In this document: in pieces, positions 1 through 64,000 of the stretch | How positions within the stretch are numbered: position 1 is the stretch's first letter | How the letters are laid out: each line of letters opens with the position of its first letter | Assembly: GCA_937884975.1 (NCBI GenBank) | Contig: CAKZZS010000023.1 | Location: 73,853 to 137,852 of the forward strand | Length of the DNA stretch: 64,000 nucleotides | Source: an uncultured Clostridia bacterium | GTDB lineage: Bacteria > Bacillota > Clostridia > Oscillospirales > Acutalibacteraceae | Direction of reading: 5' to 3' | The notes under the pieces: generated by a model | The model's database searches: none | What the model was told of the DNA's origin: nothing | The model's input: the letters and a program-made list of their open reading frames with translations, nothing else | Translations under genes and position numbers: made by a program

Positions 1-605
1 TGCCCGGTTTTTATCCTGTTGACGAGTATGATTTAGCCGGTTTTTCAGTCGGTGTTGCCGATAAAGATAAAATTATTGACAACTCAAAAATGAAAGAGGG
101 CGATGTAATAATCGCTCTTCCTTCAAGCGGAGTTCATTCAAACGGATTTTCACTTGTTAGAAAAGTTTTTGACGTAGAAAACGAGGATATATCTTCACCT
201 GTTGAAGAACTGGACGGAAAATCAATCGGCGAAACTCTTCTTACTCCTACAAAAATATATGTGAAACCCGTTTTAAAGCTTCTTGAATCGGTTACAGTAA
301 AGGGTATTTCTCATATTACCGGCGGCGGATTTTACGAAAATATACCGAGAAGCATTCCAAAGGGACTCGGCGCAAAGATTATTAAAGAAAACATACGTGT
401 TCTTCCCATATTTAAGCTTATTGCTCAAAAGGGAAATATTTCCGAAAGGGATATGTTCAATACCTTTAATATGGGCGTTGGTATGAGTATTGTTGTTGAT
501 AAACAGGACGCTTCAAAAGCAATTGAAATATTTAAACAAAGCGGTGAGGATGCTTATATTATCGGTTCAATAATTAAAAGTGACGAGGGAGTAACAATAT
601 GCTGA
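1..605 (+). CDS. purM: phosphoribosylformylglycinamidine cyclo-ligase (AIR synthetase), C-terminal part; the 5' end is outside the window
   Basis: The frame is open from the window edge (PGFYPVDEYDLAGFSVGVADK...). SSGVHSNGFSLVRK and HITGGGFYENIPR are typical PurM strings. It overlaps purN by 7 nt. Confidence 0.9.
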   Translation, partial: PGFYPVDEYDLAGFSVGVADKDKIIDNSKMKEGDVIIALPSSGVHSNGFSLVRKVFDVENEDISSPVEELDGKSIGETLLTPTKIYVKPVLKLLESVTVKGISHITGGGFYENIPRSIPKGLGAKIIKENIRVLPIFKLIAQKGNISERDMFNTFNMGVGMSIVVDKQDASKAIEIFKQSGEDAYIIGSIIKSDEGVTIC

Positions 606-1207
606 AAACACGCATAGCTGTTCTTGTTTCAGGCGGCGGAACAAATCTTCAGGCTTTAATTGACGCCCGGAAAAGCGGAATTATTAAAAGCGGCGAAATT
701 GTTCTTGTTATTTCGGATAACCCTGACGCCTATGCTCTTGAAAGAGCGAGGAACAATTCTATTGACACTTTTGTTGTAAAAAGAAAAGAGTGTTCTTCGC
801 AGGACGAATTTGAAAAACGTATTATTTCTTCGCTTGAAGAGAACAAAATCGATTTGATAGTCCTTGCTGGATTTATGAAAATCCTGACTGTTAATTTCAC
901 GTCCCGTTATCCGGAACGGATTATCAATATTCATCCGTCGCTTATCCCGTCTTTTTGCGGCGAGGGCTTTTACGGACTTAAGGTTCATCAAAAAGCGCTT
1001 GAATACGGCGTAAAGGTTACGGGAGCGACAACTCATTTTGTTAATGAAATTCCCGACGGCGGAAAAATAATAATGCAAAAGGCTGTTGAAATTCTTGACG
1101 GCGATACTCCCGAAATTCTTCAGAAAAGAGTAATGGAGCAGGCTGAATGGATTATTCTGCCGCTATCGGTTGAAAAGGTTTCAAAAATAATAAAGGAGAG
1201 TAAATAA
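599..1207 (+). CDS. purN: phosphoribosylglycinamide formyltransferase
   Basis: 202 aa. Contains RIAVLVSGGGTNLQALID and NIHPSLIP, with a GATTHFV region typical of PurN. Sits in the pur operon. Confidence 0.9.
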   Translation: MLKTRIAVLVSGGGTNLQALIDARKSGIIKSGEIVLVISDNPDAYALERARNNSIDTFVVKRKECSSQDEFEKRIISSLEENKIDLIVLAGFMKILTVNFTSRYPERIINIHPSLIPSFCGEGFYGLKVHQKALEYGVKVTGATTHFVNEIPDGGKIIMQKAVEILDGDTPEILQKRVMEQAEWIILPLSVEKVSKIIKESK

Positions 1208-1926
1208 TGGACATCTACAAGATTAACGACATCGGCGAACTTATTAAGGACAATTCTTATGTTGGCAGGGGAATTGTTATCGGTAAAACAATGGATTCAA
1301 AAAAGGCTTGCTGCGCGTATTTCATTATGGGCAGAAGCGCAAATTCCAGAAACAGAATTTTTACTAAAAAAGACGGCGAAGTTTTTACTGAACCTTTTGA
1401 CGTTTCAAAGGTTGAGGACCCGAGTCTTATTATTTACGCTGCTCTCAGACAGTTTGAAAATAATCTTATTGTCACCAACGGCGACCAGACAGATACAATT
1501 TATGACGGTATCAAAAACGGATTAAGCTTCAATAAAGCGCTTGAATCAAGATGTTTTGAGCCTGACAGTCCGAATTTTACTCCCAGAATCAGCGGTATGC
1601 TTACCTTTGAAAACGGCGATTTTTCCTATCAGATGAGCATTCTCAAGAGCATTGACGAAGAGGGAAGCGACTGTGCCCGTTACGGATTCAGTTATCCTTC
1701 AAAGTCAGGTCTCGGTCATTTTATTCACACTTACGTCTGTGACGGAAATCCTATTCCTACCTTCCAGGGCGAACCCGAAAGAGTTGAAATAGATTCCGAT
1801 ATTGACGCATTTACAAATAAGCTTTGGAATGCGCTTGATAAAGATAATAAAATTTCGCTTTACGTTCGTTATATTGACCTTTCAAACGGCGAATATGAAG
1901 ACAGATTAGTTAATAAAAACAAATAA
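1207..1926 (+). CDS. IMP cyclohydrolase, PurO-type (stand-alone)
   Basis: 239 aa. GRGIVIGKT...YFIMGRSANSRNR...IVTNGDQTDTI resembles the archaeal-type IMP cyclohydrolase family. Its TAATG start overlaps the purN stop, and the RBS is AAAGGAGAG. Confidence 0.7.
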   Translation: MDIYKINDIGELIKDNSYVGRGIVIGKTMDSKKACCAYFIMGRSANSRNRIFTKKDGEVFTEPFDVSKVEDPSLIIYAALRQFENNLIVTNGDQTDTIYDGIKNGLSFNKALESRCFEPDSPNFTPRISGMLTFENGDFSYQMSILKSIDEEGSDCARYGFSYPSKSGLGHFIHTYVCDGNPIPTFQGEPERVEIDSDIDAFTNKLWNALDKDNKISLYVRYIDLSNGEYEDRLVNKNK

Positions 1927-1943
1927 AATAAAGGAGTATCGGT

Positions 1944-3128
1944 ATGAAAGAATTTGAACTTAAGTACGGCTGTAACCCAAATCAGAAGCCTTCAAAAATT
2001 TATATGAGGGATGGAAGCGAGCTTCCTATAGAAATTCTCTCCGGCAGACCCGGTTATATTAACTTTCTTGACGCTTTTAATTCCTGGCAGCTTGTAAAGG
2101 AGCTTAAGGAGGCTCTCGGTTTACCTGCAGTTACCTCCTTTAAACACGTCAGTCCCACCTCTGCAGCAGTAGGTATAAAGCTTTCCGACAAGCTTAAAAA
2201 AGCTTGCTTTGTTGATGATATTGAAGGACTTGACTCCTCTCCGCTTGCCTGCGCATACGCAAGAGCAAGGGGAACCGACCGTATGTGTTCCTTCGGCGAC
2301 TGGGTAGCTCTTTCGGATGTTTGTGACGTTACAACAGCTCTTCTTATAAAGCGTGAGGTTTCCGACGGCGTAATCGCTCCCGGTTACGAGCCTGAAGCTC
2401 TTGAAATACTTAAAACAAAGAGAAAAGGAAACTATAATATTGTTAAAATCGACCCTGAATATGTCCCCGAGGAGCAAGAAACAAAACAGGTTTTCGGAAT
2501 TACTTTTGAACAGGGCAGAAATAACTTTAAAATAAACCGTGAGCTTCTTTCAAATGTTGTTACTAAAAATAAACAGCTTCCCGAAAGCGCAATTCGTGAC
2601 CTAATTATTTCACTGATTACTCTTAAGTATACCCAGTCAAATTCCGTATGCTTTGCCGTTGACGGTCAGGCTATCGGAGTCGGCGCCGGTCAGCAGTCAA
2701 GAATTCACTGCACCCGTCTTGCCGGTTCAAAGGCTGATACATGGTTCCTTCGTCAGGCGGATAAGGTTCTTAATCTTCCTTTCAGAGAGGATTTAGGTAG
2801 ACCCGAGAGAGATAATGTAATCGACGGATATATTAACCAGAATGAAGAGGATGTTTGCGCTGACGGCAATTGGCAGAAGTACTTTACAGTTCAGCCCTCA
2901 CCGTTTACAAGAGAAGAGCAGAGAGCTTATCTTGATACAGTAAGCGATGTTGCATTAGGTTCCGATGCATTCTTCCCGTTCGGAGATAATATTGAAAGAG
3001 CTTATAAGAGCGGCGTAAAATATATTGCAGAGCCGGGCGGTTCTATTCGTGACGACCTTGTAATTGAAACCTGCGATAAATACGGAATTGCAATGGCGTT
3101 TACGGGTATGAGATTATTCCATCATTGA
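1944..3128 (+). CDS. purH: AICAR formyltransferase (PurH lacking the MGS/IMP cyclohydrolase domain)
   Basis: 394 aa. [27 protein letters not shown] and EPGGSIRDD match the AICARFT domain. Confidence 0.8.
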
Positions 3129-3144
3129 TTTTAGGAGAGAAAAA

Positions 3145-4380
3145 ATGTTGTTTTTAGATGAATTGAAAAAATATGACGAAGAGGTTTTCGAGGCTTGTAA
3201 CGCCGAGCTTTTACGTCAGCAGGGTAATATTGAGTTAATTGCTTCCGAAAATATTGTTTCAAAGGCTGTCTTGCTTGCTATGGGAAGCGTGCTTACAAAT
3301 AAATATGCGGAAGGTTATCCTGCGCACCGTTATTACGGTGGATGTCAGTGCGTTGACGTTGTTGAAGAAATAGCAAGAGAAAGAGCAAAGCAGATTTTCG
3401 GCGCGGAGCATGCCAATGTTCAGCCTCATTCGGGCGCAAACGCTAACCTTGCAGTTTTCTTTGCGCTTCTTGAACCCGGCGATACCGTTATGGGTATGAA
3501 TCTTGCTCACGGCGGCCATCTTTCCCACGGTTCACCCGTAAATATTTCAGGTAAATATTTCAATATCGTTCCTTACGGCGTAAATCCCGTAACTGAAACA
3601 ATTGATTATGATGAAATGGAAAGAATTGCTCTTGAATGCAAGCCAAAGCTCATTGTTTCGGGCGCGTCCGCTTATTCAAGAATTATTGATTTTAAACGTA
3701 TCCGTGAAATCTGTGACAAAGTCGGCGCTTATATGATGGTCGACATTGCTCATATTGCCGGTCTTGTTGCCGCAGGTCTTCATCCGTCACCCGTTCCTTA
3801 TGCGGACGTAGTTACTACAACAACGCACAAGACGCTTCGCGGACCCAGAGGCGGACTTATTCTCTGTAAAGAAAAATATGCTAAACAAATTGATAAAGCT
3901 ATTTTTCCCGGAACACAGGGCGGTCCGCTTATGCACATAATAGCGGCTAAGGCTGTTGCCTTCGGAGAAGCTCTTACTCCTGAATTTAAGGATTATCAGC
4001 AGCAGATTATTACTAATGCAAAGGTGCTTTCCGAGGATTTACTGAATGAAGGCTTTAAGCTTGTTTCAGGCGGTACTGACAACCATCTTATGCTTCTTAA
4101 TCTTATTCCGTTCGGAGTAACGGGTAAAGACCTTGAAAAGCGTCTTGACGAGGTTCATATTACTGCTAATAAAAACGCAATTCCTAACGATCCCGAAAGT
4201 CCCTTCATTACAAGCGGTCTTCGCGTAGGTACTCCTGCAGTTACTACAAGAGGCTTTAAAGAGCCTGAAATGCATTCAATTGCAAAATGGATTAAGGATA
4301 TAACAGTTGATTTTGAAGGAAATAAAGACAGAGTTCTTTCAGAGGTTAAAGAGCTTTGCGATAGATTTCCCATTTATTGA
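3145..4380 (+). CDS. glyA: serine hydroxymethyltransferase
   Basis: 411 aa. Contains [24 protein letters not shown] and [14 protein letters not shown] (PLP lysine motif). Confidence 0.95.
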
Positions 4381-4394
4381 TTAGAGGAAATAAT

Positions 4395-5660
4395 ATGAAA
4401 TTACTCGTTGTCGGTTCTGGCGGACGTGAACACGCCATTATAAAGCAGCTTAAGAAAAATAAAAACGTTGAAGAAATTTATGCTTTACCCGGAAACGGCG
4501 GTATAGCTGCCGATGCCGAATGCGTTAACATTGGTGCAAAGGATATTGACGGAATAGTCGAGTTTGCGTATAATAATAAAATCGATTTTGCCGTTGTAGC
4601 GCCTGATGACCCGTTAGTGCTTGGCTGTGTTGACACGCTTGAGGCTCACGGCATTCCTTGCTTCGGTCCCGAAAAAAAAGCGGCAATAATTGAAGGCAGT
4701 AAGGTTTTTTCAAAAAATTTTATGAAAAAGTACGGTATCCCTACTGCTGAATATGAGGTATTTTCTGATATTGACAGCGCTTTAAAATACCTTGAAACTG
4801 CACCAATTCCAACAGTCATTAAAGCAGACGGCCTTGCTCTCGGAAAAGGCGTAATTATCGCATTTACAAGAGAAGAGGCAATTGATGCGGTTCATTCAAT
4901 GATGGAGGACAAAATCTTCGGAGAAAGCGGAGCAAATATTGTTATAGAGGAATTTCTTGAAGGACCCGAGGTTTCCGTTCTTTCATTTACAGACGGGAAA
5001 ACAGTTGTTCCTATGATTTCTTCAATGGACCATAAAAGAGCGCTTGATAACGACAAAGGTCTTAATACCGGCGGTATGGGAACGGTTGCTCCTAATCCTT
5101 ATTACACAGATAAAGTAGCCAAGGAATGTATGGAAAAGATTTTCATTCCTACAATGGAGGCTATGAACAAAGAGGGGAGAACCTTTAAAGGCTGTTTGTA
5201 TTTCGGACTTATGATTACAAAGGACGGTCCGAAGGTAATTGAATATAATTGCCGTTTCGGCGACCCAGAGACCCAGGTTGTTCTTCCGCTTTTAAAAACT
5301 GATTTGCTTGATATTTTTATGGCAGTCAGAAATGAGAAATTAAGCGAAATAAATGTTGAATTCTCTGATGAAAACGCTTGTTGTGTAATTATGGCGTCTG
5401 ACGGATATCCAAAAAAATACAATACTGGTTTTGAAATAAAATTACCTGAAGAAAACGAGTTTGAAATTTTTATTGCAGGTGCCAAAAATTCCGACGGTAA
5501 GCTTCTTACAAGCGGCGGAAGAGTACTTGGAGTTACCGCAAAGGGAAAAACACTTCAAGAAGCAGTTGAAAAATCTTACAGGGCAGTTTCTCAAATCAGC
5601 TTTGAAAATGCTTATTACCGTAAGGACATCGGTAAAAGAGCTCTTATGGCAAATAAATAA
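4395..5660 (+). CDS. purD: phosphoribosylamine-glycine ligase
   Basis: MKLLVVGSGGREHA start with RBS AGAGGAAA. ATP-grasp strings EEFLEGPEVS and IEYNCRFGDPETQ are present. The track ORF begins at 4377 but the ATG at 4395 fits better. Confidence 0.9.
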   Translation: MKLLVVGSGGREHAIIKQLKKNKNVEEIYALPGNGGIAADAECVNIGAKDIDGIVEFAYNNKIDFAVVAPDDPLVLGCVDTLEAHGIPCFGPEKKAAIIEGSKVFSKNFMKKYGIPTAEYEVFSDIDSALKYLETAPIPTVIKADGLALGKGVIIAFTREEAIDAVHSMMEDKIFGESGANIVIEEFLEGPEVSVLSFTDGKTVVPMISSMDHKRALDNDKGLNTGGMGTVAPNPYYTDKVAKECMEKIFIPTMEAMNKEGRTFKGCLYFGLMITKDGPKVIEYNCRFGDPETQVVLPLLKTDLLDIFMAVRNEKLSEINVEFSDENACCVIMASDGYPKKYNTGFEIKLPEENEFEIFIAGAKNSDGKLLTSGGRVLGVTAKGKTLQEAVEKSYRAVSQISFENAYYRKDIGKRALMANK

Positions 5661-5671
5661 AGGGGATTTAT

Positions 5672-8600
5672 ATGGTTTACAGAATATTTGTTGAAAAAAG
5701 AGAAGGACTCAGAAATGAAGCCAACGCTTTAAAGAACGATATTATAAATACTCTCGGAATAAAACTGGATTCGCTTCGGATTCTTAACAGATATGATGTT
5801 GAAAATATTGAAAGCGAATTGTTTGACTATTCGGTAAAAACTGTTTTTTCCGAGCCGCAGCTTGATATCGTCACGCCCTCACTTATTTACGGTGAAGGTG
5901 ACTTTGTTTTTGCGGTTGAATATCTTCCGGGTCAGTTTGATCAGCGCGCTGATTCTGCGGCACAGTGTATTCAGATTATTTCTCAAAAAGAAAAGCCTCT
6001 TGTTAGGACTGCAAAGGTATATGTTCTTTCGGGAAATATAAGTATTGATGATGTAAACCAAATTAAAAAATATGTTATTAACCCCGTTGAAGCAAGAGAA
6101 GCAACTCTTGACACTTTTTCAACTTTAAAAACTCAATATGAAATTCCCACTACTGTTGAAACACTTGACGGATTTATTGATTTTAACGATAATCAGTTGA
6201 ATGATTTTGTCGTTAAGTACGGTCTTGCGATGGATTTTGACGACCTTAAATTCTGTCAGAATTACTTTAAGAGCGAAAACAGAAATCCAACTATTACGGA
6301 AATCCGTATGATAGATACATATTGGTCCGATCATTGCCGTCATACAACGTTTTTAACTACAATTGACAGCGTTAAGTTTGAGGACGAACTGCTTGAAAAG
6401 GCTTATAATGATTATATTGATGTCAGAAAAGCAATTAACAGAACAAAGCCTATTAACTTAATGGACCTTGCAACAGTTACAACGAGATATCTTAAACAGC
6501 AGGGTAAACTTCCTCTTCTTGATGAATCGGAGGAAATCAATGCATGTACCGTTAAAATGAAAATTAAGGTTGATGGTACAGACGAAGACTGGCTTTTGTT
6601 ATTTAAAAATGAAACACATAACCATCCGACTGAAATTGAACCTTTCGGCGGCGCGGCAACGTGTATTGGCGGAGCAATTCGCGATCCTCTTTCAGGAAGA
6701 AGCTATGTTTACGCCGCAATGCGTGTAACGGGAGCTGCAAACCCTCTTAAACCGTTTAATGAGACGCTTGAAGGAAAACTTCCGCAGAGGAAAGTCGTTA
6801 CTACTGCCGCCGCAGGATACAGCTCATACGGTAACCAGATAGGTCTTGCTACAGGTCAGGTTGATGAAATTTATCATAAAGGCTATGCGGCAAAGAGAAT
6901 GGAAATCGGCGCTGTAATTGCGGCTGCGCCTGCTGAAAATGTCCGCCGTGAAAGACCTGTTGACGGAGATATTGTTATTCTTTTAGGTGGTAAAACCGGA
7001 CGTGACGGATGCGGCGGAGCTACTGGCTCTTCAAAATCTCATACTCTTCAATCGCTTGAAAGCTGCGGTGCGGAGGTTCAAAAGGGTAATGCTCCCGAGG
7101 AAAGAAAGCTTCAAAGGCTTTTCAGGAATAAGGAAGCTTCTCTTCTTATCAAACGCTGTAACGATTTCGGCGCAGGCGGCGTTTCGGTAGCTATTGGCGA
7201 ACTCGCAGACGGACTTGAAATTAACCTTAACGCTGTTCCGAAGAAATATGACGGACTTGACGGCACGGAGCTTGCCATTTCCGAATCGCAGGAAAGAATG
7301 GCGGTTGTTGTTGACCCGAAGGATGTTGATAAATTCAAAGAGCTTGCATTTAAAGAAAATCTTGAAGCAACAGTTGTTGCCGTTGTAAAAGACGAGCCTC
7401 GTCTTAAAATGAACTGGAACGGAAAGACAATTGTCGATATTTCCCGTGATTTTCTTAATTCAAACGGCGCTGAAAAGCATATTGATATTTGTCCTGAAAA
7501 GTTAACTGACTATAAAAAGAACATTCCCGTTGACTTTGAAAACGGTTATAAAGAGCTTTCGGGTGACCTTAATGTTTGTTCGAAGCGCGGTCTTTCGGAG
7601 CGTTTTGACTCAACTATCGGCGCAGGTACTGTTCTTATGCCGTTTGGCGGAAAAAATCAATTAACGCCGATTCAGACAATGGTAAATAAAATTTCCGTTG
7701 AACAAAAGCATACTGATGACTGTTCGTTTATGGCTTACGGGTATAATCCGTTTATTACTGAAAAAAGCCCTTATCACGGCGCTTATCTTGCAGTTATTGA
7801 ATCCGTTTCGAAGCTTATTGCATCGGGCGCAACCTTTAACGAGGTATATCTGACATTCCAGGAATATTTTGAAAAACCGAATAAGGATTCAAAACGTTGG
7901 GGAAAGCCTCTTGCTGCTTTGCTCGGCGCGTTTGAAGCGCAGAAAGAGCTTAATATTGCGTCCATCGGCGGTAAGGACTCAATGAGCGGAAGCTTTGAAG
8001 ATATTGACGTTCCGCCCACTCTTGTTTCTTTTGCCGTCACTCACGATACGGTTGACAGAGTGGTTACTCCCGAGTTTAAGGGAGGCGGTCATAAGGTTGT
8101 CCTTATTGAAACCGATTATAATGAGAATAATCTTCCCGTTACTTCAAGCTTACTGAAGAATTTTGAAACAATTGATTCACTCATTAAAAGGGGAGAGGTT
8201 TTTTCCTGTTACACACCGACTTACGGCGGAATTGCCGAAGCAGTTCTGAAAATGGGAATTGGTAATGACATTGGCTTTGAATATTCCGATTTGTCAAACG
8301 AGGAAATCTTCGGTTATAAATACGGCTCGTTTATTGTTGAACTTAAAAACGATATCGATGTCGGTAAATTATTGGGTTACACAATAAATGAAAAGGTAAT
8401 TAAGAAGAATAATCTTTCTCTCGACCTTGAAGAGCTTAAGGATATTTATGAAAATAAGCTTGAAAGCGTATTTACCTGCAATATAAAGCAGGATGGCATT
8501 AAAAAAGAAAACTTCTCTTTTAAAGCTGACAAACGTGTTTCACCTGCAATTAAATGCGCTAAACCAAAGGTTCTTATTCCCGTTTTCCCGGGCACTAACT

Positions 8601-9358
8601 GTGAATTTGATACTGCAAAGGTGCTTCGTGACGCAGGCGCTAATCCGGAGATTATAGTTATTAACAACCTTTCTTCAAGTTCAATTGCGCAGTCTGTTGA
8701 GCATTTTGCGAATGAGCTTAAAAATGCGCAAATAGTATTTATTCCGGGAGGCTTTTCCGGCGGTGACGAGCCGGACGGATCGGGTAAATTCATAACTGCA
8801 TTCTTCAGAAATTCCGCAGTTAAGGAACAGGTAACCGATTTACTTGAAAACCGTGACGGACTGATGTGCGGTATCTGTAACGGATTCCAGGCTCTTATAA
8901 AGCTCGGTCTTGTTCCTTACGGAAAGATTATTGACACTGACGAAAACTGTCCGACGCTTACCTTTAATACAATTAACCGCCACCAGTCAAGGTTAGTCAG
9001 AACACGAATTGCCTCAAATAAGTCACCCTGGCTAATGAATACAAATGTCGGTGATATTTATACAGCTCCGATTTCTCACGGCGAAGGTAAATTCTACTGT
9101 TCCGAGAAGCTTATAAGGCAGCTTGCTTCGAACGGTCAAATAGCAACACAGTATGTTGACCTATACGGCAACGCAACCGACGATATTCATTTTAACCCTA
9201 ACGGTTCTGCTTTTGCAGTTGAAGGTATTACTTCTCCCGACGGCAGGGTATTCGGTAAAATGGCTCATTCCGAGCGAATCGGTCACGGACTATATAAAAA
9301 TGTTGACGGAGTATACGAAATGGGTATGTTCCGTTCGGCAGTTGAATATTTTAAATAA
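5672..9358 (+). CDS. purL: phosphoribosylformylglycinamidine synthase, single-chain (PurS-PurL-PurQ fused)
   Basis: 1228 aa. Contains TYWSDHCRHTTF, ETHNHPTEIEPFGGAATCIGG and a C-terminal glutaminase domain (GICNGFQAL, ISHGEG). Confidence 0.9.
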   Translation: MVYRIFVEKREGLRNEANALKNDIINTLGIKLDSLRILNRYDVENIESELFDYSVKTVFSEPQLDIVTPSLIYGEGDFVFAVEYLPGQFDQRADSAAQCIQIISQKEKPLVRTAKVYVLSGNISIDDVNQIKKYVINPVEAREATLDTFSTLKTQYEIPTTVETLDGFIDFNDNQLNDFVVKYGLAMDFDDLKFCQNYFKSENRNPTITEIRMIDTYWSDHCRHTTFLTTIDSVKFEDELLEKAYNDYIDVRKAINRTKPINLMDLATVTTRYLKQQGKLPLLDESEEINACTVKMKIKVDGTDEDWLLLFKNETHNHPTEIEPFGGAATCIGGAIRDPLSGRSYVYAAMRVTGAANPLKPFNETLEGKLPQRKVVTTAAAGYSSYGNQIGLATGQVDEIYHKGYAAKRMEIGAVIAAAPAENVRRERPVDGDIVILLGGKTGRDGCGGATGSSKSHTLQSLESCGAEVQKGNAPEERKLQRLFRNKEASLLIKRCNDFGAGGVSVAIGELADGLEINLNAVPKKYDGLDGTELAISESQERMAVVVDPKDVDKFKELAFKENLEATVVAVVKDEPRLKMNWNGKTIVDISRDFLNSNGAEKHIDICPEKLTDYKKNIPVDFENGYKELSGDLNVCSKRGLSERFDSTIGAGTVLMPFGGKNQLTPIQTMVNKISVEQKHTDDCSFMAYGYNPFITEKSPYHGAYLAVIESVSKLIASGATFNEVYLTFQEYFEKPNKDSKRWGKPLAALLGAFEAQKELNIASIGGKDSMSGSFEDIDVPPTLVSFAVTHDTVDRVVTPEFKGGGHKVVLIETDYNENNLPVTSSLLKNFETIDSLIKRGEVFSCYTPTYGGIAEAVLKMGIGNDIGFEYSDLSNEEIFGYKYGSFIVELKNDIDVGKLLGYTINEKVIKKNNLSLDLEELKDIYENKLESVFTCNIKQDGIKKENFSFKADKRVSPAIKCAKPKVLIPVFPGTNCEFDTAKVLRDAGANPEIIVINNLSSSSIAQSVEHFANELKNAQIVFIPGGFSGGDEPDGSGKFITAFFRNSAVKEQVTDLLENRDGLMCGICNGFQALIKLGLVPYGKIIDTDENCPTLTFNTINRHQSRLVRTRIASNKSPWLMNTNVGDIYTAPISHGEGKFYCSEKLIRQLASNGQIATQYVDLYGNATDDIHFNPNGSAFAVEGITSPDGRVFGKMAHSERIGHGLYKNVDGVYEMGMFRSAVEYFK

Positions 9359-9372
9359 TAAAAAAAGACAAA

Positions 9373-9397
9373 AGAACACGCAAGCCGTGTTCTTTTG
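9373..9397 (+). terminator. rho-independent terminator after purL
   Basis: Hairpin AGAACACG-CAAGC-CGTGTTCT followed by TTTTGC. Confidence 0.7.
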
Positions 9398-9410
9398 CAT
9401 TTATATCGCT

Positions 9411-10211
9411 ATGAAGAAAATACTTACATTTTTATATCCTAATAAGGACGGTAAAAACCGACTGTATATACTTGATAATATTCGCGGTTTTACCGTTCTT
9501 AATATGATTCTCTATCACGCCTTATATGACGCGGTATATCTTTGCTCGTTTAAAATTACCTGGTATGAGGGAAAAGCTGGGTTAATATGGGAATTTTTAA
9601 TTTGTTCTGTCTTTATTTTACTTTCGGGATTATGTATGAATCTTTCCTCTCATCCGTATAAAAGGGGATTGACCGTATTTTTATCGGGTTTAATTGTCAG
9701 TGCAGTTACTCTTGTTTTTATTCCCGAAGAAAAAATTTTATTCGGTGTGCTTACATTTTTAGGATGCGCAATGCTGTTTACAGCTCTAATCAGTAAATTA
9801 TTAAATAAGGTTAATCCGGTATTTTTACTGATACTTAATGTACTGCTCTTTATTTTTACATTTAACATAAATAACGGATATGTTGGCTTTTTTAATTTAA
9901 ACAAAACCGTTCTTCCGTCTTTCCTCTATAAAGGTTATTTTATGACGTTTCTCGGTTTTACTGATTTAAGCTTCTTTTCATCCGATTATTTTTCATTTAT
10001 TCCTTGGATTTTTCTTTTCATTTCGGGTTATGCTTTTGGAAAAATTGTTGATATAAAATCTGCTTCACTAAATGTTGAAAAAGGAAATAGGCTGTTATCT
10101 TTAAGAATCCCTGTTCTGACTTTTATCGGTCAAAGGGCGCTTCTTATTTATTTAATCCATCAACCCTTGCTTTATTTAATAGTTTTAATTATAAACCGAT
10201 ATAATACTTGA
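9411..10211 (+). CDS. DUF1624-like polytopic membrane protein (heparan-alpha-glucosaminide N-acetyltransferase-like acyltransferase family)
   Basis: LDNIRGFTVLNMILYHALYD lies near the N-terminus and there are multiple hydrophobic segments. The start was moved to the first ATG after the purL terminator; the track ORF 9153.. overlaps purL. Confidence 0.6.
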   Translation: MKKILTFLYPNKDGKNRLYILDNIRGFTVLNMILYHALYDAVYLCSFKITWYEGKAGLIWEFLICSVFILLSGLCMNLSSHPYKRGLTVFLSGLIVSAVTLVFIPEEKILFGVLTFLGCAMLFTALISKLLNKVNPVFLLILNVLLFIFTFNINNGYVGFFNLNKTVLPSFLYKGYFMTFLGFTDLSFFSSDYFSFIPWIFLFISGYAFGKIVDIKSASLNVEKGNRLLSLRIPVLTFIGQRALLIYLIHQPLLYLIVLIINRYNT

Positions 10212-10332
10212 ATTATCTGTTTTTTATGCAAGTCTTACAATAGAATTTAATAATCTTTGTGCAACTTTTTTGGATTTTGTCACAAGTTTGTCACAATTGG
10301 GTGTTATTATAAATTTGAAAGGCGGTGCAAAA

Positions 10333-13300
10333 ATGAAAAAAGTTCTTTCAATTTTACTTGTTTTTTGCTTAATTGCTAATATATTGCTATTATTTGTTTA
10401 CGCTGCTCCGTTTACTGACGAGATTTCCTTTGATAAGTTTACGGACGGTTTTGTTGCGGTTAAAAACAATTACGATAAAGAGTATATCGGAGATATTGTT
10501 ATTAAAAACGGAAAATCATATTACACTAAAAAAGGCGAGGTAATTCCGTTTAAGGATACCGAGGAGAAAATAAACATAAATGATACGAGTGATGATATCC
10601 CGATAGAGGTTTTCGAAGGTATCTTCAGCGAGCAGGATTTTGTGAAATCGGAAAAAGTCTCGGTAAAGGAATATGCCGAGGAGTTGGGATTTAAAATAAA
10701 GGTCAAGGATGACGAAACAGTTATTAAAAATCCCTATCAGACAAACAGACTTATTGTTAAATCAAAGTACAGTATTAACTGTCTTGACGCTGTAGAGGTT
10801 GTTGAGGGTTATAATGATTTACATATAGTTCAGTTTGATGATCTTGAGAGTACTCTTGACGCACTTGAGTATTATGAAAATAACTTACTGGTTGATTATG
10901 TTGAGCCTGACCTTGTTATGAAGGTTCAGACTACTATGCCTCGTTACAATAACCATTTTTCCTGGGGTTCAAATTACATTGGAATTGATGAATATGTTGA
11001 CTCTTTTGACGGAAATCTTGACTCCTTTTATGATGTTACAGTCGGTGTAATAGATACCGGCATTGACTATAACCATGAACTGTTACTCGACAGAGTTGAA
11101 CGCACCTATTTTAACGCAAGCGGATCGGGTAATGCGGATGACGAATATGACGACCACGGTCACGGTACACATGTTGCCGGCATAGTTTTTGACAATACCT
11201 CCGACAACGTAAAAATTCGCGCTTACAAATGTCTTGATGACACGGGATACGGACCGCTTTCCAGTGTAGTTCTCTGTATGGAAAAGGCTATTGAAGACGG
11301 TGTAGATATTATCAATATGAGCCTTTCTGAAGAGGGTACTTCCGATGTTATGGCTGATACGGTACAGACCGCTATAAATAACGGAATAACTGTTTGCGTG
11401 GCTGCCGGTAACGATTCCGATGATGCTGCAAACTATACGCCTGCGAATATCCACGCCTGCGTCACGGTTGGAGCCTTGGATCCGCTGTTGGGGACTGTTA
11501 CTGACTATCATCTTGCATCATTCTCTAACTACGGTTCCTGCGTTGATGTTGTAGCACCCGGAAAAACTATCGGAAGCACCTTTACGGGAAATACATATCA
11601 AACTTTGAATGGTACGTCAATGGCATGTCCCTTTGTTTCTGCCGCATTTGCAATGTTCCTCTCGTATGACAACACTCTTACGACCGATGAAATGATGACA
11701 ATAATGAGAGAGCATAAGAGAACGGACTGGAGGTATGACAGCGCTACTCCCGTATCGAGTGCCTTTGCGGTATATATCGGCGGATATATTTTCTCTATAC
11801 CTCATACAAAACAACCGGAATTCAGCGTCCCCGAGGGAGTTTATTCCAATAATGTCACTCTTGCAATTACCTGTCCCGAAGAGACCGGTGCAAATATTTA
11901 TTACCTTCTCAACGATGACGGAAGTAATGAAAATATTACTCAAAGAGGTACTCTTTATACAGAACCCTTTGTTTTAAGACAAACGACTACGGTTAAAGCA
12001 GTTGCCATTTGCGGTGACAAGCTTGAAAGCGAAGCGGTTACTGCTACATATACAATTAACAAAAATTATAATAATCCGAATGAAGCCTATTACATAATTG
12101 ATGAGAATGGGTATATATCTCTTTATGACGGTCCCGAGACAGATGTAGTTGTTCCAGACTCTGTTGACGGGAAAAAAGTTGTCGGAATTAAAGATGGAGG
12201 CGCTTTTAAGGATAATAGCACTATAAGATCCGTTGTTTTGCCTTCAACCTGTACCTATATTGGTTCTGACTCTTTCAGAAACTGCTCTAATCTTGTCGAA
12301 ATAAGCGGTGAGGGAGTAGATACAATTCATTTCAACGCCTTTGACTGTTGTACCTCTTTGACCGATGTTGATTTTGAAAACCTTTCAATAATCAGGAATT
12401 ACGGGTTTTATAAATGCAATAATCTTTCAAACATAAGTTTTGACGGTGTGACATATTTAGGAAAATATGCTTTGAGTTATTGTAACATGATAACCGAGGT
12501 GAGCAGCGATACTATCACAAATGTCAGCGATTATTCATTTTATTATATGAATGGATTAAATACGGTAAATCTTCCGAATGTTACAAATATTTCTAAAGGC
12601 TGTTTTTCATACTGCAATAATCTTAAAAATATTAACTTACCTAAAGTTACAAATCTTGATTCAAAGGCATTTGAAAAATGTATTGCTCTTGAAAAAATAT
12701 TTTTGCCTAAACTTAAAACTATGGACTCCGGAGGATATCAGTTTTCGGAATGCAATATGTTATCCGAGGTTGATTTTCCGAATTTTACGGGCTCTATTTT
12801 CGGCTATTGTTTTAATAATGATACCAGTCTGAGCGTTGTAAAGCTTCCAAAAGCGTATGCGTCTTATAATTACTCCTTTAAAGGTTGCAATAATCTTTCA
12901 ATGCTTTATATTCCAAAGGCTAAATACATTCACGCTTTAGCCTTCTGGAAGTTAGCGACGGACAGTTACAATGACAAGGAGTTTGTTATTTTTGCTCCTA
13001 ATCTTGTTTGGTTAAAGAGTGTTCCGTGTTATACTGACGTTAAGGTTTTCTGCTCGGAAAAGCTTATCACAATTACAAATGCGGACTTAAACGATAATGT
13101 TATTCCCATTTCGTTTTATGCTCCTTCGGGCTCTACTGCTCAAACCTATGCCGAAGAGCAAGGCTTTAACTTTACCGACAGTTATAACCTTACTAATGAT
13201 GTGCTTGAAACTGTTGAATTACGGATGGACGGTATCAGGTTTTCTTCTAAATGGGACGATCCGTTCGGATTAAATGAATATGCGAACGCAATTTCGTATG

Positions 13301-13758
13301 GGTTCGAATATACCGTTGGTGAAGAAAGCTATACTGTAGAAGCAACTAATATTTTAGAAAACTCAAATAATGATGTCAGCTTTAATCTGGTGATAAGTGA
13401 AATTCCGAACGATAAAGTTAAAGAAACAATTAAGGTTCAAACCGTAGTTACCGTTGACGGTATGATTTTCAAAAAATCGGATAGACAAACAACTTACTTT
13501 GAATTAGCAAGAGATCCTGTTTACAGAGGCGGCTTAAATATGAAAGAGGATTTCTTACTTAACGATGAAGATATTCAAAAGCTTATTGATTTGTCAATAG
13601 GCGTTACCGATCCGTCTTCAATAGATAATTTCTCGTTATGTGATATCAACAGCGACGGAGTAATTGACGGATTTGATGTCTCGTTATATGATAAGTCTAT
13701 AAAAGAGTATTGTCGTACTTTACCTTCGGATAATTTTGTTTCTTACACAATAGCCTAA
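10333..13758 (+). CDS. secreted subtilisin-like (S8) serine protease with propeptide, BspA-type leucine-rich repeats and a C-terminal dockerin-like module
   Basis: Signal peptide MKKVLSILLVFCLIANILLLFVYA. Catalytic triad strings VIDTGID, HGHGTHVAG and GTSMACPFVS. LRR_5-like repeats (F..C..L..I.LP). C-terminal CDINSDGVIDGFDVSLYD. Confidence 0.85.
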   Translation: MKKVLSILLVFCLIANILLLFVYAAPFTDEISFDKFTDGFVAVKNNYDKEYIGDIVIKNGKSYYTKKGEVIPFKDTEEKININDTSDDIPIEVFEGIFSEQDFVKSEKVSVKEYAEELGFKIKVKDDETVIKNPYQTNRLIVKSKYSINCLDAVEVVEGYNDLHIVQFDDLESTLDALEYYENNLLVDYVEPDLVMKVQTTMPRYNNHFSWGSNYIGIDEYVDSFDGNLDSFYDVTVGVIDTGIDYNHELLLDRVERTYFNASGSGNADDEYDDHGHGTHVAGIVFDNTSDNVKIRAYKCLDDTGYGPLSSVVLCMEKAIEDGVDIINMSLSEEGTSDVMADTVQTAINNGITVCVAAGNDSDDAANYTPANIHACVTVGALDPLLGTVTDYHLASFSNYGSCVDVVAPGKTIGSTFTGNTYQTLNGTSMACPFVSAAFAMFLSYDNTLTTDEMMTIMREHKRTDWRYDSATPVSSAFAVYIGGYIFSIPHTKQPEFSVPEGVYSNNVTLAITCPEETGANIYYLLNDDGSNENITQRGTLYTEPFVLRQTTTVKAVAICGDKLESEAVTATYTINKNYNNPNEAYYIIDENGYISLYDGPETDVVVPDSVDGKKVVGIKDGGAFKDNSTIRSVVLPSTCTYIGSDSFRNCSNLVEISGEGVDTIHFNAFDCCTSLTDVDFENLSIIRNYGFYKCNNLSNISFDGVTYLGKYALSYCNMITEVSSDTITNVSDYSFYYMNGLNTVNLPNVTNISKGCFSYCNNLKNINLPKVTNLDSKAFEKCIALEKIFLPKLKTMDSGGYQFSECNMLSEVDFPNFTGSIFGYCFNNDTSLSVVKLPKAYASYNYSFKGCNNLSMLYIPKAKYIHALAFWKLATDSYNDKEFVIFAPNLVWLKSVPCYTDVKVFCSEKLITITNADLNDNVIPISFYAPSGSTAQTYAEEQGFNFTDSYNLTNDVLETVELRMDGIRFSSKWDDPFGLNEYANAISYGFEYTVGEESYTVEATNILENSNNDVSFNLVISEIPNDKVKETIKVQTVVTVDGMIFKKSDRQTTYFELARDPVYRGGLNMKEDFLLNDEDIQKLIDLSIGVTDPSSIDNFSLCDINSDGVIDGFDVSLYDKSIKEYCRTLPSDNFVSYTIA

Positions 13759-13900
13759 TTTAAAGACTTATAAACTTATTAAATAGGTGAAAAATCTACT
13801 TTAAGTAGACCTGATTTTTCTCATTTTAATTGAAAAGATACTTACGAAATATTAAAATATTTTCGGACGTTATAATTTGTATTTTATTGGTGGTGCAGGA

Positions 13901-16900
13901 ATGAAAAGAATAATTGCCGTATTGCTTTCGGTATGTCTTTTATTGAATATATTGCCGTTATTTACCTTTGCCGTTCCTATGACAAAGGAAATTACGCTTG
14001 ATGAGTTCGCAAAAAAGCTTAAGACAATTCAGGAAAAGTATGATAATGAATATGCAGGCGAAATTGTAATTAAAGACGGCGAGAGTACATACGACCTTGA
14101 CGGCGAAGAGGTCAAAATTACCGATGAAAGCGGAAAAACGGCAACAGCGCAGGTAAACGACGGTGAAATTGAAATTCCGTCTTCTGTTCTTGAAGAAAAC
14201 TGCGTTGAAAGCAATTCTCTTAAAAAGAAAGCAAAGAAATCCGCTTCAACGAAGGATTTATCCGACTACGCGGAAGAGCTCGGCTTTGAAATAACCGTTG
14301 ACAATGAAACTGCTGTTCTTTCCCAGCCTTACCAGACCCACAGACTTATTGTAAAATCCGAATTTAACATAAATACCCTTGACTCTGTTGCTTCGGTCGA
14401 AGGGTATAACGGACTGCACATTCTGCAGTTTGACGACCTTGAAAGCACACTTTCTGCACTTGAATACTACAAGGGATTAAATACAGTCGAATATGTTGAA
14501 CCCGACTCGGTAATGGCAGTTTGCGATTACGAAGGGGAGGCAGGAGTTTCCTCTTACGGCTGGCATCAGTCCTGGGGAAGCACTTATGTAGAATATGACG
14601 CTTTTATTGAAACATTAGTTGACACGTCGGTTAGTCCTATTGACACGTCAAATCTTCCGCAGATAGTTGTTGCTGTTGTGGATTCGGGAATAGAACTGAC
14701 CCACGACTTTTTACAGGGAAGAATAATTCCAACGGGCTTTAATGTTTCACTTTCAGGTGACAGTAATTCCGAAAACGACGACCACGGTCACGGAACTCAC
14801 GTTGCAGGAATAGTAGTTGACAATACAACCGATAACGTAATGGTAAGCGGATACAAATGCCTTGACGATACGGGATACGGTCCGCTTTCAAGCGTATGCG
14901 CTTGCGTTGATAAGGCAGTTGAGGACGGAGTAAACATAATCAACCTCTCCTTAAGCGAAGAGGGTTGGTCGGATTTGATGAACGAATCCGTACAAAACGC
15001 TAAAAATCACGGAATTACCGTAATAGCTGCAGCAGGAAATGACGCTGTTGACGCGAGCACCTGTAACCCTGCGAATATTGACGAATGTATAACAGTTGCG
15101 GCAATGCAACAGACGAATACGGGCTACTCTATGGCAGCGTTTTCGAACTGGGGAGACGTTGTTGACATAATCGCACCCGGTAAAACGATAGGCAGCAGCT
15201 TTTTGAATAATTCAATGCAGTCGCTTGACGGAACCTCTATGGCGGCTCCCTTTGTCGCCGCGGCTTGCGCGCTTTTACTGTCAGAGGATACGACAAGAAC
15301 AACTGATGATATGTTAGCCTATTTTACGGCTAATACAAAGACAAATTGGACAAAGCCCACTGCGGTTGATTCCATTCCGATATGTCTTTGTAACTGCGTT
15401 GCGTTGCATATGGGAACAAATTCGGGTTCAGTCGAGATACGCACAGCAAAGCCTGTTTTCAGTGAAATGTGCGGAGATTATGAAAACGTGGTAACGGTAA
15501 CAATTACATGTCCCGAAGAAGCGGAGATTTACTATACCACAAACGGAAGAGTGCCAACGGAAAGCTCAAAGGGTACATTGTATAGCGGACCTCTGACATT
15601 CAGAAAACCGACCGGACTTTACGCAATAGCTGTTGCTGACGGTAAGCAGATAAGCCTTGCAAGATACGCTTATTATAAAATCACCACAACGGAAATAACC
15701 GAGGATAACTTTGTTGTAAACGACAACGGATATCTTACGTCCTTTATAGGTACCTCTACGGATATTACCGTACCCGAAAAAGTGAGAGGGATTACGGTAA
15801 CGGGTATTGCCTCTTCTGCATTCAGCAGTAATAAGAATATTGTCAACATCAGCTTGCCCGATACCGTGAAAACCATTGAAGCAAACGCTTTTAAAAGCTG
15901 TTCCGATTTGGAAAACGTAACGGGTAACGGTATTATTTCCGTCGGGAATCATGCGTTTAGTAATTGCTCAAGTTTAAGGAGTTTAGGCAACCCGAAAATA
16001 ATCAGTGTAGGCGAATTTGCTTTCAGCGGCTGCAATGAGCTTGCAGATTTTGACTTTTCTGCGCTTACAACCGTGAAACAGTATGCGTTTCAAAACTGTC
16101 GTCTTATAAAAAGCATAGTGAACGACAAATTAACGTATATCAACGAAGGCGCGTTTAAAAATATGACGGCGCTTGAAACAGTTGATTTGAGTAATGTAAC
16201 CGGTATCGCACAGCGCGGCTTTGACAGCTGTACAAAATTATACAGCGTTAATTTGCCTAAGGTTGCAAGCTTATACGGTTATGCTTTTTATAATTGCAAG
16301 GCGCTGGAAAGCATTTGTCTGCCGAGCCTTAAAAACCTTTATTCCGGATACCAGTTTTCAAATTGCTCTGTTTTAAAAACTGTTGATTTTCCCGAGTTTA
16401 CGGGAAAGCTGCAGGCTTCTCACGCGTTCTGGTCAAGTCCCGTTGAAAGTCTTAATCTTCCCAAGGCTACAAGTATTACGGGTCAGTACTGCTTTAAGGC
16501 TGATAGCCTGAAAGTACTTTACATTCCGAATGTTGTTTCAATTTCTTCGGGAGTTTTCAGCGGCTCGGATTTGGAAAGCGTCAACTGCTGTGTATTTGCG
16601 CCAAAGGCTCAAACAATTGAAGCCCTGCCCGTCAGAAACGACCTTACGCTTTACTGTACCGAAGCTTTGACTGCTTTGCCCGAAGAATACTCAGGCGGTG
16701 TTGCGGTCGTGGCACCGTTAGGCTCTTACGGTGAAAGCTGGGCCGAAGATAATAATCAGGATTTTATTGACTGTTATTCTTTGGCGGCTTCCAATGAGGA
16801 AACTGTCGCAGTTTGTAATGACGGATTAAGGTTCAGTTACCGTTTCCCGGCTTCTGCTTCTGATTTTATGTTAAACAGCTATATCAACGAAATCTCTTAC

Positions 16901-17350
16901 GGCTTTGAATATACAATTGACGGCGTTTCGTATTCCGTCGAAGCCGAAAATGTTGAAAATGGTTACTTTAATCTTGTTGTTTCCGATATTCCCGTAAATA
17001 AGGTAAATGAGACAATTACGGTTCAGCCCGTGATAAATATTGACGGAATGACATTTAAAAGAGTGGCAAAATCAGCCACATACAGCGGAAAAATGCAGTC
17101 AAACGCTTTAAAGAAACTGGACAGTAATATTGACGGAATAATCAACAATGAAGATATAGAGCTTATTACTGATGTTTCATTAGGCTTAATAGACCCTTCA
17201 ACGCTCTCTTCAAACATTTTTCAAAGAATTGACAGAAACGGTGACGGAGTTGTTGACGGATTTGATATCTCAAAATATGATAGAGATTTGTATGATTATG
17301 ACTGCTTTGTATTTACTAATGACAATATAGTTTCTTATCCGACGGCATAA
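13901..17350 (+). CDS. secreted S8 serine protease-LRR-dockerin protein, tandem paralog of 10333..13758
   Basis: Signal peptide MKRIIAVLLSVCLLLNILPLFTFA. Triad strings VVDSGIE, HGHGTHVAG and GTSMAAPFVA. Shares strings with its neighbour (YKCLDDTGYGPLSSV, ISYGFEYT). Dockerin-like repeats DSNIDGIINNEDIELI and DRNGDGVVDGFDISKYD. Confidence 0.85.
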   Translation: MKRIIAVLLSVCLLLNILPLFTFAVPMTKEITLDEFAKKLKTIQEKYDNEYAGEIVIKDGESTYDLDGEEVKITDESGKTATAQVNDGEIEIPSSVLEENCVESNSLKKKAKKSASTKDLSDYAEELGFEITVDNETAVLSQPYQTHRLIVKSEFNINTLDSVASVEGYNGLHILQFDDLESTLSALEYYKGLNTVEYVEPDSVMAVCDYEGEAGVSSYGWHQSWGSTYVEYDAFIETLVDTSVSPIDTSNLPQIVVAVVDSGIELTHDFLQGRIIPTGFNVSLSGDSNSENDDHGHGTHVAGIVVDNTTDNVMVSGYKCLDDTGYGPLSSVCACVDKAVEDGVNIINLSLSEEGWSDLMNESVQNAKNHGITVIAAAGNDAVDASTCNPANIDECITVAAMQQTNTGYSMAAFSNWGDVVDIIAPGKTIGSSFLNNSMQSLDGTSMAAPFVAAACALLLSEDTTRTTDDMLAYFTANTKTNWTKPTAVDSIPICLCNCVALHMGTNSGSVEIRTAKPVFSEMCGDYENVVTVTITCPEEAEIYYTTNGRVPTESSKGTLYSGPLTFRKPTGLYAIAVADGKQISLARYAYYKITTTEITEDNFVVNDNGYLTSFIGTSTDITVPEKVRGITVTGIASSAFSSNKNIVNISLPDTVKTIEANAFKSCSDLENVTGNGIISVGNHAFSNCSSLRSLGNPKIISVGEFAFSGCNELADFDFSALTTVKQYAFQNCRLIKSIVNDKLTYINEGAFKNMTALETVDLSNVTGIAQRGFDSCTKLYSVNLPKVASLYGYAFYNCKALESICLPSLKNLYSGYQFSNCSVLKTVDFPEFTGKLQASHAFWSSPVESLNLPKATSITGQYCFKADSLKVLYIPNVVSISSGVFSGSDLESVNCCVFAPKAQTIEALPVRNDLTLYCTEALTALPEEYSGGVAVVAPLGSYGESWAEDNNQDFIDCYSLAASNEETVAVCNDGLRFSYRFPASASDFMLNSYINEISYGFEYTIDGVSYSVEAENVENGYFNLVVSDIPVNKVNETITVQPVINIDGMTFKRVAKSATYSGKMQSNALKKLDSNIDGIINNEDIELITDVSLGLIDPSTLSSNIFQRIDRNGDGVVDGFDISKYDRDLYDYDCFVFTNDNIVSYPTA

Positions 17351-17365
17351 AAGTGAAAAAATAAG

Positions 17366-17399
17366 AAAAAGCCTGTCCTTTCGGACAGGCTTAAATTTT
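17366..17399. terminator. bidirectional rho-independent terminator between convergent genes
   Basis: GCCTGTCC-TTTC-GGACAGGC flanked by an A-run upstream and T-rich sequence downstream. Confidence 0.75.
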
Positions 17400-17408
17400 A
17401 ATAATGAC

Positions 17409-18407
17409 TTATTTCATAGCCTCTTCGACTGCAACTGCAACTGCAACCGTAGCGCCGACCATGGGGTTGTTACCCATACCGATAAGTCCCATCATTTCAA
17501 CGTGAGCAGGAACTGATGAGGAGCCTGCAAACTGGGCGTCTGAATGCATTCTGCCCATTGTGTCCGTCATACCGTAGCTTGAGGGGCCTGCAGCCATATT
17601 GTCGGGGTGGAGCGTTCTGCCCGTGCCGCCGCCGGAAGCTACCGAGAAATAGTTTACGCCGTTTTCAACGCACCATTTCTTATAAGTGCCTGCAACGGGA
17701 TGCTGGAAGCGTGTCGGATTAGTTGAGTTACCGGTAATCGAAACGCCTACGTTTTCAAGCTTCATTATTGCAACGCCCTCGGGAACGTTGTCAGCGCCGT
17801 AGCACTTAACGTCAGCTCTGGGTCCCTTTGAGAAGGGGATTTCCTTTGTGACGGTAACTGTTTCCGAATAGGGGTCGAATTCGGTTTCGCAATAGGTGAA
17901 GCCGTTGATTCTTGAAATAATATAAGCGGCGTCCTTGCCAAGACCGTTGAGGATAACTCTTAAGTTCTTTTCACGAACCTTGTTTGCGTTGAGAGCGATT
18001 TTAATAGCGCCTTCGGCAGCTGCAAAGCTTTCGTGACCGGCAAGGAAGCAGAAGCATTCCGTCTCTTCGCTCAAAAGCATTTTGCCCAAGTTTCCGTGGC
18101 CGAGACCGACCTTACGGTTTTCGGCAACAGAACCGGGAATGCAGAAGGACTGCAGACCGATACCGATAGCCGCAGCCGCGTCGGCAGCCTTTGTGCAACC
18201 GCTCTTAATAGCGATAGCTGCGCCGACAGTGTAAGCCCACTTTGCGTTTTCAAAGCAAATAGGCTGGGTTTCCTGAACAATTGTATAAGGGTCAATGCCC
18301 TTTGAAGCACAAATATCCTTGCACTCGTCAATGGAGGAGATACCGTACTTTTTCAGGGTTTCGAGGATTTTTGCCTCACGTCTTTCGTAACCTTCAAACT
18401 GTGCCAT
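17409..18407 (-). CDS. GGGtGRT family protein (conserved, function unknown)
   Basis: 332 aa. Contains the literal family signature VASGGGTGRTLHPDNMAAGPSSYGM. Confidence 0.8.
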   Translation of the reverse strand: MAQFEGYERREAKILETLKKYGISSIDECKDICASKGIDPYTIVQETQPICFENAKWAYTVGAAIAIKSGCTKAADAAAAIGIGLQSFCIPGSVAENRKVGLGHGNLGKMLLSEETECFCFLAGHESFAAAEGAIKIALNANKVREKNLRVILNGLGKDAAYIISRINGFTYCETEFDPYSETVTVTKEIPFSKGPRADVKCYGADNVPEGVAIMKLENVGVSITGNSTNPTRFQHPVAGTYKKWCVENGVNYFSVASGGGTGRTLHPDNMAAGPSSYGMTDTMGRMHSDAQFAGSSSVPAHVEMMGLIGMGNNPMVGATVAVAVAVEEAMK

Positions 18408-18425
18408 TAGTAATTCCTCCTTCTA

Positions 18426-19121
18426 TTATTCTTTTCTCGGGTCAATGTACTTTGCGGCTTCGTTGAATCTGCCGTAAGTACCGAGTGACTTTTCATAAGC
18501 CTCGTTGGGAGACATACCCTTTTTAATGAAGTCTGTCATCTTGCCGAGCGAAATAAACTCATAGCCGATAACCTCGTCATTTTCGTCAAGAGCCATTCTT
18601 GTGCAATAGCCCTCGGTCATTTCAAGGTAACGAACGCCCTTTGCCTTTGTGCCGTACATTGTACCGACCATTGAGCGGAAGCCCTTGCCGAGGTCCTCCA
18701 TACCGGCGCCGACAACAAGACCGTCATCCGAGAAAGCGGACTGTGTTCTGCCGTAGACTATCTGAAGGAAAAGCTCTCTCATAGCGGTGTTGATAGCGTC
18801 ACAGACAAGGTCCGTATTAAGCGCTTCAAGAACCGTTTTGCCGGGAAGAATTTCAGCAGCCATAGCAGCCGAATGAGTCATACCCGAGCAACCGACGGTT
18901 TCAACGAGAGCCTCTTCAATAATGCCGTCTTTAACGTTAAGTGAAAGCTTGCAGGCACCCTGCTGAGGCGCGCACCAGCCAACGCCGTGAGTATAACCTG
19001 AAATATCGGTAATCTGTTTTGCTTCAATCCATTTACCTTCTTCAGGAATCGGCGCAGGTCCGTGATGAGGACCTTTTTTAACGCAGCACATTTCTTCAAC
19101 TTCATGTGAATAGTTAATCAT
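18426..19121 (-). CDS. NifU/IscU-like N-terminal domain protein (putative Fe-S scaffold-like), partner of the GGGtGRT gene
   Basis: 231 aa. Cys-containing strings GVGWCAPQQGACKLSL and VETVGCSGMTHSAAMAAEIL. Lies 18 nt upstream of the GGGtGRT gene on the same strand. Confidence 0.55.
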   Translation of the reverse strand: MINYSHEVEEMCCVKKGPHHGPAPIPEEGKWIEAKQITDISGYTHGVGWCAPQQGACKLSLNVKDGIIEEALVETVGCSGMTHSAAMAAEILPGKTVLEALNTDLVCDAINTAMRELFLQIVYGRTQSAFSDDGLVVGAGMEDLGKGFRSMVGTMYGTKAKGVRYLEMTEGYCTRMALDENDEVIGYEFISLGKMTDFIKKGMSPNEAYEKSLGTYGRFNEAAKYIDPRKE

Positions 19122-19323
19122 AAATGCGAACTCCTTTATTTTATTGATAAAAATTTACCGAAATTATTATACAACTTAAAAGCATAAAATATCAATAGTA
19201 AATATATAATAAAAATTTATATTTACTGAAATTTTTTGCGACAAAATCTACTATTGCGTTAAATTGACATTTGTTTTTTATTAAAGTATAATGAACAAAA
19301 AAAGATATAAAGAGGTCTTAAAT

Positions 19324-19746
19324 ATGAAAAAGGCTATAATTATTGCGGCAGCTGTAATCGTTGCGGCTGCGGTTGCGGTGACGGTTTATTTCGTTTGGTT
19401 CAAAAAACCCGAAATAAAGGTTGACACACCCACAAGTCAGGCAAACGGCGCCGAGCAGTTCGAAAGCGTAAGTAATGAGGAAACCAAAAACAGCTCGGGC
19501 TCAATTGTCGGAGTCTGGGTCGGAGCCACGGACGGCGAGTTCTATTATTCTTTCAATGCGGACAAAACCGGTTCCTTTACAATGGGAGACGAGATAAAGA
19601 CCTTTAAGTATAAGGATAAGGGCGATACGGTAGTTATTACCTTTGACGGAAACTCAAAGGAGCACGAATATAAGTACACGATTGAAAATAACGTGCTCAC
19701 CATTGAAAACGATTACGGCGTTACTGAAAAATATAACTGGAAATAA
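19324..19746 (+). CDS. small N-terminally anchored or secreted beta-rich protein (lipocalin-like DUF fold suspected)
   Basis: MKKAIIIAAAVIVAAAVAVTVYFVWF anchor after RBS AAAGAGG. C-terminal GVWVG...YSFNADKTGSF...YKYTIENNVLTI. Confidence 0.6.
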   Translation: MKKAIIIAAAVIVAAAVAVTVYFVWFKKPEIKVDTPTSQANGAEQFESVSNEETKNSSGSIVGVWVGATDGEFYYSFNADKTGSFTMGDEIKTFKYKDKGDTVVITFDGNSKEHEYKYTIENNVLTIENDYGVTEKYNWK

Positions 19747-19829
19747 AAAGAACGGAGAAAAGATAATTGTCGGGACTGTTGAGCAAATTGAACGGGAGCA
19801 TTCCCTCTGATCCTCTCGGCGAGGGTGAT

Positions 19830-21188
19830 ATGAGCTTAAAAAATGTACGCCTTTCAAGGTTTTGTTACTTTATGGCGTACGCTTTTGAGCTAATTCTGTA
19901 TTCCCTTCGCGGTCATTTTATGCCTGTAGGAGTTACATATTTTGGTGTATCGGGAGCTAATTTTGTTCTTTTTGCTTACGGACTTGCTTCTCTTGTCGTA
20001 ATGCTGCTGTGGACTGAAAAATTCACCGCGCTTATTCGTATAAGCGTTGCCGTTACGGCGGTCGGCTTTATTCCGTTTGCGCTTTTGCCTATAGGAAATG
20101 TTCGGTTTGTTTTTGCGCTTATTGCGTTTATCGGACTCGGCGGCGCGGTTACAAGCGCCAGGTGCGGCTTTGCTTTTGCGGTTAATAATGTTGAAAGACT
20201 TGTAGGCATTGTTATTATGTACTTTGCGTGCGCATTTATCAGGTATATTGATTCCGATACCGCAAATGAGTTAATCTGGGCAAAAATACTGCCGATAGCT
20301 GTAATGACGGCGATGTGCGTATGCCTGCTTATGTTTAAGGAAAAGGACTTCGAGGTTAAGGAAATCTCGGACGAAAAGGATACAAAGGGACTTTATTGGG
20401 CGCTTGCGTATTTCATCGGCTATTTTGTAATTGACGGCTATATTTGGGGAAATCTTGACAGTGATAACAGACCCGAATACCGTTTTTTACTTTTGGGGCT
20501 TCTGATTTCGGGCGTAATACTTTTTGTCGGACTTAAAAGCCTTAAATTAAATGTCTGGCATTTATGGAATGTTTGCTTTGTTTTCTGTATAGTAATGGCT
20601 GTTATTACGGCTTTCGGAGAAAACAGCGTTTCAATGAATTTCCGCTATCTTTTTTCGGGTCTGTCGGTAATCGGATGGCCGCTTTGTATCTATATGCTTG
20701 TCTGCGCGCAGAGGCGCTTTGCAAGCTATAAGCTGTTAAAGAAATGCACTGTGATTTTTGTGCTTGTTTCTCCCGTTTGCAATTTTTCGGATGATATTTT
20801 TGAGGATTATTTCCCGTCTCTTGTTCCGAAAGCGACGCTTGTTGCCGTGCTTACGGTAGTAACGGCTCTGCTTATTTTTTCGCCGTTCAGCTTTAAATAT
20901 CTTTTCTCAACCGACTGGATTTTACAGATAAGCAAACGCGATATGGAAATCATCAAGGAAAAGGTTGAGCAGGCTGACCGCTTCGGCAAGTACAATTTAA
21001 CGCCCAGACAAAAGGAAATTGCAATTTTGCTTTTAGCCGCAAAAACAAGGCGTCAGATAGCAGGGGAGCTTGGAGTGAGCGAGTCGACGGTAAAAAATCA
21101 CGTTTCGGAGCTTTATAAGAAGCTCGGCATAAACAGCAGGGTTGAAATGTTCTCTATTTTCGGTTTGGACGGGAAAGACACCGACTAA
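19830..21188 (+). CDS. polytopic membrane protein with C-terminal LuxR/GerE-type HTH (membrane-embedded LuxR-family regulator)
   Basis: About 10 hydrophobic segments, then LTPRQKEIAILLLAAKTRRQIAGELGVSESTVKNHVSELYKKLGI. The start was chosen at the ATG with RBS GAGGGTG; the track ORF starts at 19767. Confidence 0.75.
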   Translation: MSLKNVRLSRFCYFMAYAFELILYSLRGHFMPVGVTYFGVSGANFVLFAYGLASLVVMLLWTEKFTALIRISVAVTAVGFIPFALLPIGNVRFVFALIAFIGLGGAVTSARCGFAFAVNNVERLVGIVIMYFACAFIRYIDSDTANELIWAKILPIAVMTAMCVCLLMFKEKDFEVKEISDEKDTKGLYWALAYFIGYFVIDGYIWGNLDSDNRPEYRFLLLGLLISGVILFVGLKSLKLNVWHLWNVCFVFCIVMAVITAFGENSVSMNFRYLFSGLSVIGWPLCIYMLVCAQRRFASYKLLKKCTVIFVLVSPVCNFSDDIFEDYFPSLVPKATLVAVLTVVTALLIFSPFSFKYLFSTDWILQISKRDMEIIKEKVEQADRFGKYNLTPRQKEIAILLLAAKTRRQIAGELGVSESTVKNHVSELYKKLGINSRVEMFSIFGLDGKDTD

Positions 21189-21233
21189 ACGGTAAAAAAT
21201 GCAAAAAAACAACCAAATAGACCCAACCTACCC

Positions 21234-21266
21234 GAATGTCCTAATTGATATAGGACATTCTTTTTT
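21234..21266 (+). terminator. rho-independent terminator after the LuxR-type gene
   Basis: GAATGTCCTA-ATTGATA-TAGGACATTC followed by TTTTTT. Confidence 0.7.
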
Positions 21267-21319
21267 GTATTATTAGAGTGTAATATTATATTTAAACTCT
21301 GGTATTATGAGGTGAGTTT

Positions 21320-24300
21320 ATGAAAAATTCAGGATTTAAAAAATTACTTTCAGTGATTATGTGCGTATTGCTCCTGACGGGAACAATGCCCTTTGTCGTT
21401 ATCGCTCTTGACGCGGTCAGTTACGTTGATGAAAACGGCGACACATATTCGGTAACTGACTATACAATTGTCGAGGCGGATGCTGACGGCAAAATTGCAC
21501 TTGCCGACGGCTGGAACGTTCTCAATTCAGACGTCAGCGCAACAGGGGAGGTATCTGTTCCGTCGGGTACGGCGAAGCTGATACTTTGCGACGGTTACAC
21601 TCTCACTGCAACGGGAGGTGTAACGGGCGCGCTCACGGTTTACGGTCAGGCTTTGGGTACGGGTACTCTTGATTCCGACAGCTCATCTGCAAGTACATAC
21701 GGAATATACGGAAACCCCATAACAATTAACAGCGGTACCGTAAAGGCTGTATCCGCCGTAAACTACTCTGCCATAGGCGGTACAGTTGTAATCAACGGCG
21801 GTAAAGTTACTGCAACGGGCGCGCAGAACGGCGCAGGCATCGGCGGTAAAGGCGGTACGGGCGGTATGAACTACGGCACAACCGCAAATGTCACCATAAA
21901 CGGCGGCGTTGTCAACGCAACGGGCGGAGACTGGAGCCCCGGTATAGGCAACGGCAACAGCACCTCAAGCAACAGCGGCTCTGTTGTAATAAACGGCGGT
22001 ACTGTTTCTGCCAGGGGCGGTCGTTACGGCGCAGGTATCGGTACAGCCCAGGAAGGCAGAGGTATGAACATCACCATTAACGGCGGCAGTGTTACTGCTT
22101 ACAGCGGACTGTACGGCGACGGTATAGGCAACGGCTGGATTGTTAACGCCAGCGAAATGGGCACGGTTGACATTAACGGCGGTACCGTTACGGCAACAGG
22201 CAGCCAGTGCGGCATTGCAGGAGCGGTTGTTTCGCTTAACTGGACAAACACAACCGATTCCGTCAAGGCTTCGGGCACTAATGCCGCTTATAAGGGCGCA
22301 ACCAGCTTTACAATTGAAAACGACTATGTTTTTGAGAATACAAAAACTCTTGTAACGACCGACAATATAAACAGCACTAAAATCTGCGCTTATCCCGGTC
22401 CTTTTGCGACGGTAAGCTTTGTTGACGATGACGGCGCAACGGCGCTTTACCCGTCTCAAAGGCTCGCTTTCGGCGGAATGGCAACAAGACCGACAGACCC
22501 CTCGGGAGTTGGCAAGGTATTTGACGGTTGGCAGCTTAACGGCTCAGACTTTGATTTCAGCACTGCCGTTACAAGCGATATTACGCTTGTCGCTCATTGG
22601 TCACCTGCGGCGGCTCTCACCTATATTGACGAAAACGGAGAATTGCAGTCAACAAGCAACTATATCACTCTTGCCGCAAGCACTCAGGCTCAAACGCTTA
22701 TAAGCGGCTGGTATGCGGTAACAAGCGATATTACAATATCGGAACGAATTACAGTAAGCGGCGACGTACACCTTATTCTTTGCGATAATTTTACTCTTAC
22801 CGCGCCTAAAGGCATTACCGTAAACAGCGGTAATTCCCTCTCGATTTACTCCCAGACAAATTCGGCAGGCGTGCTTCTTTGCAACAACGTTGCTTCGGGC
22901 AACGCAGGAATCGGCAGTAAGTCTAACAACAACTGCGGCACGGTTACTATTAACGGCGGCGCAATTACCGCAAAGGGCGGCGGATATTCGGCAGGTATCG
23001 GCGGCGGCCAGAACGGCAAGGCAGGAACAATAACCATTAACTCGGGCACGGTTACTGCTACGGGCTACGGCTCTGCAGGTATCGGCTGCGGCTACAATGC
23101 TTCGGGCGGTACAATTACAATTAACGAGGGCGTTGTTGTTGCAAACGGCGGCAGTAACTCGGCGGCTATCGGCGGCGCAGGTTCGTCTTCGCAACGTACA
23201 ATAATAAACATTAACGGCGGTGACATTACCGCTAACGCCTATACTTATACAAATTCAAGTACAAACGAAACCACCGTTTATTACGGTATCGGCGCAGGCG
23301 GCTCTGCAGGCTCGGCAACTATCAATCTCGGCTGGACGGACGACGCTGTCGACAGAATTACAGCAACAAATTATTACGGCACGGTTAATTTTATAGATAA
23401 CTTTGTTCTTGAAAACACAACCACGGTTGCAACTGTTGACAATATTGACGGCAAAACGATAATCCCTTATGACGGGAATGTTTATACGGTTGATTTTCTT
23501 GAGGAGACAGGCTCGACCTCACTTTATCCTCAGAGATTATATGTTGAATGGGATAAGGTCAGCGAGCCTAATAACCCCGTAAAGGACGGCTACAAGTTTG
23601 TTGAATGGCAGCTTGACGGCGTAAGATATGATTTTAATTCCGAGCTTAACTCCGACATTATTCTTCGCGCTCATTGGATGGAGGCTCCCGATATCGACTA
23701 TATCGACGAAAACGGCGAAACGCAGACCGTTCCCGGCGGCAGCTATTCGTTTATTGAATCAACTGACGAAGCTCTCACTATTACGGACGGCTGGTACGTC
23801 TTTATGGGCGACGTTACACTTTCAAAACGCGTTATCGTAAACGGCACGGTCAATATTATCCTTTGCGACGGATATACTGTCGGTATTTCCAAGGGTATTT
23901 CCGTCAGCGAGGGCAATACGCTTAATATTTACGGTCAGCAAAACAGTACAGGTCAGCTTCAATGCACAAGTCCGAATATGTATTGCGCAGGTATCGGCGG
24001 CGCAAACTATAGCACACTCGGTACAGTAACCGTTAACGGCGGCGTAATCAATGCCACGGGCGGTGCAAGAGCGGCAGGTATCGGCGGAGGAATGTACTGC
24101 GGAGGCGGCAATATTACCATAAACGGCGGTACAGTAAATGCAACTGCAGGCCTTTTTGCGGCGGCTATCGGCACCGGTTACAACTGTACGAACAGTTCAA
24201 GGAATACAAATATTGTCATCAACGGCGGTAATATTTCGGCGAACGCGTCTTACGGCTGCGCCATTGGCTCGGGCAATTCGTCTGTCTTCGACACAATAGT

Positions 24301-26794
24301 CATTAACGGCGGCACTATCGAAGCCAACGCCGGCACAGGCTATGCTGCTATTGGCGGCGACGCAAGGTCAACAGTTGATGTACCGATTACGATTAACGGC
24401 GGTACCGTTACGGCGACGGGCGGCAGCGATGCGGCGGCTGTCGGCGGTTCAAGCGGCAAGGATATGAAGGCTGTTGTTATTAACGGCGGCAACTTAACCG
24501 CAAACGCAGGCACAAACGGCACGGGTATCGGCGCTGCAACGGGTGTAACAAGTCCGACGGGTGCTGTTACTCTTAATTGGACAGCTGCTTCGGACAGCAT
24601 TTACGCTTCAAACTATAATGCGGCGTCAATAACGTTCGCAAAGGCTTTCAAGCTCAGCTCTACAGGCACATCGGCTTATGCCAACAGCTCGACGGATAAT
24701 AATATTGCAGATGCTATTATTATTCCGGATACGAACATCACGGTCAGATTTGTCGATTCGGATGGAATTACCGAATTGGCGCCCTCACAGACCATACCTA
24801 ATCAAGGTACCGCAACCAAGCCTGCGGTTACGGGAAGATACGGCTTTAATCTTCGTTGGCTGCTTAACGGAAGCGAGTTCGATTTTAACAGCGCTTTGCT
24901 TGGCGACACTACGCTTGTTGCTCAATGGGTAGCAGTCACTCCCGTAGATTATCTTGACGAAAACGGCGACGCTGCAACCTGCACGGCGTATTACGAACTG
25001 GAAAGCGATACGCTTAACCTCTCGGATGCGTGGTATGTAGTTTCCGGCATTATGTCCTTTAACGACAGACTTACCGCAACAGGTAATGTCAGCATTATTC
25101 TTAAGGACGGCGCGGTGTTAGGCGCTCTTAAGGGTATTACCGTAAACGAGGGCGCAACGCTCAATATTTACGTTCAGTCGGGCAGAAACGGTATAATCAA
25201 CATAACCGCACCTGATTCTGGTGATACAGGTATCGGCAGTACCTCGGGAAATAACGCAGGTACAATTATTATTAACGGAGGCGTACTTGCAGTCAGCGGC
25301 GGTGAAGACGCGCCTGCAATAGGCGGCGGCGAAAGCGGCACAGTCACAATTAACGGCGGCGAAATCACCGCAAACGGACTTGTCGGCGCCTCGGGTTCTG
25401 CGAATGAAAGCGGTTACACAATCAATCTTAACTGGCACAATTTAAGCGACAGCTACTATTCATACTATTTCAAGGGTAACATACATCTTCTCAACGATTT
25501 CTTCTATCAGGGAACGACTCAGCTTGTTACCGAAAACATCAGCTCAAACACAACTCTTATTCCCGCAACAAACTGTATTATTTATATTGATGAAGTATAC
25601 AATAAGCAGGCTTGCACGGATTACACGGTGCTTGAGGATTCAACTGCGGAATCTGTGAACTGCGCAAACGGCTGGTATGCCGTGACCGAGGATACAACCC
25701 TCACGGGCAGAATTAACGTAACGGGCACGGTAAATCTTATCCTTTGCGACGGCGCAACGCTTGATGTCAGCTACATCCGTCTTGCCACGACCGGCTCGGT
25801 TCTGAACATTTACTCTCAGGAGGGCAACACCGGAGCGATTAACGCCGTGGGACAGGTTGCCAATATGGCAGGTATCGGCGGCGGAAACGGTACAAACGGC
25901 ACGGTTAATATTTACGGCGGCGTTATAACCGCAAAGGGCGGCTCAAGTGCGGCAGGCATCGGCGGCGGAAACAACGGAAACGGCGGAACGGTTCATATTC
26001 AAAGAGCAACCGTTAACGCAACGGGCGGCGGAAGCGCGGCAGGCATTGGCGGCGGAATCTCTCATTGCGGCGGCAACATAACAATTAACAGCGGCGCTGT
26101 TACCGCAAAGGGCGGCGCATATGCGGCAGGCATAGGCAACGGCTATAACTGCGGCACCGCAACAAGCTTCCGTTTTGATATCACAATTAACGGCGGTACC
26201 GTAACTGCATCAGGCGGCTCGGGTACATTAACCAGCGGCTCAACTACGGTTTATATCGCAGGCGCAGGCATAGGCGGCGGCGGAAATTCAAGCAGCCGCG
26301 CAACAACAGGTACGGTTACAATTAACGGCGGTAATGTTACCGCAAACGGATGCAAACATGCTGAATCTCAACCGAAAACGGGACTCACAGTCGTAACCGA
26401 TTCGGCGGGTATCGGCTGCGGAACGGGCGGTACAACCTCTGCGACAAGACCTATTAACCTGTATCTCGGTTGGGATAAGGCTACCGACAGCGTTTATGCC
26501 TCGACCTATGATGTCTATAGCATAACCTTTAACGACGATTTCATCCTTCAGGGCACAACAACTCCTGCAACCGATTCAAATATCGACGGCAATACGATTG
26601 TTCCCGTAGTTTTCGATTACGATGTAAACGAGGACGGCTACTTTGATATAGTTGATGTTGCGTTTGTAATTAGCGCATCGGTCGGTGAAATTGAAATGAC
26701 CTCGACCCAGTCGGCGAAGGCGGACGTCAATAAGGATACCGTTGTCGATGCTTTCGACGCGGCGTTCCTTGACAGAAAGCTTATGCTCTACTAA
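21320..26794 (+). CDS. giant secreted modular protein: 5 repeated modules with glycine-rich INGG-type (beta-helix-like) repeats, 3 Listeria-Bacteroides-type repeat domains, and a C-terminal dockerin
   Basis: 1824 aa with a signal peptide. Recurring Y(V/I)DENG...GW(Y/N)...(L/I)ILCDG.T heads followed by I.INGG.VTA.GG..AAGIGGG repeats. (V/R)F(V/L)D..G...L.P...W.LNG..FDF......TLVA.W domains. Terminal DVNEDGYFDIVDV...DVNKDTVVDAFDAAFL. Confidence 0.85.
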   Translation: MKNSGFKKLLSVIMCVLLLTGTMPFVVIALDAVSYVDENGDTYSVTDYTIVEADADGKIALADGWNVLNSDVSATGEVSVPSGTAKLILCDGYTLTATGGVTGALTVYGQALGTGTLDSDSSSASTYGIYGNPITINSGTVKAVSAVNYSAIGGTVVINGGKVTATGAQNGAGIGGKGGTGGMNYGTTANVTINGGVVNATGGDWSPGIGNGNSTSSNSGSVVINGGTVSARGGRYGAGIGTAQEGRGMNITINGGSVTAYSGLYGDGIGNGWIVNASEMGTVDINGGTVTATGSQCGIAGAVVSLNWTNTTDSVKASGTNAAYKGATSFTIENDYVFENTKTLVTTDNINSTKICAYPGPFATVSFVDDDGATALYPSQRLAFGGMATRPTDPSGVGKVFDGWQLNGSDFDFSTAVTSDITLVAHWSPAAALTYIDENGELQSTSNYITLAASTQAQTLISGWYAVTSDITISERITVSGDVHLILCDNFTLTAPKGITVNSGNSLSIYSQTNSAGVLLCNNVASGNAGIGSKSNNNCGTVTINGGAITAKGGGYSAGIGGGQNGKAGTITINSGTVTATGYGSAGIGCGYNASGGTITINEGVVVANGGSNSAAIGGAGSSSQRTIININGGDITANAYTYTNSSTNETTVYYGIGAGGSAGSATINLGWTDDAVDRITATNYYGTVNFIDNFVLENTTTVATVDNIDGKTIIPYDGNVYTVDFLEETGSTSLYPQRLYVEWDKVSEPNNPVKDGYKFVEWQLDGVRYDFNSELNSDIILRAHWMEAPDIDYIDENGETQTVPGGSYSFIESTDEALTITDGWYVFMGDVTLSKRVIVNGTVNIILCDGYTVGISKGISVSEGNTLNIYGQQNSTGQLQCTSPNMYCAGIGGANYSTLGTVTVNGGVINATGGARAAGIGGGMYCGGGNITINGGTVNATAGLFAAAIGTGYNCTNSSRNTNIVINGGNISANASYGCAIGSGNSSVFDTIVINGGTIEANAGTGYAAIGGDARSTVDVPITINGGTVTATGGSDAAAVGGSSGKDMKAVVINGGNLTANAGTNGTGIGAATGVTSPTGAVTLNWTAASDSIYASNYNAASITFAKAFKLSSTGTSAYANSSTDNNIADAIIIPDTNITVRFVDSDGITELAPSQTIPNQGTATKPAVTGRYGFNLRWLLNGSEFDFNSALLGDTTLVAQWVAVTPVDYLDENGDAATCTAYYELESDTLNLSDAWYVVSGIMSFNDRLTATGNVSIILKDGAVLGALKGITVNEGATLNIYVQSGRNGIINITAPDSGDTGIGSTSGNNAGTIIINGGVLAVSGGEDAPAIGGGESGTVTINGGEITANGLVGASGSANESGYTINLNWHNLSDSYYSYYFKGNIHLLNDFFYQGTTQLVTENISSNTTLIPATNCIIYIDEVYNKQACTDYTVLEDSTAESVNCANGWYAVTEDTTLTGRINVTGTVNLILCDGATLDVSYIRLATTGSVLNIYSQEGNTGAINAVGQVANMAGIGGGNGTNGTVNIYGGVITAKGGSSAAGIGGGNNGNGGTVHIQRATVNATGGGSAAGIGGGISHCGGNITINSGAVTAKGGAYAAGIGNGYNCGTATSFRFDITINGGTVTASGGSGTLTSGSTTVYIAGAGIGGGGNSSSRATTGTVTINGGNVTANGCKHAESQPKTGLTVVTDSAGIGCGTGGTTSATRPINLYLGWDKATDSVYASTYDVYSITFNDDFILQGTTTPATDSNIDGNTIVPVVFDYDVNEDGYFDIVDVAFVISASVGEIEMTSTQSAKADVNKDTVVDAFDAAFLDRKLMLY
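21416..26605 (+). repeat. intragenic tandem module repeats (module starts approx. 21416, 22616, 23693, 24944, 25577)
   Basis: Each module opens with tat(g/a)ttgacgaaaacggc-like DNA encoding Y(V/I)DENG and contains many aacggcggt(acc)gtt (NGGTV) units. Confidence 0.8.
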
Positions 26795-26812
26795 ATTAAA
26801 ATTTAAATCAAA

Positions 26813-26850
26813 AAGAAAAAACCGTGGTCCTTCGACCACGGTTTTTTCTT
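26813..26850. terminator. bidirectional rho-independent terminator
   Basis: AAAAACCGTGGTC-CTTC-GACCACGGTTTTTT lies between convergent genes. Confidence 0.8.
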
Positions 26851-26862
26851 TAAGATAAAGGT

Positions 26863-27711
26863 TTAATTATATTCCGAATAATACTTTTTAATAAGTAATG
26901 CAATAATAATTGTGAACGCGCAGCCGCAGCCTGCAACGACAGTGGAAATCGGATGAGTGACTATATTTCCGAGAGCGCCGATACCCTGGAATACGGCAAG
27001 AACTATCATCCAGACAAAGGTGATATTTCTGTTCTCAAGGTTGTTGACATTGTTCAGTATGTTTTCGTAACAGCTCTTTACAAACTTATGAATTTTTCCG
27101 TATGCAAAGAAATTGAGAACCGCCATTATTGCCGCTGAAATGATAAGCACTAAGCCGACAAACCAGCCGCCCATTGAAACCAGAGAGTCAAGAGGCGTGT
27201 CTATCTGCGCGTTGCCCGAAAAGGCGTCAGTGAACAGATTTACCCATTTTGTAAATGAAAAGAAGCAAAGGATTCCCATAAGCGCAAGAAGACCTGCGCA
27301 AACGTAGAGAATAACATAATACGCGAAAACAACTCCGCTTAAAACTCTTATTCTCTGGGGATTAGGCAGTCCCTTTTTGCTTTCCGCATAAATTATCCAA
27401 AGGAAAACCGTAACAAGAATACCCAGTACGTTAAATCCCGAAAAGCGGTTAAATAAGGGCAAGGCGTTTGCTGCGGTCTGTAAAATACAGGCGGCAAGGA
27501 AAAGCTTATCCTTAACAAGTGCGTCCGTTTTCGCAAGAAGCGGATTTATCATCAGCGGCGCTCCCGTTTCAAATACGGGCGTTGGTTCTCCCGTTACGGG
27601 AAGCGGCTGTGAAACGCCGCTGTCGGGTGTGCTTTCAGCGACAGGCGCTCCGCAATGGGGACAAAACGCAACATTTCCTTCAAATTCATTCTGACAAGAA
27701 TTACAACGCAT
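26863..27711 (-). CDS. zinc-ribbon domain membrane protein (function unknown)
   Basis: N-terminal MRCNSCQNEFEGNVAFCPHCGAP, followed by a Pro/Thr linker and several TM segments. Confidence 0.6.
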   Translation of the reverse strand: MRCNSCQNEFEGNVAFCPHCGAPVAESTPDSGVSQPLPVTGEPTPVFETGAPLMINPLLAKTDALVKDKLFLAACILQTAANALPLFNRFSGFNVLGILVTVFLWIIYAESKKGLPNPQRIRVLSGVVFAYYVILYVCAGLLALMGILCFFSFTKWVNLFTDAFSGNAQIDTPLDSLVSMGGWFVGLVLIISAAIMAVLNFFAYGKIHKFVKSCYENILNNVNNLENRNITFVWMIVLAVFQGIGALGNIVTHPISTVVAGCGCAFTIIIALLIKKYYSEYN

Positions 27712-27835
27712 AATACGTCAACTCCTTTTTTGAAATTCGTCTTGATTATATTTTAAAAAATTGTATTTGTCAATTCGCTTTTATAAAAGGAATAATAGGT
27801 GAATAATCACACATATTTTATATGGGGTGAGAATA

Positions 27836-28312
27836 ATGAAAAACAAACCTTGGAAGAATTATATTTTCTTTATATTGCTGACCGTTGCGGTCGGTTTTGT
27901 CTCGGGTCTTTTAACAAGGGAAGGGACTCAAATTTACAAAGATACAATTACAAAACCGCCCTTGTCGCCGCCTGCAATAGTATTTCCGATAGTGTGGGCA
28001 ATTCTTTATGCTCTTATGGGCTATTGCGCCGCAAGAGTAAGCCTGACAAACCCGTCAAAGGACAGAAGGAGCGCAATTTATCTTTATTTTGCCCAACTGA
28101 CCTTCAACTTTTTCTGGAGCATTATTTTCTTTAATTTACAGGCGTTTTTATTCGCGTTCTTCTGGCTTGTCGCGTTGTGGCTTCTGATTTTCTTTACAAT
28201 TAAGCTTTTCAGAAGGGTTGACAAAACTGCAGGAAACCTTATGATACCCTATCTCGCCTGGGTTACCTTTGCAGGCTATCTCAACCTCGGCGTTTGGCTT
28301 TTAAACCGGTAA
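27836..28312 (+). CDS. tspO: TspO/MBR family tryptophan-rich sensory protein
   Basis: Contains PPLSPPAIVFPIVWAILYALMGY, FFWSIIFFN and YLAWVTFAGYLNLGVW. The ATG follows RBS GGGGTGAG. Confidence 0.8.
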   Translation: MKNKPWKNYIFFILLTVAVGFVSGLLTREGTQIYKDTITKPPLSPPAIVFPIVWAILYALMGYCAARVSLTNPSKDRRSAIYLYFAQLTFNFFWSIIFFNLQAFLFAFFWLVALWLLIFFTIKLFRRVDKTAGNLMIPYLAWVTFAGYLNLGVWLLNR

Positions 28313-28972
28313 TCAGATTATATTGACAATGGCTCGGTTATCCCGAAGCCATTTTCTTTTTTCTCCGTAATCGGGAATGTATTTTTCAACCTCTGCCCAG
28401 AATTTTTTTGAATGGTTCATATATTTAAGGTGACACATTTCGTGGACAATTACATAGTCGATTACGTTCAGAGGACACATCACAAGATAAAGCGAAAAGC
28501 ATATATTTTTATCCGAATTACACGAACCCCAGCGCGTTTTCGCCTTTGTTATTTTTATCCTGTTATACTCAAGTCCCGAAAGAGACGAATAGTAATCAAG
28601 CCGTTCCTTAAAGTAATTAAGCGCAATTGTTTTAAGCATTTTTTCAAGGGATGAAAGGGAATTCTTTTCAGGCAGAAGAATTACCCTCTTGTCAATTGCC
28701 GCTTTCTTGTTATCCGTAAAAAGTATTTCAAAATCCTCGCCCAGAAGAGGTATCCTTCCGCCGTCCGATACGCTGTATGAGGAAACCTTGCTTTGGCTCT
28801 TATTAAAGCTTTCTGTCGCTTTTTCCAGCCAGCCCTGATTACTTAAAACAAACTCGTTTATTCTTTTTTCACTGCACTTATAAGGCGCGCGGACAATAAC
28901 CCTGCCGTCCTTATCAAGCGAGAGGGAAAGAGTTTTTCTTTTTGATTTAATTATTTCGTCTGCTTTAATCAT
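28313..28972 (-). CDS. M48-family/YgjP-like metal-dependent hydrolase (DUF45)
   Basis: RWGSCNSDKNICFSLYL...VIVHEMCHLKYMNHSKKFW (HExxH). The start was set at MIKADEIIKSKRKTLSL; the track ORF extends to 29083. Confidence 0.75.
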   Translation of the reverse strand: MIKADEIIKSKRKTLSLSLDKDGRVIVRAPYKCSEKRINEFVLSNQGWLEKATESFNKSQSKVSSYSVSDGGRIPLLGEDFEILFTDNKKAAIDKRVILLPEKNSLSSLEKMLKTIALNYFKERLDYYSSLSGLEYNRIKITKAKTRWGSCNSDKNICFSLYLVMCPLNVIDYVIVHEMCHLKYMNHSKKFWAEVEKYIPDYGEKRKWLRDNRAIVNII

Positions 28973-29150
28973 AGCTTTATTATATTGTTTATAATCCGTT
29001 TTGTCAAAAACGAAAAAGGCTTGAAATATTAAACAAATTATCTTTTGGTATTTTGTAAAAACCTCCAAACTTGCTTTGCACATAGTTACAAAACGGTTTA
29101 AATGTGGTAAAATACCCTTATATCAGAAAGAAAATCAAGGAGGAAATACA

Positions 29151-30350
29151 ATGGAATTTCTTACAAAGGAATACTCTTTCCCTTCAAAATCGGGACTTTG
29201 TGATATTTTTGCCCAGTCCGTAGCGCCTATGGATTACGGAAAGTTAAAGGGCGTTGTTCAGATAGCTCACGGTATGGCGGAGCACGGCGGACGTTACGGC
29301 GAGCTTGCCGCAAGGCTCTGTAAAGCCGGTTATGCGGTCTTTATAAACGACCATGTCGGTCACGGCAAATCCGTTTCAAATGACGATATGCTCGGCTATT
29401 TCGGAAAGAAAAACGGATATATGAATTTTGTTGACGACTGTAAGCAGCTTACCGATATTGCAAAAAGCGAATACAAGGGACTTCCCTTTATCTTTTTCGG
29501 TCATTCAATGGGCTCGTTTGTTGCAAGGGAGTATACCTCCCATTACGGAAACGAAATTGACGGCGCGGTTTACTGCGGAACGAGCGGACCTAATCCCGGC
29601 GCTTCGGTCGGCGGCTCGCTTGCAAATATGATAGCTAAAAGAAAGGGCGAAATGTACCGCTCGGAATTTATAAACAACATCGCTTTCGGTACTTATAATA
29701 AAAAGACCGAAAAGAAAACCCCGTTTGACTGGCTTACAAAGGATACGGCGGTTGTTGATAAGTATATTGAGGATCCGCACTGCGGCTTTTTGTTCACCGC
29801 TACGGGTTACCGCGATTTGTTTAATCTTCTGCAGTCCGTTTCATCGAAGAAATGGTACACATCCGTTCCTTCCGACCTTCCCATTCTCCTTATGGCAGGC
29901 GAGGATGACCCCGTCGGCGCGTACGGAAAGGGCGTAAAGCAGGTTTTCCGCACCCTTAAGGAAACGAAGCATAAAAACGTCACCCTTAACCTTTATCCCG
30001 GCGACCGCCACGAAATTCACAATGAGCTTGACAAGGAAAAGGTTGTTGACGACCTTATCAAGTGGCTTGACGGCGTAGTAGGCGAGGGTAAAGAGGCTCC
30101 GGTTGAAAAGGCGGTCAATGACGCGGCTGAGGAAATCAACTCAAAGCTCGATGAAGCTGTCCAGAAAACAAAGGAATCCTTTAACGAGGCAATTGAAAAC
30201 ACCTCCGCCGTTGTGGAACAAATCGTTCAGAAAGCGGATGAGCAGGCAAAGGCGGACGCCGAAAGCATTTCTGTTGAGGACAAGCTTATTGAAGAAACTG
30301 CCGAGCCCCAGACGGTTGAAGAAATTGTTGCGGAGGAAAGTGCAGAGTAA
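29151..30350 (+). CDS. alpha/beta hydrolase (lysophospholipase/monoacylglycerol-lipase-like) with a long acidic helical C-terminal tail
   Basis: RBS AAGGAGGA then MEFLTKEY. Nucleophile elbow GHSMGS and an HGMAEHGGRY region. The last ~90 aa are rich in E/A/K/Q. Confidence 0.7.
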   Translation: MEFLTKEYSFPSKSGLCDIFAQSVAPMDYGKLKGVVQIAHGMAEHGGRYGELAARLCKAGYAVFINDHVGHGKSVSNDDMLGYFGKKNGYMNFVDDCKQLTDIAKSEYKGLPFIFFGHSMGSFVAREYTSHYGNEIDGAVYCGTSGPNPGASVGGSLANMIAKRKGEMYRSEFINNIAFGTYNKKTEKKTPFDWLTKDTAVVDKYIEDPHCGFLFTATGYRDLFNLLQSVSSKKWYTSVPSDLPILLMAGEDDPVGAYGKGVKQVFRTLKETKHKNVTLNLYPGDRHEIHNELDKEKVVDDLIKWLDGVVGEGKEAPVEKAVNDAAEEINSKLDEAVQKTKESFNEAIENTSAVVEQIVQKADEQAKADAESISVEDKLIEETAEPQTVEEIVAEESAE

Positions 30351-30351
30351 T

Positions 30352-30606
30352 ATGGCGAGTTATACTTTTACACCTCGCGGCGTTTGCGCAATGAAAATCA
30401 GCTTTGATATTGAGGACGGCGTGCTTCGAAACGTTTCGTTTCTCGGCGGCTGTGACGGAAATCTTAAGGCGATTTCAAAGCTGCTTGAGGGCGAGGACGC
30501 GCAAAAAGCGGTCAATATATTAAAGGGCAACGACTGCCGCGGCAGGGGAACCTCCTGCGCGGACCAGCTTGCAATTGCGGTTGAACAGGCGCTTGAAGAG
30601 GAATAA
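30352..30606 (+). CDS. TSCPD-domain small protein (TIGR03905-like)
   Basis: 84 aa: MASYTFTPRGVCAMKISFDIEDGVLRNVSFLGGCDGNLKAIS...NDCRGRGTSCADQLA. The ATG is 1 nt after the upstream stop. The track ORF 30103.. is an out-of-frame overlap artefact upstream. Confidence 0.65.
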   Translation: MASYTFTPRGVCAMKISFDIEDGVLRNVSFLGGCDGNLKAISKLLEGEDAQKAVNILKGNDCRGRGTSCADQLAIAVEQALEEE

Positions 30607-30611
30607 TTACA

Positions 30612-30645
30612 GAAAAAAGGGAGTCGGTCGACTCCCTTTTTTATA
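30612..30645. terminator. bidirectional rho-independent terminator
   Basis: AAAAAAGGGAGTC-GGTC-GACTCCCTTTTTT. Confidence 0.8.
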
Positions 30646-31276
30646 TATCGCAAAGCCATAAATGAAGCGGCGACATTCTATCGCCGAGAAGAAGAGAAAA
30701 GTCTTCACGGGACGGGGAAGAAACAGGGCAGGCGCACTTTTTTATTTTAAGGCATATTTGCCTTTGTCCGTTTTCGTAAAGGGAAAAAACGTTAAAGCTA
30801 TCTTCTTTAAAACACAGCTTTGCACGGCTTTCGGCTCTTAAAATCAGCGTACAGAAATGCTCGGAGCTTTTGACATAAACCGAAACGGTATTGTCTTTTT
30901 CAAAAAGCTCCCGGATTAAACGGTAAAAGCAGTTTTCGAACGCCCTTAAATTCAGGCTGACAACGGCGTTTTCTTCCTGCGGATAAAGACAAATACGCTT
31001 TCCTGTTTCAAGAAGATAAAAATCAGCCGCAAGGCACAGCTCCTCAAGTAGTGAATTTAACTCAATACTGTTGTAATTAAAGGAGAAAAAATCCTGCTTT
31101 GCCGCTTTCCTTGACCGTATTCTCAACTGCGTTAAAGCCGCTTCCTTTTCTTCGGCGTTAAGTAAGGAGCTTTCAATTAAAAGAAAAAGAAGCTGCGCCT
31201 TTTCCCTTAAAAGCGTTTCGTTATAAGCCGAGGTGTCAAGTTCATTAAAAATATCGGATATATCTTTTGCATTCAT
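30641..31276 (-). CDS. hypothetical protein
   Basis: 211-aa ORF with no recognisable motif. Supported by coding-like composition and isolation between terminators. Confidence 0.45.
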   Translation of the reverse strand: MNAKDISDIFNELDTSAYNETLLREKAQLLFLLIESSLLNAEEKEAALTQLRIRSRKAAKQDFFSFNYNSIELNSLLEELCLAADFYLLETGKRICLYPQEENAVVSLNLRAFENCFYRLIRELFEKDNTVSVYVKSSEHFCTLILRAESRAKLCFKEDSFNVFSLYENGQRQICLKIKKCACPVSSPSREDFSLLLGDRMSPLHLWLCDI

Positions 31277-31448
31277 ATAATAATTATTATGCCCATAAAT
31301 CAGTTTAAATCCACCGCCTTTTTAAGCAGTTTGACAAAAAGTTGTCATTCGTCTTAAAATAACTCAAAAATTACTTGCATAAATTGGCTAAAGGATATAA
31401 AATATATAACGCAAGAAAATTAAAATCTATTTTCGGAGGTAACAAATT

Positions 31449-32486
31449 ATGGCAGTTAAAGTTGCAATTAACGGCTTCGGCCGTATCGGACGTCTTGCTT
31501 TCAGACAGATGTTCGGCGCAGAGGGTTATGAGGTAGTTGCTATCAACGACCTTACAAAGCCTTCAATGCTTGCTCATCTTCTCAAGTATGATACCGCACA
31601 GGGCGGTTATGCAGGCAGAATCGGCGAAGGTCTCCACACTGTAGAGGCTGACGACGAAAACGGCACAATTACAGTTGACGGCAAGACTCTTAAGATTTAC
31701 GCAGAGAAGGACGCAAAGGATCTTCCCTGGGGCGAAATCGGCGTTGACGTAGTTCTTGAGTGCACAGGTTTCTATTGCTCAAAGGAAAAGAGCCAGGCTC
31801 ATATTGACGCAGGCGCAAAGAAGGTAGTTATTTCCGCTCCCGCAGGCAATGACCTTCCCACTATCGTTTATAACGTAAACCATAAGACTCTTACAGCTGA
31901 TGACAACATCATCTCGGCTGCTTCCTGCACAACAAACTGCCTTGCTCCCATGGCTAAGGCTCTTAACGATTACGCTCCCATCCAGAGCGGTATTATGTGC
32001 ACAATTCACGCTTACACAGGCGACCAGATGATTCTTGACGGTCCTCACAGAAAGGGCGACCTCAGAAGGGCTAGAGCAGGCGCTGCTAACATCGTTCCCA
32101 ACTCAACAGGCGCTGCAAAGGCTATCGGTCTTGTAATTCCCGAGCTCAACGGCAAGCTTATCGGAGCTGCCCAGAGAGTTCCCACACCCACAGGCTCAAC
32201 AACAATTCTTACGGCTGTTGTTAAGGGCGCTGACGTTACGGTTGACGGCATTAACGCTGCTATGAAGGCTGCCGCTTCCGAGTCCTTCGGTTACAACACC
32301 GATCCTATCGTTTCTTCCGACATCGTCGGTATGAGATACGGCTCACTCTTTGACGCAACCCAGACAATGGTTTCAAAGGTTGCCGATGACCTTTATGAGG
32401 TTCAGGTAGTTTCTTGGTACGATAACGAGAATTCCTACACCTCACAGATGGTTCGCACAATTAAGTATTTTGCAGAGCTTGCATAA
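31449..32486 (+). CDS. gap: type I glyceraldehyde-3-phosphate dehydrogenase
   Basis: Contains [22 protein letters not shown] and WYDNE. Confidence 0.95.
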
Positions 32487-32511
32487 GAAAAAAACGAAAA
32501 ATTTTCTTTAC

Positions 32512-32546
32512 GGAAACAGCCGATTTTTCGGCTGTTTTCTGTTTTT
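32512..32546 (+). terminator. rho-independent terminator after gap
   Basis: AAACAGCCG-ATTTTT-CGGCTGTTT followed by TCTGTTTTT. Confidence 0.75.
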
Positions 32547-32610
32547 CGATAAAGCTTGTTCGACTAACGATAACACGAAAAAATTATCTTAAAAATCTTC
32601 AATTTTTTGC

Positions 32611-32639
32611 TTTACAAACGGCTTTTCGTGTGCTATCAT
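32611..32639 (+). promoter_or_regulatory. candidate sigma-A promoter of the surface-protein/sortase operon
   Basis: TTTACA, 17 nt spacer, TGC-TATCAT (extended -10). Lies about 60 nt upstream of the 32698 start. Confidence 0.4.
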
Positions 32640-32697
32640 TAGGTTACCGTATTTTGCGGATACTAGTATCTAAAAAAGAAACAAGGAGAGATTTCTA

Positions 32698-33279
32698 ATG
32701 AAAAAGATTCTTAGTATAGCACTTGTTGCTGTTCTTCTTCTCGCTTTCGCAGCTCCCGCTTTCGCAGCAGGCATCAATGCAAACGAGCAGAAGCTTCTTG
32801 ACTATGTTGCTACAGCTTATGTTGTAGACGGTCAGACAATCACTGTTACAGATGACATCGCAGCTCAGGCAAAGAACGCTTTCAACAGCGATTCTATCGA
32901 TGTTACAGACGCACAGTACAAAGAGATCACCGCTATCCTTGACAAGGGCCTTGCTTATGCTAAGAGCAAGAACCTCACAAAGATCGCTGATCTTCAGAAG
33001 GACAGAGAAGCTACTGAGACACTTCTTCAGTACGGTCGTGACGCAGCTGCAGTTCTTGGTTGCACAATCGCTACAAAGGGCTACATCACTGACGCTGACC
33101 ACGGTCTTGTAATCATTTACGATGCAAACGGCAATAAGATCGCTGAGTTCCATCCCAACCTTATCGCTAAGACAGGCGCTTCAACAACATCCATCGCTAT
33201 CTGCACTCTTGCTGCAGCAAGCGTACTTGCAGTTGCAGGCGTTAGCGTTAAGAAGTTCCGCAAGGTAGATGAGGACTAA
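32698..33279 (+). CDS. secreted cell-wall-sorted surface protein with non-canonical sorting signal
   Basis: Signal peptide ...AAPAFA/AG. The C-terminus is LIAKTG + hydrophobic stretch STTSIAICTLAAASVLAVAGVSV + KKFRK. Confidence 0.7.
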   Translation: MKKILSIALVAVLLLAFAAPAFAAGINANEQKLLDYVATAYVVDGQTITVTDDIAAQAKNAFNSDSIDVTDAQYKEITAILDKGLAYAKSKNLTKIADLQKDREATETLLQYGRDAAAVLGCTIATKGYITDADHGLVIIYDANGNKIAEFHPNLIAKTGASTTSIAICTLAAASVLAVAGVSVKKFRKVDED

Positions 33280-33964
33280 TTCCGAACTTAATCGGAAAAG
33301 AAAAAACTATCGGGTGAGCTTTTGGGTTCTCCCGATAGCTTTTTTCATAATAGGCTATTTGATAGTTTTCTTTGCCTTGACTCCGATTATTGAACCTGCA
33401 AAATCCATTTACGGACTGGCGTTTAAAAATGTCAATGCCGTAACCACTGACAATTTGCAGGGAAAAGATTTGTTCAGTGGCAAAACCGGTGTGTATGAGG
33501 GTACAATTAAAGCGAGTGAAATTCACTTTCCCTATGTCGGAGACAAGTGGGGAACTCTCACAGTTCCGAGCATCGGTATAAAGGATATGCCGCTCATTTA
33601 CGGTGACAGTATGGAAAATCTGCTTAACGGCGCGTGTATGTCGGAGCGTTCGCGCCTGCCGGGTTACGGCAGCGGCACGCTTGTAGCCGGTCATAACTAC
33701 AATTATTTCCATGAGCTTCAGACAATTGAAGAGGGCGCCGAGGTCAGCGTTGAAACCTATTACGGCTCTTATAAATACAGGGTGTACCGTACCGAAATAA
33801 TTGACGTATACGAATCGACCTCCTATTGGAACGAGGTATACGGCGATAAAGAGGTTCTTGTGCTTTACACCTGCTATCCGAATAATGCTCTCAGGTCGAC
33901 TCACTACCGCTTCTTTGCGTTCTGCGAATTTCTTTCGGGACCGAAGATAGACGAGTATAATTGA
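33269..33964 (+). CDS. sortase family transpeptidase
   Basis: N-terminal TM segment. Catalytic His in TLVAGHNYN, Cys in LVLYTCYP and Arg in THYRFFAF. Overlaps the substrate gene by 11 nt. Confidence 0.75.
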   Translation: MRTNSELNRKRKNYRVSFWVLPIAFFIIGYLIVFFALTPIIEPAKSIYGLAFKNVNAVTTDNLQGKDLFSGKTGVYEGTIKASEIHFPYVGDKWGTLTVPSIGIKDMPLIYGDSMENLLNGACMSERSRLPGYGSGTLVAGHNYNYFHELQTIEEGAEVSVETYYGSYKYRVYRTEIIDVYESTSYWNEVYGDKEVLVLYTCYPNNALRSTHYRFFAFCEFLSGPKIDEYN

Positions 33965-33977
33965 GGAGGGAGAGACT

Positions 33978-34823
33978 ATGAAAAAGACTGAAAAAATCCG
34001 CGGCGTTGTCGCCGTTATACTTTCCTTCCTGCTTTGCATTTGCATATTCGGTTGTTCGGTTCTTCTGGTTTTAAGGGTCACGGCTCTTAATCCCTCGTAT
34101 GCAAAAGGTACGCTTGTAAAAAGCGGTTTCGGTGAAAAAAAGATTTCCGAGCTTAAAACCCAGCTTGTTTCATACGGAAATGCCTGTAATATAGGCGGAG
34201 ATTTCTTTGACGGTTTTTTTGAGAGCGTTTTGACGGTTGATTTTGTCGAAAAGGACGTTTCGGATTACTACACGCTTCTTTATTCCGATAAAAACGCAAA
34301 GCCTGACTCCTCACGTTTTGAGCAGGCGTTAAAGCCGGCGCTCGTTACCTATGCCGAGCAAAACGGATATAATGACGAAAGCCTGGATGAGGATTTGAAC
34401 GTAATAACAGGGGAAATGGGTGAGATTTACTCAAATATCCTTTCTCTTCCTGCAAGCTCAACCGTTTATACGCTTATTGCGAGGCTGACAAGATATGTAA
34501 ACCTTGCGCTTATTGCCGCCGCGGCAGGCGCAGCGGTACTGACGCTGATGATAGTGTTTATGTTCAAACCCAAGGTTCATTCGGTAAGGCATCTCGTTTA
34601 TGCTTTTTCGGGAGCATTTTTAATGCTTCTTGTCTGCCCGTTATATGTCAGGGTTGCAGGCATTATCGGCAAGGTGAATATCGTAAGCGCGGCGTTGTAC
34701 TCATTTGTTGTCACCTTTGGCAACGGCGTGCTCAACGCCTTGCTTATTGCTTCGGGAATTTGTCTTGCTTTTACCGTTATTTTTGCGGTTGTTTACAAAA
34801 AGCTTTCAAAAGCAGAGGAATAA
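33978..34823 (+). CDS. polytopic membrane protein, function unknown (third gene of the sortase operon)
   Basis: 281 aa, with an N-terminal TM segment and a C-terminal cluster of TM segments. Confidence 0.55.
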   Translation: MKKTEKIRGVVAVILSFLLCICIFGCSVLLVLRVTALNPSYAKGTLVKSGFGEKKISELKTQLVSYGNACNIGGDFFDGFFESVLTVDFVEKDVSDYYTLLYSDKNAKPDSSRFEQALKPALVTYAEQNGYNDESLDEDLNVITGEMGEIYSNILSLPASSTVYTLIARLTRYVNLALIAAAAGAAVLTLMIVFMFKPKVHSVRHLVYAFSGAFLMLLVCPLYVRVAGIIGKVNIVSAALYSFVVTFGNGVLNALLIASGICLAFTVIFAVVYKKLSKAEE

Positions 34824-34832
34824 TTAAATAAT

Positions 34833-34880
34833 AAAAAAAATAGCAGTCGGCTGGTAACAACCGACTGCTTTTCTGCTTTT
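34833..34880. terminator. bidirectional terminator between the membrane gene and glgA
   Basis: A8 run, AGCAGTCGG-10 nt loop-CCGACTGCT, then TTTCTGCTTTT. Confidence 0.7.
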
Positions 34881-34886
34881 AAACGC

Positions 34887-36311
34887 TTAATCTTTAAGGA
34901 CGTCTCTGTAAAGGCGGATGTATTCGTTAGCCGATTTACCCCAGCTGTTGTCACATTCCATAGCGCGCTTTACAAGTATTTTCCAGCCCTTCTTATCCTC
35001 GTATCCCTTAAGAGCGCGGCGGATAGTGTAGAGCATTTCGTGGGCGTTGTAGTTTGCAAACGTGAAGCCGTTGCCCTCGCCGCCCTCGCTGTCTGTGATG
35101 GAATCACGGAGACCGCCTGTTTCACGGACAATGGGAATTGAACCGTAGCGCAGGGCTATCATCTGCGAAAGTCCGCACGGCTCACTCTTTGAAGGCATAA
35201 GGAAAATATCACTGCCTGCATAGATTTTACGAGCCAGAGCAGGGTCAAAGCCGAGACGCAGACCCACTTTTCCGGGATATCTTGCGGCAAGTCCCTTGAA
35301 GAATTCCTCATACTCCCAGTCGCCCGAGCCGAGAACGACAAGCTGAACATTGTCATTTGCAATAAGCTCGTCAAGCACAGCCTTACAAAGGTCAAGCCCC
35401 TTATGGGAAACAAGGCGAGTTACCATACCGATAATCGGTGTGTCCTTGTCAACGGTAAGACCGAGGTCTTCCTGAAGTCCCTTTTTATTCTTTGCCTTAT
35501 TAGTCGGCTTTTCTGCGGAGAATTTTGCGTAAATCTTTTCGTCCGTTTCGGGGTTATAGTTGTCAACGTCAATGCCGTTGAGAATACCCGAAAGCTTCCA
35601 CTCGCGCTGCTTGAGAATCGTGTCAAGACCGTGAGAATACCACGGGTCAAGAATTTCCTTTGCATAAGACGGGCTTACGGTGCAAATCCTGTTAGCCGTC
35701 TCAATAGCGCCCTTCATAAAGTTGACGGTCCCGTCATACTCAATTAAGGATGTGTACTGTCCGTCAAGACCTATGACCTCATTGATAAGCTCCATACCGT
35801 AAATTCCCTGATACTGGATATTATGAATCGAGAAAACGGTTTTGATGTTTTCGTAGCCCTCACGCTGAGCGTACATAGTGCTGTAGTAAAGAGGAGTGAG
35901 GGCCGACTGCCAGTCATTACAGTGGATTATATCGGGCTTAAAATCAATGTAGGGTATCATTTCAAGCACAGCGCGTGAGAAGAACGCAAATCTTTCCGCG
36001 TCGTCATAGTAGCCGTAAAGGCCGTCGCGCTTGAAATAATACTGGTTATCGATAAAGTAGTAAATAACGCCGTTGTGCTTTGCTTCGAACACGCCGCAGT
36101 ACTGTCTGCGCCATGCTACGGGAACGGTAAAGGAAGCAATAAAGGTCATAGAGTCCTTTAATTCCTGACTTATGCCGTCATACATAGGCATAACCACACG
36201 GCAGCCGATAAGTCTTTTGCGAAGCGCGGCAGGAAGAGAGCCTGCAACGTCGCCCAGACCGCCTGACGCCATATAGGGGAGAGCCTCGCTTGAAACGTAT
36301 AATACTTTCAT
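34887..36311 (-). CDS. glgA: glycogen synthase (ADP-glucose type)
   Basis: Contains MKVLYVSSEALPYMASGGLGDV and a PSKSEPCGLSQM region. Confidence 0.95.
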   Translation of the reverse strand: MKVLYVSSEALPYMASGGLGDVAGSLPAALRKRLIGCRVVMPMYDGISQELKDSMTFIASFTVPVAWRRQYCGVFEAKHNGVIYYFIDNQYYFKRDGLYGYYDDAERFAFFSRAVLEMIPYIDFKPDIIHCNDWQSALTPLYYSTMYAQREGYENIKTVFSIHNIQYQGIYGMELINEVIGLDGQYTSLIEYDGTVNFMKGAIETANRICTVSPSYAKEILDPWYSHGLDTILKQREWKLSGILNGIDVDNYNPETDEKIYAKFSAEKPTNKAKNKKGLQEDLGLTVDKDTPIIGMVTRLVSHKGLDLCKAVLDELIANDNVQLVVLGSGDWEYEEFFKGLAARYPGKVGLRLGFDPALARKIYAGSDIFLMPSKSEPCGLSQMIALRYGSIPIVRETGGLRDSITDSEGGEGNGFTFANYNAHEMLYTIRRALKGYEDKKGWKILVKRAMECDNSWGKSANEYIRLYRDVLKD

Positions 36312-36323
36312 ATTTGTTTCTCC

Positions 36324-37436
36324 TTAAATAATAATTCCCTTTCCTACATAAACGGGGTAGCTCGCGTCACCCGAAAGATGTTTATGAGGTGTGATGGCGA
36401 CGTTTTTATCAAGGACTACGCAGTTGAGCGATGAACCGTTGCCGATAAAGGAATCCTGCATAACAATTGAATTCTTTATAACAGCGCCCTTTTCAACTCT
36501 TACGCCTCTGAAAAGAATTGAATTTTCAACCTCGCCGTCAATTATACAACCGCTTGAAATGAGCGAGCCCTTGACCGAGGAGCCTAGTCCGTAAATAGCC
36601 GGCATATCGTCTCTTACCTTTGTATAAATCGGTCTTTCGCTGTCGAAAAGCTCGTTGCGGTTTTTGATGTTCAGAAGCTCCATGCTAACGGAATAGTAGC
36701 TGAGCATTGAATCTATCATTCTTACAAAGCCCTTTGCTTCAAAGCCGCAGATTTTAAGTCTTGAAACGTTACCCTTGAGAAGGTCTCTTTCGAGCGAATC
36801 AAAATTCTGGCTGACTGCGTCGTTGAGCAGTCTTTCAAGAAGCTGCTTTGACATATAAATAATGTTTGCGGAATAATTTACCTTTTCATCCTTCGGCGGA
36901 TTAAAGGTGATATCCTTAACTGTGCTGCCGTCCATATCGAATACCATAAGGCTGTCAAGCTCGGGAGCAATTCCGTTTTGATATACAATAGTAATATCGG
37001 CGCCGTTTGCCTTATGGAAATCGGCAATTTCGTCAATATCCATATTCCATATAACGTTACAGTCGGAAAGCAGGACGTATTCCTCATTCGACTGCGAAAT
37101 AAAGGAGCTGATACCCTTTATTGACTGAAGCTTGTTGCCCGAGGTGCTCCTTCCGAAAAGTGAGAAGGGGGGAAGAATATACATACCCTCCGTCTTTCTC
37201 GAAAGGTCCCACGGCTTACCCGTGCCGAGATGGTCCATAAGCGACTGATAGTTGCTCTTTGTGATAACGCCGACCTTTGTTATGCCGGAATTTACCATTG
37301 TCGAAAGGGCAAAGTCGATAAGACGGTATCTGCCTGCAAACGGAACGGAACCCATTGTGCGAAGTCCCGTCATTTCACTTAAAACCTCGTCATAGGCGTT
37401 GGAATAGATAATTCCGAGTGTATCCTTGCCTGCCAT
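36324..37436 (-). CDS. glgD: glucose-1-phosphate adenylyltransferase, GlgD subunit
   Basis: 370 aa. GSVPFAGRYRLIDFALSTMVNSGI lacks the GGxGxRL loop. Positioned between glgC and glgA. Confidence 0.85.
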   Translation of the reverse strand: MAGKDTLGIIYSNAYDEVLSEMTGLRTMGSVPFAGRYRLIDFALSTMVNSGITKVGVITKSNYQSLMDHLGTGKPWDLSRKTEGMYILPPFSLFGRSTSGNKLQSIKGISSFISQSNEEYVLLSDCNVIWNMDIDEIADFHKANGADITIVYQNGIAPELDSLMVFDMDGSTVKDITFNPPKDEKVNYSANIIYMSKQLLERLLNDAVSQNFDSLERDLLKGNVSRLKICGFEAKGFVRMIDSMLSYYSVSMELLNIKNRNELFDSERPIYTKVRDDMPAIYGLGSSVKGSLISSGCIIDGEVENSILFRGVRVEKGAVIKNSIVMQDSFIGNGSSLNCVVLDKNVAITPHKHLSGDASYPVYVGKGIII

Positions 37437-37437
37437 A

Positions 37438-38652
37438 TTATTCCGCCTCCTTTACGTTTTCGCTTATCATTGCTTTGGGCTCAACCGATGCGCCCCTGCC
37501 TACCGTTATTCCTTCGCCGACTACAGCTACGCCCCAGTTTTCAAGGTTATCCATTTCCTCGGGACGTTTGCCGACTACCGCGTTTTCTTCAATAACAGCG
37601 TTTTCGCCTATAATAGCGTACTGAACCGTAGCGCCGGATTTGACGACTGTACCGGGCATTACAATTGAGTCGCGTACAATTGCGCCCTCTTCAACGGTAA
37701 CATTCGCAAAAATTACGGAGAAATCGATTTCGCCGTCGATTACGGAGCCGTCGGAAATCATTGAATTCTGAACCTTTGCTTTAGTTGAAACATAGTGCGG
37801 AGGAGCAACGGGATTACGGGAATAGATTTTCCAGTTCGAGTCGCTTAAGTCAAGGTCAACCTTCGGGTTGAGAAGGTCGAGGTTCGCCTCCCACAGACTG
37901 TCTATGGTTCCGACGTCCTTCCAGTAGCCGTCAAACCTGTATGCGAAAAGTCTTTCGCCGTTTTCGTGCATAGCGGGGATTACGTCATGACCGAAGTCGT
38001 TTGAAGAATTCGGGTTTGCTTCGTCGTCAAGAAGATACTGACGAAGCTTTGACCAGGTGAAGATGTAAACGCCCATTGAAGCCTTGTTGGATTTCGGATT
38101 TTTCGGCTTTTCCTCAAAGGCTGTAATTTTACCGTCGTCATCAACAAACATAAGACCGAAGCGTGACGCCTCTTCCCACGGAACCTCAAGCATTGCTATT
38201 GTGCAAGCCGCGTCCTTTTCCTTATGGAAATCGAGCATTTTTGAATAATCCATCTTATAGATATGGTCGCCCGAAAGGACGGCAACATATTCGGGATTAT
38301 ATCTGTCAATAAAGTTGATGTTCTGATAAATCGCGTTTGCCGTTCCCTTGTACCATTCGCTGCCCTGAATCTGCTGATAGGGTGAGAGAACGTGAACGCC
38401 GCCGTTCTGACGGTCAAGGTCCCAGGGCTGACCGTTACCTATGTAATCGTTTAATTCAAGCGGCTGATACTGGGTGAGTACGCCTACAGTGTAAATACCC
38501 GAATTTACACAGTTTGAAAGCGGAAAGTCGATAATTCTGTACTTACCGCCGTAGGGTACCGCCGGTTTGGCGATTTTTTTTGTGAGAATGCCGAGCCTGC
38601 TGCCCTGACCGCCTGCAAGAAGCATGGCGATACATTCTGTTTTTCGTGCCAT
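37438..38652 (-). CDS. glgC: glucose-1-phosphate adenylyltransferase
   Basis: Contains [42 protein letters not shown]. Confidence 0.95.
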
Positions 38653-38690
38653 AGAATTCCTCCTATATAATGGTTTGATTATTTATTATT

Positions 38691-40580
38691 TTATCTCGTT
38701 TTTTTGAGATATATTGTTGACATTGGCGGAAGGTCGAGAGAAATGCTGTTTTCAAGTCCGTGCATCGGCGTGTTGCTGGTTTTGATTTTATCCTTATTGC
38801 CTTTGCCCTCGCCGCCGAATTCGGCGCTGTCGGAATTGAAAACTACCTTGTAGTTGCCCTTTGAGGGAACGCCTATGCAGTAATTGTTTCTCTCAATATT
38901 AGTAAAGTTGCAGACGGCGATTACCTCCTTGCCCTTTTCGTCAATACGTCGAAAGGCAATAACGGAGTTGTCCGTGTCGTCGCTCGAAATCCAGGAAAAG
39001 CCTTCCCACGAATAGTCTATTTCCCAGAAGGAAGGATTATGTTTGTAGAAATTGTTGAGCTGCTTTACATATTCCTTTAACTGACGGTGCTTTTCATAGT
39101 CAAGCAGCAGCCAGTCAAGTCCCTTTTCGTAATTCCACTCAATAAACTGACCGAATTCGCTTCCCATAAACAAAAGCTTTTTGCCGGGATGAGCGTACAT
39201 ATATCCGAGGAACGCCCTTACTCCGGCAAACTTTTCTTCATAAGAGCCGGGCATTTTATCTATAAGCGACTTTTTGCCGTGAACAACCTCATCGTGAGAA
39301 ATCGGAAGCACAAAGTTTTCCGAAAACGCGTAGAAGAAGGAGAAGGTGATACAGTCGTGGTTATACTTTCGGAAATAACCGTCAAGTGAGAAATAACGTA
39401 AAATGTCATTCATCCAGCCCATATTCCACTTGAAATTAAAGCCGAGTCCGCCCATAAATACGGGCTTTGAAACCATCGGCCACGCCGTGCTTTCTTCGGC
39501 GACCATCATCACGTCGGGATAGTCCCTGAATATGTTTTCGTTAAGCTTTCTTAAAAACGCAACCGCTTCAAGATTTTCGTTTGAGCCGTTCTGGTTGGCT
39601 ACCCATTCGCCGTCTTTTCTGTCGTAGTCAAGATAGAGCATTGATGCGACGGCGTCAACGCGCAGTCCGTCAATATGGAACTTGTCAAGCCAGTAAACCG
39701 CGCTTGACATAAGGAAGGACTGAACCTCGTTTCTTCCGAAATCGAAAACTCTTGTGCCCCACTGCTTATGCTCGCCCTTTCTGACGTCCGCATATTCGTA
39801 GCAGGGAGTTCCGTCAAACTCATAAAGTCCGTTTGCATCCTTCGGGAAATGCGCAGGCACCCAGTCAAGGATTACGCCGATGCCGTTCTGGTGGAATTTG
39901 TCAATAAGATACATTAAATCCTTCGGCTCGCCGTAGCGCGAGGTCGGCGCAAAATAACCCGTAACCTGATAGCCCCAGCTTCCGTCAAAGGGATACTCCG
40001 AAAGCGGCATAAACTCGACGTGAGTGTAACCCATGTCCTTAACATAAGGCACAAGCTCATCCGCAAGCGCGCGGTATGAAAGGAAATTTCCGTCCTCATA
40101 TTGCTTCCAGCTGCCTGCGTGAAGCTCATAAATGCTTACGGGCGAGGAATAAATCCTCTTTGAAGCTCTGTCCTTTAACCATTTTTCATCGTGCCAGCTG
40201 TAACCGTCAAGCTCGTAAAATTTGCTCGCCGTGCCCGGCCTTGTCTCCGTGTGGAAGCCGTACGGGTCGCTTTTCATATTCAGCTCACCCGAAGGAGTGC
40301 GAATTGCATATTTATATGTGTCAAAGGTTTTTATCCCCTCAACCTGAGCTTCCCAGATACCCGACTCGGTAGCCTTGAACATAGGATTAGCCGAAGAATC
40401 CCATGAATTGAAATCGCCGACTACGCTTACAGCCTGAGCGTTGGGCGCCCAGACTCTGAAAACCACCTTGTTCTCGTCAAGTCTGTGAGCGCCGAGGAAC
40501 TCGTAGGATTTGATGTTGTTCCCCTGATGAAAAAGATAAGCAGGAACCTCAAGAATGTTTTGTTGCTCTTTTGCCGCCAT
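38691..40580 (-). CDS. glgB: 1,4-alpha-glucan branching enzyme
   Basis: 629 aa. GH13 strings [33 protein letters not shown] and [10 protein letters not shown]. Confidence 0.95.
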
Positions 40581-40740
40581 AAAAACACCTCACTGCGGTA
40601 AAAATACTTATACATATAGTATTTTAGCAAAACGGGGGTATATTTTCAAGGGCTTTTTGGTTATTTAGTTAAAAAACATTCACAAATTTATTACAGCCGT
40701 TTGTGCAGTTTGTTACAAAAAATAAGAAAAAGGATAAAAG

Positions 40741-40775
40741 AAAAGCTCCTCGCTTAAAGTGAAGAGCTTTTCTTT
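40741..40775 (-). terminator. possible terminator downstream of the HTH/DUF2975 operon
   Basis: Imperfect hairpin AAAAGCTCTTC..GAGGAGCTTTT (minus-strand reading, one mismatch) followed by a T-rich run. Confidence 0.35.
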
Positions 40776-40823
40776 TGCCCGAAAGGACATATTGGAGAGA
40801 TTTCAAATAATAATCCGTACTAT

Positions 40824-40931
40824 CTTGTGCTGACTGCATAATGCGGCATTTATCAAAAGCCTGTTTACAATTCTGCTGCTTTGGGGAAACTGCAAAATCG
40901 ACCTTTTTAAAAGCCGCGCAGTCAGCACAAG
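40824..40931. repeat. long inverted repeat (14 + 5 bp arms around a ~65-nt loop)
   Basis: CTTGTGCTGACTGC-ATAAT-GCGGC at 40824-40847 pairs with GCCGC-GCAGTCAGCACAAG at 40913-40931. Confidence 0.8.
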
Positions 40932-40943
40932 AGCATTTGGGGT

Positions 40944-41162
40944 TCAGTCACCGACGCTTTCATCCGGAACATATTCAAGTATGTCCGCCACGTCGCAGTC
41001 AAGAGCCTTGCAGATAGCTTCAAGAGTGGAAAAGCGTATTGCCTTGGCTTTGCCTGTTTTGAGTATGGAGAGATTCGGCAGGGTAATGCCGATCGTTTCA
41101 CTTAACTGCGTAGAGGTCATTTTCCTCTTCGCAAGCATTACGTCTATATTGACTCTAATCAT
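40944..41162 (-). CDS. XRE-family helix-turn-helix transcriptional regulator (YozG-like)
   Basis: 72 aa: VMLAKRKMTSTQLSETIGITLPNLSILKTGKAKAIRFSTLEAICKALDCDVADIL. Confidence 0.85.
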   Translation of the reverse strand: MIRVNIDVMLAKRKMTSTQLSETIGITLPNLSILKTGKAKAIRFSTLEAICKALDCDVADILEYVPDESVGD

Positions 41163-41179
41163 TTAATCACATTCCAAAA

Positions 41180-41668
41180 TCATATTGTCATCGAGTTTTC
41201 TTCCTGAAGCTCGTTTGCGCGTTTGAGCATTTCAATAAGAACCGAGCAGGCAAGGGTCAGTATCAGCGCCGTAAAGGACACAAGCGCCGAAGCCACCACA
41301 GCCGTAATTGCCGGAGTGCCGCGCGACGCGGTGAACACATAAATGAATACCGCCGCAACAAGGTAAAGCGCAAAAACGGGAGCAGCGCAGTTCCTGGCAA
41401 CCTTGAAACTATAAATATTCGACTTTGAGAACGGTTTGTTTTCAATTACCTTGTTGCAAATTCTTAAGCCCTGGAAAACGGCTATATAGAAAAGCACCGA
41501 GGTAAGATAAACGAAAACAAGAAAAGCAGGTCTTAACGCGCTGAAGCTCTGGACACGGTAAGCGTATTTAATTGAAAGCGGATAAAGCAACAACGCTTCA
41601 AAAACAAACACGGCTGCCGATACAATTACTAACAGCACCTTAAGAGTTTTAACGCTTTTGTTATTCAT
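41180..41668 (-). CDS. DUF2975-like membrane protein (usual partner of YozG-type HTH)
   Basis: Four TM segments and located upstream of the small HTH gene. The start was set at MNNKSVKTLKVLL; the track ORF reaches 41725. Confidence 0.6.
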   Translation of the reverse strand: MNNKSVKTLKVLLVIVSAAVFVFEALLLYPLSIKYAYRVQSFSALRPAFLVFVYLTSVLFYIAVFQGLRICNKVIENKPFSKSNIYSFKVARNCAAPVFALYLVAAVFIYVFTASRGTPAITAVVASALVSFTALILTLACSVLIEMLKRANELQEENSMTI

Positions 41669-41811
41669 AAAACCACTCTTGCCTTTTTTACTTTTTTTCT
41701 TTTTCCAGTTTAAATATATCATCAAATTTATCGTTTGTCAATAAACAATTGGCAGAAATGAATGTTTTTCGTGCATTTTTTGGGAATAATCAAGGAATGA
41801 AAATAAAGTGT

Positions 41812-41847
41812 ATATTTATGTATATTTGCGAATATTTATGTATATTT
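41812..41847. repeat. two perfect 16-bp direct repeats ATATTTATGTATATTT with 20-bp periodicity
   Basis: Copies at 41812-41827 and 41832-41847, in the 630-bp AT-rich spacer between divergent HTH operons. Confidence 0.85.
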
Positions 41848-42111
41848 TTTCTAAAAACACTTTAGTATGCGAAAAAACCGTAAAATGGTATGTAAGGGCA
41901 TATACCTTTACACCGCCTAAAACCCTGTTCAAAAAGTAAAAAACTTTTGGTGAAATCCCGTTTTTTGACATTTTTCGGGACTCAAAAACCGAAAGTTAGA
42001 AACATTTTGAACAGAGTTTTGAACAAACCGAAATGTATATACATTTTTACAGTGTTTATACATTTTTTAATAGTAAATGAGAAAAATCGAAATGAAAAAG
42101 ACGTTAAATAA

Positions 42112-42221
42112 TAGGGGCAGCGTTTGTCGCTCTGTAATAACGGGTGGGCATGGAAACCCACCCCTACGGTGCAAGCGAATAATTATAGTATTCTGTAGGG
42201 GAGGGTCTCTGCGCCCTCCCG
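42112..42221. repeat. REP-like GTAGGGG-hairpin element cluster (locus A: one degenerate unit plus two units with outward-facing hairpins)
   Basis: CGGGTGGGCATGGAAACCCACCCCTAC at 42141-42167 (reverse unit). GTAGGGGAGGGTCTCTGCGCCCTCCCG at 42195-42221. Degenerate TAGGGGCAGCGTTTGTCGCTCTG at 42112-42134. Confidence 0.75.
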
Positions 42222-42350
42222 AAACAAATCAAGATGACAAAACCTAAAATCGACAACGTTTTTTAAATCTTTAATATTGTAAAATGTTTGTCGGTTCTTG
42301 TCGTTTTTTAAATTTCTACTTTAATTCGACAGCGAAAAGCGGCTGTTTCA

Positions 42351-42379
42351 TTGACCTTGTTTGAATGCGTTGGTATAAT
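42351..42379 (+). promoter_or_regulatory. near-consensus sigma-A promoter of the HTH-membrane gene
   Basis: TTGACC, 17 nt spacer, TGG-TATAAT (extended -10). RBS GGAGG and the ATG at 42399 follow. Confidence 0.6.
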
Positions 42380-42398
42380 GAAAACGGAGGCGAAACCA

Positions 42399-44078
42399 AT
42401 GGATAAATACAAATTCGGAAATAAGCTGACCGAGTACCGTACTCAAAAGGGACTCACCCAGGGTGAGCTTGGCGAAATACTCGGAGTTTCAAATAAAGCC
42501 GTTTCAAAATGGGAAAACGGTTCGGCAATGCCTCGCCTTGATATGATGAGCAAAATCACGGATTATTTCGGTGTGAGTATGGATGAGTTTCTTGATATTC
42601 CGTCAGACAAAAAGACAACAGATGAGGAATTGGAACAGAAATACCTGAAGCTGTATAATGAAAAGATGAAAAGGCGGAAGATACTGCGCGGATTACTGTT
42701 TATTGTTTTCCCGAGTATTCTGATAATAACTTTACTTATATACATTTTCGGTCCGGTAATTCTTGTGAAAATGAAATATAACTCAATGTCCGAATACGCA
42801 AAGATTAAACCTGAAAAGTTTGACAGTTATGATTTGGCTTTTGACTACACTACTTCATTTGGAAAAGTTGGAAATGTAACCTTTTCTCTTCCCGACGGAA
42901 CAGAACTTTTCAGGGATGTTTCAAATGTGGAAAAAAGCTATAAAAAGATTTCGGTAAACGGTGAAAATCTCAATGATGAAGAACATTTTGACGTTTATCA
43001 TGTTCTTTACAGTCCTGAAGGCGGAGGGCTTGAGCATTTTGATTATATTCTGAATTGGGAAGACGAATGGTTCAGTGAGAACTATGACGGAAAGCATTAC
43101 AGAATGGGTGACCTGAAATGGCTCGGTTATAATTATGACTGGAAGAATAATATAAAATGTTGCGATTGGAAAAAGGCTTTAATGTCATATAATCTTCTGA
43201 CATTGTGGGATGTTGCCGCACCGATTAGTGACAGGGTTATTGAATACAGCGGTTCAAATGCAAAAGGATTTATTACTGTATGGAATCACAACGGCGTAAC
43301 AACTTATAATGCTGACCTTTATAACGCTGAAGGTGAAAGCATTGGAATTGTATATACCGATGCAAATAAAAATGATACATCCGATTATAAAACGTTTTGT
43401 ATGACACTTAATTCCGTCGTTTTTACGGGAGAGGAAGTTCTTGACGAAGAACAACGCAGTTGGCGTGATGCTTACGATATGGTTGAAAGAGATTGGGACA
43501 GGTCAATGAGATGGAGAGATGACCTTCCGTATGTTACGCCTAACCCCGACCTTGAAATACTTAAGGCAGAGGAGGTTACAACTTACTCACTCAAAGAGGG
43601 AATGACGGAAAACGATATAATAAAAACTCTCGGCGAGCCGAAGGAAATCGAATTTGTGAGCGAAGACGGTTTTAATAAAAAGGTTTATGTGTACGACGGG
43701 GTGAAAATAACGTTTTTAAAGGAATACCTCGGCGAAGCGTATATGGATGAAATCTGGTCGGCTGAATTTACCGACAAGGATGCTCAATTCCCGAGGGATA
43801 TTAAAATCGGTGATTCGCTCGAGAGCATTCTTCTGAAATTGCCGCAGGAGAGGGATAAGGATTACCGCCTTGACGGAAAGGTCTACGGCGACGGAATGTA
43901 TAAGTTCACGGACGGCTTTGCTTATGTGGATGAACAGTTAAAGGACGGTGAGCCGCAGGAGGGCGAGTACCAGCTCAATGTCAGCTGCGGCTACTGGCCT
44001 GAAATAGATTTTATCCTCGATAAGGATCTTAATGTTGAGTCGGTGACAATATTTTATACGAGTAGTGGAATAGGATAA
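42399..44078 (+). CDS. XRE-type HTH protein fused to a single TM segment and a ~430-aa extracytoplasmic domain of unknown function
   Basis: HTH region LTEYRTQKGLTQGELGEILGVSNKAVSKWENGSAMPRLDMMSKITDYFGVSMDEFL. TM segment LRGLLFIVFPSILIITLLIYIFGPVILV. The remainder is unrecognised. Confidence 0.75.
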   Translation: MDKYKFGNKLTEYRTQKGLTQGELGEILGVSNKAVSKWENGSAMPRLDMMSKITDYFGVSMDEFLDIPSDKKTTDEELEQKYLKLYNEKMKRRKILRGLLFIVFPSILIITLLIYIFGPVILVKMKYNSMSEYAKIKPEKFDSYDLAFDYTTSFGKVGNVTFSLPDGTELFRDVSNVEKSYKKISVNGENLNDEEHFDVYHVLYSPEGGGLEHFDYILNWEDEWFSENYDGKHYRMGDLKWLGYNYDWKNNIKCCDWKKALMSYNLLTLWDVAAPISDRVIEYSGSNAKGFITVWNHNGVTTYNADLYNAEGESIGIVYTDANKNDTSDYKTFCMTLNSVVFTGEEVLDEEQRSWRDAYDMVERDWDRSMRWRDDLPYVTPNPDLEILKAEEVTTYSLKEGMTENDIIKTLGEPKEIEFVSEDGFNKKVYVYDGVKITFLKEYLGEAYMDEIWSAEFTDKDAQFPRDIKIGDSLESILLKLPQERDKDYRLDGKVYGDGMYKFTDGFAYVDEQLKDGEPQEGEYQLNVSCGYWPEIDFILDKDLNVESVTIFYTSSGIG

Positions 44079-44099
44079 AATAAAAAATTCATACTTTTT

Positions 44100-44141
44100 C
44101 GGACTTTGTTGCGGAAAACGCGCAACAAAGTCCGTTTTTTT
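44100..44141 (+). terminator. rho-independent terminator
   Basis: CGGACTTTGTTGCG-GAAAACG-CGCAACAAAGTCCG followed by TTTTTTT. Confidence 0.85.
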
Positions 44142-44192
44142 ATCTATGGGTGAAAGCGATATCAATCAGCAGGAAACTAATTGAAATGATTT

Positions 44193-44283
44193 GTAGGGGA
44201 CGGCCTCCCGGACGTCCCGTTGCCGTCGAGGACGGCAATTGCCCGTAAACGGGCAACAGGTTGTCAAGCATGCCAACCCCTAC
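44193..44283. repeat. REP-like GTAGGGG-hairpin element (locus B: inverted pair of units enclosing two extra hairpins)
   Basis: GTAGGGGACGGCCTCCCGGACGTCCCG at 44193-44219. Hairpins TTGCCGTC-GAG-GACGGCAA and TTGCCCG-TAAA-CGGGCAA. CAGGTTGTCAAGCATGCCAACCCCTAC at 44257-44283. Confidence 0.8.
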
Positions 44284-44319
44284 GGAGTAGTTCAAGGCTG
44301 AATGAATACGGGAGGAAAG

Positions 44320-44838
44320 ATGAATAAACAGTTTTCGTTAAATAACAGTGAGCCATCGTCTGCGTGCGAAAGGCTTACAAACAAGGAAAAGGAGTTTTGC
44401 CGTATCTATGCGGAAACAATGGACAAGCGCAGGGCGGCTTATGAGGCAGGCTACAGGCTTTTGCCCCTGAAGAGCGCATTAAAGCTTCTTGAAAAACGGA
44501 GGGTCAGGGATTTCCTTGATTCAATTGAGAACAGTCGTGAGAGCTTTTCGGGCGAGGTTGAAGCAGGCTTTCGCCGTCTTGCATTCGGCTCGACGGCAGA
44601 CGCGGTTAAGCTGCTTTTTGCTCAAAATCTTACGGATGAGCAAATTGAGTCGCTGGACCTTTTTAACGTGTCGGATATAAAAAAGCCGAAGGGCGGAGGA
44701 ATTGAGATAAAGTTTTTTGACCGTCAGAAGGCGCTTGAGGCTCTTAACGAGTTGAGCTCGAACAAGGGTGACGCGGCGCTGCCGTTTTATAAAGCGCTTG
44801 AAAAAGGCGCAAGGGAAAATGAAGAGGATGAGGACTGA
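44320..44838 (+). CDS. phage terminase small subunit
   Basis: LTNKEKEFCRIYAETMDKRRAAYEAGY is typical of the Terminase_2 family. GGAGG RBS precedes the ATG at 44320 (alternative ATG at 44302). Confidence 0.75.
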   Translation: MNKQFSLNNSEPSSACERLTNKEKEFCRIYAETMDKRRAAYEAGYRLLPLKSALKLLEKRRVRDFLDSIENSRESFSGEVEAGFRRLAFGSTADAVKLLFAQNLTDEQIESLDLFNVSDIKKPKGGGIEIKFFDRQKALEALNELSSNKGDAALPFYKALEKGARENEEDED

Positions 44839-46094
44839 TGGGCAACAGGAGGTTTGAATCCTTTTCAAAAAAGCAGATGACCGCCCTGACGTGGTGGTGC
44901 GAGAGCAGTAAATACCGCAGCCGCGACGCAATAATATGTGACGGCGCGGTAAGAAGCGGCAAGACGGTTTGCCTTTCAATTTCATTTATCTGTTGGGCAT
45001 TTTATTGCTTTAAGGATACTTCGTTCGCTTTCTGCGGCAAGACGGTGACTTCGCTTAAAAGAAATGTGATAGTTCCGCTTCTGCCCGTTCTTGAAGAAAT
45101 GGGCTTTAAATGCAGGGAGTTAAAATCGAAGAATCTTATTGAAATAAGTCTGGGAAAACAGTTTAACAGATTTTATCTTTTCGGCGGCAAAGATGAAGGC
45201 TCGGCGGCGCTTATTCAGGGTATGACGCTCGGCGGAGTGCTTTTTGACGAGGTCGCTTTGATGCCGCGTTCCTTTGTTGAGCAAGCTCTTGCGCGCTGTT
45301 CGGAGCAGGATGCAAAATTCTTTTTTAACTGTAACCCGGAAAATCCGCAGCACTGGTTTTACAGGGAATGGATTAAGAAAACCGAAGAGAAAAACGCGCT
45401 GTACCTTCATTTTGTAATGGAGGACAACCCGTCTCTTTCGCCCGAGGTTATTGCGCGTTACAAATCGCTTTACAGCGGAACGTTCTATGAGCGCTTCGTT
45501 GAGGGTAAATGGGTTGCCGCCGAAGGGTTGGTCTATCCGTTTTTCAGCGAAAAATATAACGTAGGCTTTCCCGAGGGCAGGTGTGACAAATTCTTCGTTT
45601 CCTGTGATTACGGTACGGTAAATCCTGCTTCCTTCGGGTTGTGGGGACGTTACGGAGACAAGTGGTTCAGACTCAGGGAATACTATCACGATTCAAGACA
45701 GAAGGGCTTTCAGAAAACGGATGAGGAATACTATTCCGATTTAAAGAAGCTTATCGGAAACGAAAAAATCGACTCTGTGATAGTTGACCCGTCAGCCGCC
45801 TCGTTTATGGAGTGTATAAGACGTCACGGCGAATACAGGGTAGTCCCTGCAAAAAACGATGTCGATGACGGAATACGCAAGGTGTCGACTCTTTTAAAGG
45901 AAAGAAAACTGGTGTTCTCACCCGAATGTAAGGATTCCTTAAGGGAATTTTCGCTTTACAGATGGGACAGCACATATATAAAAGACAAACCCGTAAAAGA
46001 GAACGATCACGCAATGGACGATATACGCTATTTTGTTTCTACTGCTGTCGGTGAGCAGGAAAGCGGATTCTTTGCGCTGTCGGTGGAAAGATAA
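44838..46094 (+). CDS. phage terminase large subunit (PBSX-like family)
   Basis: Walker A GAVRSGKT, Walker B VLFDEV, NCNPENPQHWFY, and a C-terminal nuclease region with DHAMDDIRY. The TGATG start overlaps the TerS stop. Confidence 0.85.
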   Translation: MGNRRFESFSKKQMTALTWWCESSKYRSRDAIICDGAVRSGKTVCLSISFICWAFYCFKDTSFAFCGKTVTSLKRNVIVPLLPVLEEMGFKCRELKSKNLIEISLGKQFNRFYLFGGKDEGSAALIQGMTLGGVLFDEVALMPRSFVEQALARCSEQDAKFFFNCNPENPQHWFYREWIKKTEEKNALYLHFVMEDNPSLSPEVIARYKSLYSGTFYERFVEGKWVAAEGLVYPFFSEKYNVGFPEGRCDKFFVSCDYGTVNPASFGLWGRYGDKWFRLREYYHDSRQKGFQKTDEEYYSDLKKLIGNEKIDSVIVDPSAASFMECIRRHGEYRVVPAKNDVDDGIRKVSTLLKERKLVFSPECKDSLREFSLYRWDSTYIKDKPVKENDHAMDDIRYFVSTAVGEQESGFFALSVER

Positions 46095-46148
46095 ACCGCC
46101 GACAAATAGGTTCGTATGAACTTATTTTAATTTCTGAAAGGAGTGTTT

Positions 46149-47303
46149 ATGAAAAATAACCTTTTTTCACGCTCGAAAAAGGGCAAAAGCTTTGTCGCGG
46201 CGCAGACCGGACCCGTAGCTGATGACCCGTTTTCGGCTTTGGAGAGCTTCATTCCTCCGGCAATTGAGGAGGCGGCTCTCTACGGCGCGCTCAAAAACAG
46301 CGTTCCGATTATTTCCGCCGCTATTACAAAGCTGGTACATCTGGCAGGCGGCTTTAAAATGAAATGTTCAAAGGAGAATTATCAGCCGGTTCTTGACAGG
46401 TTTGTTGAAACTGTTGACGTTAACTCGACGGGCAACGGACTTGACAGGTTTATGGCGGTATTCTTCGAGTGCCTTTTGACCTACGGAACGGCGGTGGGCG
46501 AAGTGGTGCTGGACGAAAACGGTAAAGTAATTCAACTTTACAATACGCCGATTAAGAATATAAAATTACGCAGAAACCCCGTAAATCCAATAAAAGTGGA
46601 GCTTTGCAGGTTTAACGGCATTGATGCCGTACCTGTAAAGTATCCTGACTTTACGGTTGTATCGACGCTCAATCCCGAATCAGGCGCGGTTTACGGCAAT
46701 TCTCTTCTTAAGGGTTTGCCGTTTGTGACCTCGGTTCTTATGAAAATCTACAACTCCATAGGTCAGAATTGGGTAAGAGCAGGCGCTCTGCGTTACGCGG
46801 TTACATATAAGCCGCAAAACGATACGCTTGAAAGAAGTCTTGCAAAGGACAGGGCAATGCAGATAGCTGCGGAATGGAGCAATGCAATGAATTCATCGGG
46901 TACGAAGGATTTTATTGCAGTCGGTGATGTTGATATAAAGGTCATCGGCGCAGACAGCCAGATTCTTGACAGCGAGGTGCCGGTAAGACAGATGCTTGAG
47001 CAGATAGTTTCAAAAACCGGTTTGCCGCCATTTATGCTCGGTCTTTCCTGGTCGTCAACGGAAAGAATGTCCGCCCAGCAGGCGGACGCGCTGACAAGCG
47101 AGCTGTGGGCGTACAGAAGAATCCTTACTCCCGTTGCGGAAAAAATTTGCAATTTGTATCTCGCTCTTTCGGGGTTGGACGCAACTGCAAAAATCGAGTG
47201 GGACGATATCACGCTTCAGGATGAAACGGAGCAGGCGCACGCAAGGCTCTGGAACGCGCAGGCAAGACAGCTTGAAATTCAGTCGGGAGGTGTTGAGGAT
47301 TAA
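46149..47303 (+). CDS. phage portal protein
   Basis: About 385 aa directly after TerL, with an AAGGAG RBS. The size, position and C-terminal ...ERMSAQQADALTSELWAYRRIL resemble HK97-type portals. Confidence 0.7.
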   Translation: MKNNLFSRSKKGKSFVAAQTGPVADDPFSALESFIPPAIEEAALYGALKNSVPIISAAITKLVHLAGGFKMKCSKENYQPVLDRFVETVDVNSTGNGLDRFMAVFFECLLTYGTAVGEVVLDENGKVIQLYNTPIKNIKLRRNPVNPIKVELCRFNGIDAVPVKYPDFTVVSTLNPESGAVYGNSLLKGLPFVTSVLMKIYNSIGQNWVRAGALRYAVTYKPQNDTLERSLAKDRAMQIAAEWSNAMNSSGTKDFIAVGDVDIKVIGADSQILDSEVPVRQMLEQIVSKTGLPPFMLGLSWSSTERMSAQQADALTSELWAYRRILTPVAEKICNLYLALSGLDATAKIEWDDITLQDETEQAHARLWNAQARQLEIQSGGVED

Positions 47304-47355
47304 CAAGTCAATAACAGCAAAAACAAAAAACGTCAGAAAAGTGACTGACGCGGAT

Positions 47356-48270
47356 ATGGAGAAAATCAATTCCTACACGCTGTCTTCTCTTTCGGCAGAC
47401 GATGTGTTTGTGTTCAGCGTTGTGCTCTGCGACAATGAAATTGACCGTGACGGCGAACGCTTTACGGTTGAGTCATTAAAAACGCTTGAAAAGCTCTTTG
47501 TCGGCAAAACCGCAATAATGAACCACAGTATGAAAGCCGAGGACCAGACCGCAAGAACCTTTAAGACGGAGCTTATAACCGACGGGCGGAAAAATTCGCT
47601 CGGGGAGGATTATTACTACCTTAAGGCTTGGGCATATATGGTCAGGACCGATTCAAACGCCGATTTGATTAAAGAAATCGAGGCAGGAATTAAAAAGGAG
47701 ACGAGCGTAGGCTGCTCGGTAAGCGAAATCAGGTGTTCTATTTGCAAAAACGACAGACGAAAAAAGCGCTGCTCCCACGTTAAGGGAAATGAATATGACG
47801 GTAAAATCTGCTTTGACGAGCTTATAAACCCGACTGACGCGTATGAGTGGTCCTTTGTTGCCGTCCCTGCGCAGAAAAATGCAGGCGTGACAAAGGGACT
47901 TAAAATAAAGGAGGAGAGAAATACGCTCGAAATTTTAAAAAATATTGAAAAAAGTGAGGAAATCACGCTTTCAAAAACGGAATGCGAAAAGCTTTTTGAA
48001 GAGGTAAACGAGCTTAAGAAAAAGGCTCTGGACGGTGAAAAGTACCGTAACTTTCTTATTAAAAACGCCGTTTCTCTGGCGGCTGTGGCTTTTCCCGAAA
48101 TCGGAGCGGAAGAAATGGGAGAAATCTGTAAATCCCTTTCGGTGGAAAACCTTAAGGCATTCACTTTCGCTCTTGAAAAGAAAAAAAGCGGCTTAATGCC
48201 GTGCGGCTACCAGACAGGCGAGCCGACAGAAGCTAACAGGGATGAAAGCAATTCGTCCTTTGTAATATAA
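47356..48270 (+). CDS. prohead serine protease (HK97/S78-like) with coiled-coil scaffold-like C-terminal half
   Basis: NEIDRDGERFTVESLKTLEKLFVGKTAIMNHS and KKETSVGCSV resemble the His and Ser regions of S78 proteases. The C-terminus is K/E-rich. The start is uncertain (in-frame GTG 47290, GTG 47341 and ATG 47356 are all possible). Confidence 0.6.
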   Translation: MEKINSYTLSSLSADDVFVFSVVLCDNEIDRDGERFTVESLKTLEKLFVGKTAIMNHSMKAEDQTARTFKTELITDGRKNSLGEDYYYLKAWAYMVRTDSNADLIKEIEAGIKKETSVGCSVSEIRCSICKNDRRKKRCSHVKGNEYDGKICFDELINPTDAYEWSFVAVPAQKNAGVTKGLKIKEERNTLEILKNIEKSEEITLSKTECEKLFEEVNELKKKALDGEKYRNFLIKNAVSLAAVAFPEIGAEEMGEICKSLSVENLKAFTFALEKKKSGLMPCGYQTGEPTEANRDESNSSFVI

Positions 48271-48282
48271 CAGGAGGTATTT

Positions 48283-49284
48283 ATGTCAGACTATAAAAGC
48301 ATTAAAATTGATAAGGGTTTGTACGCGGGAAAGGGCTTTTCCTATAACCTTGAGCAGCTCGATCCGAGCGAGAATTACAAGGGCACTTCCCTTGAGGGAC
48401 TTGACGCATTTGCGCGCCAGCTCAAAAGATTCGATATCAAGGTCAGCGGCAATAACAGTGATGTTATTGACAAGTTCTTCTCTTCTTCTCAGACTGCTGC
48501 TCTGTTCCCCGAATTTGTTGTAAGAACGGTTGAAAGCGGCATTGACGGCGCGGAAACTCTTTCCGAAATCAGCGCGGTTAAGACAAGAATTGAGGGACTC
48601 GATTACAGAAGCATTATTTCCACTCTTACCGACCCGACAAGCAGTCACTTTGTTTCCGAGGGCGAGGAAATTCCCGAGGTGAACATTGCGCTTTCCAACG
48701 ATCTTGTTACAATGCGCAAGTACGGAAGAATGCTTTCCGCAAGCTATGAGGCGCTTCGTTTCCAGAAAATCAACGTGTTTGCCATCGCTCTCAGACAGAT
48801 AGGAAAGCATATTGCAAATGCGCAGGTTGAGGACGCGCTGGGCGTGCTTTATCTCGGCAATTCGGGTAACGAGCACTGCGGCTCGGACAACACGGGCGGC
48901 GCGCTTACATACGCCGACCTTGTTGATTTTTACACAAGCTTCGGCGATTACTCAATGAGTCACATCTTTATTAACCCCGAATCACTTTCTGTTCTTCTTA
49001 ATATGCAGGAGTTCAGGGATGCGGCAGCCGGCCTTAATTTCCACGCTACGGGAAATCTTATTACTCCCTTCGGCGCAAAGATAATCAGAACAAATTATGT
49101 TCCCAAAAACAGCCTTCTTGCAATTGACAGGAACTACGCTCTTGAAACGGTACAGTCGGGCGACGTAACGGTTGAAAGCGACAAGCTTATTAACCGTCAG
49201 CTTGAAAGAGTTGCCGTCACAAGCACCTGCGGCTTTAACAGAATTACCGCGGACGCAGTAAAGGCATTGACCTTCAGCGAATAA
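48283..49284 (+). CDS. phage major capsid protein (HK97-fold expected)
   Basis: 333 aa with an AGGAGG RBS, directly after the protease/scaffold gene. Called from position and size; no diagnostic motif was recognised. Confidence 0.65.
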   Translation: MSDYKSIKIDKGLYAGKGFSYNLEQLDPSENYKGTSLEGLDAFARQLKRFDIKVSGNNSDVIDKFFSSSQTAALFPEFVVRTVESGIDGAETLSEISAVKTRIEGLDYRSIISTLTDPTSSHFVSEGEEIPEVNIALSNDLVTMRKYGRMLSASYEALRFQKINVFAIALRQIGKHIANAQVEDALGVLYLGNSGNEHCGSDNTGGALTYADLVDFYTSFGDYSMSHIFINPESLSVLLNMQEFRDAAAGLNFHATGNLITPFGAKIIRTNYVPKNSLLAIDRNYALETVQSGDVTVESDKLINRQLERVAVTSTCGFNRITADAVKALTFSE

Positions 49285-49296
49285 CGAGGTGAAAAA

Positions 49297-49686
49297 ATGA
49301 TAGACGTTTCACCGGTAATTGCGCGTTTTTTACTCCTTTGCGACAGACAGCAGTCCGATGAAAAAATCCAGTCCCTGTGTCAGTCAAGCGCACAAAAAAT
49401 AAGCAGTCTTATCAAAGAGGATGCCGATGAAAGCGATGACCGCCTTATAAACGCCGCCGCGTGCGACGCGTTTTATCAGTGGATTCTTTTGAACAGGGCG
49501 GTTGACTCGGACGCGCTTAAAAGCTTTCGCGCAGGCGATATTACCGTGGAAAATGACGCAGACGCAGTTACTTCGGCTGCCTATAATCTTAAAAAAGAGG
49601 CGTTTGAAGCGCTTGACGGTTTAATTCGGGATAAAGGCTTTTATTTTTCAGAGGTGGATATAAATGACGCTGAAATCTCTTTTTGA
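49297..49686 (+). CDS. phage head-tail connector/adaptor-sized protein (hypothetical)
   Basis: 129 aa with a GAGGTG RBS. Called from its position after the MCP. Confidence 0.45.
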   Translation: MIDVSPVIARFLLLCDRQQSDEKIQSLCQSSAQKISSLIKEDADESDDRLINAAACDAFYQWILLNRAVDSDALKSFRAGDITVENDADAVTSAAYNLKKEAFEALDGLIRDKGFYFSEVDINDAEISF

Positions 49687-50008
49687 AAAATACGGGAGAA
49701 GAATAAGGGTTGTTTCAGCCGACGAAAGCTGGCAGGGCGAACAGTTCAGGGCATTTGTTCAGCCGCTTCGGTATAAAAACAAGATGTACCTTGAGGATAA
49801 AAGAGTTCCGCTCGGAATAGGCGATATGAGTTACTATCTTTACCTCGGCCCTGCCGAGCACGACCTGACGGCGCTTGCGCGTGACGAATATATGTTAAAG
49901 GCCGATAACGAAAGCTTTTTTGTTACAAGAGCGGAAAAGCTTTTTTATTCCGACTCCGTGGCTTATATCTGGGCGGTTTTAAAACGCACAAAGGAAGAGG
50001 AGGCGTAA
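49664..50008 (+). CDS. phage head-closure-sized protein (hypothetical)
   Basis: 114 aa with an AGAGGTGG RBS. Overlaps the upstream gene by 23 nt. Confidence 0.45.
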   Translation: MTLKSLFEKYGRRIRVVSADESWQGEQFRAFVQPLRYKNKMYLEDKRVPLGIGDMSYYLYLGPAEHDLTALARDEYMLKADNESFFVTRAEKLFYSDSVAYIWAVLKRTKEEEA

Positions 50009-50013
50009 GAGTA

Positions 50014-50460
50014 ATGGTAGTTGTCGGCAATACAATTGAGACGTTTGTAAATACCGCAAACGGGCTTGAATCCATAGTCGGCGGAAAAACGGTTGTAGCT
50101 TTTCCGGACAAATACTTTTCAACTCCGCTTAAGGAGACGATGTTTTCTCTTGGAATTAAGAAAATTGAAGTCGGTCCGAGACTTGAGACGACTGACGCCA
50201 ACGGAAATGTGACCGTTACAAGAAACAGGGAAGCCAAAATCAGACTCGCGCTTAATGTGTACGCGCCGAAGTCTATGGGCGGAGACGCGTGCTCAAAGGG
50301 GTTTGACAGATGGCTCGACCTTCTTGTAAGAGTGTGGAGAATTGATATTCTTGACGCAGGCTGTGATGAGGTTGAATATGAGCAGTCCATAGGTACAAAC
50401 GTACTCAAGGGTTATTTCACAATACGCAGAGTTGTTTCGGAAACGATTCCTGTTTCATAA
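50014..50460 (+). CDS. phage structural protein, hypothetical (last gene of the module)
   Basis: 148 aa with a GGAGGCG RBS. Followed directly by a strong terminator. Confidence 0.45.
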   Translation: MVVVGNTIETFVNTANGLESIVGGKTVVAFPDKYFSTPLKETMFSLGIKKIEVGPRLETTDANGNVTVTRNREAKIRLALNVYAPKSMGGDACSKGFDRWLDLLVRVWRIDILDAGCDEVEYEQSIGTNVLKGYFTIRRVVSETIPVS

Positions 50461-50471
50461 AAAAAGATAAT

Positions 50472-50520
50472 AAAAAAGGCGGCGCGGTAAACAGGTTTTT
50501 ACCGCGCCGTTTGCTTATTT
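50472..50520. terminator. bidirectional terminator separating the phage-like module from the convergent c-di-GMP gene
   Basis: A-run, GGCGCGGTAAA-CAGGTT-TTTACCGCGCC, then T-rich tail. Confidence 0.8.
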
Positions 50521-50524
50521 TTAT

Positions 50525-53500
50525 TTAACTGTTATAGACAAATCTTTCCTCGTATTCGTCGGTGCTTATAGGCTTGCTGAAAAGATAGCCCTGTGCAATA
50601 TCACAGCCGCACTGAAGAAGAATACGCGCCTGATCCTCGGTTTCGACTCCCTCAAAAATGAGTTCCTTACCGCTTGTTTTTACAAGATTTATAAGCGTGG
50701 TAAGGTAGTTTAAGTACCTTGAAGAAAACTCAACGTCGGTAATGAAGCTGCGGTCGATTTTTACCACGTCAAACGGTGCGTCAAGCAGCATGTGAAGCGA
50801 CGAATAGCCGGTTCCGAAATCGTCGATATCGATTTTGAAGCCGATTATGTGAAACTGCTTCATAACCGTTAAGAAATGCTCGTTGTCATTTATTGATTCA
50901 CTTTCCGTTATTTCAAGCTCAATGTATTCCGGCGGCACGTTATATTTTTTTGTAAGCATATAAACCTGCTTGACAAAATCCGGCGCCTTGAGATGCTGAC
51001 GCGCAAAGTTTACGGAAACGGGATAAATCTTTTTACCCTCATCCATCCATTTCCTTATGTATTTAAGAGTTTGCTCGAAGATGAAGAAATCAACCTCGAC
51101 GATGTAACCCATTCTTGAAAGAATAGGCAAAAATTGGTCCGGATATCTCATTGTCCCGTCGGGAAGTACCCAGCGTACAAGCGCTTCCGCGCCGACAATT
51201 TCCCTTTCAAGAAGGGAGAATTTAGGCTGAAGGAAAAGTCGAAGCTCACCCGTGTCGATAGCCTTATGCAAATCGTTCGCCGCGGTTTGCTCGCTTGACC
51301 TTTTTTTTGAAAGCTCGTCGTCGTAAACGTAATAGTTAGTGACGTTATTTTTTGACTCCTTACGCGCAAGGTTTGCGTTTTCAATAAGCGAGCTTATTGA
51401 GTGGTCGGGTATTTCGGTAATAAAATAAATACCCGTTGAAAGACTGAGGTTGCTTGCAGGGTAAATTGAGCGCTGCTGACCGATAAAGTAGTTGTTTATG
51501 CTGTCAACCGAGCTGAAAACCTCGCCCTTTGTGCGGCAAGCGGAAATGGTCAGGAAAAAGTCGGAATAAACTCGCCCGTTGATTTTCGGGTGACCCGTTT
51601 CGGTTGAAATTGCTTCCGCAAAATCGCAAAGCATCTTGTCGCCGGCTTCGTAGCCGAAGTTTTCGTTTACATACGAAAAGCCGTTGATGTCGGTGTAAAT
51701 GAGGGCCACAACGCCGTCTTTCAGATGTTCCTTAATAAAATCCTTTGAAAGCTCAATAAACGTTTCCTGGTTATAAAGACCCGTCAACGCATCCTTTGTG
51801 GAGAGCTTTTCAATTTGTTCGTTTGAACGGATACGCTCACGTCTTAAGGAGATGAAAACCGAAATTATTCTTGAAAGCTCGGAAAACGTGCCAAGCTCGT
51901 ATTCGCTCCACTCGTGGGGCTTTGAGCAGTCCGAGAAGAAAAGACAACCGTCCACCTGGTTGCTCGCAGGGAAGCGCACGCTTGCAAAGGAGCTGCAGTT
52001 GTAAGTGCTGTAAAGCAGATCGCCGACCTCGCTGTCCTTGTCCATATTTTTTGTATCGTCAATTATATACATACTTGACGAGGCGGATTTCGCCGCAATA
52101 TATCTCGTGTTTTTGGCGTGCAGCGGCGGCTGGGCGTCAAGGTACTGAATTCCGTCAATATAGTGCCAGATATTCGTAAAATGCATATACCCGTCGTCCT
52201 TAATATCCTCAAGCACGGCAACAAACGACAGGTCAAACTGCTTGCCTATTCTTTCAAGCAAAAGGTTAAGCGAGCTGTCAATATCCCTTGAATGAGAAAG
52301 AAGTGAGAAGGTGTAGGTTGTAAAATCGGAGTCAAAAACAAGCGACCTTGAAGAGACGACAGCGTCCGTTTCGCTCTTTTTCATACTCATTATATCCGAT
52401 TTTGAAGAGAGCATTTTTTCGTTATAAACGCTGAAGCAGTTTTTACCCTTTGACTTTGAATAGTACATTGCAAGGTCCGCCTTGTCAAATACCGTGTTAA
52501 AGGCGGTGCCGTCGTCGGGGATATAGGTGATGCCTATACTGCAGCCCACGCTGTCGGGAAGCTGCATTTGCTCTCCGACGTAGGTGTTCTTCATAAGGGT
52601 ACATATATGACTTGCGGTTTCAATTGCTTTCTTCCTTGAAGAACCGGGAATATAAATAAGAAATTCGTCGCCGCCGATACGGCCGACTACGGTGTTTTCG
52701 TCCACCGAGTCCTTTACGTCGGTTGCAAAGTTTTCAATAACCGTGTCGCCGAAGGTGTGACCGAAGGTGTCGTTTATGAGCTTGAAATTGTCAATATCAA
52801 GCACAAGCATTGCTCCGCAGGGATTTTCCTTTTCAAGCATATCGCTGATAATGTTTTCGCAGGCGGTCTTGTTATAAAGACCCGTCATATCGTCGTTCAT
52901 AAGACGGCGCTCAATTTCCTCCTGCTCGAGCTTTTCTTCGTCATATTCGTTTACACGGCCGACTATTCTTTCCGGCTTTCCCGTTTCGTCAACAACCGTG
53001 GTGTAGTGCATTATGTACCAGTGGTACAGATTATCGTCGCGGAACATACCGCGAAATTCAAATACGCCCTGACACTTTTCCTTTTTTGCGCGGTCGATGT
53101 TGTCTTTGAATATCTCTTTCGAGTCGGGGTGAATAAAATCCGTTTCGTCAAGCCTTTTGTAAAAGTCGTAAATTCTGTTGCCAAGACCCGGTCTTGACCA
53201 AAGTATTTTTGAAACAATAAGAGTGTCCGTTGAAATAACATAGTCAAACGGAAGCTCGTCCATATTTTCTTCAATTGCCTTGTATCTTTCGGACTGGAGG
53301 AAAAGCTGGTTTTCCATTTGCTTTCGCTCGGTCGTGTCCCAGATAACGGAATAAAAAACGGGATTGTCGCCGTGGTATTTAAAGACCTTCGCCTTCATTG
53401 AAACGTAAACGTCAATTCCGTCCATACGGTTTACGCGGTATTCGTATTCAAACGAGGAGGAGCCCTTAAGGGACTCTTCAAGCTTATTTCTGAATTCAGG

Positions 53501-54154
53501 ATACTGCTCTTCTTTAATAAAACGGGAAATATCCATATCGCCTATCATATAGAAATACTCGCTTGTAAAGCCGTTTAAGACAAAGTATTCCTCATTTGCG
53601 TACTGGATAACCATTTTTCCGTTGTCGTATTCAAATACGCATATTCCGCCCGGGATGTTTGTCATAAGCGTTTCAAGCTCGTATGAAGCGTCCTTGAGCC
53701 GCTCGTTCGCTTCAACGGTTTCGGTAATATCCGTAACGGTTGAAAAGAAGCGTTCTTCACCGTCCGCGCCCTTTATCTTCTGACCGACATCGTGAACCCA
53801 TTTGATATTGCCGTATTCGTCAATAATGCGGTATGTAACCTCGCTTTTATCGCCCACCTGAAGCTGGGCAATGGCGGTATCCCTCGCCCAATTCCTGTCG
53901 GGAGAATAAATCATATTTGCAGGCTTGTTGTCCGTCATTTCAATAAACGCCTTTTCATCCTTGCCGAAAAGGCGCAACAGCCCGTCGGTGACAAAAACAA
54001 ACTCACAGTCAATTCCGACCGTTGAGATAAATCCGCCGCCGTTTACGTTTTCAAAAAGCGCTTTGTAGGTTTCGGGGTCATCTGCAGGCACATAAACCTT
54101 ATTCAAAGCGTCTTTTTCACTTGATGTTTCTTTTTTAAGCTCTTTTTCAGACAT
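50525..54154 (-). CDS. multidomain c-di-GMP signalling protein: PAS repeats - GGDEF - GAF-like - degenerate GGDEF - EAL
   Basis: First GGDEF is GRIGGDEFLIY. The second is degenerate (GRVYSDFFLT). EAL domain strings GAEALVRW and DDFGTGYSSL. The start was set at MSEKELKK with a GGAGTG RBS. Confidence 0.85.
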   Translation of the reverse strand: MSEKELKKETSSEKDALNKVYVPADDPETYKALFENVNGGGFISTVGIDCEFVFVTDGLLRLFGKDEKAFIEMTDNKPANMIYSPDRNWARDTAIAQLQVGDKSEVTYRIIDEYGNIKWVHDVGQKIKGADGEERFFSTVTDITETVEANERLKDASYELETLMTNIPGGICVFEYDNGKMVIQYANEEYFVLNGFTSEYFYMIGDMDISRFIKEEQYPEFRNKLEESLKGSSSFEYEYRVNRMDGIDVYVSMKAKVFKYHGDNPVFYSVIWDTTERKQMENQLFLQSERYKAIEENMDELPFDYVISTDTLIVSKILWSRPGLGNRIYDFYKRLDETDFIHPDSKEIFKDNIDRAKKEKCQGVFEFRGMFRDDNLYHWYIMHYTTVVDETGKPERIVGRVNEYDEEKLEQEEIERRLMNDDMTGLYNKTACENIISDMLEKENPCGAMLVLDIDNFKLINDTFGHTFGDTVIENFATDVKDSVDENTVVGRIGGDEFLIYIPGSSRKKAIETASHICTLMKNTYVGEQMQLPDSVGCSIGITYIPDDGTAFNTVFDKADLAMYYSKSKGKNCFSVYNEKMLSSKSDIMSMKKSETDAVVSSRSLVFDSDFTTYTFSLLSHSRDIDSSLNLLLERIGKQFDLSFVAVLEDIKDDGYMHFTNIWHYIDGIQYLDAQPPLHAKNTRYIAAKSASSSMYIIDDTKNMDKDSEVGDLLYSTYNCSSFASVRFPASNQVDGCLFFSDCSKPHEWSEYELGTFSELSRIISVFISLRRERIRSNEQIEKLSTKDALTGLYNQETFIELSKDFIKEHLKDGVVALIYTDINGFSYVNENFGYEAGDKMLCDFAEAISTETGHPKINGRVYSDFFLTISACRTKGEVFSSVDSINNYFIGQQRSIYPASNLSLSTGIYFITEIPDHSISSLIENANLARKESKNNVTNYYVYDDELSKKRSSEQTAANDLHKAIDTGELRLFLQPKFSLLEREIVGAEALVRWVLPDGTMRYPDQFLPILSRMGYIVEVDFFIFEQTLKYIRKWMDEGKKIYPVSVNFARQHLKAPDFVKQVYMLTKKYNVPPEYIELEITESESINDNEHFLTVMKQFHIIGFKIDIDDFGTGYSSLHMLLDAPFDVVKIDRSFITDVEFSSRYLNYLTTLINLVKTSGKELIFEGVETEDQARILLQCGCDIAQGYLFSKPISTDEYEERFVYNS

Positions 54155-54254
54155 CCTTTTCACTCCGAAAAAGTATATTTTTTTAATTTTATACTTTTTA
54201 TAAAATATTGTCAATATAATGTAAATCTTTTTAGGCTTCAGCGCCCGATAATAC

Positions 54255-54283
54255 TTGACAAAAAACACGCGCGCCCGTATAAT
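54255..54283 (+). promoter_or_regulatory. consensus sigma-A promoter of the rubrerythrin operon
   Basis: TTGACA, 17 nt spacer, TATAAT. GCGCCCG heptamers at 54241-54247 and 54271-54277 bracket the -35 element. Confidence 0.6.
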
Positions 54284-54344
54284 TTTAGGTGAGTATAATA
54301 TGTTAAAATTTTATACGGAAGTTTTATTAAAAGGAGTGTTTTTT

Positions 54345-54878
54345 ATGGATCTTAAAGGCACAAAGACAGAAGCTAACCTTCTTACCGCTTTTGCAGGCGA
54401 GTCCCAGGCGAGAAACAAGTACACATACTTTGCTTCCAAGGCAAAGAAGGAGGGCTATGAGCAGATAGCCGCCATTTTTGAAGAGACCGCAAATAACGAG
54501 AAGGAGCACGCAAAAATGTGGTTTAAGCTTCTCGGCGGTATCGGCACTACAACGGATAACCTTAAGGCAGCGGCTGACGGTGAAAACTTTGAGTGGACCG
54601 ATATGTACGACAAGTTCGCAAAGGAAGCCAGAGAAGAGGGCTTTGATAAAATTGCCGCTATGTTTGAAGGCGTTGCAAAAATCGAAAAAGACCACGAGGA
54701 AAGATACAGAAAGCTTCTTGCAAATATTGAAGGCGGTCTTGTATTCTCCCGTGACGGCGATATGGTTTGGATTTGCCGTAACTGCGGTCACGTTCACGTC
54801 GGAAAGCAGGCTCCCGATGTTTGCCCCGTTTGCGCTCATCCCCAGAAGTATTTTGAGCTTAAGAGCGAAAATTATTGA
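54345..54878 (+). CDS. rbr: rubrerythrin
   Basis: [38 protein letters not shown], and a C-terminal rubredoxin-like CRNCGH...CPVCAHP. Confidence 0.9.
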
Positions 54879-54896
54879 TTAACGGAGGAACAGGAA

Positions 54897-55052
54897 ATGA
54901 AATATACATGTGATATCTGCGGCTATGAATACGATCCTGCAGTAGGCGATCCCGATAACGGTATTGCTCCGGGCACTGCATTCGAAGACCTTCCCGATGA
55001 CTGGGAGTGCCCCATCTGCGGCGCAGGAAAAGACAGCTTCAGCGAGGAATAA
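54897..55052 (+). CDS. rubredoxin
   Basis: 51 aa, below the track cutoff: [65 protein letters not shown]. Confidence 0.9.
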
Positions 55053-55054
55053 TT

Positions 55055-55432
55055 ATGATGAAATTTTATAAATGCTCACATTGCGGTAATATTATCGCTT
55101 TTGTTGAAAACAAGGGTGTTCCCGTAAAGTGCTGCGGCGAGAAGATGGAAGAAATCGTTGCAAACACCGTTGACGCCGCAAAGGAAAAGCACGTTCCCGT
55201 AATCAAGGTTGAGGGTAACACGGTTACCGTTTCGGTAGGCGACGTTGCTCATCCGATGCTCAGTGAACACAGCATTCTCTGGGTTGCGCTTGAGACCGAA
55301 CAGGGCGCGCAGAGAAAAGAATTGGCAGTCGGCAGTGAACCGACGGTTCAGTTCGCTCTTGTTGACGGCGATAAGGTTAAAGCCGCTTACGCTTACTGTA
55401 ATCTTCACGGTCTTTGGAAGGCAGAGGCGTAA
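55055..55432 (+). CDS. dfx: desulfoferrodoxin-type superoxide reductase
   Basis: MMKFYKCSHCGNIIAFV...CCGEKM (desulforedoxin-like Cys) plus EKHVPVI, HPM...H.I.W and CNLHGLW at the centre II site. Confidence 0.85.
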   Translation: MMKFYKCSHCGNIIAFVENKGVPVKCCGEKMEEIVANTVDAAKEKHVPVIKVEGNTVTVSVGDVAHPMLSEHSILWVALETEQGAQRKELAVGSEPTVQFALVDGDKVKAAYAYCNLHGLWKAEA

Positions 55433-55486
55433 TTAAATTGTCATTCTGAGCGTAAGCGAAGAATCTCAACAGAAAAAAAGATAAAG

Positions 55487-55512
55487 GCGGAGCAAGTGCT
55501 CCGCTTTTTTTT
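55487..55512 (+). terminator. rho-independent terminator after dfx
   Basis: GCGGAGC-AAGT-GCTCCGC followed by T8. Confidence 0.8.
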
Positions 55513-55593
55513 ATGTCCCAAAGGTTGAAATATTGAATAATTTATAGTATTATAATATTTTGTAGAAATATGATAACTTTTTAATTTTATTTT

Positions 55594-55669
55594 GTAGGGG
55601 GCGATGAACTCAGCGCCCCGAATCAAGAGATTTTTGAACTTACGGGCTGTCGAGGTCGTCAGCCCCTAC
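55594..55669. repeat. REP-like GTAGGGG-hairpin element (locus C: inverted pair)
   Basis: GTAGGGGGCGATGAACTCAGCGCCCCG at 55594-55620 and CGGGCTGTCGAGGTCGTCAGCCCCTAC at 55643-55669. Confidence 0.8.
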
Positions 55670-55687
55670 ATTAAAGCAGGTGAAAAA

Positions 55688-56419
55688 ATGAGAACCGCAG
55701 TTGTTACTGGCGCTTCAAGGGGAATAGGTAAGGCAACGGCAAAAAAGCTTTGTGAAAACGGTTTCGCGCTCGCCATCATTTATAAAAACAGCGCAGAGAA
55801 AGCGTTGGCTTTTAAAAATGAGCTTATTAAAGACGGCTTTACAGCCGAGTGCTATGAAGCTGATGTCTCGTCAAGCAAACAGGTTAATGCCGCTTTTGAA
55901 AAGATAAAAAAAGACCTCGGAAGAATTGAGGTGCTCGTAAATAACGCAGGTATTTCACAGCAGTCGCTTTTTACGGAAATTACGGACGAAATGTGGCAGG
56001 AAATGATAAATACAAATCTTACTGGCGTGTTTAACTGCTGCCGCGCGGCTTTGCCCGATATGATAAAAAATCACTCGGGCGTAATAGTCAACATTGCTTC
56101 AATGTGGGGTGAAACCGGCGCTTCGTGCGAGGTTCACTATTCAGCGGCAAAGGCGGGGGTTATAGGTCTGACAAAGGCTCTTGCAAAAGAGGTCGGAATG
56201 TCGGGTATTCGCGTCAATGCGGTGTCACCCGGAGTTATAAAGACCGATATGCTTTCGTCCTTTTCGGAAGCTGACCTTGAAGAGCTGAAAAATGAAACGC
56301 CGCTTATGAGGCTTGGCGCGCCGGAGGACGTTGCAAATGCGGTTGAATTTCTTGTAAGCGAAAAGGCTTCCTTTATCACCGGACAGGTGCTTTCTCTAAA
56401 CGGGGGATTTGTAATATGA
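55688..56419 (+). CDS. SDR-family oxidoreductase (FabG-like 3-oxoacyl reductase)
   Basis: MRTAVVTGASRGIGKA, NNAG and YSAAKAG. The track ORF start at 55604 runs through the REP-like element, so the ATG at 55688 with an AGGTGA RBS is preferred. Confidence 0.8.
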   Translation: MRTAVVTGASRGIGKATAKKLCENGFALAIIYKNSAEKALAFKNELIKDGFTAECYEADVSSSKQVNAAFEKIKKDLGRIEVLVNNAGISQQSLFTEITDEMWQEMINTNLTGVFNCCRAALPDMIKNHSGVIVNIASMWGETGASCEVHYSAAKAGVIGLTKALAKEVGMSGIRVNAVSPGVIKTDMLSSFSEADLEELKNETPLMRLGAPEDVANAVEFLVSEKASFITGQVLSLNGGFVI

Positions 56420-57555
56420 ACTGCCCCGTAATGAAAAAATGCGGCGGCTGTCAGTTGCTTAATTTAAGCTATGAAGAGCAGTTGAGCTTCAAGCAGGCTT
56501 CCGTTATAAAGCTTCTGGGGAAATTTCATCACGTCGATGAAATAATCGGAATGGAAAACCCGTATCACTACCGCAATAAGGTTCAGGCGGCATTCAGTCT
56601 TGACAGAAGCAAGAATATCATTTCCGGAGTTTATCAGTCCTCGACGCATAGGGTTGTCAATGTGGACAACTGTCTTTTGGAAGACGAAACAGCGGACAGA
56701 ATAAATGTCACTGTAAGAAAACTGCTCAAAAGCTTCAAGCTGCTCCCGTTCAATGAGGACACGGGAAAAGGATTTCTCCGTCATACGCTCATAAAACGCG
56801 GCTTTAAAAGCGGTCAGGTTATGGTCGTTCTCGTTTCGGGTACGAATATTTTCCCGAAGAAAAAGCAGTTTGTAAACGCTTTACTCGAAAGACACCCCGA
56901 AATAACTACCGTTGTCTGGAATATAAACGATAAACATACCTCACTTGTCCTCGGAGACAGATTTGAAGTGCTTTACGGCACGGGTAAAATCGAGGAAGAG
57001 CTGTGCGGCTTTAAGTTCCGAATCTCACCTCCAGCGTTTTATCAGATAAATCCCGTCCAGACAGAGGTTTTATACAATAAGGCATTGGAATTTGCCTCCC
57101 TTAAAAGGACCGATACAGTCATTGACGCGTACTGCGGAACGGGGACTATCGGCATTATCGCTTCAAAAAACGCAGGGCAGGTTGTGGGCGTTGAGCTCAA
57201 TGCCGACGCGGTCAGAGACGCAAAGGAAAACGCAAAGCTCAACGGCGTAAAGAATATTAAATTCATTAAGGCGGACGCAGGTCGGTTTATGCTCGACCTT
57301 GCAAAGGAAAAGCAAAAAATCGACGTTGTAATAATGGATCCGCCCAGAGCAGGCAGTGACAGGGCTTTTCTTTCGTCACTTGTTTCGCTTGCGCCCGAAA
57401 GAGTGGTTTACATTTCCTGTAATCCCGAAACCCAGCAGAGAGATTTGTTCTTTCTGGTTAAGAACGGCTACAAAGTCCGCAAAATCCAGCCTGTCGATAT
57501 GTTTCCGCATACAAAACATGTTGAGACGGTAGTATTGATGACAAGGAATAGATAA
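56416..57555 (+). CDS. rlmD: 23S rRNA (uracil-C5)-methyltransferase, RumA/RlmD family
   Basis: N-terminal Cys cluster CPVMKKCGGCQ, FYQINP, DAYCGTGTIG, MDPPRAG, and C-terminal PVDMFPHTKHVETVVLM. Confidence 0.85.
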   Translation: MNCPVMKKCGGCQLLNLSYEEQLSFKQASVIKLLGKFHHVDEIIGMENPYHYRNKVQAAFSLDRSKNIISGVYQSSTHRVVNVDNCLLEDETADRINVTVRKLLKSFKLLPFNEDTGKGFLRHTLIKRGFKSGQVMVVLVSGTNIFPKKKQFVNALLERHPEITTVVWNINDKHTSLVLGDRFEVLYGTGKIEEELCGFKFRISPPAFYQINPVQTEVLYNKALEFASLKRTDTVIDAYCGTGTIGIIASKNAGQVVGVELNADAVRDAKENAKLNGVKNIKFIKADAGRFMLDLAKEKQKIDVVIMDPPRAGSDRAFLSSLVSLAPERVVYISCNPETQQRDLFFLVKNGYKVRKIQPVDMFPHTKHVETVVLMTRNR

Positions 57556-57599
57556 ACATAATTGAAAAACTGACAAATCAATAGCTGAGGAAAAGTAAT

Positions 57600-58423
57600 A
57601 TGTGGTTGTTTAATAAGAAAAAAAGTCCAAGAATTTCAACAATTCTATAGGAATCGGCAGAATATCACCCAGTAATTCCGTATGTGAAAGATGCGGAATA
57701 GGTTTCGGCTACCTTGATAAAAGAAGCGTTTTTACAATAGATGGCAAAAAATACTGTGATGTTTGTGCAGAGTATCTGAAGGAAGCGGCTTCTGCTCCAA
57801 GTATTGTTTGCGAGGAATGTAAAGAATCATTTTCTCCGTCTGAAATGATTACTGTTTTTGGTAAAAAACTATGTAGAAATTGTGCCTCCAAACACTTTGT
57901 TTCAAGAATCGAACCTCAAAACAGCGTAAATAACACTCAAAACATTGAAGAACGAAAAGACAAGGCAAGCAAAAATACTACTTCCAACAAAAAAACAAAA
58001 GTATCTCGTAGCAAAGCATATTCAGAGTGGATAACAGATGGTGTTTCAGACAAAGTGATTGAGGATAACTCACACCCCCCTTTGCCTGAATGGTTTGAGA
58101 ACTTCGCCTTTTTTTGTGTAATAAAAAGCGGGCGCACCCTTAGTGATGGATGCCTTTTAGAGAATTTTTGTATTGAAAAGAAAGAATATGAAGCGGTATT
58201 TGCTTCTTGGTCTGTTGGATTTGGGCATGAAGGATATGGCTATAATCTTGGCGGCGCCGGTAGCGCCGATGTAATTCCTGCAGATTGTTTTATTGAACGT
58301 GATATTTACATGCTCGCAACCTATATTATTGAAAAGTATTCTTTGTTAGAACTTAAAGTTGAAGATATAACACATAGTTCTGATATCATTACTCTTTTTG
58401 AGCTTTTGAATACCATTGAGTAA
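57600..58423 (+). pseudogene. zinc-ribbon protein gene interrupted by a frameshift at an A7 run (or requiring a -1 frameshift)
   Basis: GAGG RBS plus the ATG at 57600 gives MWLFNKKK, then a stop at 57648. The -1 frame continues KSKNFNNSIGIGRISPSNSVCERCG...CDVC...CEEC...CRNC... to 58423. The run aagAAAAAAAgt lies at 57618-57624. Confidence 0.7.
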
Positions 58424-58452
58424 AAACGTTTTGTCTCGCGAACTACCCAAGT

Positions 58453-58488
58453 TATGTGGAGACAGTAGTTTTGATTTCAAAATGTTAA
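58453..58488 (+). other. orphan copy of the rlmD 3' end (encodes YVETVVLISKC-stop)
   Basis: tatgtggagacagtagttttgatttcaaaatgttaa parallels the rlmD C-terminal HVETVVLMTRNR-stop. Confidence 0.65.
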
Positions 58489-58522
58489 TGATTAACTGTT
58501 TACGAACAAGGAGAGTTTAACT

Positions 58523-58839
58523 ATGAACGACAATGATAAAAAGAGTATTTTTTCAGCGGAGGCTATGATACGGACGGTCATTGTCCAACAGAATGTAGTG
58601 TCTTTGTAACGTCAGATGAAAACTATGTAATTGACTGGGGTTGTTCCGGTTCTGGGATGTACCCGAGTTATGGCAATATTGAGAGAATCCCCGTCTCATA
58701 TTTTGCTGAACACAGTATTGATGATTTTAGCCGCGATTACAGCATGCTTTCCTGTTTTTTGGAGCAAAGAATTCCGCCTTGCCATATTTCTACGCTATGG
58801 GATGTTATTACAAAGGATTATAATAGCCGTAAGCAATAG
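58523..58839 (+). pseudogene. small Cys-rich hypothetical gene interrupted by a frameshift at a T6 run
   Basis: AAGGAGAG RBS plus the ATG at 58523 gives MNDNDKKSIFS, then a stop at 58607. The -1 frame reads ...FFSGGYDTDGHCPTECSVFVTSDENYVIDWGCSGSGMYPSYGNIER... to 58839. The T-run lies at 58548-58553. Confidence 0.6.
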
Positions 58840-58975
58840 GCACCATTACCCAATGGCGGATTCATGAAAGATCTTTTTGCTGTTTTTGGTTTCGTCTTAC
58901 CAGTCGGAGGCATAGGCTTTATGAGGAAGGTTGGGTAGTAGCGTAAACATATGCCTTTTTATTCACGCTATTGTC

Positions 58976-59029
58976 CCAAAGCATGTTGAGACGGTTGTTT
59001 TACTGTCCCGAAGCGAAAATAAAGTTTGA
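58976..59029 (+). other. second orphan copy of the rlmD 3' end (encodes PKHVETVVLLSRSENKV-stop)
   Basis: CATGTTGAGACGGT at 58982-58995 is identical to 57517-57530 inside rlmD. Confidence 0.75.
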
Positions 59030-59059
59030 AATTCAGTAAACAAACGGAGTGATTTTATA

Positions 59060-59608
59060 ATGGGATTTTTTGATAAGCTTTTTAAAAAGAAGAATAAAAA
59101 AGAGGATGTGGAAATAAACCGTGTCTATGCAGGACCCGAAAGGAAGGATGAAGCTTCGAGGCGTCCTGCAGGAATCGAATGCGTTTACGCATCTCCGGAA
59201 ATTATGGGAAGAAAAACGGGAATGCCTTATAAAAACGGTTCTTTGGAGAATGAAAATATGAATGACGCGCGCCCGACGCCTGTAAGTGAGGATGATTTTC
59301 CGCCTTATGCCGAGGCCACGACAGTTTACGCTTCTCCCGAAATGATGAAAAGTAATTATGACTCGTTTAATAAGGATAATTATCCGTTTAACTATGCGGC
59401 GGAAAATGACCCGGATAACAGCGTTATGAACGAAGTGTACGCAGGTCCCGTTGAGGATATTGAGGGCGATCCTTTTATGAAAACCGTCTATGACGGACCG
59501 GTTATTCCCGAAAAAAATGAAACGTGCCGATTTTGTCCCTTCTGTACAGCGCCGATACCGCTTGACGCACCGTTCTGTCCCATTTGCGGCGCAAAGCTTA
59601 AAATTTGA
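59060..59608 (+). CDS. VYAGP-repeat protein with C-terminal zinc ribbon
   Basis: 182 aa. Five spaced motifs (RVYAGPE, CVYASPE, TVYASPE, EVYAGPV, TVYDGPV). C-terminal CRFCPFCTAPIPLDAPFCPICGAKL. RBS ACGGAGTG. Confidence 0.7.
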   Translation: MGFFDKLFKKKNKKEDVEINRVYAGPERKDEASRRPAGIECVYASPEIMGRKTGMPYKNGSLENENMNDARPTPVSEDDFPPYAEATTVYASPEMMKSNYDSFNKDNYPFNYAAENDPDNSVMNEVYAGPVEDIEGDPFMKTVYDGPVIPEKNETCRFCPFCTAPIPLDAPFCPICGAKLKI

Positions 59609-59610
59609 GT

Positions 59611-60632
59611 ATGGAAAGAAGCGTTAAATATAACCTGCTCTCATGCGTGTGGGAAATCACTCTTTCGTGCTGTTTTTCCTGCAGATATTGCGGCTCAAAG
59701 GCAGGAAAGGCGAGGGATAACGAGCTTTCGACAGACGAAGCCTTAAACGTTGCAGGGCAGCTTGCCGATATCGGTTGCAGACGGGTTTCTCTTATCGGCG
59801 GAGAGGTCTTTATGAGAAGCGACTGGGCAAAAATTGTTAAGGCGCTTACCGACAGAGGCGTTAAGGTGTCGGTTATCACAAACGGTTTTATGTTTTCCGA
59901 GCGGCTTATTTCCTCTCTTAAAGAATTAAAAATTGAGTCGGTTGCCATTTCGCTTGACGGACCCGAGGAAATCCACGATTTATTTAGACAGCGCGGAAGC
60001 TTTAAAAGAGCAGAACAGGCGATGGATGTTCTTATAGAAAACGAAATTCCCGTTTCCGTAATAACCACGCTTCACAGCAGGAATGTGTCAAAGCTTGAGG
60101 AAATGTATTCGTTTTTAAAGCATAAGGATATTTTCGCCTGGCAGATACAGGCGTGCTCGCCTATGGGGAACGCGGCAAGCGGTGAGTTTTCAACCGAAAT
60201 TGATTTTTCTTCGGTTATCCGCTTTGTTGAAAAGCATATAGGCAAGGCTCCGTTTGCAATTGGAATTGCTGACAATATCGGCTATTATACCCGGTCCGAG
60301 GGCTATTTAAGGGGAAACTTAAGCGGCAAAGCCTGTTTTAACGCTGCCGCGCAGGGCTTACGGGCATTGGGATAGACAGCGTTGGAAATGTCAGAGGGTG
60401 CGAATCGATGTATGACGACTCGTTTATCGAGGGTAATCTTCGTGAAAAAAGCCTTGAAGAAATATGGAATAATCCCCACGCCTTTTCGTATAACAGGGAC
60501 TTTAATGAGGATATGTTAAGCGGAAAATGCAGACAGTGCGAGTATAAAAAAAGATGCGCAGGCGGCTGCAGGTCATATAATTTCTTTACCCACAAAAAGC
60601 TCTATGAATCACTGCGTTGCGCAGGGAAATAA
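59611..60632 (+). pseudogene. radical SAM/SPASM-domain enzyme, split by a single-base frameshift near 60342-60375
   Basis: N-terminal part has CCFSCRYC (CX3CX2C) and a TIM-barrel-like region. The track splits it into 59605..60375 and 60408..60632. The -1 frame continues ...AGLTGIGIDSVGNVRGCESMYDDSFIEGNLREKSLEEIW...CRQCEYKKRCAGGCR (SPASM Cys motifs). Confidence 0.75.
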
Positions 60633-60745
60633 AGGGAAACCGTTATGTGAACAAGTATAGTTTCAATGGTTTACGACGTGACGGACGGAATAGTCTATTG
60701 GTGTGAAAACAGAGAGTATGACAAAATTTTAAATAAAAGGTTCGG

Positions 60746-61396
60746 GTGAACAGAGTGAAAAAGACAGACGATAAACAAAGGAAGCTTACAAAGGCGGAAC
60801 AAAAACGTCAGGAAAGGTTTGAAATAACAAGAGCAGAGCTTGAAAACAAGGGCTATGAAATGAAGGAGCACACGCTCGGGCTTGTTTACGCAAACTTTAT
60901 GGCTTTTATAGTCGCGATTCCGTTTTTGATATCGCCCGTTCTTATTTATCTTCTGATTAATCCCGGCAGGTTCAATTTTTCGTTAGGACTTTTATCGCTG
61001 TGGCTGTTTTTATTTATATATTTTGCCGCGATTGTTCTTCACGAATTGGTCCACGGCATAACATGGGCGGCTTTTGCGGAAAATCATTTTAAAAGTATAA
61101 GCTTCGGCATTATGCTTGAAATGCTGACGCCTTATTGCAATTGCAGTGAACCGCTTAAAAAATGGCAGTATATTGTCGGTTCTCTTATGCCGCTTTTAGT
61201 TGTAGGTATGATTCCGGCAATAATCGGCGCGCTGACTGCTGTTACATGGCTTTTTCTTATCGGCTTGTTTATGATTGTCGGCGCAGGCGGAGATATAATT
61301 GTTTCGTTCAGATTATTGAAATATAAGAGCGATAAAAACGAGGTTGTCGTTTATGACCATCCGACCAAATGCGGCTTTATAACCTTTGAGAGATGA
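60746..61396 (+). CDS. DUF3267-like membrane zincin peptidase (putative)
   Basis: HELVHGITW (HExxH) lies between TM segments. GTG start; an alternative in-frame GTG is at 60755. Confidence 0.6.
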   Translation: MNRVKKTDDKQRKLTKAEQKRQERFEITRAELENKGYEMKEHTLGLVYANFMAFIVAIPFLISPVLIYLLINPGRFNFSLGLLSLWLFLFIYFAAIVLHELVHGITWAAFAENHFKSISFGIMLEMLTPYCNCSEPLKKWQYIVGSLMPLLVVGMIPAIIGALTAVTWLFLIGLFMIVGAGGDIIVSFRLLKYKSDKNEVVVYDHPTKCGFITFER

Positions 61397-61413
61397 ATGA
61401 GAGGGACGGGGAA

Positions 61414-61848
61414 ATGTACTATTCCGAATTGGTTAAAAAGGCGTGTAACATAATGTTCCAAGCGCATAAAAACGATTTTGACAAGGGCGGTTACCCCTAT
61501 GTTTTCCATCCGTTTTTCCTTGCGACTCAAATGGATGACGAGGTTTCAACCTGCGTTGCGCTTCTTCACGACGTCATTGAGGACCACGGCGACAAATACA
61601 CCTTTGAATACCTTGAAAGCGAGGGCTTCCCAAAAGAGGTGCTTGACGCGTTAAGGCTTTTGACGCACGACGAAAGCGTGCCGTATATGGATTATGTGAG
61701 GAAAATTGCTTCAAATCCCGTCGCTTCAAAGGTGAAACTTGCCGACCTTAAGCACAATTCCGACGTAAGACGGGTTGAAGGTAAAAGGACAAAAAAGTAT
61801 GAGCTTTATATGGAAGCAATAGATTTTCTTGAAAACAGTACAAAATAA
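61414..61848 (+). CDS. HD-domain phosphohydrolase (small (p)ppGpp-hydrolase-like)
   Basis: Contains AHKNDFDKGGYPYVFHP and LLHDVIEDH. GAGGG RBS before the ATG at 61414; an alternative ATG at 61393 overlaps the upstream stop. Confidence 0.65.
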   Translation: MYYSELVKKACNIMFQAHKNDFDKGGYPYVFHPFFLATQMDDEVSTCVALLHDVIEDHGDKYTFEYLESEGFPKEVLDALRLLTHDESVPYMDYVRKIASNPVASKVKLADLKHNSDVRRVEGKRTKKYELYMEAIDFLENSTK

Positions 61849-61885
61849 AACGGAATGAACGGTTTTCTGATAAAGGAGGATAAAA

Positions 61886-62806
61886 ATGTATTACCTTATT
61901 GAAAATACGTTAAGAGAATGCACTCTTGAGGAAATAAGAACAAACGGCAGACAGTACGTTGCCGTTCTTACTCCCGAGGAATGGATTAGTCAGAGGGATA
62001 TATTTGAAATGGGTATTGACCTTGAAATTGACCCTATTGAGGTTCATAACACCAAGGCGGAGGTAAACTATGACTCTCTGACGGGTACATTCTCCATCCC
62101 CAGCAGACGTGATATTACGGGTGACGATTACAAATTCGCCTTTGCGCTTGACGAAAAGGGCATTGTATTTATTGATTCCTCCGGCAGAGCGCAGAAAATC
62201 ATCAACCGAGTTAAGAATACAAAAAAGTGGCGTATGCCGTCCCTTGAAAGGTTTATGTATGATTTTCTTGAACAGATTATTCATTCCGACCAGGCGCTTT
62301 TGGAAAAATACGAGCGTGAGCTTGTCGCGCTTGAGGACAGAATTGCGGACGGCGACGATGAGGAGGAAATTCTCAACCGCGTAAACGATATCCGAGGCGA
62401 CGTCAGAGAGCTTCGCACCCATTACGAACAGCTTATTGATTTCGGTCAGGAGCTTGAAGAAAACGAAAACAATTTCTTCAGGGAGCAGAATGAGCGTTAT
62501 TTCAGGCTCTTTATTAACAAAGCGACAAGACTTCAGGATATGGCTTCCTCGCTTCGTGATTACACCGTGCAGATACGCGACCTTCAGAAAACCCAGCTCG
62601 ACGTAAAGCAGAACAGAATTATGACGGTTCTTACGGTTGTAACGACGATTTTTATGCCGCTTACGCTTATAGTCGGATGGTACGGAATGAATTTCCGCTA
62701 TATGCCAGAGCTTAACTGGAAACTCGGCTATCCCGTAATAATTGCCGTAAGTCTTTTTATCGGCATAGGCGGACTCATTTACTTTAAAAAGAAAAGGTGG
62801 CTTTAA
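61886..62806 (+). CDS. corA: CorA-family magnesium/cobalt transporter
   Basis: YGMNF signature (WYGMNFRYMPEL) followed by two C-terminal TM segments. Confidence 0.85.
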   Translation: MYYLIENTLRECTLEEIRTNGRQYVAVLTPEEWISQRDIFEMGIDLEIDPIEVHNTKAEVNYDSLTGTFSIPSRRDITGDDYKFAFALDEKGIVFIDSSGRAQKIINRVKNTKKWRMPSLERFMYDFLEQIIHSDQALLEKYERELVALEDRIADGDDEEEILNRVNDIRGDVRELRTHYEQLIDFGQELEENENNFFREQNERYFRLFINKATRLQDMASSLRDYTVQIRDLQKTQLDVKQNRIMTVLTVVTTIFMPLTLIVGWYGMNFRYMPELNWKLGYPVIIAVSLFIGIGGLIYFKKKRWL

Positions 62807-62807
62807 T

Positions 62808-63650
62808 ATGAAAATCAGTGAGATTTTTAAAAACAAGACTCCGATTTCATTTGAAATTTTTCCGCCGAAGGGCGATTTGAGCGTTGAAACGCTTCGTGAC
62901 ACGCTCTCTTCTCTTAAAAAGCTTAATCCCGATTTTATTTCCGTTACCTATTCCGCAGGCGGAACGGGCAACAGCGCAAAGACGGTTGAATTGGCGTCAG
63001 TTGTAAAAAATGAGTTCGGCATTGAATCAATGGCGCACCTGACCTGTATAAATTCCGACAGACAGACGGTCCGAAAGGTGGTTTCGGATATTAAAAACGC
63101 AGGAATAGAAAATGTGCTTGCGTTAAGAGGAGATATTATTGAGGGTAACGAGCCGACTGATTTTAAAACGGCAGCCGACCTTATTGAGGAAATAAAGGAC
63201 GAGCCGCTTTGCATCGGCGCCGCCTGTTATCCCGAGGGACACGTTGCGTGTCAAAGCGTTGAAAAGGACATTGAGTATCTTAAGGTCAAGCAGGACAAGG
63301 GAGCTTCATTTTTTGTCAGTCAGCTTTTCTTTGAGAACAGGTCGTTTTACGATTTTATTGAGAAAACAAAAAGGGCAGGAATTACCGTGCCCATTACCGC
63401 AGGCATTATGCCGATGCTCTCAAAGTCGCAGGTAAGCCGAATGATTTTTATGTGCGGCGCTTCGCTTCCGAGTGAAATTATACGAATACTCAATAAATAC
63501 GAAAATGACGAAATCTCTCTGAAAAAGGCAGGCATTGAATATGCCGCATCTCAGGCGCGAGATTTGATTTCGAACGGCGTTGACGGAGTACACCTTTATA
63601 CAATGAATAAACCCGAAATTGCTTCGGGTATAATGGAAAGAATTAAATGA
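62808..63650 (+). CDS. metF: methylenetetrahydrofolate reductase
   Basis: Contains SFEIFPPKGD, SVTYSAGG, HLTC, LALRGD and GAACYPEGH. Confidence 0.9.
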   Translation: MKISEIFKNKTPISFEIFPPKGDLSVETLRDTLSSLKKLNPDFISVTYSAGGTGNSAKTVELASVVKNEFGIESMAHLTCINSDRQTVRKVVSDIKNAGIENVLALRGDIIEGNEPTDFKTAADLIEEIKDEPLCIGAACYPEGHVACQSVEKDIEYLKVKQDKGASFFVSQLFFENRSFYDFIEKTKRAGITVPITAGIMPMLSKSQVSRMIFMCGASLPSEIIRILNKYENDEISLKKAGIEYAASQARDLISNGVDGVHLYTMNKPEIASGIMERIK

Positions 63651-64000
63651 TTAAGCTTATCGGCAATAAAAAAGAGGCGTTGCGTTACCTCGGCTACAAA
63701 GGACAGAGTCTTGACGAAGAAATGGAAAATCAGCTCGATTCTGCTTTGAAAGAGGGGCTTCGTCTTTGCGCGCCTAAAAGCGTTTATGCGGTTTTTGACT
63801 TAAAGCAAACGGCAGACGGACTTTTACTTGAAAACACCGACCTTACGCTTTTAGGGGAAAATATTAACAACCATCTTTCGGGCGCTTCAAAATGCGCCGT
63901 GATGGCTGTTACAATAGGAGTCGGAATTGAAAAAGCGATTTCAGGATACGAAAGAACGGGATTTCTTACAAAATCCGTAATGCTTGACGGCGTTGCGACG
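63647..64000 (+). CDS. partial CDS, likely a methionine-synthase activation-domain-like protein often found next to clostridial metF; the 3' end is outside the window
   Basis: The ATGA start overlaps the metF stop. The frame MIKLIGNKKEALRYLGYKGQSLDEE...AVMAVTIGVGIEK is open to the window end. The family assignment is from memory only. Confidence 0.45.
   Translation, partial: MIKLIGNKKEALRYLGYKGQSLDEEMENQLDSALKEGLRLCAPKSVYAVFDLKQTADGLLLENTDLTLLGENINNHLSGASKCAVMAVTIGVGIEKAISGYERTGFLTKSVMLDGVAT

Follow-up and report, generated by a model that had tools for sequence, protein, structure and literature searches.

A domesticated, head-only derivative of PBSX-type elements in Oscillospirales as a candidate producer of GTA-like tail-less capsids

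The RcGTA-type GTAs of Alphaproteobacteria are domesticated head-packaging clusters that are inherited vertically across a whole order, evolve under purifying selection, lack replication and integration genes and are controlled in trans. Random packaging and gene transfer have been demonstrated for RcGTA, whose cluster also retains a siphovirus-type tail. FpGTA of Faecalibacterium prausnitzii is a phage-derived TerS-TerL-portal-capsid operon, also without replication or integration genes, that is widespread and conserved in its genus and for which tail-less capsids of ~40 nm were seen (Borodovich et al. 2026, PMC12946183). Packaging of host DNA in GTA fashion, in fragments of 4.6-8.9 kb, is reported to be prominent in Ruminococcaceae and Oscillospiraceae, with the responsible loci known only for Faecalibacterium (PMC12946183). 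The cf-PICIs are mobile, self-packaging elements of 10-18 kb that carry an HNH gene besides their integrase, regulation and replication modules. Their own genes supply the capsid, protease, portal, adaptor, connector and terminase but neither tail nor lysis proteins, and the capsids they release are tail-less and able to dock onto foreign tails. PBSX, the defective prophage of Bacillus subtilis (xtmA-xkd), is chromosomally fixed and non-replicative.

The locus described here shares features with all four. It lies at 44.3-50.5 kb of a 64-kb window (the whole stretch of DNA analysed) and is a 6.2-kb module flanked by housekeeping genes in a Ruminococcus-like bacterium of the gut. An ORF check confirmed the eight tightly packed, co-oriented and uninterrupted genes of the original prediction, at the same coordinates. 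The features are:

42351-44078, + strand: neighbouring membrane-anchored XRE-family regulator (HTH_3; TM segment around residues 112-140; ~430-aa C-terminal domain)
44100-44134, + strand: terminator-like leader hairpin followed by a T-run (14-bp stem, T7), with the invariant core GTTGC...GCAAC
44145-44155, + strand: conserved TATGGGTGAAA motif downstream of the hairpin (locus comparison)
44160-44300, + strand: structured GC-rich leader insertion of ~125 nt, absent from the closest relative, L005, by alignment
44320-44838, + strand: small terminase subunit TerS (PF03592 at 1.4e-10; phrog_51; start codon and RBS)
44838-46094, + strand: large terminase subunit TerL, PBSX family (TIGR01547; conserved Walker and nuclease motifs)
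46149-47303, + strand: portal protein (phrog_30703 at 1.7e-118; weak PF04860 match; RBS)
47290-48270, + strand: XkdF/S78-type prohead protease with a predicted C-terminal helical scaffold-like domain (phrog_16951 at 3.5e-94; AF2 model)
48283-49284, + strand: major capsid protein, HK97 type (PF25209 at 5.7e-15; phrog_3922 at 9e-81)
49297-49686, + strand: s1, head-tail adaptor (phrog_541 matches in the family)
49664-50008, + strand: s2, probable head-closure protein (family match; hhalign; position)
50014-50460, + strand: s3, predicted tail-terminator/collar fold (AF2 pLDDT 82.5, pTM 0.74; Foldseek)
50477-50512, both strands: bidirectional intrinsic terminator at the operon end (15-pair stem on +, 12-pair stem on -, each with a T-run)

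The identities first proposed for TerS, TerL and portal, and that of the capsid-sized protein as capsid, are borne out by Pfam, PHROG and NCBIfam matches. The TerS ORF opens at 44302, and its start is most likely 44320 (MNKQFS, RBS GGGAGGAAAG), on which L005 and the ENA gene call agree. TerL, whose Walker A sequence is GAVRSGKT, has matches to Terminase_6N/6C and to the PBSX-family model TIGR01547, where it scores 191.7 bits (cutoff 105); the Walker A, Walker B and nuclease Asp motifs do not vary in any of the 37 head-only loci compared. For the portal, 46149 is the most likely start, with GTG at 46143 as an alternative; for the protease it is 47290 or 47356.

The protease gave no Pfam match. 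Its AlphaFold model (pLDDT 82), in which the C-terminal third consists of long helices, matches a BFVD "prohead serine protease" (best E 8e-19) as well as XkdF and capsid maturation protease models, while the top match in the PDB was the EBV protease (E 0.05). The BFVD matches and the helical C-terminus thus support the earlier reading of an S78-like protease with a scaffold-like tail.

Profile and structure searches of 49297-50460 addressed three small proteins that had been expected to be adaptor, head-closure or neck components. For s1, 13 of 56 family members match phrog_541, "head-tail adaptor" (best 1.6e-4), although the window copy itself has no direct match to it. s2 is probably a head-closure protein, on weak evidence: one family member matches phrog_161, "head closure Hc1", hhalign gave 23% probability against SPP1 gp16 over an AFxQPL motif, and the gene sits between those for the adaptor and the terminator-fold protein. 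The model of s3 identifies a tail-terminator/collar-fold protein, with PDB matches in Foldseek to the PhiTE connector (8.6e-6), the pyocin R2 collar, lambda gpU, T4 gp15, the diffocin collar and the SaPI1 neck.

Relatives of the capsid protein occur in at least 587 species-representative genomes, all of Oscillospirales type. Seventy loci could be judged: 15 are tailed, 12 have a baseplate but no sheath, and the other 43 consist of the head genes only. The tailed loci encode a sheath, a tube and a Mu-like baseplate, that is, a contractile tail of Mu/PBSX type. They are compact clusters of ~13 kb, with host genes flanking the TerS side in the few cases examined. Their gene order mirrors xtmA through xkdU of PBSX: TerS, TerL, portal, protease, capsid and three neck genes, followed by sheath, tube, LysM protein, hub, gp46-like protein, Baseplate_J and gp48-like protein. 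Unlike PBSX, even these relatives lack a lysis cassette, an Xre/Xpf pair and a long tape measure (~180 aa here). The window element, which shares the TerL family and the XkdF-like protease with PBSX and is itself chromosomally fixed and non-replicative, has no tail at all, and its host belongs to the Clostridia (Oscillospirales) rather than Bacillus.

No tail gene turned up in the 10 kb on either side of any of the 43 head-only loci. At 26 loci, s3 has a length of 270-305 aa, its own domain continuing in frame into residues ~38-153 of the last gene of the tail module, which shows that the tail genes disappeared by deletion on the spot rather than by relocation. The tail was thus lost by deletion, leaving an in-frame fusion scar in many head-only loci.

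The elements occupy chromosomal sites that recur, apparently without lysogeny genes. They are flanked by the same host gene families in different species (ABC-ABC-MarR, mgtE, mfd, gerA and GH31; assigned by Pfam for one locus, L001, and by sequence inspection for the others). L005 has both flanks in common with the window, and the same site and flanks are present in a relative whose capsid protein is only 73% identical. In an unbootstrapped NJ tree, the loci cluster by chromosomal site. This conservation of sites across species argues for vertical inheritance, not mobility.

All eight genes are under purifying selection, with dN/dS of 0.02-0.33 overall, although dS is close to saturation in several comparisons. 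Between the window and the syntenic L005, seven of the eight genes have dN/dS of 0.07-0.33 (dS of s2 is saturated), against 0.10-0.15 for the host flanks. Other head-only pairs give 0.02-0.25 for nearly all genes, including pairs with dS of 0.1-0.3; the few exceptions, at 0.26-0.43, are small or little-diverged genes. Values are higher in tailed relatives, for example 0.19-0.45 in L019-L023. The contention that the module is maintained and not debris is therefore upheld. It had also been considered that related strains might carry a full prophage of which this block is the eroding remnant. More distant relatives do include tailed versions, one of them (L047) adjoining glgB, but the window block is not eroding.

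The module is neither debris nor a mobile satellite. It is very probably, by its genomic nature, a domesticated and selected head-only derivative of PBSX: it is fixed in the chromosome, is inherited vertically and descends from a defective myovirus element of PBSX/Mu type; the whole tail module has been deleted, while the operon for head assembly and DNA packaging is still complete. Whether it functions as a GTA-like producer of tail-less capsids we regard as an even bet. For the full statement, that of a domesticated PBSX-derived element making tail-less, DNA-filled GTA-like capsids, we put the probability at roughly 0.55; of the readings first proposed, the GTA-like or domesticated one fits best.

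In the proposed mechanism, the operon would stay silent until a factor acting in trans overcomes the conserved terminator-like leader hairpin. The XkdF-type protease-scaffold and the capsid protein would then build proheads on the portal, to be filled with DNA by TerS and TerL, and the portal vertex would be sealed by the adaptor, the head-closure protein and the terminator-fold protein. The products would be tail-less, DNA-filled GTA-type capsids, freed at cell lysis. For delivery they would rely on tails or other functions contributed by a different locus or a co-resident phage, or on being taken up by a competent recipient. Since an intact tail-less head operon is kept by selection at fixed sites in dozens of species, it is a candidate for the origin of the bacterial DNA that is seen, so far without explanation, inside capsids in gut viromes.

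The element is distinct from FpGTA, although the two come from the same bacterial order and habitat. The FpGTA capsid is annotated as N4-gp56 family and its protease is of Prp type, whereas the window protease is XkdF/S78 and the window capsid reaches 18.6 bits with the N4-gp56 model (cutoff 60), falling below the TIGR01554 cutoff as well. FpGTA I spans 10.5 kb, with 10 ORFs that include short-tail parts, and is complemented by a second baseplate and lysis locus; the window element is myovirus-derived. The capsid and terminase lineages of RcGTA are unrelated to those of the window. The TerS proteins of RcGTA and FpGTA are described as lacking a DNA-binding domain, whereas the window TerS keeps a standard Terminase_2 domain, so that packaging may be sequence-specific and not random.

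The tail was lost in steps, first the sheath, next the baseplate and finally the last tail gene, a course that would also fit slow decay; the head genes would then persist for some reason that has nothing to do with DNA transfer.

Among the alternatives, the one that survives best, though we consider it unlikely, is that the head-only appearance is merely local and that tail, baseplate and lysis genes for a complete particle lie elsewhere in the genome. FpGTA I/II and the multilocus RcGTA are precedents, and the second FpGTA operon, with baseplate, fibre and lysis genes, lies ~125 kb away. The s3 protein, whose fold normally interfaces with a tail tube, is kept under selection, and a GH25 muramidase gene is found ~6 kb beyond the window end. 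Against this stand the s3 fusion, the mark of deletion and not relocation, and the lack of tail genes both in the 10 kb on either side of the head-only loci and in the window. As first noted, the annotated ORFs of the window include no tail, lysis, integrase or replication genes, and lysis genes in cis are missing from every relative examined as well. The annotated neighbours include purine synthesis genes, subtilases, a dockerin protein, a glycogen operon, rubrerythrin, MTHFR and MetH.

A role in anti-phage defence is more doubtful still. The late activator or antiterminator of an infecting phage would read through the leader terminator, and host capsids and terminase would compete for phage DNA and tails and lower the burst, with host DNA packaged as a by-product. 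The promoter-proximal hairpin with its conserved core and no cognate regulator conserved in cis resembles phage late-operon control, the tail-docking connector and terminator proteins are retained, and cf-PICIs and PICIs interfere with their helpers in a similar way. However, this reading is pure inference, no known defence gene is adjacent, and neither 50,697 phage records (only five unverified scaffolds) nor the best 80 IMG/VR contigs yielded a complete phage whose head or neck is closely related.

Less probable again is a mobile, helper-induced island like the cf-PICIs, which would package itself in self-encoded capsids and pirate helper tails. The content of the packaging module, the missing tail and lysis genes and the normal DNA-binding-type domain of TerS all match, but this satellite proposal is largely refuted: the module has no integrase or recombinase, replication module or HNH gene, is well below cf-PICI size, and sits at conserved sites in host contexts that recur across many species. 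Without excision and replication, it could not preferentially package itself. A functionless prophage remnant whose decay is still to come, which the stepwise tail loss and the absence of regulatory, lysis and tail genes in cis might suggest, is scarcely credible, being contradicted by the intact ORFs in dozens of species-level lineages, the invariant terminase catalytic residues and dN/dS values at or below those of host neighbours and below those of tailed relatives.

The leader hairpin is found 5' of TerS in 11 loci with differing chromosomal contexts. Its outer stem covaries, with 24 cells changed on both sides where shuffles gave 9.2 and none of 500 came as high, and the bipartite pattern of hairpin and TATGGGTGAAA occurs on the + strand in eight loci and never on the - strand. 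The leader insertion is present as a single copy in the window; the fold z-score is -6.35 for 44085-44325, a stretch that also takes in the terminator hairpin. The XRE-family regulator adjoins the module in L005 only, among the relatives, and its link to the module is uncertain. At the other end, the strong bidirectional terminator reported beside a convergent c-di-GMP gene is real: it spans 50477-50512 on the + strand and 50509-50480 on the - strand and abuts a convergent PAS-GGDEF-EAL gene.

The head module at 44302–50460 (+ strand) is most probably, at odds that we put at roughly 0.85, a domesticated and vertically inherited head-only element that is derived from PBSX and belongs to a very large family in the Oscillospirales. 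Its eight ORFs are all uninterrupted and in the same orientation, and four of them (TerS, TerL, portal and capsid) could be identified directly with sequence profiles.

Features of the head module and its borders
42351–44078, + strand: XRE575, a 575-aa XRE-family protein, upstream neighbor of the module
44320 (most likely start), + strand: TerS, starting MNKQFS after the ribosome binding site GGGAGGAAAG; PF03592, 1.4e-10
Second gene, + strand: TerL, Terminase_6N/6C; phrog_2, 6e-45; NCBIfam TIGR01547 “PBSX family”, 191.7 bits (cutoff 105)
46149 (most likely start)–47303, + strand: portal; phrog_30703, 1.7e-118
47290 or 47356 (most likely start), + strand: fourth gene, prohead protease by fold; no Pfam match by sequence
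48283–49284, + strand: major capsid protein, HK97-type; PF25209, 5.7e-15; phrog_3922, 9e-81
49297–49686, + strand: s1, first small gene after the capsid gene
49664–50008, + strand: s2, second small gene
50014–50460, + strand: s3, third small gene
50477–50512: 15-bp bidirectional terminator

The TerS start at 44320 is the same in the closest relative and in an independent gene call. Pfam matched neither the fourth gene nor s1–s3, and no HNH ORF lies within 44.3–50.5 kb. Of the packaging set of capsid-forming PICIs, capsid, protease, portal, adaptor, connector, TerS and TerL are all found, HNH excepted. By the assignments given here, the module codes for an entire head, for the motor that packages the DNA and for all of the neck, with the protein by which a tail is normally capped among its parts. 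The operon ends at the terminator, beyond which lies a PAS-GGDEF-EAL gene in convergent orientation. The original prediction of eight intact, co-oriented genes ending at a bidirectional terminator that abuts a c-di-GMP gene was therefore borne out. Most relatives carry an extra gene of about 111 aa, F8, between the protease and capsid genes (e.g., L003 10493–10828, L052 9629–9970 and 45 more loci), which is missing from the window and its closest relative and may encode a decoration or accessory head protein.

The fourth gene was modeled with AlphaFold2 from an alignment of 118 homologues. These came from a collection of 5.8 billion proteins, in which the homologues form at least 7999 clusters at 90% identity. 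The model (pLDDT 82) has an N-terminal β-rich domain followed by long helices. Among solved structures in the PDB, it matched only the Epstein–Barr virus protease (E = 0.05, below significance). The predicted viral structures in BFVD yielded 110 matches at E ≤ 1e-3, of which the best was a “prohead serine protease” (8e-19); “PBSX protein XkdF” was also among them, as was “capsid maturation protease”. These fold matches identify the product of the gene as a prohead protease of the XkdF/S78 type whose tail is scaffold-like, in agreement with the S78-like protease proposed earlier.

The s3 model (116 homologues; pLDDT 82.5, pTM 0.74) matches tail-terminator, collar and gateway proteins with a probability of 1.0. 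These include PhiTE connector chain F (8.6e-6), the pyocin R2 collar, lambda gpU, T4 gp15, the diffocin collar and the SaPI1 neck. For s1, 13 of 56 family members match PHROG 541, “head–tail adaptor”. There are slight hints that s2 may be a head-closure protein: one family member matches phrog_161, and hhalign aligned s2 with SPP1 gp16 across an AFxQPL motif at a probability of 23%, the best value among comparisons of the s1, s2 and s3 profiles with SPP1 gp15, gp16 and gp17, none of which was significant. The window’s own s1–s3 had zero direct matches in Pfam and PHROG, a scan of 133 family members gave weak adaptor and head-closure matches only, and family profiles of s1, s2, s3 and the protease found nothing meaningful among PDB sequences. 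The three connector-sized proteins that had been proposed have thereby gained a terminator or collar fold for s3 and adaptor matches in the s1 family.

The closest relative among the loci listed is L005 (MAG SIG554), in which TerL is 86%, portal 88% and capsid 73% identical to those in the window. At the high dS between the two (0.7–2.0), dN/dS is 0.14 for TerS, 0.09 for TerL, 0.11 for portal, 0.08 for protease, 0.19 for capsid, 0.33 for s1 and 0.20 for s3, next to 0.10 and 0.15 for the flanking GGDEF-EAL and XRE host genes. Eight further head-only pairs, some with a dS of just 0.1–0.3, gave 0.02–0.25 for nearly all genes and 0.26–0.43 for a few, and a tailed pair (L019 and L023) gave 0.19–0.45. 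In 37 of 37 head-only loci, TerL keeps its Walker A and Walker B motifs, its coupling motif and its three nuclease aspartate motifs invariant. The reading of the module as an eroding remnant of a prophage is rejected because of the low dN/dS and these invariant motifs; the module is maintained and not debris, as had been argued from the intact ORFs, and it is under purifying selection.

Searching 50,697 phage records with the capsid protein by tblastn gave only five matches, each an unverified scaffold and all from a single human faecal virome. One of these, L001 (MT835508.1, 46.7 kb), has the eight-gene module, again tail-less, in other chromosomal surroundings, with MarR and two ABC transporters on one side and oleate hydratase, TetR and MgtC on the other. 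In another relative, L002, the neck genes are followed by tail sheath, tube and a LysM/baseplate gene. Relatives occur in at least 587 species-representative genomes, all of Oscillospirales type among the matches listed, covering Acutalibacteraceae, Ruminococcaceae, Oscillospiraceae, Ca. Fimenecus and Flavonifractor/Pseudoflavonifractor. In IMG/VR there are at least 526 more contigs, and many of these, at 12.3–13.9 kb, cover exactly the stretch from TerS to the final tail gene in the contractile-tailed form. None of the relatives from phage records, genomes and IMG/VR was found to be a complete phage genome that includes modules for lysogeny and replication.

L001, the other four INPHARED matches and IMG/VR records L087–L166 carry the label “Bacteriophage sp.” or UViG. 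They are scaffolds of bacterial chromosomes or 12–14 kb domesticated members of the present family. Users of INPHARED and IMG/VR should be aware that such loci are listed there as phages or UViGs. The five GenBank phage matches from a single faecal virome could be capsid-packaged host DNA or plain contamination.

Architectures were typed from gene calls with our own script, protein clustering and tblastn for the best 80 loci and the window, of which 70 could be judged.

Architectures among the 70 judgeable loci
Type I, 15 of 70: head, sheath, tube and a Mu/PBSX-type baseplate (LysM + DNA_circ_N, gp44-like hub, gp46-like, Baseplate_J and gp48-like genes)
Type II, 12 of 70: head and baseplate, tube variable, no sheath (L017, L018, L027, L033, L035, L051, L055, L065, L070, L075, L080, L081)
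Type III, 43 of 70: head only

The tape-measure position of type I is occupied only by a protein of about 180 aa, and type II relatives lack both a sheath gene and a recognizable tape measure. In an unbootstrapped neighbor-joining tree of TerL, portal and capsid, type I is basal, type II intermediate and type III derived.

A trace of how the tail was lost is found in s3. In 26 loci, this gene encodes 270–305 aa rather than about 145 aa. HMMs identify the first ~140 residues of the long form as the s3 domain and the last ~115 as positions ~38–153 of E, the gene that follows the gp48-like gene at the end of the type II tail module. The long form (L056 11723–12565, L039 11718–12563, L014 7909–8754 and 23 further loci) is thus an in-frame fusion, s3-E, left by a deletion that took out the tube gene, the first part of E and all that lay between. 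Both the fused s3-E and the s3 domain alone are seen at the mfd site, in different species, and the short s3 of the window (148 aa, without E) is therefore plausibly one step further in tail loss. The E-derived domain evolves much faster than the s3 domain (39–47% versus 76–85% identity) and is still constrained (dN/dS 0.1–0.4). It may be a receptor-binding domain that is now attached directly to the neck.

Across the family, tail loss can be followed as a natural series: the full contractile tail, the sheath-less form, the head-only form that still bears the fusion scar and the plain head-only form. Selection acts on the head genes at every stage. Such a series permits tests of the selective value of a tail-less capsid, be it gene transfer, the pirating of tails by an element that is not mobile, or defense.

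The module also appears to be fixed at chromosomal sites rather than mobile. Identical host gene families flank it across many species: upstream ABC-ABC-MarR, mgtE, mfd, gerA-type, GH31 with a small ORF, or an MscS-type channel, and downstream CotJ, TrmB, HAD or thiamine pyrophosphokinase genes (flanks were identified with Pfam for L001 alone and by reading the sequences for the remaining loci). The closest relative shares the window’s flanks on both sides, with glgB, a small HTH gene, DUF2975 and XRE575 upstream and GGDEF-EAL, rubrerythrin and the following genes downstream. A glycogen operon adjoins the element in several more distant loci as well, including the tailed L047. In the same unbootstrapped tree, loci cluster by chromosomal site, and the type II loci at the mgtE site are nested within head-only loci.

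These observations bear on how the element relates to known systems. We rate it as a GTA- or PBSX-like domesticated phage element, with the theme of a capsid without a tail being familiar from capsid-forming PICIs (cf-PICIs) and from the FpGTA of Faecalibacterium. The likeness to PBSX consists of the PBSX-family TerL, the XkdF-type protease (by fold) and the gene order. The type I relatives have a PBSX/Mu-like contractile tail, which is absent from the window element. Neither the lysis cassette nor the Xre/Xpf control genes that PBSX carries in cis are present beside the window module, which is adjoined by no holin, endolysin or sigma factor, and XRE575 is of a different, membrane-anchored type from the PBSX Xre.

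Like GTAs, the element is a cluster of structural and packaging genes of phage origin that has no genes for replication, integration or lysogeny, and it is inherited vertically with its host lineage under purifying selection. The earlier suggestion of a domesticated, GTA-like head locus holds at the level of the genes. The definition of a GTA also includes packaging of essentially random host DNA in pieces too small for the whole system, and release of particles with transfer of DNA to recipients. For the packaging, indirect evidence comes from the GTA-like packaging reported in these bacterial families (PMC12946183). No tail or lysis gene that could provide particle release or transfer in cis was found in the window. 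The chances of a GTA-like function of the tail-less capsid are about even.

FpGTA, the only GTA-like element described from gut Firmicutes, yields capsids of ~40 nm without visible tails that contain ~8.5 kb of host DNA (PMC12946183). It differs from the present element in its N4-gp56-family capsid (RCH50849.1 is so named), Prp protease and 10.5-kb operon. The window capsid scores 18.6 bits against the N4-gp56 family profile TIGR04387 (cutoff 60), the FpGTA protein being compared by name, which indicates that the window family is a different lineage. FpGTA also has a second locus with baseplate, fiber and lysis genes; the window element was read over 64 kb plus ~10 kb. Several per cent of the capsid-packaged DNA in gut viromes is bacterial, and GTA-like packaging is strongest in Ruminococcaceae and Oscillospiraceae, with the responsible genes known for Faecalibacterium only (PMC12946183). 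The same study reports such packaging, with fragments of 4.6–8.9 kb, for Gemmiger, for R. callidus (4.6 kb) and for CAG-115 and Onthomonas; it found no FpGTA homologues in Gemmiger and Subdoligranulum (PMC12946183). The present family, distinct from FpGTA and represented in at least 587 genomes at species level, provides a concrete candidate in the other taxa.

The original prediction had also considered a capsid-forming satellite. The element resembles a cf-PICI in lacking genes for lysis and a full tail module, and it could work like one in producing tail-less capsids. However, it is not a cf-PICI by the definition of that group’s authors: no integrase or recombinase and no replication module were found among the window ORFs scanned, HNH is missing, and the module measures 6.2 kb compared to 10–18 kb. 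In place of a regulation module (alpA or a repressor), the sole neighboring regulator is the membrane-anchored XRE575, found beside the module in one relative. Nor is there a sign of mobility, given the synteny with the closest relative at 73% capsid identity, the recurrent flanks and the grouping of the tree by site. A “capsid-forming satellite-like MGE” from Pelethomonas (bioRxiv 2026.07.08.737213), described as having a capsid protein plus a protein for conjugal transfer next to a tRNA, is unlike this head-operon family.

Upstream of TerS lies a bipartite leader, consisting in the window of a 14-bp hairpin followed by seven Ts (44100–44134) and then TATGGGTGAAA at 44145–44155. The order of hairpin and motif is common to 11 loci of types II and III (window 44100–44155; L005 5942–6007; L017 5637–5703; L051 5629–5695; L027 5570–5635; L064 5978–6044; L066 5994–6059; L075 5711–5776, among others). 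The motif, (T/C)AT(G/T)(G/A)GTGA, follows ~20 nt downstream of the T-run. Since the upstream gene is divergent in some of these 11 loci, the hairpin cannot be that gene’s terminator. Its core, GTTGC-N9-12-GCAAC, is invariant, and the outer stem covaries: 24 cells changed on both sides versus 9.2 in shuffles (0 of 500 shuffles reached 24), and slid controls were far lower. The core pattern is found in 10 of 55 upstream regions versus ~0.4 expected from background (~25×), and a terminator-like hairpin in 17 of 55 versus ~1 in shuffles. Rfam detected no family above threshold across the window and nothing credible in the leader. We infer that the hairpin is a leader terminator or attenuator and that the operon would therefore require a factor supplied in trans; the element could be the target of an antiterminator or regulator.

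A GC-rich, strongly structured insertion of ~125 nt (44160–44300) between the leader motif and the TerS ribosome binding site is absent from L005. It was considered as a repeat element and rejected, there being only one copy in the window. Several head-only loci (L013, L008, L012, L014, L035, L037, L030, L036, L039) have a different motif, GAAC(A/T)TTT...GTAAACA / TGTGAACA, 100–250 nt 5′ of TerS, which is missing from the window and does not fit the LexA (Cheo) box GAAC-N4-GTTC.

If the module does make tail-less capsids, they would have nothing at the distal end except a neck, with the tail-terminator-fold protein as its cap, and in many species this cap would be fused to the fast-evolving, possibly receptor-binding domain of the last tail gene. 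Expression would be gated by the conserved leader terminator until a trans-acting host or phage factor overcomes it. More speculatively, and with the balance tilted against it, the family may constitute a functional, order-wide system of neck-capped, leader-gated tail-less capsids that is the source of short-fragment GTA-like packaging in Ruminococcaceae and Oscillospiraceae beyond Faecalibacterium.

In XRE575, an HTH at the N-terminus is followed by a single transmembrane segment (residues ~112–140) and a C-terminal domain of ~430 aa without a known family. The protein resembles a one-component regulator anchored in the membrane, and the probable start of its ORF is the Met at codon 10. It is excluded as the element’s repressor, and not counted as a part of the element, because it is conserved beside the module in L005 only, is separated from it by a terminator and is membrane-anchored.

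The module is flanked by the glycogen operon and the GGDEF-EAL gene. Elsewhere, the window carries housekeeping genes, as of a Ruminococcus-like bacterium of the cellulosome type: an operon for purine biosynthesis, two subtilases that contain leucine-rich repeats, GAPDH, sortase, glgA/D/C/B, rubrerythrin, desulfoferrodoxin, a tRNA methyltransferase, CorA and MTHFR. MetH and glycyl-tRNA synthetase are among the genes in the next 10 kb. As expected, the window ORFs scanned include no tail, lysis, integrase, excisionase or replication genes. About 6 kb past the window’s right end, a GH25 muramidase gene lies amid housekeeping genes (16193–16954 of L168, which overlaps the window); it could encode an autolysin relevant to particle release or be unrelated. 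At 59605–60600 (L168 6804–7825), a radical SAM domain (254 aa) and a SPASM domain (74 aa) are called as separate, neighboring ORFs with a zinc-ribbon neighbor, and may represent a frameshifted peptide-maturase gene. This region, previously termed a “decaying islet”, is not phage-like. Finally, 21320–26794 encodes a secreted protein of 1824 aa with glycine-rich β-helix repeats, repeated β-rich modules and a dockerin-like duplicated calcium-binding motif at the C-terminus, in DNA with a GC content of 0.48–0.52, above that of the rest of the window.
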